Below are positions 1 through 64,000 of a stretch of DNA of 64,000 nt, piece by piece (position 1 is the stretch's first letter; each line of letters opens with the position of its first letter). Below the pieces are notes generated by a model. That model saw only the letters and a list, made by a program, of their open reading frames with translations. It did no database searches and had not been told where the DNA came from. This stretch comes from Antedon mediterranea. Taxonomy: Eukaryota > Animalia > Echinodermata. The translations under genes and the position numbers were made by a program. The stretch covers positions 1,208,201-1,272,200 of the forward strand of contig NC_092679.1 of NCBI RefSeq assembly GCF_964355755.1, read 5' to 3'.

Positions 1-153
1 TGACACATATTTTGTTGATAATTATTACATAATTCTTTTTATTTATTTTCTTTTTTATTATTGTATTTATATGTATCACATGGAAAGTTTGTCTGAAATT
101 GAATTGAATGTGAAGCATTTATCAAAATTGTATATTTTTTTTTTTATTCTCAG

Positions 154-759
154 GAAATCAATCGGACCTATCAAAAACTTCTAAAACAGGTTAGTAGCCT
201 AAGTCATTAAAAATTAGTATTTAGAAATAACGTATTCTATAGAATATAAAATGATAAGATATAAATGGAAAGAAAGAAAATGATATTTGATTTGTCCTAT
301 GTCCATTTAATACATTGCGAAAGAATGGAAGTTGTTTCATTGTCTGGTAGGCCTAGTACATTAGAATAATTGTAGTATTTTATTGTTACAGTCCTCAAGG
401 CTGCTGCTGTTGGGGCAGTTGGAGGAGTAGCTGTGGCTACTGCTGGCCCAGTGCTACTAGGTTTTGGAGCAGCTGGTATTGCAGCCGGTAGCCCAGCAGC
501 AGCAATGATGTCCGCTTCAGCCATAGCAAGTGGTGGTGGTGTAGCAGCTGGTGGTCTGGTGGCTACATTACAGTCGATCGGAGCTGTCGGCTTAAGTGCT
601 CTAGGTACTTTGTTTGCTGGCATTGCCGGCGCCACTGTGGCTGGTGGTACTGCTGCTGCAGTGGCTGTAGCTACTCGAACCACAGGGGCCAATGTGACTG
701 TGACTGCTGGTTCTGTGACTGCTGGTTCTGTGACTGCTGAAAGTAAGAAGAAAATTTAA
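154..759 (+). CDS. IFI27: IFI27/ISG12 (Ifi-6-16 family) protein, copy 1; last two exons (154-189, 392-759), 5' end outside window
   Basis: Family motif [43 protein letters not shown]; 36-nt phase-1 exon and terminal exon both flanked by canonical AG/GT. Confidence 0.85.
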
Positions 760-998
760 AAAATTAAATTAAATTAAAAATTTAACGCAAAAGTTAATAT
801 TTTTTTATAATTGAAGACATAAAATAAAGAATACTATATTAAACTAACTGCATAATCATGCTTGGCCTACTGTAATAAGGGGACTCTTTTAGTAGCCTAA
901 AATAGATTAAATTAAGTACAGTATTATTGAGTTAAAAATGTATAATATTTAGTAATATATTATAATTGCGCTTTATAAATATTGTTTGCGCCACACAG

Positions 999-2905
999 TT
1001 CACATAATACATGCAGGAGAGGATAGAACATTATTGCATAAATTAAGAGATGCGCTAGAGAATGAAGCCAACCCAGATACCAGCTGCCATTTCAGGAGAT
1101 TCTATAGAAAAGGTAATTTTACATAGTTTAATGATTGTGATGTCATGGAAAAAACATTTTCAAATTAATGTTTAGAATTTAAAACACCTTTTCGATCGAA
1201 TACCTGGCTAAAACAATAAACAGACATGTTAGGCCAGTCCAAAGGTGATAGTTGACTATGACTATCACAAACAAACAAATAACAGCGATTAGAGAGATAG
1301 AGAGTACTAAAGTCTAATTAGTGACCTTTCACTTCTTTCAAATTTTGCTATTTAAAAAAATTAATTTTACAACCGGAGTATTCGCCCTATTGTGAGATTC
1401 TGCCTCATGTTGGTGACATTTAAACTTAAAATCTCACAAAAATATTATTAACACTCAAAGTTAATTATTACTAAACAGATACCAACATAGCGCAAACAAT
1501 ATTGAAGGATTTGGAAGATTTTGTTGCTAGCTGCAATGAAAACAAACAGAATAAATGCATGGTGATTGTCAGTGATCGTTTCAATAATGAAATGAATGAA
1601 TCACCCGAACATATCGACAACATTAAAAAATGTAAGTTTTAGAAAGAAGTTGGGTAGCGATATTATAGTCAGGCCTTGTCTTTTTGTCAAATTGCAGGTG
1701 AGTTGCAAATTAAAATCTTGAACATTCACATTTAAGTGTGCCATAAATGCCACACCTCAGGGGCATTTTGCATGAGTGTTAAGAAGGCATCTGATCGCAC
1801 TCCTATGCCTTAAAAGACAAGGCCCGTATATTGTGTGTATTGATGTTCCTAAATGACAAACTATACAGTATTAAAAATAATATTGTCTGTTCGTTCTGTT
1901 TTACGTAATACTCAATATTTTAACATTTCATTCTGTAATATTTCTTATAGTATTGAATGATGTCAATAATACAAACGGGTCATTTGTTCTACTCGTTATG
2001 ACAAACAACAGCATTTTTTCGGAAAACCGTTTTGATAAAATCAAGGTGACATATTATGAAGAAAAGGGAGATGAGGCAGTTGCAAAGGAATCCATTGCCC
2101 TATGGTTTTAGTGAGTAGAATACATTTTGTAGGACAGGAAAGAAAATTTTTGCGAACGTTAAGAGATGCACTACGAATGAAGCCAACCCAGATAACAGGA
2201 TAAATTCACAGCATTTAAATAATATGAAATAATATGATAATACGTCATATTCTCTGTGATCCTTTGTAAAAGCTGCTCTTGACACAGTGTATTAAAAGCC
2301 AATTAACTGCAGTAATAAATTTGAATTCTGCACCTTGCTAAGTTTGGTGCTATGTGAACCAATTTACATTTCAAGCATTATCAAAATTGTATTTATTTAT
2401 TTTTGCATTTCTAATTCGCAGGAAATAAATCAGGCCTATCAGAAACTTCTACAACAGGTTAGTAAATCAATCCGTAAACATTTATTGGAAATAACGTATT
2501 CTACGGTACAAAGAATAGAAAATGTTTATGAAAAGATATTAAATCGAGAGAAATAAAATTTGTCATATGAACATTTAATACATTGTAAAAGAAGTGCAGA
2601 TTGTTGGTGTACGGCTAATTGAAAAATGTCATTGGTAGTACTGTACTATATTACATTAGTAAAATGTTATTTTAACAGTCCTCAAGGCTGCTGGGGTTTT
2701 AGCAGTTGGAGGAATAGCTGTGGCTGCTTTATGCCCAGTGGCACTAGGTTTTAGAGCAGCTGGTAGCCAAGCAGCAGCAATGATGTTGTCCGCTTCAGCC
2801 GTAGCAAGTGGTGGCGGTGTAGCAGCTGGTGGTCTGTGGCTACATCACAGTCGATTGGAGCTGTCGGCTTAAGTGCTGCAGGTGGTGTGGCTGCTGGCAC
2901 CGTGG
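999..2905 (+). pseudogene. Degenerate TIR-like + IFI27 copy: exons 999-1112, 1479-1631, 1951-2110, 2422-2457, 2679-~2905
   Basis: The first three exons splice in frame to a ~140-aa alpha/beta domain. No ATG exon upstream, TAG at 2109-2111, and the IFI27 exon is frameshifted near 2835 (ggtctgtgg vs ggtctggtgg in copy 1). Confidence 0.7.
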
Positions 2906-3522
2906 AAATGAAACTGCCATCTCACGTGAACGATGACGTAGAAATAGAATTAGACCTAAGTGAAGTCTTACATGATCACGTGGGACGCATCCGTTCAAAA
3001 GTGATTTTGCGTTTGCCGTTTCTATAACATTTGTTAATATTTTAAACCCGGTTGTAAATATAACATATCCCTATCCGTTTGTAAATAAAAGATAAGACTT
3101 AACGATTCTATTGATACGTTATAAAAATATAATTTTTTTTTTCTGAAATAAATAAAATAAAGTATAAATAAACAAATATACAATACAATAATATTAAATA
3201 ACTTTAAAATGTAAATTTATTGACACACCTATCTTCTTGGGTGTTTTGATCACAACTTCTTCGTCGCATTTATTTTTTAGCTCACTATGTCAGTCATATA
3301 GCGTGTAGTAAGTAATTATGCAATCATAAAATCGCGTAATCTGAAGGCCTTTATTGTGCGCGCGCGCGTCCGATCTTTCGTGCCGGCCGCGCCATCATGC
3401 CAGCAGTTGGCTCCTCAGCCGATAGCTCTATCCCTAGTGTGACGTGCGCCGCCGGGTTGTTTTAGGTAATAAATATTAATACTATAGGCCTAGTCTGGAA
3501 CAACAAGACACCAACAATAATC

Positions 3523-4243
3523 ATGTCAGGACAACAAGAACTAGCCACTGGTATGTAATTTGAATATACCTCTGCCTTTAGTAGCCTAGAGAAGTAGGAT
3601 TGAGTAACCTATTGTTAATATTATTAGTTATAATATATTATTAAAAAATTTGGATCCTGAAAATTGTTTCCGCCACACAGTTCACATAATACATGCAGGA
3701 GAGGACATAACATTATTGCATAAGTTAAGAGATGCGCTAGAGAATGAAGCCAACCCAGATACCAGCTGCCATTTCAGGAGGTTCTATAGCAAAGGTAATT
3801 TTACATAGTTTAACGATTGTGATGTCATGGGGAAAACATTTAAAAATGTAATTCGATTTTTCAATTCAATTTTATTTTCATAAGATATGCCTACATCATT
3901 TACCATTATGCAAAAACATTTAAGTTAAAAAATCATTTTTAATTTTAGCATTCTGTAATTTCAAATAAGTTGAATTTGTAATTGTGTATTTCTAGTTGTT
4001 TTATAGCCTCTGCCTTATGTTGGTGACATGATGTTTAATCTGTTTTTTAAAAATACTTTATTATTATTACCGTATTATATTAAACTTTAGATACCAACAT
4101 AGCGCAAACAATATTGAAGGATTTGGAGGATTTTGTTGCTAGTTGCAGAGAAAACAAACAGAATAAATGCATGTTCATAATCAGTGACCGTCTCAATGAT
4201 GAATTGAATGAATCGCCCGAACATATCGACAAAATTAAAAAAT
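3523..4243 (+). CDS. TIR-like gene copy, exons 3523-3550 (MSGQQELAT), 3681-3794, 4091-4243; the following TIR-like exon is not found before the next ATG exon
   Basis: ATG exon homologous to 6593-6626; exons 2-3 near-identical to 999-1112 and 1479-1631; all introns phase 1 with GT/AG. Confidence 0.6.
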
Positions 4244-4258
4244 GTAAGTTTAAAAAAA

Positions 4259-4570
4259 ACAAGGCCAACAGCCATTAAGTCGCGTGCTACAATGCATAGT
4301 GATACCGGACCGACAGACAGACCGACAGACAGACCGACCGACCGACATAGTGAACTATACTGACCGAAATTACTGAACATGTTTAAAAATGTTGAAATGT
4401 TTAAAAACATTTATATTTTTAGTCGCGTGGAAGCGACTCTATAGTTCACTATGTCGGTCGGTCGGTCTGTCTGTCTGTCTGTCGGTCTGTTTGTCGGTCT
4501 GTCTGTCTGTCTGTCGGTCCGGTATCACTATGCGTTTTATCGCTTTATGACCTTATCTTGATATCAGTTT
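4259..4570. mobile_element. Two oppositely oriented DINE-1/HINE-like (Helentron-associated) non-autonomous element ends with (GTCK)n microsatellite
   Basis: TTTTTAGTCGCGTG...GCGACT hairpin followed by gtcggtcggtctgtctg; related to 26945-27062 and 28609-28705. Confidence 0.55.
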
Positions 4571-6592
4571 AATCTAGCTAAATCAATTTTTGAAGTTGCA
4601 TTACAGCTAATAGAAATATTAGTATTGTTAAAATTTTGATACCAAAATCAAGTCTCTAGCATAAGTAGAACTCAACATATGATGGTTATGCTCTTTTTTA
4701 AAGAATCAAAATAATTCTGGTAAATTTGCTTTGTTGCTATGGAGACAAAAGGTGTATTGATACTTGGTTTGGATGTTTTTACCTAATCACAATATTTTAC
4801 AGTCTCCATACAAACTTTTTAACATAAAATTATTCCGAACTGCAAATAATATGCAAGCTCCAAATTCTATATATTTTATTTCAGGTAAAAATGAGATAAT
4901 CTAATATACATAGAAATGGTTGCTATGGTGATAAACATTTTTCATACACCAAAAAAGTTAACATTATATTCATTAGATAACCTATTTGGCATTTTTTATA
5001 AATACCAGTATCAGATGATTTTTGCCTATGGAATGAAAAGTAATTGGATAATTTGTATAATTTTATGTTGTTGCTATGGAAATGAAAATGCATTTTTTTA
5101 CAAAATTATACAATTTAGGAATTATTTTTTTACATAACAATATTTACCAATACTAGCAGATAGTTTAAATTCAAAAATTATTTCTGGATATTATATTTAC
5201 AACTTAACAATCTTGGTTTTCACACATTTAAATTACAAATAGTATATTGACTTTTGTTTTGAATTTAAAAATGTATAGTATTTTAAAATACTATAATAAG
5301 TAATCAAATGATTATGTAACAGTTCGAAAAGTGACCAAATAATTTAATGATATATTTTTCCCTATTTCAGAAAGATATAAGTCTGTCATCATACTGTATA
5401 ATTACTACTGAGAAGATAGATGATTGAGTGCACAGTGGTATTTTACACAAGAATTAAATACAAAGGCCAGAACTGATGGACAATTATATTTTAATAGTAA
5501 TAATAGTTTATATTTTTGAACTGTTGTTTAGGGCTATTGGCTTCTTTTGTAATACAAGAAATCAAAATAATAGAATTTTCCTTGTATTTAAGAAGGCTAA
5601 AACCATACATTCGTAATTTATTTATTGAGTGTATTTAATTATTCCATATCATTTATTAATACTGTATAAACAACTTATATAAGTTAGATTTTTCAGTATT
5701 TTTATTGCATTTTAATCCTGTCTGTAATATTGAAAGTTGTGCTAATAAAAGTGGGTTGAAAAGAACAAATTATGATTATGAATTGTTAAAATTAATATTT
5801 AATACTTTTACTTTTTTGAAATAAAAAAAATGTAACAATTGTTTTTGTATCTAGTAATGTATGTACAGTATACTACAGTTGTGGCAGATCGGAGTAAAAT
5901 TCCCCTTGCAATGAAATAACTTTGTAGGCCTGAAGCACACAAAATAGAAAGAGAGGGTACGAACAGGGGAAAGAACATCCCCCTGCCCCATTAATTTTTA
6001 AAAAATAATTAAAAAGACAGTTTTGGACAATATATTTGGCAATTATTACAATTCATCTCCAAAAAATGCTTCTCTCGCACATAAACTGTGCCATCATCCC
6101 AGCCTAGGCCAAACGCGGCCGACCTTGGGCGTGAAGTGCGTAGCATCGCGCTGCGCCCCGCGACACTGTTTATAACTATGCCTCAACCTACTGCCTACAA
6201 AATTCGTCCTCCATACAGTCAGTGTTTATTCTGTAGCCGTTTGAGGTTGGACAGTGATATACGCATATGTAAGTGTAATATCAAATGGAGTAAATTTATA
6301 TAATCGAATTTTATATAGATGTTCTTTCATTTTGACGCGAAAGATAAAACAAAGTCGTACTGTTTATCGCGTATGTGTAAATCCTATTTGTTTACATTGA
6401 TTTGGTGGCGTGCCGCATTGCCTACTGGGTAATCCGCTTGCCGGAATGGCTGCCCATGTAATTATCATTTTTCGAGCGTCAGCAGTGGCGCTATACGATC
6501 TTTGGTCGTGCCTCTCTCTCTCTCAGCCTCCCCCGTTATGTCGTGTGTTTTGTAAAAGTCTGTAGTGTACTTAATTAATCCCCGAATTAATC

Positions 6593-8440
6593 ATGCCAGG
6601 ACAACAGGAACTAGCCTCCAGCAGTGGTATGTAATTTAAATATGTCTATGTAATGCCTTTAATATATAGCCTAGCAAAGTAGTATAACCAAAGAATATAT
6701 ATCACAAGAATGAGTATTCCGCGATTTTTGCATGAGAAATTTGTAACAGAGAGCTCCAGAGAGTGATGCCCGCCCTCATAAGGGCGGATGTATACATACT
6801 AAATAAGACTTGATTTAATAGATATTATACATGTAACATTAAATAGAATTATGATAATATATTTTGCAATTGTAAACTATTTTATAATACATATTTATTA
6901 ACAAACTAGTGTACATTCACTTTTACAGACAATTATTTACTAACATGCTAAGTTAGTTCACAAAAAAAGCCTAACACAGCAACACCAAAATCAACGAATC
7001 GTTACTCAGCACGGCCTATTCTTTACCATTGCCGTGTACTACACTCTACGCCCGGTAAATTAAGTATGGTTTTTATGATATAAATTAGTATAAAATACAT
7101 GTTATTAATAGGACAAAATGTTAAATGTCATTAACATTTATTTGTTTTACCAGAAACAAGTTAAATATGGGGAATATTATTCACTATCCTTCGTGAAAAC
7201 GCGTAAACACCAACACGCCCGGTCACGATATCGTAGCGCCCGGTTGATAAAGCAAACTGTTTATACGGCAGATTTTACTAAATAAATTGCATAAAACGAA
7301 CAATTAAATATCCAAATAGTATTTAACATGATGTTGGCATGTAGTTGTAGTTTTTTATCATGAAAATACTACCGGTGGTCTAGCCTTTGATTATTGAAAC
7401 CGTCACAAAAAGTTGTATACATCCCAGATACATCCACACTTATGGCGGCGCCCTACCACATGGACAATATTACTGTTACAGGGAAAATTAAATTAAATCG
7501 CGGATTACTCATTCTTGTGATATATATTCTTTGGTATAACCTAATGCAAAACTATTATTTTTAAAAGCACAGTGCGTGTGCCCAGACGAAGTATTCAAAA
7601 TCAAGTAGTATACGTATGAAACGCCATATATGCCAAAATATTTATCTTTTTACTAATATTAAGACAAAACTCCGTCTGGAACCCAGACTAATTTTAACAG
7701 TAAAATTCAAGAAAACTTTAGGCAATCAAAAGCCAATTAGCTACAGTAATAAAATATAACTCTGCACCTTGCTAAGTTTGGTGCTATGGCAACCAATTTA
7801 CATACATTGCAATCCGCCCCAGTAAGTACGGTAGTAAACAAGTAATTATCAAGACTTTATTTAGGTTTTTAATGTTTTTAAATTCTCAGGAAATCAACGG
7901 GGCCTATCAGAAACTTCTAAAACAGGTTAGTATTAAATCATTAAACATTTAGTAGGCCTATTTAGAAATAACGTATTCTATAGAATAGAAATGTTTATGT
8001 AAAGATATAAATCGAAAGAAAGAAAATTTGTCGTATGAATATTTAATATTGTGAAAGAGTGCAGATTGTTGGTGTATGTCTAATTGATTCACTGGTAGTA
8101 CTAGGCTACTATTACAATAATTAGTGTTATTTCTACAGTCCTCAAGGCTGCTGCTGGGGCAGTTGGAGGAGTAGCTGTGGCTACTGCTGGACCAGCGCTG
8201 CTAGGTTTTGGAGCAGCTGGCATTTCAGCTGGTAGCCAAGCAGCAGGAATGATGTCCTCTGCAGCCACAGCAAGTGGTGGTGGTGTAGCAGTTGGTAGTC
8301 TGGTGGCTACATTACAGTCGATTGGAGCTGTCGGCTTAAGTGCTGCAGGTAATGTGGCTGCTGGCACCGTAGGCGTCATTTTCACTGGTACGGTGGCAAC
8401 AATTAGAGAGAAAGTATTTAAACCACGAAGTAAACTGTAG
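6593..8440 (+). CDS. IFI27: IFI27/ISG12 protein, intact 3-exon copy (6593-6626, 7890-7925, 8139-8440)
   Basis: Splices to [64 protein letters not shown]...LQSIGAVG...KPRSKL*. Confidence 0.85.
6688..7534. mobile_element. Non-autonomous DNA transposon (~850 bp) in IFI27 intron 1
   Basis: ~40-bp TIRs CCAAAGAATATATATCACAAGAATGAGTA(T/A)TCCGCGATTT, subterminal inverted segments (6770-6800 vs 7410-7450), TATAA on both flanks. Confidence 0.8.
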
Positions 8441-10486
8441 GCGGGGTTCTTCCAGTCGATCGGAGCTTTACCATATTTCAGTCACTGTTTTCAGACATCC
8501 TATTGGTTTTGTATTCTTGTTAAATTGCAAACTATGTCCGACTGATCAGATGCTAGAGGAGATGGAAGCGACATGCTAGAGAGTGTATCAATTGTGTATT
8601 TATCGCTCTTTTCTTTCGAATAACTGAGGAGATGGAAGCGACATACAATACAGTAAACCCACTTTAGAGAGACATACTAATGTATCAACTATGGTGTTTA
8701 TTTATCACTGTCTTTACTTTCGAATATATTTTCAATTTACAATAAAGTAGGTCTATTTGATAAAAATTATTCTGCCAAAATACCATTTATTGTTGTTTAA
8801 CCTTCATTTACATATGATTTACAAAACCATGAATTGAATAGTAGTATAATTTTTAATTAATTAGTATATTATATATATCATTGTTATATTATCATCATGT
8901 AATTCCTGGTTCATTGCCCTCTTGCTGTGTTAGTTCCTGAAACATGGTTATAAACACGTTCACCCGGATGTCCGCCCTCTTATTTTACTGTGCATTGCGA
9001 TTTAAATGCATGTACACGTATACCACCAGCACTCAGAAGTCCCTTCGTCACGCCTAAATCCCCGAAATAATCACCGAAATGTCACCAAAGAATATTCTAT
9101 CGCAAAGTCAGTTTTGAGTGGGCTGTGACTTTGTTAAAAAAAAAAACAAACGCTATAAAACACCAACCGCCCACTAAAAAATGCGCCGTGTCACGTACTT
9201 CAAGTCACGTCCACTGATGCCATGCGCTCTTGAAATGCTACGTATACGACGTACCACCACCCGGGATCAAGAGTGTCGGCTGTGCGTCGATCGTGTGGTG
9301 ATTAGTGGCGCGCGCGAATCAGTGTGACGTTGACAATATAAAGCACATAGGCCTATCAAAAATTAAACCACCTTCGAAAACATACAGAACATTCATTTAG
9401 GCCTACATATACGTATAAGGGGCTCCTCAGTGTGAAAACAAATCGATATGCCAAATCCTTTATTCCCTCCGGTATCATCCAGTACAACAGGAAGTCAAGA
9501 AGATAATTTTTTTAGATGTTTTTATATATGAATGGTTTTATGCTATATTTGTTTTTATTGTGTTTTCTTTTTTATTATGACGAGCAATGAATTTCCTTTT
9601 TGAGGATCAATAAAAGTTATCTTGTCTTATCTTATCTTATCTTAACCTTTGTTCATATATGACGTCTTAAACTCAACTTTAACAACTTTGGGTTAAATAT
9701 AGGATATGTTTATACATAATATGTATTGGCTTTATAAACAAATCAAAGTTCAATCATGTTAACATGCGTACAACCACCATTCTCGACCTTTCGAGTTTTC
9801 TTCCAAAACGCAACAAACTTTAAAACTATTTATAGAGCATTACGTAATCATAAAGCGCGTCCTCTTTGTCATCGTTTCGAAAGACTGTTAGCGAACACAA
9901 TGTGACTTTTGTTTTTGCTTTCAGTTTTAAGTCATAAGAAAGTTTAAATTAAACTAATTAAATCTAGTATAGCGTGATCGATTATCTGATCCGTTTAGGG
10001 GGTTAATTTTGAGTGCGTACGTGTAGACACTACGTCATCGAAACTGACCCATTCCGCACTACTTCCTCACAAACAGTATGTGTTACCGTACTTTACGATA
10101 CCATTGTCAGGGTGCATGTCTGTGTTTATTCGTCTATTATTCCAATCTCAAAAAACTATTTATTATATTTCTATTATTCAATGTGTTTGAAATTATAAAA
10201 GGAAGCAATATCGTCCTGTTCACATTATTGTTATATTATAAAACGTACCGGTACGGCTTCAAAAAAGTTATAGTAGTAGCCTATTAGTTAGTACTATAGT
10301 AGAGTATAGGCCCGGCCACCAACTTGATCAGGCATTGCATTTTCTCTTTTAACATTTTAGTGTGCCAGGAAATGGTTTTTGTCTGAAAAAAAGGTATTAA
10401 CTGAATTATCACACGGGGGAAGAGTAAAACCATTATTACTGTACTTGTATCAATTATAAGCTATCATTGTGAATAGGCCAATAGGC

Positions 10487-10637
10487 TGACTCAGTGGTGG
10501 TCGCATTACAATAGAACTTCGTAACAAAGCACTATTGTTATTACTGCATAACAATAAAAAAAATCAACTATAATTTTGTATATTATTGTTTTTCTTATTT
10601 GTTGTAGGCCTACTGTATAATCAATGTCTGTGAGTCA
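10487..10637. promoter_or_regulatory. Two consensus AP-1 sites (TGACTCA 10487-10493, TGAGTCA 10631-10637) upstream of the DUSP gene
   Basis: Exact motif matches; MAPK phosphatases are commonly AP-1 feedback targets; function untested. Confidence 0.3.
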
Positions 10638-11990
10638 CTGTGTGTGCCTACCATATTTTGGTTGTTGTTGGGTGTTGTATTATCGTATCAGCTATTGTTA
10701 AGTCTGCTGATGGCCGCGCGCGTATACATAGCAACTCGAGAATAAAGTCCATAATTTATTGTTAAAAAAATGAATCATGTTTATCTTTTCGTCAATAGTA
10801 TCAACAATGATCAAAATGAATACATTTTTTAAATATATTTATTCGATCATTCTTCTAATTAGTTTCTAGGTATTATTGAATCTCTCTTTGAACGTTTATT
10901 TATTGCGCGTAAAACTGGCGCGCGTAATATGTGAACAATGAGCGCAGCTCTTTCTCACTCTCTCTGTGTGTGGTGGTTGATATCAAATATTGTAAATATA
11001 CAGTAATGTTCTTTTGGATCAATGATTAAGTGATTGGTCAAATTACTTGGGTTTTTGCGCTACGTTCCTGAATGCGTGCGCGTGTAGTATGTATATTTAA
11101 TTCACAGCCCCGACCCCAAAAAAGTCCGACTTTTCTTTTAATGGTGAATTGTGTGTTACAAGAGTTCGAAAAAGTGTCGATATCGACACCGAGTTTGAGA
11201 CGAGTTTGATAGACGTGACATCATCATCATTATTACATTTCAGTGAATTTGAAGCCTGTTGATTTAGTGGTTACATGGTGATGTTGGCATACCAATTACT
11301 TATACTTTTGTAATTATTTAAACATTTTTAATTGTGAATCATTGTAAAAAATTAATGAGAAAACTTGCGAATTGCTATAAATAGCCTACTCCCAATTAAC
11401 CAAACATCCAATCAAAACCTGCCATCAGTAGGCGTAATCATGAATAATGCATGATCATAACGTGCTGAATCAACCACACAAATTACGACTGCGCAGTTAT
11501 AATTCTAAAAATAGACAAAAATAATGATGTCATTGTTATTTGGAAGTGTGATTGGATTGCAGAAACGAGGCTAAAATAATAGGAGCTATCGTTTCGGCGC
11601 CATTGAAGCCGTAGGAAGTTGACGAAAACTAGACTTTTAAGCCTGTAAATTCGGATATTTATAAAAATTAAGTAACATTAGAACATACATTTGTTCTTTA
11701 ACAACAACTTGAATTTCAGGAAACAAAGTTTGATTAAGAATAAACTGTAAAATCTAGGAGGATAGGATACCATCACAGTCAATCTATTCTTACGCCTATT
11801 TCGTGAGCCTACTAGCTTCTTGTGTTTATGTGCTAGGCCAGCTGGTTTGGATTTTATATTTTCAACTCATTCAATACATTCCAATTTCGTTTCAACCCAC
11901 GGTATTATTGTAAGTATTATATAGTAAGACAGTATATACTTCTTTCAGAAGAGGAGATATTTTAAGTTTTTAACAGTTCTTCAATACCCT

Positions 11991-14900
11991 ATGCCTCCAT
12001 TTGGTACAGATATTTTAGAGGAGAAATCGGAAATGGAATCGGTAAGTTTGCGTTCGTCAAAATGTTGTGCTGCTTCGTCGCCGAAAACTACCCGGTTGAT
12101 AGCGAGATCGTGTACGCCTGTCGCTGCACCAAGGCCTAAATCAACACCGGCTTCCCCAAAGCATGCTTGTTCTCGGTCATTTTGTAATACATCTTGTTTA
12201 TCAAATTCGCCGGTTTTTCGTCATCGCCAAAAAGAAGTTAAACCTATTAATGTGATCCCCAATATTGTTGGAACTAGACCTAGGCCTATGACTTGTGTCC
12301 GACACAGGCCCATCCAGCCTTGTGAACTCTTTCAAAAATTAACTGAATGGCCAAACACTATTATCATAGACAGTCGTCCATTTACTGAATTTACGAAACG
12401 TCACATCCAAGGTGCATTTAATGTTTTAATGAATCCAATGAGGAGGCGGCGTTTACTGGACGGTAAAATGACGGTTGCGGATATGATAAGTTGTGAAAAG
12501 GGGCGCTTGCAGTTGAAGAATCGTGCGGTACATGAAGTAGTTTTGTACGATGAGGATTCCGACACTTTAGAAAATGCACCAGCTAATAGTGCTGTGAAAT
12601 GTCTTGTAACATCTCTTGAAAAAGAAGGCTCTTTGTCTGTTTTTTTATTAAAAGGTTAGTTTAATACAATTTGTTTTTGTTTCTACGAATAATTAAATCC
12701 ATCTTTATTTAAGTTTACGCAACACAATTATTTTTTTAATCATCTTCCTGAACATTTGCCTCTTTACTATTCAAAAAAGAAAAAATAATGGTAACAAACT
12801 CTATCATCCAGGGACGTTAATATTATTGTAGTTGCTACAGTGTGTTTATTAAATCTAGCCATATGCATTTGTTTACAAATCATCTGATACAGATCCGTCT
12901 TTGGACTTTCCTATCTCTCTCTCTCAACTTAAAAGTTATAAATTACTTCATTTTGTATGCATACAATCGTTATCTAAAGTGCATACGTTGTTAAGCTTTG
13001 CAAAAGATAAACACATTTATGCTGTCCATCTTCATATTCAATAAAATTATTATTACTATATTATTATTAAAAGTAAACATGCACAGATACTATAATTTTC
13101 TATACAGAGTAATTAACTATCTAATCTGTCTATTTACTAATTTACTGTATTTTAGGTGGCATGAAAGAGTTTGAGACGCAGTATCGAGATTTATGTAATA
13201 TTGAAAATGAAGGTAAATCAAATAACTGCGAGAACCCAGACTCCCCCGTCAACACCCCGCTTCTGGAGCAAATAGAGAGCTGTTTCCTAAGGGCTACCAA
13301 AGAAGGGCCGGGCCAACCGTCCCCAATCCTACCGTGCATCTACATCGGCGGGGACAAAGAAGCAGCAGATCTAGACGCCCTTAGGAAGACGAACATTAGT
13401 TACGTTCTCAACATGACCACAAAACTACCAAACTACCATGAGAAAGCATCAGATATTACCTACCTAAGGATACCAGTTAGGGATAACAGCTTTGAAGACA
13501 TCTCAAGATATTTTGAACAAGCTTTTAATTTTATTGGTAAGGAAGTGATTTTATTTTTTCAATTATATCTTTGTAACATTGCAAGTCAATAACTGTTAAA
13601 TTGGTTATAAACCATTTAGTCAGCGATTTAACCTGCCCTTTGAAGACTAAAAAATTGATCAAAATCCGTCTTGATTTAGTTGAAGTTCGGTTTATGAATT
13701 AAAATGATGTCATTTTAAAGTTTTAGCTCGAACTACAACAGTTTTAGCTCGAACTACAACTAGAAGTCCAGTTTAAGAATACGGGCGTATGAGTGGATTC
13801 TAATCCAATCTAGTATTTAATTTCTCTAGTGTTTTTTATTCTCAGAACTCTCCTTTCTTGCGCAGTGAGACGTTCTTAGTAAAGAGCACCTCATAAATAT
13901 TCAAATTATATTTTATTATTCCAATTTAGACATTGAAACTCTAAACTTTAATTGTTAAAATGAAAGGTCCTTGAATACAAGAAAAAAAATAATAAGGAAG
14001 CAATACAATACATTGTAATTATCTTTAAAATAATATTTTAAAACCTGGTTCTTTTTAAATGAGGTAACTTTGTATATTTAGAAGTGTTCAGACCTGGAAC
14101 TTGGCTTTGTGCCAGACAACACAATCCATGTATTGTCTGTTTGTCTGTCTGTCTAGATAAGTCTATAATTATGAATAATAAATACAGTCAGTAATAGGTT
14201 TCAGTTTCTCTTAGTTCTCAAATGGTTGAATATACACTTTTTTGTCCTATTTACTACAGTAGTTTATACAAGGTTTATTTTTAATTCATTACTAATACTA
14301 TTATTTAAACAAAATATTAACTATTGCACTAAATTAAATCATACACTAAGCAAGATTTGCTGTACATTTTGAGGAGTTGTGTCATTGATAGTTGAAATAT
14401 AAGTTTACATTATTTAAAATAAAATTCACACCACACAGGCTTTTTATTTCTTTCTGTAGTAAGTGCATGTTCATCTATAAAAAAAACATTTTTATAAATG
14501 TAATTGATATTTCAAAATTCTCTTCCCTGATAATTAAATCATCGTTAATTGTGCTAATAATACCGCAAAAACCGCAGTCACTAGTTTGCTGATTTCCTCG
14601 CAAATTCAATTAGGCATTTGTGATTAGTGTCCGTATCACTTGGTGATGGTCGTCGTAGTCTAAAATAAAATTGAATATGTCCTTTTCATAAGAATACTTG
14701 GCATCGATAGACAAGCATCAGCTGTTTTACTGACGAATACAGTTAAAATAGATCTGGTGCAAATATGTAGATACGGTAAAAGATATCTACTGTAGAACAG
14801 TCCTATTCTGCTCTATGAGTTTCTTTTAAACATTACAAACCAAATGGTACGGTTTACATACTCAATAACCAATATATTGACAGTGACATATTTGGGTAAT

Positions 14901-16108
14901 TATAATAGGCAGAGTTTTATCCAGGAATTGTTTAAGAAAATGTTAGTGTTTTTTGGATTATGCTTCCAAGTTGGTTCACTTTTTCTTGCTGGGTAATAAT
15001 ATATTGCACTGTGGTTACTTCAGCTAAAACACTTAGTTGTAAAATTGATTTGGACTGTGCATGCTTTTAGTTCCTGTACAGTAATACTGTAATTCTACTT
15101 TGTTTGAATGTACAGAAGTTCCATAACTACTGACAAATAATAGTTTAGTAAACAGTCTTTTGTGCAACATTTTTAGGTCGTCTCAACTGACAAAACAGTG
15201 CAAATATGAACAACTGTGATACAATCTTTTTTTATAGAGTGCTTTTTATGTGTGATGATTGGTTTCTTTCCAGTACAATACATGGCTCAATATATCTGGT
15301 TTTTAATGATGAAAACGATTGTCAAGAAAACTTTGGTTTTGGAAGAGTTTTACTGCGTTTTGTTGAATTCCCACAGAAGCAGAAACTATAAAGTCTACTT
15401 TTTAGTTTTAGTTTTAAATTCAGAAGAAGCATTTAACAAAAATGACAGTTTAGATTTCAAAAGAAGGAAATTGAAGTAATGCTCATGTGATTTGCTAATT
15501 GTTCGTTCCAGCTTTGAATCTTAATAATAACAGGAAGTGTTGTTACAATAACTGCTGTGTCCAGAGGTTTTGTTATGATCCAGAAATAGTTACGTACTGA
15601 TACTGTACACGCATTACAACAATACAGTATATTCAAATGTTTTTTCTGGTACAATTTAAAATACCCCCCATGATGGTATACAGCATATTCACATAATGTG
15701 AATATGCTGTGTGTACCATCATGGGGGGTATTTTAAATTGTATACCATCTTTGATGATTCTTTGTCATTATATTCTGAGCATGCAGTATTATTAACCTAA
15801 TATAATGTTTCTTTTCTTCAGATTTAGCGCTGAAAAACAACTGTGGCATCTTGATTCATTGCCAAGCTGGCATATCCAGATCGCCTACCGTAACCATAGC
15901 TTACATCATGAAGAAGAACCCGCACATGACCATGTCGCAGGCGTACACGCTTGTCAAGAACAGACGAAGCGTCATTTCACCAAACCTTCACTTTGTCGGA
16001 CAGCTTGCCACATTTGAGAATAAATTGAAATCGAGTAGATCAAGTGAACAGAAACGGTGCCCTCTAGTTTCATCGCGGTCCAGTACACCGGTAGAGAGTG
16101 CTGTGTAG
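11991..16108 (+). CDS. DUSP10: Dual-specificity MAP kinase phosphatase, DUSP10/MKP5-like; exons 11991-12654, 13156-13536, 15822-16108
   Basis: Rhodanese domain ([10 protein letters not shown]...HIQGA, KIM MRRRRL, LKGG across the junction); DSP domain with IPVRD and catalytic [21 protein letters not shown]. Confidence 0.88.
15650..15742. repeat. Near-perfect ~45-bp-arm inverted repeat in DUSP intron 2
   Basis: tacaatttaaaataccccccatgatggta-tacagcatattcacat / atgtgaatatgctgtg-tg-taccatcatggggggtattttaaattgta. Confidence 0.9.
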
Positions 16109-16154
16109 CTATATAGCAATGTAACGATGTTTGAAATGAAACATAGTCATTGTG

Positions 16155-16678
16155 AGCTGAACTGAAGCACTGTATTTACTGCAGTGCAGTGTGAACTGAA
16201 CTGAAGCACTGTATTTACTGCAGTGCAGTGTGAACTGAACTGAAGCACTGTATTACTGAAGTGCAGTGTGAAGAATTGTATGAAATGAGGCGCTGTATTT
16301 AATGAAGCGCAGTGTGAACTGAAGAAATGTGTGGAGTGAAGCTCAGTGTGAACCCGAAGAATTGTGTTAAGTGAAGCGCAACAAGCGCTGTGTGAACTGA
16401 AGAGCAGTATTTACTGTAGCGCAGTGTGAACTGAAGCTCTGCAGCACAGTGTGAACTGAAGCTCTGTATTTACTGTAGCGCAGTGTGAACTGAAGTGCTG
16501 CATTTACTGTAGCGCAGTGTGAACTGAAGCTCTGCAGCACAGTGTGAACTGAAGCTCTGTATTTACTGTAGCGCAGTGTGAACTGAAGCTCTGCAGCACA
16601 GTGTGAACTGAAGCTCTGTATTTACTGTAGCGCAGTGTGAACTGAAGCGCTGCATTTACTATAGCGCAGTGTGAACCG
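16155..16678 (+). repeat. Minisatellite with 34-bp and 25-bp unit variants just after the DUSP stop codon
   Basis: Repeated gtgtgaactgaagctctgtatttactgtagcgca and gtgtgaactgaagctctgcagcaca. Confidence 0.9.
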
Positions 16679-19077
16679 ACGTAGCAGCTTGATGAGTTAT
16701 AAATAATTTGTAGTAGAGATCAGCTTTTTATAATGTATACAATGAGTGAGGTTTACAACATATTCCATTAGAAAGATAGATAGGGATGCAGTACAGTACT
16801 TTACAATGAAGTGCTTTGTTATACTAAACATTGCTGTTATATATAAAGTTCTCGTAATAGGTTTGTTGTTGGAGGTTTTCACTGAAACAATATTAACGCG
16901 ACACCAACATTAGTGTGGTCACTATTTTATGACCTGAGTAAAATGATCATAAATTGAAATCTGTCAAGTTTATGGAGTTTCTCATATTACGCTGTACTGT
17001 ACATCCACACTTGCAGACACACATTGGTGCTAAGTACAAACAATTACAAATGCAATTTATGTATATCAATGAAATTGGCACAACATTTTAAGTGGTGTCC
17101 ATTTTGTATGGGGTATTTTTGACAACAATGGTTGTGAAAAAATGTCTGAAACAAAAGTAGATAAAAAGATTTTGCCTGAAAATGCAATAATAACAGACAA
17201 TATTAATCGGTATACTAAATATATTTAGAAACAAATTTATTATGAACCTTTAATGTAGAAGATTCCTGATCTATACAATAGTCATAGCTTCTGGCAATTA
17301 AGGAAGTAGGGGCTTGAACTAATAACCACAACCACAAGATTTTAAGAAATAAAACAAAAATTAACATTAAGATAAATTTCGAATGATAGTTACTGTAGAC
17401 ACTTTGTTTACAGAGAAGTCGCATGCATCTAGCAAGTTGTATGATCATCAGTCATTGGAGAGGCAACTCGAACATGGCCTCTATTTCGACCTTCCAAAAT
17501 CCTTATATTAATATTGTAACCTTGTGTCGTTTTCTTAAATATTAGTTTTTGAATTGTTATTCTTAATGTATTGTGTATTATAATGTTGTTTTGTACATCT
17601 ATCTCACGTATCTATACTATACCTTTATTTAATCAATTGTCCATTTTTAAAATCAATTCTAAAGGCACATTCGGCGTTCCATAAAGGGCTCACCAACCTG
17701 CATGATGGGAAAATGAATTCTTTTTCCATTTTTTACAGAAATTCAAATTCTGTTTTTTTACAATGATTATTCAATGATTATTATACACTACAGAAAAAAT
17801 ATCAACAAGTATATGTTTTACTAAAGATGTTTATTGGTTAATATTATATATTATCTATACCTAGATTTATTCACATTTTTTAATCACTTTTTTTGGAACT
17901 CTGATACCTTTTACCAATGGGGTATTGATTATTATACCTCCAATCATGGTTTACGTTTGGGCCAATATACCTATTGTTTATGATTTAGTTTTTATATAAA
18001 GTATAATCCTAACAAACAAGAAATTTACTATATTGATAACACATTTATTTGACCAATTTTTGCTATCTTTTAAAAAAGTAATTTATATTGATATTTACGG
18101 ATTTCTTTGTTTTCATTCTCTTACCTTAAAAAGAAAAAACTAAACAAAAAGGAAAATAAATATATATATAACTTAAAAATGATCAAACTTTTGTTTTATT
18201 TTATCATACGATTAGTGTCGGCGAGCCTACGCATTACGTAATACGAACGTAGCAAACTGGTCATAACTTGACTCGGATCTTAAGTAATGAAACGTGGTTT
18301 CGCAACAAGATGTGAAGGCCGTGGTGGTCAATACGTACGTATTACGTCGATGACGTAATGTATTCGTTGATCATGCGATTAGTACGTAGTAGTCTGTTAC
18401 GTCGATGACGTAATGTATCCGTTGATCATGCAATATATGCGTGAGTTACGGTATCGTTTGACTCTTTAAATTAAAGGTAGTAGTTAATTTAGTTTCACAC
18501 CATGGTCATACCGGATCTAGCTTGATGGTTCCGATCCTCATAAGTGTTTATATAATTTGCAATTGGAATAAGGATGTATTGTATCTACATATAAATTATG
18601 CTTAATTCTGAAATATGTAGACAGTAATTGTATCATTATAATAATATTTTATTACATTGAATTAAGGATTTATCACTGTAGACCTACTGAAAAGTTTTTA
18701 CTGTTAAATCCAATCAAATCACGTCATGATCGGTGTATGACGATTTTTTATGACGTCATTTAATTGGATTTGTGAAATATTTTCGTCGAAGACAGTATAA
18801 GTCCTAGTTCTAGGATGAAAACACTTTCGTAATTTCTTTGAATAAAAATGTACCTATCGTCGCCGTTCGTTATCGTCCTAAAACAGACATTTTTCGTGCG
18901 CGAGCAAATTTAATTATGATATTTATTAAATGATACGATTTGTTGCAATGCCAATCTTAACATCGAAATGTTTACAGCGCCAACAAAAACGGGAACCAAA
19001 CGAAATAGCGCACTCTATCATCTTGTGGAGTATTGAATAAAACAAACATATTCTTCATGGATACCAGATTGCGAAAT

Positions 19078-22000
19078 ATGGCGTCCATAGATTCCGACGT
19101 TACAGGAAATCCATATGATATAACTAAGGATTTACCAAGCTTACAGTTTGAAAATGGACTTTCAGATTTAGAGAGAGATTATATGTGTTTACGGTCTAGA
19201 TCCCATGCGTTGACAGTTTCGGTTTGTGCTCAGGCAACTTATTTTATAGCAATTTTAAACGAGGCACGGTAAGTGTGTGATGAGTGAGTGTATTTATCGT
19301 AGGTCTAGGCTTCAGGCACAAAACTGTTCCTCTCTACACCACCACCACCGGGCAGATAAGGTCACAGTGCATTTCGGCCGCTGGTTATGGAACGCCCAAA
19401 TTCATGAAACTCCAAAAAGGACAAAATATGGCATGATCATTTTGGCCGCCAGGTATGGCGCGCCAAGTTGAAATAGCCAGAAATAACTCATTAACTGTAC
19501 AGTATTACAGTGAAAAAAAAACAAACTTTATCAAGTCTATGGAACGCCACAGAGAACTATGGTCATTTAAACTAGAGATCAGTTGTGCAATGGGCTAAAT
19601 ACATTTTGTTTTTGCCGTAGGCATAGATTTAAAGTTTTTATTAGTTACGGTATTTTACCGTCTGAATATTTTGGTCAAAATGAATATTGATTTAATGTTT
19701 ATTTTTTTATTTATTTTACAAGTCCCGAAGATGCGTGTGCTTTGTAAAAATGTGTTTTATGAATCAAGTCAAGTGTTTTTGACTGGCACATAAAAAAAAC
19801 TTCAGCATCACCTCCTAATTCTTATTAAAAAAATATCATTAATATTCACTGTAGTGATGGCAATGTGCACGCTATAATATCGCTGCTGTTTCTGGAATTG
19901 AAGACCACCGATTCGGCTTAATAATACAGTATTTAGGCCTAGTAAAATATTAACATTTTAACACACATGGCGTGTCATACATATTCAAGAATAATTACAA
20001 TTCTGGCGGCCGAAATTAACATTACATATTTTGTCCTTTTTGGCGTTTCATGAATTTGGCAATTCCATAACCGGCGGCCGAAATGACTGGCGGCCGAAAT
20101 GATCAGACACCGCAGAGGTCAGGTCTGGCCTTAGGATAGGTGACGCAAGTCTAGGCATAGGCCCTACATACCATAGGCTCTATCTAGGCCTAATAACCTA
20201 CCCAGATTATTATATTATTTATATTATTAGTAACTTGTGTCTTTATTATTAGCTCTGTGTTGTGTCTACTATATCAAACTTTATGTGACAAAAACAAGAT
20301 GTGATGTGCACATCACATGCCATGTGCTGTGTGGGCATGATATGATGATGTCATATCACTAATACCATATTTGGGCATATCACTACCATATTTAGGCACA
20401 TCACACTTTTTTTAGCGCTAATATTTACATACTGTGAAGGCATGGTATTAATGTTGTTACTTTTTTATAAATGATGTAGAAAATGCATTCTTGAAGCTAA
20501 GACACCAAATGTGTCAAAGACATCAAAGTTTCTTCAAGAAGCACCGCCAAGAGATCCAACCAAAGTTGGTGTAATTGGGTGTGGTCGCCTTGGACTTCAT
20601 CTTACCAACTGCCTTCTCACTTATGCTAATGTAGACCCTGAGGATATTAAAGTATCAACAAGAAAACCAGAAACACTTTGTGGGTATTTTGAACATTTTG
20701 TTTCCTCTTGATTGATATAAATATAGTATTAGTAATTAGTATAGGCTTAGGGCTATGCCTACCTTCTTAATAAAAAAGTAAAAGTAAATTAATCACATTA
20801 ATCACATGTTGTTTCATTTTAAATCAAAATCCTTGTATTTCAGCTTCACTTAAAGAAAAGGGTGTCAGATGCTGTAATGATAATGCCAGTGTGGCGTCAT
20901 CAGTCGATGTCTTGTTCTTTTGTGTTCTTCCATCTCAGCTTCCAACAGTCGCCAAAGACATTGCTGACCACTTGAAAGATCACACCATCATTTACAGCTT
21001 CCTTAGTGCCATACCCATCAAACGTCTGCAACAACTGCTTCACAGTGTCAACATTATCCAACCGGAGATAACATGGCAAGCTAAGAATGCCGATGCCTCG
21101 TGGAATGTGACACAGGATGTGAACTTGGCGCTGGAAAATCAACAACAAGTTGAAGTTACATGCCCTCTGTCAAGTTTCAAACAAGGTATTTAAAAAATGA
21201 ATGCTCTTTTTCAGACGTGTAATGTTTACATTATGAACTTTCCTTTATGGGAAGCATCCCAATAGCTGTCCTCGATTTTTAAAAACCACTGTATATGACG
21301 AAGTATAATACCACTGATCTCCCTAGGCTAACCTCGGACACAAGAGTTTTTCCATTCGAGTATACTCTCATAGGCCCCCTTGGACTATACTCAGTCTTTA
21401 TGGTACAGGTACTTACAATTTTGCCAATTTTAAAGTTCTCTCTTTTTGGCAAAAGAATAGATATATTTGTAAATGTCAGAATTCTTACAGTAACTACATA
21501 ACTATATTTATATACTCTCTTTGTAGAAGCCATTGTTGAAACAAATGAGAAATGGTTTGAACTTATTCTGTATGCATTTGTGAATGTCTGCAAACAGTTA
21601 CAAGTAGAACGAGAGAAAGCTGTAAACATCGTCAATATCGTTGTCTTAGGTCAATCGCCTTCGCGTAAATATCTTTCAAAATTTGTAACAGATGACTTCA
21701 CAAAAAGACAAGAGTAAGTCTATTGTTTCTAATTCGTACATTAAAGTGTAAGTTTTAGTGTGATGTACCCAAATATGGTAGGGATATGCCCAAATATGGT
21801 AGTGATATGACATCATCATATCCATATATGGGCACATCACATATTTGTCACATAAAGTTTGATAGTGTAGAGAGAGCTTAAGAGTTTTCTTTGATCAACC
21901 CATGTTACCCTCCCTGAGTTTGTAAGTCATCGACCTCAGCTCTCTAGTCTCTCAACTTGAAGTTGCAGTACCTCCCTCTTGTTGAGCAATGTATGTGTGC

Positions 22001-22194
22001 TTGTTTTTAGTATGTGGCCAGTGTTCAACTTGGGGGCAGTTGCTGCCAACCCAACGCCAGTAACCAGCACGATTACAAACAATGTTGAACTTCGTCAAAT
22101 GATGCACAAGAAGTATAAAAACAATTTTGATAAGTTTGTCTATTGGAAAGGCATCAAGCAGATCAAAGCTAAGGACAATGGCAATGATACATGA
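19078..22194 (+). CDS. NOXRED1: NADP-dependent oxidoreductase domain-containing protein 1; exons 19078-19268, 20480-20679, 20844-21185, 21527-21713, 22011-22194
   Basis: DLPSLQFENG...LRSRSHALTVSVCAQATYF N-terminus and Rossmann KVGVIGCGRLG...STRKPETL match recalled NOXRED1; exons splice in frame. Confidence 0.85.
19365..20089. mobile_element. Foldback/MITE-like element in NOXRED1 intron 1
   Basis: ~85-bp imperfect inverted repeats 19365-19452 vs 20002-20089 (catttcggccgc...ggttatggaa...caaattcatgaaac...aaaaaggacaaaatatg). Confidence 0.7.
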
Positions 22195-22339
22195 AGGTAT
22201 TCAGTTTAGTTTGTATCATATTATGAGGTTATTTATTTCGTTTTTAAACAGCACACATGTCAATAACAATAAATAAAATTTAGGAGTATATTATGTTATG
22301 TATTGTTTCAGTCGAAAGTTCCCCACCAAAAGTTGTTCA

Positions 22340-22628
22340 CCCCCTCTCTCTCTCCACTTTATTTCCACTGGACTACTCTCTTCCTCACCCCTCTCTATCC
22401 TCACCCCTCTCTTCACTTCATAACCCCACTTCCTCTTCCCATTTCATCTCTCTACATCTTCTTCACACTTCCTCTTCCCACTCCCTCTCCCCACTTCCTC
22501 TTCTCACTTCCTCTTCTCACTTCCTCTTCCCACTTCCACTCCTCCCTTCCTCTTTCCACTTCCACTCCTCCCTTCCTCTTTCCACTTCCTCTGTCCCCTT
22601 CCTTTTCCATTCCCCACTTCCTCTCTTG
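22340..22628 (+). repeat. Polypyrimidine low-complexity tract (cacttcctcttc-like units)
   Basis: Almost G-free C/T-rich stretch; source of spurious S/P/L/H ORFs. Confidence 0.9.
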
Positions 22629-23154
22629 TTATATATTCTGAATGTGCTTGTTCAAGCATGCAATGTTTACAGTTTGAACTATACCTTTATGAAAAGAATC
22701 TCACCAGCTGTGCTCGATTTATATATTATAAAACATCATTAGGTTACTCTAAATGTGTTGCATTGTAAATATTGAAACAGTTAGGAGTTAATTGAAATTG
22801 ATTTTAGTTATGATATTGGATTACATGTAATGAAATTGATCAACAGTAGACAAAAGAAGGTTTTGTATTTATTTATAGAAAACGTATATTGAATGTACAA
22901 AGAGAAAGTAAAGTGAAAACCTTTCATACAATTTCAGGTTTTTTGGCAGCAACTTAAAATTCAGAGCTATTTTTAAAATTCTTAAATTAATGAAATATAC
23001 AAAACAACACACAAAATGCACAGTATAACTGTACAGTTTAAATCTAATATATATATTTGTTTATGTACATATATAAAATAAAGATGACTATTATGTAAAA
23101 TTTTATTAATAAAGTTTGTGTTTCATTTAATTTACTATTAAAAACGTTGTTAAC

Positions 23155-25851
23155 TTAAACTGATTTTGATGGTAGCGACTGAACAGCTAGAGCGAAGTAC
23201 GTCAACATCACACCAATAACCTGCAACGAATCAAAACAACAACTATGCTTGTTTAAGTTCGAATGACAAAGAAAAGTTGTTTAAGTTTGGTTTACACTAC
23301 AACGCATGGATATACACGCATCGCAATCAATTTGACCAATCACAAGTAGGCCTACGACACGCAAGTAATTTGACCAATCACAAGTAGGCCTACGACACGC
23401 AAGTAATTTGACCAATCACAAGTAGGCCTACGACACGCAAGTAATTTGACCAATCACAAGTAGGCCTACGACACGCAAGTAATTTGACCAATCACAAGTA
23501 GGCCTACGACACGCAAGTAATTTGACCAATCACAAGTAGGCCTACGACACGCAAGTAATTTGACCAATCACAAGTAGGCCTACGACACGCAAGTAATTTT
23601 ACCAATCACAAGAAGTGGGCCTACGACACGCAAGTAATTTGACCAATCACAAGTAGGCCTACGACACGCAAGTAATTTGACCAATCACAAGTAGGCCTAC
23701 GACACGCAAGTAATTTTACCAATCACAAGAAGTGGGCCTACGACACGCAAGTAATTTGACCAATCACAAGTAGGCCTACGACACGCAAGTAATTTGACCA
23801 ATCACAAGTAGGCCTACGACACGCAAGTAATTTTACCAATCACAAGAAGTGGGCCTACGACACGCAAGTAATTTGACCAATCACAAGTACGACACCCAAG
23901 TAATTTGCCTGAACTGTCATCATTCTTGATTGGTCAAACTACATACGTTGCGCGCACGAACGCCGCCTAGTGGAAACCATGCTTTATAAAGCGTGGTTCC
24001 CACTAGAACGTAACGCAAGGACGTAAACGCAACGCAAGCGAATTGACCAATCACAAGCGATGGCTTATTCGCTTGTGATTGCTAACTGTCTATAACTTCG
24101 CTTGTCATTGGTTAAAACGCTTGCGTTGCGTTTACGTCCTTGCGTTACGTTCTAGTGGGAACCAAGCTTTAGTGAACTTACAGTAAGAATGAATCCTTTT
24201 GTTATCGGCATTAAAGTGTATACAGTAAACGCAATGTTTGGTCCGTTGAGTTTTGCCAATAGCATATCCATCTAATAAAATGATTTAAGAATAAACATAT
24301 TACTCCGTACAAGATACTGAAAAGCGGTATGTTGTAGCGTAACAATGTTATACCTACCTCTAAAACGTACTTGTTAGAAGGTTCTGATGGCACAATCGCA
24401 TTGTGTATAAAATGGACAATTTCATGTGCCTATATATAAAATGAAAACGAATAAATTCACTTATTTTTTTATGTATTATTATTATTATACAGTGGTTATT
24501 ACAAAATATTCATAACCCAGGCATTTAAGACTAGAGCTGCCTCGTTAGTGTTGTATCGATCGTGTTGAATCAAGTAAACTTTCCACAGTCGCCGCAAGGT
24601 CTATCGCAGTCGACGGAAAGTTGAATAATGTTCCGTCTACGGCGGCCGTGCTTACGTCTACGCTACCGAGCTGACGTCTACGGCGACCGTGCTTACGTCT
24701 TCAGTTCTCACTGCCTACTTTTTCTACTTTACGTTACATAAAATCTCGCTCTCCTCTGAAAAAGACTGATAATGTGATTGAACAAACACCTTTCGACTTA
24801 CCTGTTCGTGCATCACAGCCGAAAACCACGAAACCGATGCGATCATTGACACCACCGCAGTTGTCCAAATTGTCATCATAGCATACACAAACAATGAAAA
24901 CTGGTTATGTATTAATATTAACTGATACAATAAAAACGTCAACATGGCGATTGTTGTCGAATACTCCATAGCTAGGTAAAGACAGAACATTTGATCAGCT
25001 TTGTACACAGCAATCGCTAAATTCTGGTGCTGGGTTCTTAAGAAGCCGCAGGATTCGACCCAACGTTCTTTTTTCAAGCATTCTATAACTACAAGTCTAA
25101 GATTAATAAATTGCCTCGTAAGTACCTTCGCGATGACAACAAATTCGGCTACAGGAAAGAAATAAGCTAGCGTGTGAAAAGGTATCAGGCTCATTAATGG
25201 AATCTGTGCGTCTTCCGGTAACGGTGCGTAATAGTACAACGTCTCGTTTTTTGTCTCTTCGATCGGTCCAACTCTCGCGATAAATATAATACTCGTGTTC
25301 ACCATCGTTAGTATTATTATAGAACCGATTATAAGCTTGATTGACTTTTGTAATTTAGGTTGGTTGATTCCCAGACCGTATTGAACACTTTGAACGCTTT
25401 GACAGAGTTGGTTCCAGTGGCAGAAGAAGTCTTCTGTGTTGGATGGTTGCAGATCTCGAACGAACCAAATGGTAGCTTTCATCGCGCACTGGAGGAACCA
25501 AGATAACGTGACTATTTGAGCGACAAACACTTCATTTCTAATGTCATTGTGGAGTCCGGACATTGTCCTTATGAAGTTAAACCAGAGAAGAAGTAGAACT
25601 AAAAAAGAGTAGATACGTTGTAGTAAAAGAAGTGACGTGTTCTCTGTCAGACGCACTGGACATCCGATACCGCAACACGTCATCCATTTATACAACAACC
25701 TAAGTTCGTGCTTAAGATTCACTCGTTTATAATGTAGCTTAATGTCATTTGTGAAGTGTGGTTCGACTTCTCCAAAACATATTTTTGCTGAAGGTCTACT
25801 ATTACCCCCACTCGTCACCTCTGGGTGTACTGCTTTCGATATGCTATACAT
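23155..25851 (-). CDS. Gustatory receptor-like (GRL, 7tm_7 family) protein, ~425 aa; exons 25851-24802, 24429-24358, 24271-24182, 23220-23155
   Basis: Multi-TM first exon; three phase-0 C-terminal introns with a 90-bp penultimate exon; TM7 motif GFILT|VIGVMLTYFALAVQ (TY-x-x-L-x-x-Q). Confidence 0.85.
23284..23983. repeat. MITE family A derivative containing a ~15-copy 38-bp tandem array (23331-23905)
   Basis: Unit tttgaccaatcacaagtaggcctacgacacgcaagtaa; outer ends resemble family A TIRs and are flanked by TTA. Confidence 0.85.
23990..24168. mobile_element. MITE family A (179 bp, palindromic)
   Basis: AGC(T/G)TGGTTCCCACTAG...CTAGTGGGAACCAAGCT TIRs; near-identical to 27836-28014 and 35593-35771. 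Confidence 0.9.
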
Positions 25852-26944
25852 TTTGTATGTTTAAGAACAAACTTAAGTCATCATTCATATTAATTGTCAG
25901 ATAAGTTCCCACGTTATGATTTTAGCCATCATCCATTCATCCATCCATATAAAATCTCAGAGCAATGGTGTAATCGTTCTCTAAGACTTTAGCAATTCAT
26001 AGATAATGAAGTCTAAAATTATGCATAATTAAAAATGATAATAAAACCACCGATCAGCATAAGTAAATAAATAAAAGTTAGCACGATCAGTAACGGTATC
26101 AAGACAGCCCACTTCTGCATATTGTGCAAAGCTTATACTGTAGGAGACTAGCTAGGCCAGCAAGAGGCGTCTTCCAGTGCAAGTTATTGTGGGTTGTTAG
26201 CCCACAAGCAACAGAGCTCCAAATGAAAAGATATACAACACATGATTGCAGCATACAACTGATGACGTGTTACGCGCGCACTCATGCCATCCATCAGGAG
26301 TAAAACTGAATTCAATTCGAGAAATAATTGTTAGTAAAACGTTTAAAAAAAACACTACTTTACAAAGTGTATACAATTACACGTCTTTCAACTTTTTAAT
26401 GAATTCGTTTAATTTAATTTAAGAAAAATAACAATTTCGTGTACAAAGGCTCCGTTTAATGGCACCGTAGCATTGATTGTTACCATTGATATATTGGTGT
26501 TTGTGTGTATTGTTGTAGGCCTAAACCTGGCCAGGTGTAAATGAACCACTAATGGACTATCATCATATGTCTGTACGTTGTGACGCCTTTAGCTACTGTA
26601 GTGCATTATTTTATAAATCATTAAATGTTTCAAATGTTTGTTCTTTTTATTGTGTAAATTATGCGTTTTTTTAATTTATTATTTCATTTATAGAAAGAAG
26701 AAATACACAAATATGAGTCATTTCTATTTACTATACGAAGTTTAGTAACTAGAATGATTTATATACAATATTGCGTCCCAGATACAGTACAAGCATTTGT
26801 ATAGTGACGTCACCGTTATTTTGTAAATAAATGTTATTTTGATTGAAGACTTTTGGAAAAATATTGTAAAAATACAATCGCTCAGATTTTGTTTATATCC
26901 ATAACGAAAGCTCGTTTTTTTCTGCACCTGCCAGACTAAAATTG

Positions 26945-27062
26945 GTCATATAGGCTACATGGCTGCAGTCACGTGCGTAAATGTTAGTTGAGTGTTTACC
27001 AACCGACCGACCAACCGACTGACATAGTGAGCTGTAGAGTCGGATTTGCACGCGACTAAAAA
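26945..27062 (-). mobile_element. Short DINE-1/HINE-like element
   Basis: Subterminal AGTCGCGTG inverted repeats and ccgaccaa microsatellite; same family as 28609-28705. Confidence 0.6.
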
Positions 27063-27598
27063 CGAATGATATAAAAATATGAATAAATTAGACTAATATC
27101 ATTGGTTTCATGTCAATGTACTCTACTTTCGTTTATCAAGTGCTTTCCGAACGTTAAAACAACATAAACACTATAGAAAGTGAAAAACATTGTGGGTGTT
27201 TATGAAAGCTAAATAACCGTATAGAATATTGGGTTTGGTAAACATGTAAAGATTTGGTACAATGATCATAGAGGTATAGCACTGATCAGCCATAACGGAT
27301 CACCACAATAACCTATAGTAGTTAGAAAAGAAAGACTAGATTTGATAATCCTCTCTGAATTTAAACCTATCATTGTATTGATGGTAGCCTATAATCTATA
27401 CGGCTTAGACTACCGCATTGGTTGATATGCGTCGTTGGTTTTGTTGTTTACGCATAACAATGATATTATTTTAGAACGAAATTATTGTGTTATATGATGT
27501 ATAGAATGATATTGAATTGTGGTATAAATGGCGTCGTCGTAACTTTACGGTAAAAATTCATCGTATGCGCGCCTATGTTCCAGCACTGAGTATACGCA

Positions 27599-30500
27599 AT
27601 GTTACTGGTACCACAACAGGCCGCAATCATTCTATTCAATGTCTTTGTGATAACCACTGCAACCGGTAAGTGTATAATTGTTCGAGTTATTTCCACTAAT
27701 AGGCCTACCATGCCTATCATACTTCTTACTCCTTAGTATAGTAAGTAGGCCTATTATGTAGTAGCCCTATTGATTTTGGTCGCCTCATTAATTTTTTCAG
27801 TCAAAATATTTAATATAGCCTCTAGTCGTTGTTTAAGCTTGGTTCCCACTAGCGACGCAACGCAGGGACGTAACGCAACGCAAGTGAATCGACCAATCAC
27901 AAGCGATGGCTTATTCGCTTGTGATTGCTAACTGTCTATAACTTCGCTTGTCATTGGTTAAAACGCTTGCGTTGCGTTTACGTCCTTGCGTGACGTTCTA
28001 GTGGGAAACAAGCTTAAAGACCCAATAAAAACATATATTGTGCATGTAAAGCCTGATACTATACAACTGTTGCGCTCAAAACCTGGTACAGGTAGTTAAT
28101 AGGTAGGCCTATACTACCTAATTATAATTTACATTTCGTATTTACTAATAAAAACATACAAAAATCGTTGTCTTTCTTGAATGAATTATGATGACCTCTG
28201 GGGAAACTAACCCAATACTAACGGAAATAACCTATTCGTTGAAACCTATTGTCTATTGAACTTAATCGGAAATTTTCAAATCAAAAGTTTCCTAAAAATA
28301 ATGAGACTAGAACTAATTTTAGAAATATTTGTCAATGATTATTATATTCAGAATATTTTGAAAACAATGACGACACCTGACATTGGAAAAAAGAGCACAA
28401 TAATTTATTAAAATTAGAGCAAACTCAAGTTTAAATTACAACAAAATAATTATTTATTAATTAACTTATGTAATGATTGTTATGCTTTTCCCCAAAATAT
28501 GCGTTCCTAGAAGACAAACAGATTTACACAATTGTAAATAGCCAAAATGGTTGGATTTGTTGATCTCGTAATAGGCGTAGGTTTTCGTCATCTATAGGCC
28601 TGCATCAAATAACAAGCCATATACATGGCTGCAGTCGCGTGCTCAAATTTGAGTTACCGACCAACCGACCGACATATTGAGCTGTAGAGTCGCGTGACTA
28701 AAAATACTATTCCTAGTTAGGTCTATCATTTAAAAGTCTGTCTTATGATTACAGATGTACTTATTCGACTTGCGGCCAGTGCATCACCAGAAATGGGCCG
28801 TTTAGAGGTCAAAATAAATGGTACTTGGGGGACGGTGTACAGCAGTAACTGGGGTGAACGGGAAGCCCATGTTGTCTGCCGTCAGTTAGGCTACATTGTA
28901 CCAGTCACTCGTAATCCTTTATTGGGTCACTTTGGAAAAGGAATAGGAATGCCAGTGCACATGGCAGGTGTAAAGTGCCACGGGAACGAGAGTAATATCC
29001 TAGACTGTCTGTATAAACGACCAATGGAGGATAGCCATGGAGAAGACGTTGGTGTCATATGTAAACCGAACGAAGCATCTGGTAAGAATTCTGCCACTGA
29101 TATTATTATTATGGCCGACTTCTGTTGTGAACGACAATGTCAGTTAGTCTTGCATTCATCTGAATGATGGTGGAACTTACTAAGCCAGGACCTTTGACTG
29201 GTCATATCATTGACCAAGAGCTTCTCTCGTCCAGTGCCCACCTTAGCCAGAGAAGAGGCATAAGCCGATACGTCTGATACTGCTGCTCATTAAAGATTGG
29301 CCTCATAAGGAGGACAATTGAAAGCTGTGACATATGATAGTTTTTGAGCTAACATCTTAATTAAACAACATTCTCTCTTTTTTCCCTTCCTTTTTTCAAG
29401 ATTATCACGTGAGACTAAGCGATGGTGATTTAGATAATTCTGGAAGAGTCGAAATTTACCTCCGTGGAACTTGGGGGAGCATTTGCGACACCAATTGGAA
29501 CTTGAATGGTGCCACTGTCGTCTGTCGTAACCTTGGCTTTGCTGCTGCTGATGCCTACCATCCAGCTGGCGACGTCGGGGAATCGTCAGAAATCCATCTA
29601 CATGACGTCTTGTGTCAGGGTACAGAGAGCGGTTTACGATACTGTGGACACCAGGTTTACAACGAGACTACGCCGTCGGCTTGTACGGGAGGGCGTAGTG
29701 TAGGAGTGACGTGTCTTCAAAGAAAAGGTAAGTCTAAAAGTGCCTCCGTTGTAGTACCCGTACCCATAATTAAAACACACCGAAACGCCGACAAATGAAT
29801 CAGATTAATCTACTCTATATATCTATCTATCTCTCTTTATTTAGATTTTCAGACTAGGTTGATGGGCAGTAATCAACCAAATGAGGGTAGAATCGAAGTT
29901 CTTCTAGAAGGAGTTTGGTCTCCTGTGCTCAGTAGGAATTGGGAACTGAGAGAAAGTAGCGTTGCTTGCAGGGCGCTAGGCTACGAGACGGCTTATGATG
30001 CTGTGACTGATGGACGCTTTGGTGACGGCCAGAGTGGGTTGGTTTACGGTATGGTAGACGTGGAATGCAAAGGCAAAGAAACCAGTTTGCATGCTTGTAC
30101 TTATAACTTAGAACAGCTTAGCACCATCGGATCAGATAAATACAAAGTCGGCGTGGTGTGTGGAAGCATAAATGCAATTGGTAAGTGGTGTGCCATTTGG
30201 TTTCAGAGAGTACTCTACCGTAAATTTTTACATCGAGTAACTCTTCTGTCGAAAAATACACGAAGTATTACTCAGTAAACCGTTTTCAAGTCTGTGCTTC
30301 TTAGGCCTATTACAACTTTTTAACCCTTTCAACTTTTTATAGATGGAGACGTCCGTCTCGTAGATGGAAAGAATCTTAACGAGGGCCGCCTGGAAATACA
30401 CCATTTTGGGAAATGGGGTTCAATCTGCATGGATGAAGATGGATGGTCGGTAGAAGATGTCACCGTGGCATGTGTACAGCTTGGCTATCCGAGTGGTAAT

Positions 30501-33500
30501 TCCACAATTGAGTCGATTCCAGGACCCAAAGACCAGCCAATTTACCTCAATGACGTAATCTGCTCTGGTAATGAGAAGAGTCTGTCAGATTGCCAGCATG
30601 GTGACTGGGGCATTCATGATTGTAGCCACAAACAGGATGTAGCACTAGCTTGCAATCGCAATAAAGGTACGAAGAAAGTGACAGAGAAGAAAAGAAAAAT
30701 ACTTGAAACATTTTATTAAACCTTCAAGATTTATCAGTTATCCCAGTAGGCCTGCTGTAAACACATTTGTGAAACGAAATGTTGAGATCAAAAGTGCATT
30801 TACCATTAGATTAAAAAAAATGTAATTATTTGTTTCATAGATTTCGACGTCAGACTTGTTGGCGGCGAAGTCGCATCAGAAGGCATAGTCGAGGTTTTTA
30901 TTAACTATGTATGGGACGCTATGTGCTACAAAGACTTGTTGATAAATGATGCGTACGTGGTATGTCGTTCACTAGGATTTAACGCAAGTGAAACTGTTTA
31001 TCTTAGTCCTACACATGTTCCTGAAACGTTTCATAGGATAACACTAAATTGTGTTGAGTCAGATAAGACTATTGAAGAATGTTCCCCAACAGAGGGCGTT
31101 AATCAACTGTGCCACAAACCTGCTAGCATTAGCTGCTCAGCCTACTCTGAAGGTAGTGCAACATTTTGAGAGGTTTTTAAAGTTTGAATATCTTCGTACC
31201 TCCCATTTGCTGAATTATTCTATAAACAGTAGAAATATTCAATCATCTGATTGCATTTTTATATAGACTAATAATGGAGCGAGTTCAGAATCTAATTGAA
31301 TTGTATTTATCCTATCTCACTCCAAAGATGTTTCTCCAAAGATCTTTCCGGGCACCTGTCTTCATTATCATATTGCATTGAATTTTTCCTTACCCCTTTT
31401 TTCAGAGTTTGTAAATAAATGTTTTGATATGAAATGAAAATCTTATGAACATTATACATTGCGGAGTGGTCAGTGTTTTGCCACTACCGTCACTACTATC
31501 ATCTAATATTATTCTCTTTATAGATGGCCAATTCCGTTTACTGGGAGACAAACAACACGAAGGCGTTCCAGGTTCTTTTGAAATTCTTTCATCAAAAACC
31601 GAATTAATTTGTGACGATGATATCACTATTTTCGACAAAAATGTAATTTGTCGAAGTATGGGATATGCTTCTGCCAAAACCAATTACAATTTACCAAAAT
31701 CGATTTCCACAAAAAAGTTTGATAGTGGCTATGGCTGCTTTGTTAAAAACATTGCTTGCAAAGGAACGGAAAGGGATGTCCGAGATTGTCCGAAGCTTTC
31801 CGACGAAATGTCGACAAGTTACGACTTAAAAGCTATGTATACTTTTTGCAACGACTTTACAGGTATTGGTATTAAGTTAATTGTGTTTCTATAGAAATAA
31901 GCCAAGTGACAATCCAGATGTTTTCTTTATAAAATCTACGGTGGCGGATCCAGTGGCGGATCCAGGGGTGAGGGGGGGGGGAGGAGCGCACCCTCCGCAC
32001 GCATCTCCCCCCCCCCTATAAATTATCCTACCATTATGGGAAAAAAAAATCGGGAAAAGAAGCGTAAAAAAGAGTAAAACTTTCACTTTTGATTTAAATA
32101 CATTGTTTTAGCGCCGTGCTAAATTACTTTTTATTAGAGGTCACCATTGCCGATGCTGTAAATTTCTAAGAGTTGCGAAATGAATTGCCTATTTTCACCA
32201 GAAAAATAAACGCATTTTGGTCTCTGGATGTAACATGATATTGACGCGTGTATTGTACCCATACTCGGGCTCGAACGATTCGTACAAAGGACACCGCCAT
32301 ACAACCGCGTAGGTCTACCTATTGTTTCGATCGCTGGCAGTCAGCAAGCATAAATAAAAGTGTATATACGTCAAAAATGGAACGCCGTGGTTACCTACAG
32401 ATCATCATCATAGAGGATTTGTTAATAATAATATCGTAGGCCTACTGTGGTCACTGTGTAGGCCCTACTGTAGTGTACATTATAGCAACCGATTTTTTTT
32501 TCTAGGCCACCCACCCAACTGTATCAATATCTATTTATATATTTAATTTCTTCAACAAATTGATGTAAATAATATTGAGCCATAATAAAAGCATTAAATT
32601 TGCTTCCCCTAGATGGACGTTCGCATTGAACTTGAACGCAATCAAAACTAAATACTGAGTGAATGAAATCGGCAACAAAATGTTATATCGTCCTGTAATT
32701 AGTCACGTGTGTTTATTGGAGGGAATAAGTATGATCGTTTTGCTCATTGGTAGCATGCTGCATTATTATGAGAGTGTCTTTTCCTGCAAATTAGAGGTGC
32801 CATTTATCATGAATTTTATGTGCGAGAGTACTATTTCTTCCGGCCATCGGGTGCGTCATTTAACAAAGTTCTCTTCACCACCACAGGTCCTGTCGACGGC
32901 CTTGGAACAGCACCTTTTCCGCCATGTACGTGCAAACGCTGACTTGCGCGAAACGCCCTGTTGTGACTCTTTACTCAAAATAGGCCTATAGGGAAAATGT
33001 CACTCTTTAATAGGCTAGTACCTCAGTTTTCATATTTAAAATATCAATTTTTAACACAAAATCCTGGATCCGCCCCTGAATATCTGCCAGAATGTGTTTT
33101 CGTATTGAAATTCTATTCCAAATGTACTAATCAACGTTTGACTTCACCTTAAGTAGTAGGAGGATTGATTACATACAACATATCTTTATTTTATGTATTC
33201 ACTAAAGCTCTGTCTACACTATCAAACTTTATGCGACAAAAAAAATGAGATGTGTCCATATATGGATTATGATGATGTCATATCACTACCATATTTGGGC
33301 ACATCACCTACGTCACCAGTACTAGAGATCAAACTTAATCGTCTGCTTTTGCTTACTTCATTGACAGAGCATTCCGTTCGGCTGATTAGTCCTGCGTCGT
33401 CACTGGAAGGTAGGTTTGAGATCTACCATGAAGGTCAATGGGGAACTGTTTGTCGTTCGCCGTCCTGGTCATACAACGAGGACGCCGTCGTCTGTCGTTC

Positions 33501-34441
33501 ACTTGGTCTAGGACCGCCTTCTCACAACAGTAGTGCGGGATTGAAACATTTGAGAGGACGCGGACCAATACATTTGAGTGACGTCAGTTGTATTGGGTCG
33601 GAGAGCACTCTAGCAGAATGTAAACACAGTGATTGGGGAATCAATAAGTGTGTACACACCGATGATATTATGATCGAATGTTCAGGTAATTCAGTCAACT
33701 TTATCAATCCTTGAAAAAATATATAATATTTAAATTAGAAAAGTAAAAATGGAATGTATTGTGTACAGTTTTTTATGTCATCATTATCGACAATTATCAA
33801 TGTTGTCATCATTGTTATCAATCACAGTGTCATCTATTTATTGCATTCTCTCCTTGTTTATTAGTCTTCCCATCATTACGGGGCGCCATTCGGAATTATG
33901 TCAACATAATTTAACAGTGTCCAGAAGGCGCCTCATATACCACTCATTTCATATCCACGACTCGCATAATACCAATTTAATAATGTCTAAATTGTTTTCA
34001 GCTTCGCCTCCGAATGCTTGCGGTCATTCTTTATGTAAAGACGATGAGACTTGTCAACTAGGACCTTCATTGAATCTATTTTGTCAATCAGGTAGGCCTA
34101 GGTTACTTAATTGAATACTAAACAAAACACAACAGTATAACAGGACCACAATGTAAAACAAAACAGTAAAATAGAATACACATGTCGTACTACTTTGATA
34201 TTGTTATCTCTTTTTTTCAGCAGAAGATGGCGGTGGAATTCACCTAGTGTTTCTATTCCCTATCTTAGTCTTCTTTCTTATTGTAGCAGTTTATATAACA
34301 ATTCGATTGTGTCATTCTTTACCGGTTCAACCACACAAAGACTGTGTTCGCTATTTCAGAAGGTGTTGTCGAAAAAAAGGATCTAATTATCGGATAGTAC
34401 TCACCGGTGATGAGGTTATTTTAGTTGAAAATGAATCGTGA
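27599..34441 (+). CDS. Scavenger receptor cysteine-rich (DMBT1-like) type-I membrane protein: signal exon 27599-27665, 7 SRCR exons (28755-29081, 29401-29727, 29845-30180, 30343-30666, 30841-31152, 31524-31862, 33368-33685), Cys-rich exon 34002-34091, TM/tail exon 34221-34441
   Basis: Repeated VRL...EGRxEI...WG(T/S)xC...VVCRxLG...CxGxExxLxxC motifs, one domain per phase-1 exon; hydrophobic TM segment. Confidence 0.88.
27836..28014. mobile_element. MITE family A copy
   Basis: 179-bp palindromic element with TTA/TAA flanks. Confidence 0.9.
28609..28705 (-). mobile_element. Short DINE-1/HINE-like element
   Basis: Terminal hairpin AGCCAT-ATAC-ATGGCT, subTIR AGTCGCGTG, ccgacc microsatellite, A/T-run end. 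Confidence 0.6.
31939..33078. mobile_element. Non-autonomous DNA transposon (hAT-like CAG termini) in SRCR intron
   Basis: CAGTGGCGGATCCAGG (31951, with a partial duplicate at 31939) vs CCTGGATCCGCCCCTG (ends 33078); flanks aaaatcta/aatatctg resemble a decayed 8-bp TSD. Confidence 0.65.
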
Positions 34442-34943
34442 TACAAACAAAAAAGACGTGTTTATTGTTTTGGTAAAAAAACGGATAACATGGGGAAAAT
34501 TTAGAACAATGGAAAATTAAATGCGAGATTGAATATATTTACCTTTTTTTAAGATTTCAAACAATAAACTGAAACAGATGAGATTTAATACCAATATTTG
34601 TTGATAGGTGACGTCATGACGCGCTCGCGCCGATGCGATATGACAACCAACCAATTAAACTGCCCCTACGCTTTACGTCACTTTTTACATTAAAGTTTCA
34701 TACCATGATTGTCTCCTTAAGGTAGTGTAATTTATTCCTCGCAGTTTTTTGTAGCAACTTAAGTGGGTTTATACTGTACCACCATATTTAACTAATTAAA
34801 TACGGAATATGTATCTTTCTTGTTTAATATTAATAATTATGTAAACAAATTCATAAGCAATAATTATAATATGCATATGATTATACAGACGTAACCGATT
34901 TGTGTTCTTGCCTCAATATGCTGTGTAGACACGATTGATAACC

Positions 34944-37900
34944 ATGGAGCCGATTGAATCACGATTTATGTTTTTAATTTTTAATGTCTGCCTTTATACC
35001 ACAAGTAAGATTTATATATTTTTATACTATTTCGTAATAAATGTATATCTTATGTTTTCGTAAATTTTTATTTATTTATTTTTTTTTTATTTATTCTTTT
35101 TTATTTATTCAACTTCTCACTAACACTGTTAGTGAAGGATCGGGACCAACAGGTGGTAAACACCTCTAAAAATGGTCAAGTGGCTGTGTGTGACAGTGGC
35201 TGTGGTTGTATGGTCTAGTACACCGTCTCGAAAGATGTACTAGGTTCTTTAAAGTGCACATGAGCTATGTGTACACTGGACATACGGTTTATAGTCCTTA
35301 TAAATACGAATTTGTAAAGCGCCAATTCCAGTAACAAGTGATCAAAGGCGCTGTGGACTAAGGTGTTACACTCTTTCAACAACATTCTTCTCCCTTAATG
35401 GTCCCATCGTGTCATCGGTAGCCAACTACGGCGCCATTACGTCTGTCCACGACAGTGGCTGTGTGTGAACTAGTACACCGGGGTAACCCCCTACTCGTCT
35501 AGAAAGATGTACCAGGTTCTTTAAAGTGCACATGAGTTAGATGTGTACACTGGACGGTTAAGGTTTATAGTCCTTACGGTTCCACTGTCTTAAGCTTGGT
35601 TCCCACTAGCGACGCAACACAAGGACGTAACGCAACGCAAGTGAATTGACCAATCAAAAGCGATGGCTTATTCGCTTGTGATTGCTAACTGTCTATAACT
35701 TCGCTTTTCATTGGTTAAAACGCTTGCGCTGCGTTTACGTCCTTGCGCTACGTTCTAGTGGGAACCAAGCTTTAACCGCTCGGCCACTCACTCACTCACA
35801 ATTGATTGATTATTGTAATAGTTAAAGATACATTTGTAATATTGTTTGTTTGTGGTTTGTAAGGTCATATTATGTAGTAAGACTTTCGACGAGTAACGTA
35901 CTAATATAATAATAAATGTACTTTCATGCTTCGACCGTCCTTAGATAACTGATAAAGAAAGAACATGCTTTAGTTAAAATGTTAATTCAAATACTGTATT
36001 TCGTACGGCCCACTTTTATTAATAGAATGCTAGTGGCAATACTAAAAGAAAAACAAAATAAATAAATGAAGAGTAACAAGTTATTTACTTTCTTTTGTGT
36101 TGAGTCTATTAGTTTAAAGGCCAGGTGTGGGCAAAACATTTCTATTGATCATACATTCCAATAATTATCGATCTATAGTTTCCCCTATGTTTCATAATTT
36201 TTGGGATTTTATTTGTGTTACACGAGCTTGTTGAAAATATTTGATTTATGTACAATTAACCAAATATTATATTTAAAATTCATGCCTGTACCTGAGCTTT
36301 TAAGTATACCCTTTTAAGTATACCCTTTTTCTTGTATTGTATTTTTATGTATCTTCATACATTCATTCATTTTACAAATATTTTGATCTTAAAATAAAAG
36401 TTCAGCTTAAAATGTGAAGTAATTTACTTAGACACAAACATTTTTTATTTAAAAAAAATATAATTTATGAGGGATATTTATAAATTAACAATATATATAT
36501 ATAACTATTCGTTATTACTTCCAGTAGGATTTACCTTCGCTTCAGCAAATCATTCCAATTCAAAAGAGGTATGTATATTTTAATGCTTATTCCGAACCTA
36601 ATAAATAATTGTATTACTGAACAATGGTACAGAACTACCTGTATTTGTGAAATGTACACTAACTTTACATATTTTAATATTTACACAATAGACTGCTGAG
36701 AAAGCTGCGGGTATTGATTTTAGCTGTCATGTTTCTCAATCCAAGACTCAACCTAAATCAGGTAATATGTGGGTGAAAGGTCATGTTTATTAAAGGCACT
36801 GTATCATTGTACTCTGCTTATCATGTTGAGGTACTGGCTTATAAACAATAAATTAAAAACACAGAGCTACGCTTTAAACAAATACATTAATTAACACTTC
36901 TTGCATACGTTGTAATTATACAACATAGATTGCATCCCAGTTTTTGTCCAAATCGTCCTACATGCAACTTGTAACAAGAATATTTAATAGCATAAAACTT
37001 AGGTTTAGTTAACTTACATTTGAAAACAACCACCTACAGTAACTGCATAAACAAAAATCAAGTCAAGGTGGGCACTGGACGAGAGAAGCCCTTCATCAAT
37101 GTTAGGACCGATAAAGGTGCTTTAAACAGTCCTGGATTTGTATCAAACCTGTTAGTAGCGGTAATTATCGCTGTTGGTTTCGATTGAATAAAATTTTAAA
37201 AATATACCTATTTCAGTTCACAGACTTACACCCGGAGATATTCAAGTTGTTGCAGCGCTTGGAGATTCTATCACGGTAATTGAATGAAACAATATGAAAT
37301 AATAATAATAATAATAATTATATATATATAATAATTAATCTTTATGTTACTGAATATATACTCGCAATATAATATCATCGGTCACAGGACGCAAGTATCA
37401 TTATAATGATCACTTTTGTTTGTAGACTGGTGTTGGAATAGACGCATCTTATATTACAGTTGACACGTCAGGCCATGCGTTTTCGTAAGTTTTTAAAAAC
37501 ATCAGATTAATTTAATTTCAACTTAAGTTCAACAAAAAGTAAAATTATTTTTATATAACGTTTTATTTTTTCTCCAAGGATTGGTGGCAGTGATTCTTTG
37601 ACGAAAATGACGACACTTCCATGTAAGTTTACAATTCTTTTCAATTGTTTTTTTATACAATTCAAGTATCGAACCATTTCTAAGTCATATTATTTTTGTT
37701 TTAAAGCTATATTAAAAATGTACAATGGCAATCTGTATGGCTACTCAAATGGATCACGTGATTTAAATGTTGCATTCATCGGAGCTGAATCACAGTAAGT
37801 GAATAACATTAATGTTTGTCAGAATCCCTCTTTATCTAAGTTTATCAATTTGAGAATAATTATTTCAATTTAATAATTATATTTGCATAAATACAATTTT

Positions 37901-40290
37901 CATAAAAAAATTATGTTTGCAAATACAAAAATAAGTAAAATTGTTCAAAACAAATATAAATTCTTGTCATATTCTCGTAAAAATGTAAAAGTTATTCTGA
38001 TAGTTTATTCTATTTTAATGTATATTTTTTAGGGACATGCTTACTCAAGCTGATACGTTGATAAGTCGCATGCAGTCCGATTCAAATATCGACATGGAGC
38101 GAGATTGGAAAATGATTACGTTGTACGTTGGTTTAAATGACATTTGTAACACGTGCCATGACGTAGAAAAGTACTCATCTTTTAATTACGTCACGAATAT
38201 TGCAAAAGCCATCGAACGACTGAAAGAAAAGGTATGTCATCAACTGTTTCTTTATAGCTTACAACTGAGATGATGTAGTAATGTCAGAGTTGAGTAACAT
38301 TGTTCTACCTGCTATACAATTTAGCATAACTATCCTATATTTCTATACGTCTAAAAACGTAATTACAGTACAGTATAACACAATACATTTTATTCATCCA
38401 CAGGTTCCACGTGCATATGTAAATGTTATTCAAATATTTGACGTCAGCATCTTACGTCAAGTTGATGCAAATGATCAGTATTGTGAATCTATAAGACCGT
38501 AAGACATTGATTTTTTTTTCTATACAGTGTACAGTATTGTTGGTATTTGTCGCAACCAGACATAAGATCAAAGGACTGTTACTAGTTCCTATCTTGGCAA
38601 GGCGAGCTCAGTGTCCTTTTGTTAGATTGCCTTGATTGTTGTAGTAATTTCGAACGGCGCATAATGTTAAATTTGAAAATAGTAACTTATAAGCTATAGT
38701 AGAACCACTATTGTAACAATATATATTTACATTGTCACTCTTGAGGACGATCAGCGTATATTGATCGAAACGTCGAGAAACTCAACAGTTCTTTTCAGAA
38801 CTAATACACGTGGTATAACGCAAACTTTATATGAACATTTGATTTCGCCATGCAAACCTTCAAACAATATAATATATATTTATTTGTTATAACACTGGTC
38901 ATTACCCCTATTCATTACTTTATTAAGTCTCCAGAGTGTTCCCCTTAATAGAAGCTATATCATAATTAACATTCATTGCGATACTAATAATTCTTAATGT
39001 AATGTTTTTTTAGCAACACGTGTCCATGTATTGTGAAGAAAGAAGACGCAGAAGTTGTATCGCAGCTGTCTCAACAATATCAGGTAGGCTATGATAAACA
39101 TTGCAGTATCCTTCATTTCATCATTATCATATATTTAGTACGTTGTATTATATCAAACATCAAACATTTTTTCTTTAATACTTTCTAGGAAAAATTAGCA
39201 GAAGCAATCGACGACGGAAATTACGATTCTGATACGTTTTCTGTCCAATTACAAAGACAGAATGACCTGGTGACGTCATTATCTGTAAGTATTTTAACGT
39301 AGCTTATTAAGCGTAAGCGTAATTGGTAGATTAATCGTTATAGGTTATAAAATACTGACATTACGTAATCAACATATTCATTATTTACGTTAACTATTGT
39401 TAACTATTTGTTTTCGTTATGATGATTTACAGGACGAAACCCCTGACGTCACTTTATTGTCTGGCGATTGTACACACCTAAGCAGGAAGGGTCACGAAAG
39501 AAGCGCTGCAACACTATGGAATAATCTTGTAAGTAAACTATTGGTTTAATTTAAACATTTCCTAATACTAAATTTTGTAAATTATAATGATTGTGTAATT
39601 ACATTTTTTGTTCATATTTTAGTTTACAGCTGGTGAGCGCACTGTTAATAATTACGCAACTGGAGTCGAACTAGTTTGCCCGGAGGAGGTAAATGGTTTA
39701 GGCTTGGTTCCCACTAGGATGCAACGCAACAATGTACGCGCAACGCAAGTTGACCAATCACAAGCAACAGTTCGGATAGTCCTCGTTTTTTATTGATTAC
39801 CTACGTTGCGTGAACATCCTTGCGTTGCGTCCCAATGGGACCAATATTTAGTAGGCCTAGAGAAAACGTATAAAGTAATAGAGTGAATAACACAAGTCTA
39901 TTTGAGAACCCATCAGTTTCACCGTGTAGTAGATAAGCAACATATTAGGCACAATAAAAACTAAATCCATCAAATTATTACCATTATTTCGTATAGGGCG
40001 CGTACCTTTCAACCAGTACCAGTAACAATGCCAACAAGAATGGAATCAGTTTTGAAGTTTCCAACGAAAATCATTTCAAGAACACCCGACTAATGAAGAA
40101 GCTGAACCACCCGTACTACGCCGCCATGTTGATTACGTTGTTTATAATCATGATCGCATTGGTCGCCTCTTGTGTCATTTGTTGTGCCGTGAAAGACGGG
40201 AAGGAGGACCGTTTACAACTTTATGATTACATGTTTGATAATGAAAAAATGTATTATTATAATTTCTATGATAACGAAGATGGTTATTAA
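34944..40290 (+). CDS. PLB1: Phospholipase B1-like SGNH/GDSL hydrolase, single catalytic domain + C-terminal TM (paralog 1, catalytic residues intact)
   Basis: VHRLTPGDIQVVAALGDSIT (37218-37275), LNVAFIGA, DWKMITLYVGLNDIC, VPRAYVN, GDCTHLSRKGH (39433-39528), TM exon 39997-40290. Confidence 0.85.
35180..35580. repeat. Interspersed repeat with an internal ~110-bp duplicated block
   Basis: acagtggctgtg...tagtacacc...aaagatgtac..ggttctttaaagtgcacatgag occurs at ~35190-35300 and ~35450-35577. Confidence 0.6.
35593..35771. mobile_element. MITE family A copy (degenerate copies also near 39700-39845, 40510-40635, 41530-41705, 45300-45405, 58840-58985)
   Basis: TIRs with TTA on both sides. Confidence 0.9.
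38738..38777 (+). ncRNA. Minimal type-I hammerhead-ribozyme-like motif, probable Penelope-like retroelement remnant
   Basis: ctc-TTGAGGA-c-GATCA(gcgtatat)TGATC-GAAACGTC-gag: stem I, core, stem II, palindromic ACGT stem III. Confidence 0.45.
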
Positions 40291-41117
40291 GTTAATTTAG
40301 ATAAGTTTAGTATAGACCTATTACTATTAGGCATATTTATTGTCTATTTAGGATTAATCTTTCTCTGTATCCAACTTCTCTGATGGTTGGCGCGGACGCA
40401 ACGGCAAAACGTACGCAAATTGTTCGACCAGCCGATCGGATGACTGATCAAATGTGTTGTGTTGCATTATACCACCATTAGGCCATGGAGTAAATAACTC
40501 CATGATTAGGCTAGGTCGACGCAAGTAATTTGACCAATCACGATACGATGGATCACCCAAACTATCGCTTGTGATTGGTCAACTCACTTACGTTGTGCCT
40601 ACGATGTTGCGTTGCGTCCTATTTGGAACCAAGCTTACCAATGTTGATAAATAAAAAAGTTAGTTTAGGCCTATGGAGGAGTATCAGTCAGAGCTTTGAT
40701 GAAAAGATTTTGGTGACTATTCGGTCGCGAGCATGTTATTATTCGGTCGCGAGCATGTTATTTTTCTTGGTAGAAGTAACCAAAGTGGGATAAATATAAA
40801 ATACGAATTTAAAACATTATTTATTTAGTCCTACTGTATTGTACATTTATTATAATAGAATATATTTAGGGATGATAGTTATGGAAGCATAATAATAATA
40901 ATGACTGGTAGGCACCGTACTTCTGTAAGCGTGAACATACCAGCAGAATTCAATAAATCTCAATAGAATTATTATACGTCACATGAAAACCTCGCCTTCG
41001 TTTAATAAATATATTTATACGGGTGTATTTGTAAAGACGACGACGGCGCGGACCACACTGGCGTTTAGACGAAGCTACTAGACATAGATACTTTACTGTA
41101 GCACAGTTTGACTAAAC

Positions 41118-44100
41118 ATGGCTACTATGCTTAAGTGTGTACTCTTTGCTATTTTAATGGTGGAAGCTCACTCTATTTCACTCGAGAGTAAGTTATATTT
41201 TGTTAATTTTTATTTTTTTTTCAAATTAATGTAGATTTTTTTTTTTTAATTTTGAATTTGATAGTTGTAAGAAATAATGATCGTTCTGTAGGCATAGTGT
41301 TTGAAAGTAAAGATAAAAGAATGAAAATCGGTTTGATTGTTTTACAGATGCAGATAAAAACATGATTAACCGTTTAGCAGAGTATATTTCATCAGAAGAC
41401 TGTGATGACTCTAGAGTAGATACAGTAAGATTTACAATTTCATTATTGGCTCCCACCTTGAAATGAAAACCACATAGATTATGTAGGCCTAGTAAAAAAT
41501 AAAACCTATAATAAACTTGGTTCGTTGTCATGCTTGGTTTTTACTTGCGACGTAACGCAACGTAAGGGATTTGACCAATCACAAGCGGTGGATTATTATA
41601 TTATATTATTATAACAGTGGCTTGTCATTGGTTGCGCGTACGTCCTTGCGCGTACGTCCTTGCGCGTACGTCCTTGCGTAGCGTCGGTAGTGCGAACCAC
41701 GCTTAATTTGACCAATTACGACGCAATGGATCGCTTGTGCTTTGCTTTACCATTTTATTTGATTCGAGAGAAATACATTTTACTTTCATTTAAAATTATC
41801 GTCACTAGCCAATCCGTATTGTGTTCAACTGAGACATACCCTGAGACATACCCTGAGACATTACAATATTAAAATGTTCATATTGTTTGACACTGAATAA
41901 GCATCGAATTGTATAAATTGAAGACTTATGTTGGAAGCTGAACTGACGTGAAGCATAGCCCTACCTACCTACTTTATTCATAATTATATAAATTTGCTTA
42001 TCAAAACAAACTGCTACCATCATCTGAATATTAAACACACGTCACAATGTGTATGAATAACCAACCTAATCAATCTATTCAGTTCACATAATTAGCTATT
42101 ATTTTGGTATTTATTACAATTAATGATAATAATTATTTGATAATTATTTTGTTAATCATATTTGATATTTATTTCGTTAATCATATTTCAGTACTTTAAG
42201 TTTGTTAGGTTTTAAATATATATTATTTTATGTTTTAAAATTCATGGGATAAATTATCATTTTCTTTATTTTGATGTAGTCTTCGGAACCCACTGGCGTA
42301 CCGTGCAATTGTGAAGTATTTAAAAGTGATAAAATTCCTACGTCAGTACACGAACTCAGGCCAAGTGATATCAAAGTGATAGGAGCGATTGGTGATGGAA
42401 TAACTGTAAGTCAAATACGGGGAACTAAATGGTGATAAGGAGGCCTAGGGGACCGATATTAGAGAACTTTCAATCTCCTAAATTCTCATAAAAATGATGA
42501 AGTGTACAGTATTGTAGAATTGAAGAAAACCCCTGGAATATACGATTTTGAATAAAATGGAGATTAAATGTTATTTTTATTTTGTTATGCAGGCCGGGAG
42601 TAGTGCAGGTTCCGATAGCATTTTAGATACATTAACGGAATACCGAGAATTAAGCTTTTTGTAAGTACAGCGATACTCATGCTATATAGTCGATATATAA
42701 CCATAGGCCTACATATATTATTCTATTCTGTTCCAAGTCTTTTTATGTTTATGATTTTTGAAACGCCATATGTGCCATAATATTTATCTTTTTACTAATA
42801 TTAAGTAAACAGTCCTCAGAACCTAAACTAATATTCTTGTATTCAGTTTGTAATGTGGGCCTCTTCTAGAAGTGAGACTGGTATAACGAGGACAATTTTA
42901 AAATGTAATTTTAATACAATTCAATTATGTATTTTGTGTTACAGAGCTGGTGGTCAAGACAACGTTGAAACAATAGTGACATTACCAAGTAAGTTGCTTT
43001 TCATATTCATTATCAACATTATTATAATGTCAATTCAATCATTATTAGACATCCTTATTCTTATTATAGTGAAACCACCAATTATATTTATAGTTTATAT
43101 ATAGTTAAAAAACATTATATACAGCCTTCTTTCTTTCTTTCGACCAACAGACATTCTGAAAAAGTTCAACCCATCACTCGTAGGCTTTTCAACGGAACGC
43201 TCTATAGGGCTTAACGTAGCCGAAACTGGTGCAAGACTCAAGTAAATTGTTTAGCGTTTATTGATCGTTTCTAGTGGTATATTGGAGAAACGCGTTGATA
43301 GCGTTCCTATTCCCTGCTATACAACGATTTACCCGTCTGTGTACACTACCAAACTAGTTTGACAAAAAAAAGTGTGATATGCCCAAATATGGTAGTAATA
43401 TACCCAAATATGGTAGTAATATAGCCAAATATGGTAGTGATATGACATCATCATGTCCATATATGGCCACATTTTTTATCACATAAAGTTTGATAATGTA
43501 GCGAGAGCTTTAAGACCATGTTTATTTGCAAATAACAATTTAATAAAATAAAATGTTATTTACTATTGGTTATTGTCTTTTTCGAAGTGAGCTAGCCTGT
43601 CAAGCGGCTGAATTAATCGACATGATGAAGTCCGATAAACGGATTAACTACGAACAGGATTGGAAGATGGTAACGATACTTGTCGGTGGCAATGACTTTT
43701 GTAATTATTGTGTGGATAAAGACGATGCAACGTCCTCAGACTTTATTTCGGCAATGTATGAAGCGCTGGAGCTGTTGATGGACGAGGTAAAACAAAACAT
43801 TTGTAATTAATTTAATTTTAGTTATATATATATATTGATATTCCAGTACGCCTGTATTAAAATCGTCTTTACATTTCTAGGCTACAGTCTGTTAAAATTA
43901 AAATATCCAAATATGGTAGTAATATGCCAAAATATGGTAGTGATATGACATCATGTCTATGGGCACATCATATTTTATTGTCACATAAAGGATACAATGG
44001 GCCTTTGATTATCTTTTTAGAATTACCGCTATATATATGTTTGATTATTATTATTATGATTATTAATGTTATCGTAATTGATTATGCAGATGCCAAGAGT

Positions 44101-46009
44101 GTTTATCAACATCGTGTCGACTGTGAATCCGCATGATCTGAGTACAATAGCTAGTCAGGGATCCGTTTGCACCACTGTTTATATGTGAGTTCAGTTTTTA
44201 AAAAGGTTCAAATTATTATTGTCACTCAAGATTTGAGCCCACGACCCTGTGATCGTAACCAAGCATGCTGACCACCATTTTCCGTACCATTATTCAATTA
44301 GCTCGCTTCAATACAATATCATTAGAACTTAACAATACATCTGCCTAGATATAAGTACCATAAATCACATAGAAAAAGAACTTTCACTTTCAACACGTTT
44401 CATTTCATGTATTTGTTTGAAAAAAAAAAACAACATCCGGGGCTTCTACATCAATTAACAACACTATTGTTTTCTTCACCAGGAAATCGTGTCCGTGTGT
44501 AACCGCTGGTACCGAGATTGTGGCGCAGGTTCATACAGCTATGGAGAAATACCAGGTACTATTGATTAAAAAGACATTAAATAATACCAAACGACAATTG
44601 TTGACTATTTTGTCAAAAAACCTCACACAACCAGTTTTGTGTGCCGCTATAGAGGGCGTACTATAAATATCACATTTAGAGCCATGGCTCTGATCACATT
44701 TATTTAATTTAAATCATCGTAAAGTAGTTACGCAATGCGGAATGGAATTACGTTCGTTTATGTCTGTTAAGAGTAGTTATAGTATTAGTACATGTTGCTT
44801 TTGTTTTATAGGACCTACTCAACAGTCTGATTGAAACTGGTCGTTATGAGAAAAATGATTTCACAGTTGTGGTTCAACCGTACCTTCAGAACCAGGTGGC
44901 GGTAAGTACCACGTGCAGCTATTGACCAATAAAATGCTTCCATTATGGAAAAACATTTCACTATATTCAAATTATCTTGTCAAAGAGGATAAACTACATC
45001 GACCAAAAATCGAATTGATAAGAAATGTTAACAAAATATATTAAATGATTAGAATGTTTTTGTGATAATGATGATGACGACGATGATGATTATGATGCGC
45101 ATAAAAATGACATTTATCATAACATAATAATTTATTACAGGATAAAAGTGTAGAAATGTCACTGATGTCACAAGATTGTATCAACCTTAACAAGAAAGGA
45201 CAAGCTGTATACGCAATGGGCCTGTGGCGCAGCATGGTAAGTTCAATACAACATCGGCATTTCGATTTAAAGGATCAGTTCAGAGCGATAACAAATTAGA
45301 AAAATTGATGGATGGATTTTTGGAACTGTCGCTTGTCATTGATCAACTCTCGCTTGCGTTGCGTCTCATCGTCATTGTGTTGCGTTTCCAGTGGGAACCC
45401 AAGCTTGATAACTGGCGGAACAAAATGTGTCTTGCAACGTAACTGAATCAATTGCCCTTATACTACTTTCTCCTAATGGTCTATTTCGTCAAGCAGTCAA
45501 TAAACGGCGCTCCAATTTTTTACAGCTACTGATAAATATTCTTTTATTTTAAAATAGTTTTCAAGCATCAAAGGCAAGCCGACAGACCTACGAACCGCTG
45601 TCAATCTTGGTTCAAGCTACTCACTAGAAGGAGCAGAAATATACTGTCCATCAGAGGTAAGACAATTACGTCATCATTATCATAATCGGTTAAGCCTTTT
45701 CTGTTTCTGTTAAACTATTTTATTATGAACGATTATCCTGTCTTTCAGAATCAGTACTTTGTCACCAGCACCAACAGCGGTAGTGCTACCTTTTCCGCCA
45801 ATTCCTTCGACACCATGGCAGTGGATGATTCATCATCCTCGTCTAACGGAGCAATCGTGGCCGTGTCTGTAATCGGGGGCTGTATATGCCTCGTAGCTAT
45901 CATAGCCGGCGTAATTGGTTATCGTCGAGTTCGACAAAGACAGGGCTACAGCGAACCAGAAGGACATCCTATGATGTCATCATCTGCTGGTTACACTAAA
46001 TTTTCATAG
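41118..46009 (+). CDS. PLB1: Phospholipase B1-like protein, paralog 2; signal peptide + SGNH domain + TM, catalytic Ser and His substituted
   Basis: VHELRPSDIKVIGAIGDGIT, DWKMVTILVGGNDFC, MPRVFIN, FTVVVQP, QDCINLNKKG, TM AIVAVSVIGGCICLVAIIAGVIG. Confidence 0.82.
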
Positions 46010-46809
46010 ATGATTTTAGAGCAATATGTAAAAATAAATAAACGTTATTTTGGGATAGTATATTTCGCTTTAAGGAAACTTTGTATGGAATGAATCTGTC
46101 ATTGGACCAGGTTAAATATCGTATATGATTGCAATACATTTTTTTAACAGTTCGACTAATGAATCGAAAACAAAAATTGTATTTATTTTAAGAGAATCTC
46201 ACACAAATACACTAGATTTAGGCCCCCATCCTTGTACGAACAAACTATATGGACAAAACTGGACAGGTATTCTGAGTACATTTAGTTAAGATTTGATATT
46301 ATTTACGTACTAAAAGTAGTTGTTATATTTCTTTTATCATCTTACCATTATTAATTAGTTTTGTTATAAATATTATTATTATTAATTAGACGCCTTCGAA
46401 TCGTTTGAATAAAATGTTTCTTAATGGTTTAACTAGTGTTACTCATAAACTTTCAATACATGCGAAGTTCTTAAAATAGCCGTTAATTTATCAAAACAAT
46501 TTCTTGAGCTTAAATGTTGATATTAAATATCATCTGATACACTTATGGTAATGGCCTTTAAAATTAATGGAAACATGCCTACTATTAATAAACAATAAAT
46601 TATTATATTATTTTCTGTTTGATTCTTATTTTGGTTGTTTGTTTCTCTTTGATGTAGGAAGCTTGATAGATCCATTATGATTTATGAAATTATAAATAAT
46701 ATTAAAAGTGTACATTAGGCACAGAACATTAATTCTAACCCCCCTCCCCCCACTTCTCTGTGTGAACTGAATTTTAGTTAATTAATTTGAATTGACAAAG
46801 ATGAGGAAA

Positions 46810-46856
46810 TCCACAACCGAGATTCGAACCCGGAACTTTCTGCATGATATGCAGAT
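46810..46856 (-). pseudogene. tRNA-derived fragment (3' half, tRNA-Val-like) or SINE head
   Basis: Minus strand tctgc-atatcat-gcaga-aagtt-ccggg-ttcgaat-ctcgg gives anticodon and T arms; no D arm or acceptor stem. Confidence 0.35.
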
Positions 46857-47003
46857 TATGTACAGTTATTATGAAAAATATAAATGCCGCCCTCTATTTA
46901 TCATAATCATTGTTTACCTTCTGAACCGATATCGAGGTACGTGCATTTCAACAGGCACCGGCTTCATTGTTTTCGAAGTTTAGTTATTAAATACTGGAAC
47001 AAA

Positions 47004-58178
<11,175 letters not shown>

Positions 58179-59129
58179 ATTAAACGTGCAACAAGCAAAG
58201 TTATATTTCTACCAAACACATCTATTTCAATGCTTAACTGGAATTTTTACTACGTGCAGTTTATGTAGTCCAATACTCATAAATAGGTGTATGCATTTAA
58301 AATAAGTAGATGTAATGTTTTACTACAAGTGTTGCTAGAAAGCAAATTAGTATATTTCCCACCGTCAATGAGAAAATCTCATCAGATGTATATTTGGCAA
58401 AGAGAGAGTCATATTATATAACTTTAGTCATAGTGGAATTAAAAATAATGTTAATAAACTTTATTTAGGCTTTTGTCACATGATAAATGTAGTGTAATAT
58501 TATATTTAAATACAAATAATATTATGTTCAAAATTTACTAATTTATTAAATCAATGTTAGGGAAGTTAATTTACTTTTAGCAGTATTTTCGTAAAATACA
58601 ACAAACCTATTAAGTTAGTTAATGGAGAAGGAATGCTAAAAATCCCTGTTGCAAACAGATGAGGATATCGGCAGTCAACAGTGCATGACATGTTCTATGC
58701 ATGCTCCATGACATGTTCTATGCATGCTCCAATTTCTTGTTTTCAGTAGCGACTGATGATAGAAAATGTACACTAGAAAAAAAACTTTCACTGTTGACCT
58801 GCCATTTCTGTATAATTGTTGAAGATTGTTTTCACATTTTAGCCTGGTTTTCACTAGGACGCAATGCAAGAACGCAAGCTTAAATGTAATTAATTTGATC
58901 AATCACAAGTGATTACCTTGACCATTGGCTTACCATTGATCAACTCGCTGCTTCCGTCCTTGCGTTGCATCTGTAGTGGAAACTAATCTTTACATTTGAA
59001 GTACATACAAAGACTGTTTAATATTTTCAGCTTGTTATTGCTAAAATCATTGAAATTAATTAATATTTTTGAATGTAATATTGAAAATTTGTTGAAATTT
59101 GGGCATTTTTCAAAAAAAAAAACACTGAG

Positions 59130-62100
59130 GAATGTGCATGCCATGACCTTTTCATAATATAAAAAGGTCAACATTTTGCCAATTCGTGTTATTATGCGAT
59201 AAAACTGCTCTATATGATCATATATTGCTTTATCATCACCTTGTAGAACCATAGACACCAGTTTTATCGAAAAATAAAAGGGTCGAAAAATGGCCAAAAT
59301 ATAAAGTTTTTAAAATTCAATTATTATGCGATAAAACTGCTCTATATAATCATATATTGCTTTATCATCATCTTATAGTACTATAGACACCAGTTTTGTC
59401 GAAAAATGAAGGGTCGAATGGTCAAAATTTGCCAAATAGCCAAAATATCAAGTTTTAAAAATTCAATTATTATGCGATAAAATTGCTCCATATGATCATA
59501 TATTGCTTTATCATCATCTTGTAGTACCATAGACACCAGTTTTATTGAAAAATAAAAGGGTCGAAAAATGGCCAAAATATCAAGTTTTTAAAATTCAATT
59601 ATTATGATATAAAATTTCTCTTTATGATCATATATTGCTTTATCATCACCTTTTAGTACCATAGACACTAACTTAGGCAGAAACCCAAAAAACGGTCTGA
59701 GCGTGTGCAAATGTATATAAAAGCACTCAGATAATGTACAGAGGGCAGTATATTGATATAAGCAATGAGTTAGGCAGATCATAAGTCAGCTCTCCTTAAT
59801 TGCCTAAGTCACACAGCTGACTTAGGCAGAAACACAAAAAATATAGTATATTGATATAAGCAGTGAGTTAGGCAGATCATAAGTCAGCTCTCCTTAATTG
59901 CCTAAGTCACACAGATAGTACAGGGATTTTTTCCAAAAATGGCCAAAATATCAAGTTTTTAAAATTCAATTATTATGTCATAAAATTGCTCCATAGTATC
60001 ATATATTGCTTTATCATCACCTTATAGTACCATAGACACCAGTTTTATCGAAAAATAAAAGGGTCGAAAAATGGCAATTTTTGGAAAAAATCCCTGTACT
60101 ATAGTACAGGGATTTTTTCCAAAAATGGCCAAAAATATCAAGTTTTTAAAATTCAATTATTATGTTATAAAATTGCTCCATATGATCATATATTGCTTTA
60201 TCATCACCTTATAGTACCATAGACACCAGTTTTATCGGAAAATAAAAGGGTCGAAAAATGGCCATTTTTAGAAAAAATCCCCGTACTAGCCTATAGTACA
60301 GGGATTTTTTCCAAAAATGGCCAAAAATATAAAGTTTTTAAAATTCAATTATTATGTTATAAAATTGCTCCATATGATCATATATTGCTTTATCATAACC
60401 TTATAGTACCATAGACACCAGTTTTATCGAAAAATAAAAGGGTCGAAAAATTGCCATTTTTGGAAAAAATCCTTGTACTATGACTTAGGCAGAAACACAA
60501 AAAATATAGTATATTGCTATAAGCAGTGAGTTAGGCAGATCATAAGTCAGCTCTCCTTAATTGCCTAAGTAACACAGCTGACTTAGGCAGAAACACGAAA
60601 AATATAGTATATTGATATAAGCAGTGAGTTAGGCAGAAAAACAAAACAAAAGTTATCACTTAGACACTTTTGTTATGAGGCTGTCAATATCATCTATATA
60701 CAAAAAATGCTACCTTTAAGTAACAAAATTTAATAGCATCAGCTCTTCAGATTAAAATTAACACTGATGATTTTAGAAAAAGAAAGTAGCAATAAAGAGA
60801 AAGAATTTGTAACAAATGGGTTAGAAAATATACTATAAAATGTATTTCTTATTTTATTTAAAAACTCATGAATCTCCTCTCCTTAATTGCCTAAGTCACA
60901 CAGCTGACTTAGGCAGAAACACAAAAAAACGATTTGAGCATGTGCAAATGTATATAAAAGCACTCAGATAATGTACAGAGGGCAGTATAATGATATAAGC
61001 AGTGAGTTAGGCAGATCATAAGTCAGCTCTCCTTAATTGCCTAAGTCACACAGCTAACTTAGGCAGAAACACGAAAAATATAGTATATTGATATAAGCAG
61101 TGAGTTAGGCAGATCATAAGTTAGCTCTCCTTAATTGCCTAAGTCACACAGCTGACCCAGGCAGAAACACAAAAAATATAGTATATTGATATAAGCAGTG
61201 AGTTAGGCAGAAAAACAAAACAAAAATTATCACTTAGACACTTTTGTTATGAGGCTGTCAATATCATCTATATACAAAAAATGCTACCTTTAAGTAATAA
61301 AATTTAATAGCATCAGCTCTTCAGATTAAAATTAACACTGATGATTTTAGAAAAAGAAAGTAGCAATAAAAGAGAAAGAATTTGTAACAAATGGGTTAGA
61401 AAATATACTATAAAATGTATTTCTTATTTTATTTAAAAACTCATGAATCTCCTCTCCTTAATTGCCTAAGTCACCCAGCTGACTTAGGCAGAAACACAAA
61501 AAAACGATTTGAGCATGTGCAAATGTATATAAAAGCACTCAGATAATGTACAGAGGGCAGTATAATGATATAAGCAGTGAGTTAGGCAGATCATAAGTGA
61601 GCTCCCCTTAATTGCCTAAGTCACACAGCTGACTTAGGCAGAAACACAAAAAATATAGTATAATGATATAAGCAGTGAGTTAGGCAGATCATAAGTCAGC
61701 TCTCCTTAATTGCCTAAGTCACACAGCTGACTTAGGCAGAAAACACGAAAAATAGAGTATATTGATATAAGCAGTGAGTTAGGCAGATCATAAGTTAGCT
61801 CTCCTTAATTGCCTAAGTCACACAGATAGTACAGGGATTTTTTTCCAAAAAGAGCCAAAAATATCAAGTTTTTAAAATTCAATTATTATCTTATAAAATT
61901 GCTCCATATGATCATATATTGCTTTATCATCACCTTATAGTACCATAGACACCAGTTTTATCGAAAAATAAAAGGGTCGAAAAATGGCCATTTTTTGAAA
62001 AAATCCTTGTACTATGACTTTGGCAGAAACACAAAAAATATAGTATATTGATATAAGCAGTGAGTTAGAAAAACAAACAAAAAATTGTGACTTAGACTCT

Positions 62101-64000
62101 TTTGTTATGAGGCTCTCCATATCATCTATATACAAAAAAATTGACCTTTAAGTAACAAAATGTAATAGCATCAGCTCTTCAGATTAAAATTAACACTGAT
62201 GATTTTAGAAAAGGAAAGTGGCAATAAAAGAGAAAGAATTTGTAACAAATGGGTTAAAAAATATACTATAAAAATGTATTTCTTATTTTATTTAAAAAAT
62301 CATGAGTCTCCTCTCCTTAATTGCCTAAGTCACACAGCTGACTTAGGCAGAAACACAAAAAAACGATTTGAGCATGTGCAAATGTATATAAAAGCACTCA
62401 GATAATGTACAGAGGGCAGTATAATGATATAAGCAGTGAGTTAGGCAGATCATAAGTCTCCTCTCCTTAATTTCCTAAGTCACACAGCTGACTTAAGCAG
62501 AAATACAAAAAACGGTCTGAGCGTATGCAAATGTATATAAAAGCACTCAGATAATGTACAGAGGGCAGTATAATGATATAAGCAGTGAGTTAGGCAGATC
62601 ATAAGTCAGCTCTCCTTAATTGCCTAAGTCACACAGCTGACTTAGGCAGAAACACGAAAAATATAGTATATTGATATAAGCAGTGAGTTAAGCAGATAAT
62701 AAGTCAGCTCTCCTTAATTGCCTAAGTCACACAGCTGACCCAGGCAGAAACACAAAAAATATAGTATATTGATATAAGCAGTGAGTTAGACAGAAAAACA
62801 AAACAAAAATTAACACTTAGACACTTTTGTTATGAGGCTGTCAATATCATCTATATACAAAAAATGCTACCTTTAAGTAATAAAATTTAATAGCATCAGC
62901 TCTTCAGATTAAAATTAACACTGATGATTTTAGAAAAAGAAAGTACCAATAAAGAGAAAGAATTTGTAACAAATGGGTTAGAAAATATACTATAAAATGT
63001 ATTTCTTATTTTATTTAAAAACTCATGAATCTCCTCTCCTTAATTGCCAAAGTCACACAGCTGACTTAGGCAGAAACACAAAAAAACGATTTGAGCATGT
63101 GCAAATGTATATAAAAGCACTCAGATAATGTACAGAGGGCAGTATAATGATATAAGCAGTGAGTTAGGCAGATCATAAGTGAGCTCCCCTTAATTGCCTA
63201 AGTCACACAGCTGACTTAGGCAGAAACACTAAAAACGATCTGAGCGTGTGCAAATGTATATAAAAGCACTCAGATAATGTACAGAGGGCAGTATAATGAT
63301 ATAAGCAGTGAGTTAGGTAGATCATAAGTCTCCTCTCCTTAATTGCCTAAGTCACACAGCTGACTTAAGCAGAAATACAAAAAACGGTCTGAGCGTGTGC
63401 AAATGTATATAAAAGCACTCAGATAATGTACAGAGGGCAGTTTAATGATATAAGCAGTGAGTTAGGCAGATCATAAGTGAGCTCTCCTTAATTGCCTAAG
63501 TCACACAGCTGACTTAGGCAGAAAAACAAAAAATATAGTATATTGATATAAGCAGTGAGTTAGGCAGATCATAAGTCACCTCTCCTTAATTGCCTAAGTC
63601 ACACAGCTGACCCAGGCAGAAACACGAAAAATATAGTATATTGATATAAGCAGTGAGTTAGGCAGAAAAACAAAACAAAAATTATCACTTAGACACTTTT
63701 GTTATGAGGCTGTCAATATCATCTATATACAAAAAATGCTACCTTTAAGTAACAAAATTTAATAGCATCAGTTCTTCAGATAAAAATTAACACTGATGAT
63801 TTTAGAAAAAGAAAGTAGCAATAAAAGAAAAAGAATTTGTAACAAATGGGGTAGAAAATATACTATAAAATGTATTTCTTATTTTATTTAAAAACTCATG
63901 AATCTCCTCTCCTTAAATGCCTAAGTCACACAGCTGACTTAGGCAGAAACACAAAAAAACGATTTGAGCAGTGTGCAAATGTATATAAAAGCACTCAGAT
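59130..64000. repeat. Composite satellite: ~130-bp X units plus hairpin-bearing Y units (~90, ~125 and longer variants); runs off the window end
   Basis: Repeated atgatcatatattgctttatcatcacc...accatagacaccag (X) and ctccttaattgcctaagtcacacagctgacttaggcag (Y). Confidence 0.95.
59917..60479. mobile_element. Three head-to-tail ~185-bp MITEs (59917-60100, 60103-60287, 60295-60479); a fourth copy at 61828-62013
   Basis: TIRs AGTACAGGGATTTTTTCCAAAAATGGCC / GGCCATTTTTGGAAAAAATCCCTGTACT flanked by AT. Confidence 0.8.

Follow-up and report, generated by a model that had tools for sequence, protein, structure and literature searches.

Proteins of the IFI27/ISG12 family are known as small single-domain proteins whose molecular action is poorly settled. 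The AT-rich animal DNA analysed here, a 64,000-nt stretch from the feather star Antedon mediterranea (the window), begins with a locus at which IFI27 exons alternate with exons of another, TIR-like domain. The locus raises the questions of whether the two modules are joined in one protein, which copies could encode it, and how such a fusion would act.

Organization of the locus

Four tandem units, all on the plus strand, lie within the first 8.5 kb of the window; their building blocks are ATG exons, the domain exons A, B, and C, 36-nt linker exons, and IFI27 exons. Copy 1 contributes a phase-1 linker exon (154-189) that is bounded by AG and GT and matches residues 157-167 of XP_071962576.1 at 100%, and an intact IFI27/ISG12 exon (392-759; Pfam Ifi-6-16, E 3.9e-19) with its own stop at 757-759. 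Copy 2 contains all three exons of the TIR-like domain: exon A (999-1112, 114 nt; TIR_2 E 0.13, domain residues 1-48), which covers the first strand, first helix, and second strand, exon B (1479-1631, 153 nt), and exon C (1951-2111), which ends at a TAG (2109-2111) and has a GTGAGT donor one base out of phase. They are followed by a 36-nt linker exon (2422-2457) and by an IFI27 pseudo-exon (2679 to approximately 2907) that has a 12-nt deletion, a 3-nt insertion, and a 1-nt deletion near 2836, and that scores below the Pfam cut-off.

A decayed extra exon A (2112-2198; 3-nt insertion, 1-nt deletion) abuts the end of exon C and matches each of the two exon A copies at 80% identity across 81 nt. 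The TTTTAG that includes the exon C stop is also the expected place of the acceptor of this remnant, which is more diverged and may be a trace of an earlier tandem arrangement of the domain or of a between-unit deletion. At 850-900, TAATC-ATG followed by TTTAGTAGCCTA resembles the ATG exon and intron start of copy 3; on this weak alignment, the segment may be what remains, after decay, of the copy 2 ATG exon.

Copy 3 consists only of an ATG exon (3523-3550, phase 1), which resembles the N-terminus of XP_071962576.1, an open exon A (3681-3794) matching that of copy 2, and an open exon B (4091-4243) with no exon C after it; joining this exon B to the next 36-nt exon leads to a stop at codon 99. 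Copy 4 combines an ATG exon (6593-6626; 73% identity with the ATG exon region of copy 3, across 98 nt), a linker exon (7890-7925), and an intact, open IFI27 exon (8139-8440; Ifi-6-16, E 1.2e-19), which together encode a plain 123-aa IFI27 protein without the TIR-like domain. A fold-back element with 60-nt arms (4288-4539) directly follows copy 3 exon B, and the first intron of copy 4 contains an element of 849 nt (6687-7535) whose terminal inverted repeats measure 41 nt; both are likely non-autonomous transposons.

Elsewhere in the window, the ORFs at 11928-16108 resemble those of a dual-specificity MAPK phosphatase, those at 24724-25860 (minus strand) a seven-helix gustatory-receptor-like protein, those at 28721-33714 a multi-SRCR protein, and those at 37559-46009 a phospholipase B1-like protein. 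Three similar, alternative-looking first coding exons (46884-47261, 47758-48069, and 49256-49669, all on the plus strand) were also observed; the gene at 46884-49669 is presumably glycogen phosphorylase-like, judging from its motifs and from the bacterial proteins that one of its later exons matches.

Coding status of the copy 2 exons

An earlier note on this DNA had assembled exons A, B, and C of copy 2 outside the ORF track and placed them between the ATG exon of the family, seen at 3523, and the 36-nt and IFI27 exons, with phase-1 junctions except at the 2111 donor. The three exons are real: A and B recur in copy 3, and the chain 154-189, 392-742, 999-1112, 1479-1631, 1951-2111 contains no stop and equals residues 157-426 of XP_071962576.1 exactly. 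All three have AG acceptors and start in phase 1, as proposed, and A and B have GT donors. Copies 2 and 3 are identical at 109/114 nt of exon A and 139/153 nt of exon B. A simple Nei-Gojobori count over these two exons, a small sample of 87 codons, gave dS 0.21, dN 0.051, and a ratio of 0.24 that cannot be assigned to one branch (one-sided Fisher p 0.006). This ratio shows that exons A and B have been coding and, at the level of this sequence comparison, under purifying selection between the copies. Copies 1 and 2 share only 51% identity in exon C, against about 80% in exons A and B; gene conversion of A and B or faster change in C may account for this pattern.

The reading frame past exon C is IAIWC-R in copy 1 and LDIWF-K in a homologue from another crinoid, Anneissia japonica (see below), both in frame, and IALWF-stop in copy 2. 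The in-frame continuations support the claim that the copy 2 donor is off by one base, through a gain that creates the TAG; the extra T itself rests on the genome assembly. The proposed partners of the copy 2 domain did not hold. An intact ATG exon is absent before copy 2, the one at 3523 belonging to copy 3, and the IFI27 exon at 2679 is frameshifted. Since the exon C donor and the next IFI27 exon are both broken, copy 2 cannot make a protein in which the domain precedes IFI27.

RefSeq gene models and the predicted fusion

A protein search with exon B returned one protein at 100% identity, XP_071962577.1 of A. mediterranea, whose cluster has two members of 349 and 426 aa, both annotated as 'uncharacterized'. 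In the longer one, XP_071962576.1, the order is ATG exon, first domain copy (residues 10-156), linker, IFI27, and copy 2 domain. The first domain copy is encoded upstream of the window, which is where the earlier note had proposed to look for the domain exons of copy 1. Thus, the intact TIR-like domain-IFI27 gene that it had proposed is found in the RefSeq model of copy 1 (ATG exon, domain, 36-nt exon, IFI27) and not in copy 2 itself, whose domain RefSeq instead places after an IFI27 module as a second, C-terminal domain. The chain and the donor score indicate that the model leaves the copy 1 IFI27 exon at an internal donor after position 742 (742/743), enters exon A, and ends the protein at the copy 2 TAG. 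The domain-IFI27-domain order is present in both isoforms of the cluster.

The fusion transcript rests on the RefSeq gene model, and alternative NCBI isoforms are built from transcript alignments. We infer with good confidence that the copy 1 domain-IFI27 splice is transcribed, and consider it rather likely that copy 2 is used as a C-terminal domain via the 742-to-999 splice.

The first alternative is that the array is decaying: copy 2 would be a non-functional remnant, RefSeq would have merged two neighbouring units, and no genes besides copy 1 (a domain-IFI27 protein of about 289 aa) and copy 4 (plain IFI27) would be live. Copy 2 is indeed surrounded by breakage (no intact ATG exon, an out-of-phase donor, the exon A remnant, and the frameshifted IFI27 exon), copy 3 lacks exon C and an in-frame join to the next linker exon, and the copy 1 IFI27 exon has, besides its own stop, polyA-like hexamers at 763, 773, and 823. 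However, exons A, B, and C of copy 2 are open with intact acceptors, the dN/dS against copy 3 is low, although not assignable to a branch, and the 742-to-999 splice occurs in both isoforms; this alternative is doubtful. The preferred reading, in which RefSeq describes a working fusion of TIR-like and IFI27 modules, is followed below.

Echinoderm relatives and origin of the domain

A phmmer search with the domain over 1.84 billion representatives gave five matches: the Antedon protein itself, A. japonica XP_033124816.1 (E 2e-28), Patiria miniata XP_038073871.1 (E 4.5e-5), and two repeat-rich matches that were dropped as chance. Of the two N-terminal domains of XP_033124816.1, the copy 2 domain matches the second, at 49% identity across 146 columns, and has no significant likeness to the first; against Patiria domain 1, its Smith-Waterman score was 86, compared with a maximum of 44 in 300 shuffles. 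The two proteins, both 'uncharacterized', share a layout that starts with a pair of related domains, continues with a long linker of low complexity, and ends in a C-terminal Death match that is weak and below the cut-off (E 0.034 in XP_033124816.1 and 0.009 in XP_038073871.1). TIR-like followed by Death-like is the order of MyD88 reversed. An Antedon orthologue of the full tandem-TIR-like/Death-like protein was not found by sequence search.

An echinoderm tandem-TIR/Death adaptor gene is the probable source of the domain, which exon shuffling would have brought into the feather-star IFI27 array. Exon shuffling would be the simplest origin, because a module of phase-1 exons can be inserted into a phase-1 intron, or lost from it, with the frame kept intact. 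Copy 4 may represent the ancestral state or may have lost the module.

Superfamily assignment

The earlier note had read the domain as TIR or SEFIR and named structure and profile searches for TIR, TIR_2, TIR_3, and SEFIR as the check. The TIR/STIR fold consists, in the description available from PMC7075850, of five parallel strands alternating with five helices. Strands and helices also alternate in the AlphaFold model of the Antedon domain (pLDDT 61), which is in keeping with an alpha/beta domain and with the five strand/helix alternations of the note. With this model, Foldseek placed a TIR domain at rank 1 (E 0.03, TM 0.46-0.51) and further TIR rows at ranks 4, 6, 8, 20, 36, 49, and 50. TIR chains match along most of their length (112/132). 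The direct structural evidence is ambiguous between TIR and other flavodoxin-like folds.

TIR_2 was matched by 2/7 members scanned in Pfam. The copy 2 domain scored 13.2 bits against a cut-off of 28; for Patiria domain 1, TIR_2 was the single match among 24,736 families at E up to 10 (E 2.4e-4, 22 bits, profile positions 1-108/122, below the cut-off). At E up to 10, Pfam listed neither SEFIR (PF08357) nor TIR_3 for any of the seven members; in the Atlas features of the Patiria domain pair, a single row named SEFIR together with TIR_2. In ESM features, the ten best family-bearing matches of XP_038073871.1 residues 12-350 were of the TIR family or clan (0.86-0.90, lead-level on the tool's scale), and those of the Antedon domain yielded no TIR. 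With hhalign, six domains aligned collinearly to 28 bacterial TIR_2 domains; the 66 aligned columns start at the first strand and reach the third, at a score of 24.3 versus a maximum of 14.0 in 30 column shuffles.

The same register bears on the TIR motifs. IHIIHAGED, corresponding to the VHIIHAGED in which the note had seen a likeness to Box 1, aligns without offset to the first strand and next acidic residue of the 28 references; it is degenerate, with neither Phe nor Ser. Box 2 (the BB-loop RDxxPG) is absent, the Antedon copies having RRFY(R/S)KD, and its Pro-Gly occurs only in Patiria domain 1 (RNFRPG). According to the portions of PMC7075850 that treat it, this box is not universal among TIR groups; its absence therefore lowers the case for TLR/MyD88-type membership and not that for the superfamily.

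In NADase TIR domains (SARM1, plant, and bacterial), the Glu of WCxxE in the third-helix region is catalytic. The domain has no Trp-Cys, in line with the earlier reading. At the Glu site of the hhalign register, copy 2 has Asn, the other two copies Lys, and Patiria domain 1 and Anneissia domain 2 Glu. But the domain does have a Glu 12 residues past its third-strand Ser, a spacing that matches the references (12-13 in 18/19). The sequences lean towards absence of the conserved NADase Glu. Overall, the Patiria homologue and the top Foldseek rank make TIR the most likely superfamily on sequence and model evidence, an assignment that we regard as quite probable; the SEFIR part of the earlier proposal and a TIR_3 match found no such backing.

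Possible action of the fusion

The second module is unambiguous. Copies 1 and 4 score 68.8 and 70.4 bits against Ifi-6-16 (PF06140; cut-off 29.1) and the broken copy 2 scores 19.9; the module matches IFI27L1 (PDB 2loq, E 1.7e-10), and its hydropathy is 1.0-1.8 in most windows over residues 166-260. The IFI27 exons have a dN/dS of 1.1-1.6 on few changes; given this lack of visible constraint, the membrane part is less likely to have a conserved role. Human IFI27 is described in the available parts of PMC11486742 as associated with mitochondrial membranes, whose permeability it perturbs, as likely pro-apoptotic, and as dampening RLR signalling; shrimp IFI6-16 is described as antiviral and linked to caspases (PMC9144789, in part).

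The reading that we favour, tentatively, is that a degenerate TIR domain shuffled into the IFI27 array yields a membrane-tethered, non-enzymatic TIR decoy or tether. The hydrophobic helices of IFI27 would hold the fusion on an inner membrane; compared with its parent, the domain appears to have exchanged the Death-like output for the hydrophobic module. Without a Death domain, the fusion could possibly bind the parent adaptor or other TIR partners and pass no signal on. A decoy or tether would be the most likely action because Death was lost and IFI27 gained, because IFI27 dampens RLR signalling, and because amphioxus CIKS2, which is Death-less, inhibits MyD88 (as reported in the accessible part of PMC11087794).

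Alternatively, the fusion could be an effector gated by its TIR-like domain, which would self-assemble or join the parent adaptor assembly and cluster the IFI27 helices, causing membrane perturbation or apoptosis. The membrane module standing in for the Death-like output domain, the reported activities of IFI27 and shrimp IFI6-16, and the RefSeq model with one domain on either side of IFI27 speak for this possibility. It is nonetheless unlikely: none of the three Antedon copies has the BB-loop Pro-Gly of signalling TIRs, and the IFI27 exons show no visible constraint. An improbable variant is a one-chain immune switch, in which the flanking domains join the echinoderm TIR-TIR-Death adaptor assembly, cluster IFI27, and perturb an organelle membrane; if true, it would for the first time tie TIR signalling directly and physically to the ISG12 family, and would give a natural handle on the action of the IFI27 helices.

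Least probable is a real fusion with no TIR system, its domain being a non-TIR alpha/beta interaction domain of vWA-like or other flavodoxin-like fold. In a vWA domain, the first strand is followed by the MIDAS motif DxSxS, and a beta-hairpin precedes the third helix. The Antedon Thr-Asn...Ser-Asp segment does align, across 47 columns, with the third helix and fourth strand of vWA, but HAGED takes the place of DxSxS, only about 35 residues separate it from that segment, the AlphaFold model has no hairpin, the domains of Anneissia and Patiria do not retain the Thr and Asp, vWA matches 0/7 members in Pfam (TIR_2, 2/7), and the match is confined to the segment whereas that to TIR is collinear from the first strand.

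Comparison with known systems

Both parts of the fusion are of known kinds, and the gene is already in RefSeq, unnamed; it is their combination that was not found in print, within the text reached by our literature search, nor in other species by sequence search. The term 'Ifi' is absent from the main text, as available, of two surveys of invertebrate TIR and immune architectures (PMC8662601, PMC2575513). A natural TIR-like fusion, seen as sequence in one species and partly decayed, suggests that IFI27/ISG12 can act in or on invertebrate TIR signalling. The phase-1 array shows exon shuffling in progress, and the locus offers a built-in comparison of the fused copy 1 with the plain copy 4. It also points to an unstudied tandem-TIR/Death adaptor in echinoderms, which the available part of PMC11087794 reports to lack the adaptor CIKS.

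The Antedon domain resembles bacterial TIR_2 (PF13676), the closest sequence profile for its family and the source of its top Foldseek rows, and differs from it in scoring below the curated cut-off, in lacking Trp-Cys-x-x-Glu, and in its longer third-helix region. It has no family-level sequence match to MyD88, TIRAP, or CIKS/Act1, its Box 2 is degenerate, and the anchor is an IFI27 module. Like Death-less CIKS2 (PMC11087794, in part), it is a probable STIR-fold interaction domain without an output domain. In contrast to the Anneissia and Patiria proteins, the Antedon fusion lacks the first domain, the linker, and the Death-like domain, and has IFI27 in their place. It shares with IFI27/ISG12 (FAM14, Pfam Ifi-6-16) a clear domain (E 4e-19), a Gly/Ala-rich hydrophobic stretch, tandem copies, and the plain copy 4; whereas human IFI27 is a 122-aa single-domain protein as presented in PMC11486742 (in part), the Antedon fusion bears one or two additional globular domains of 142-147 aa.
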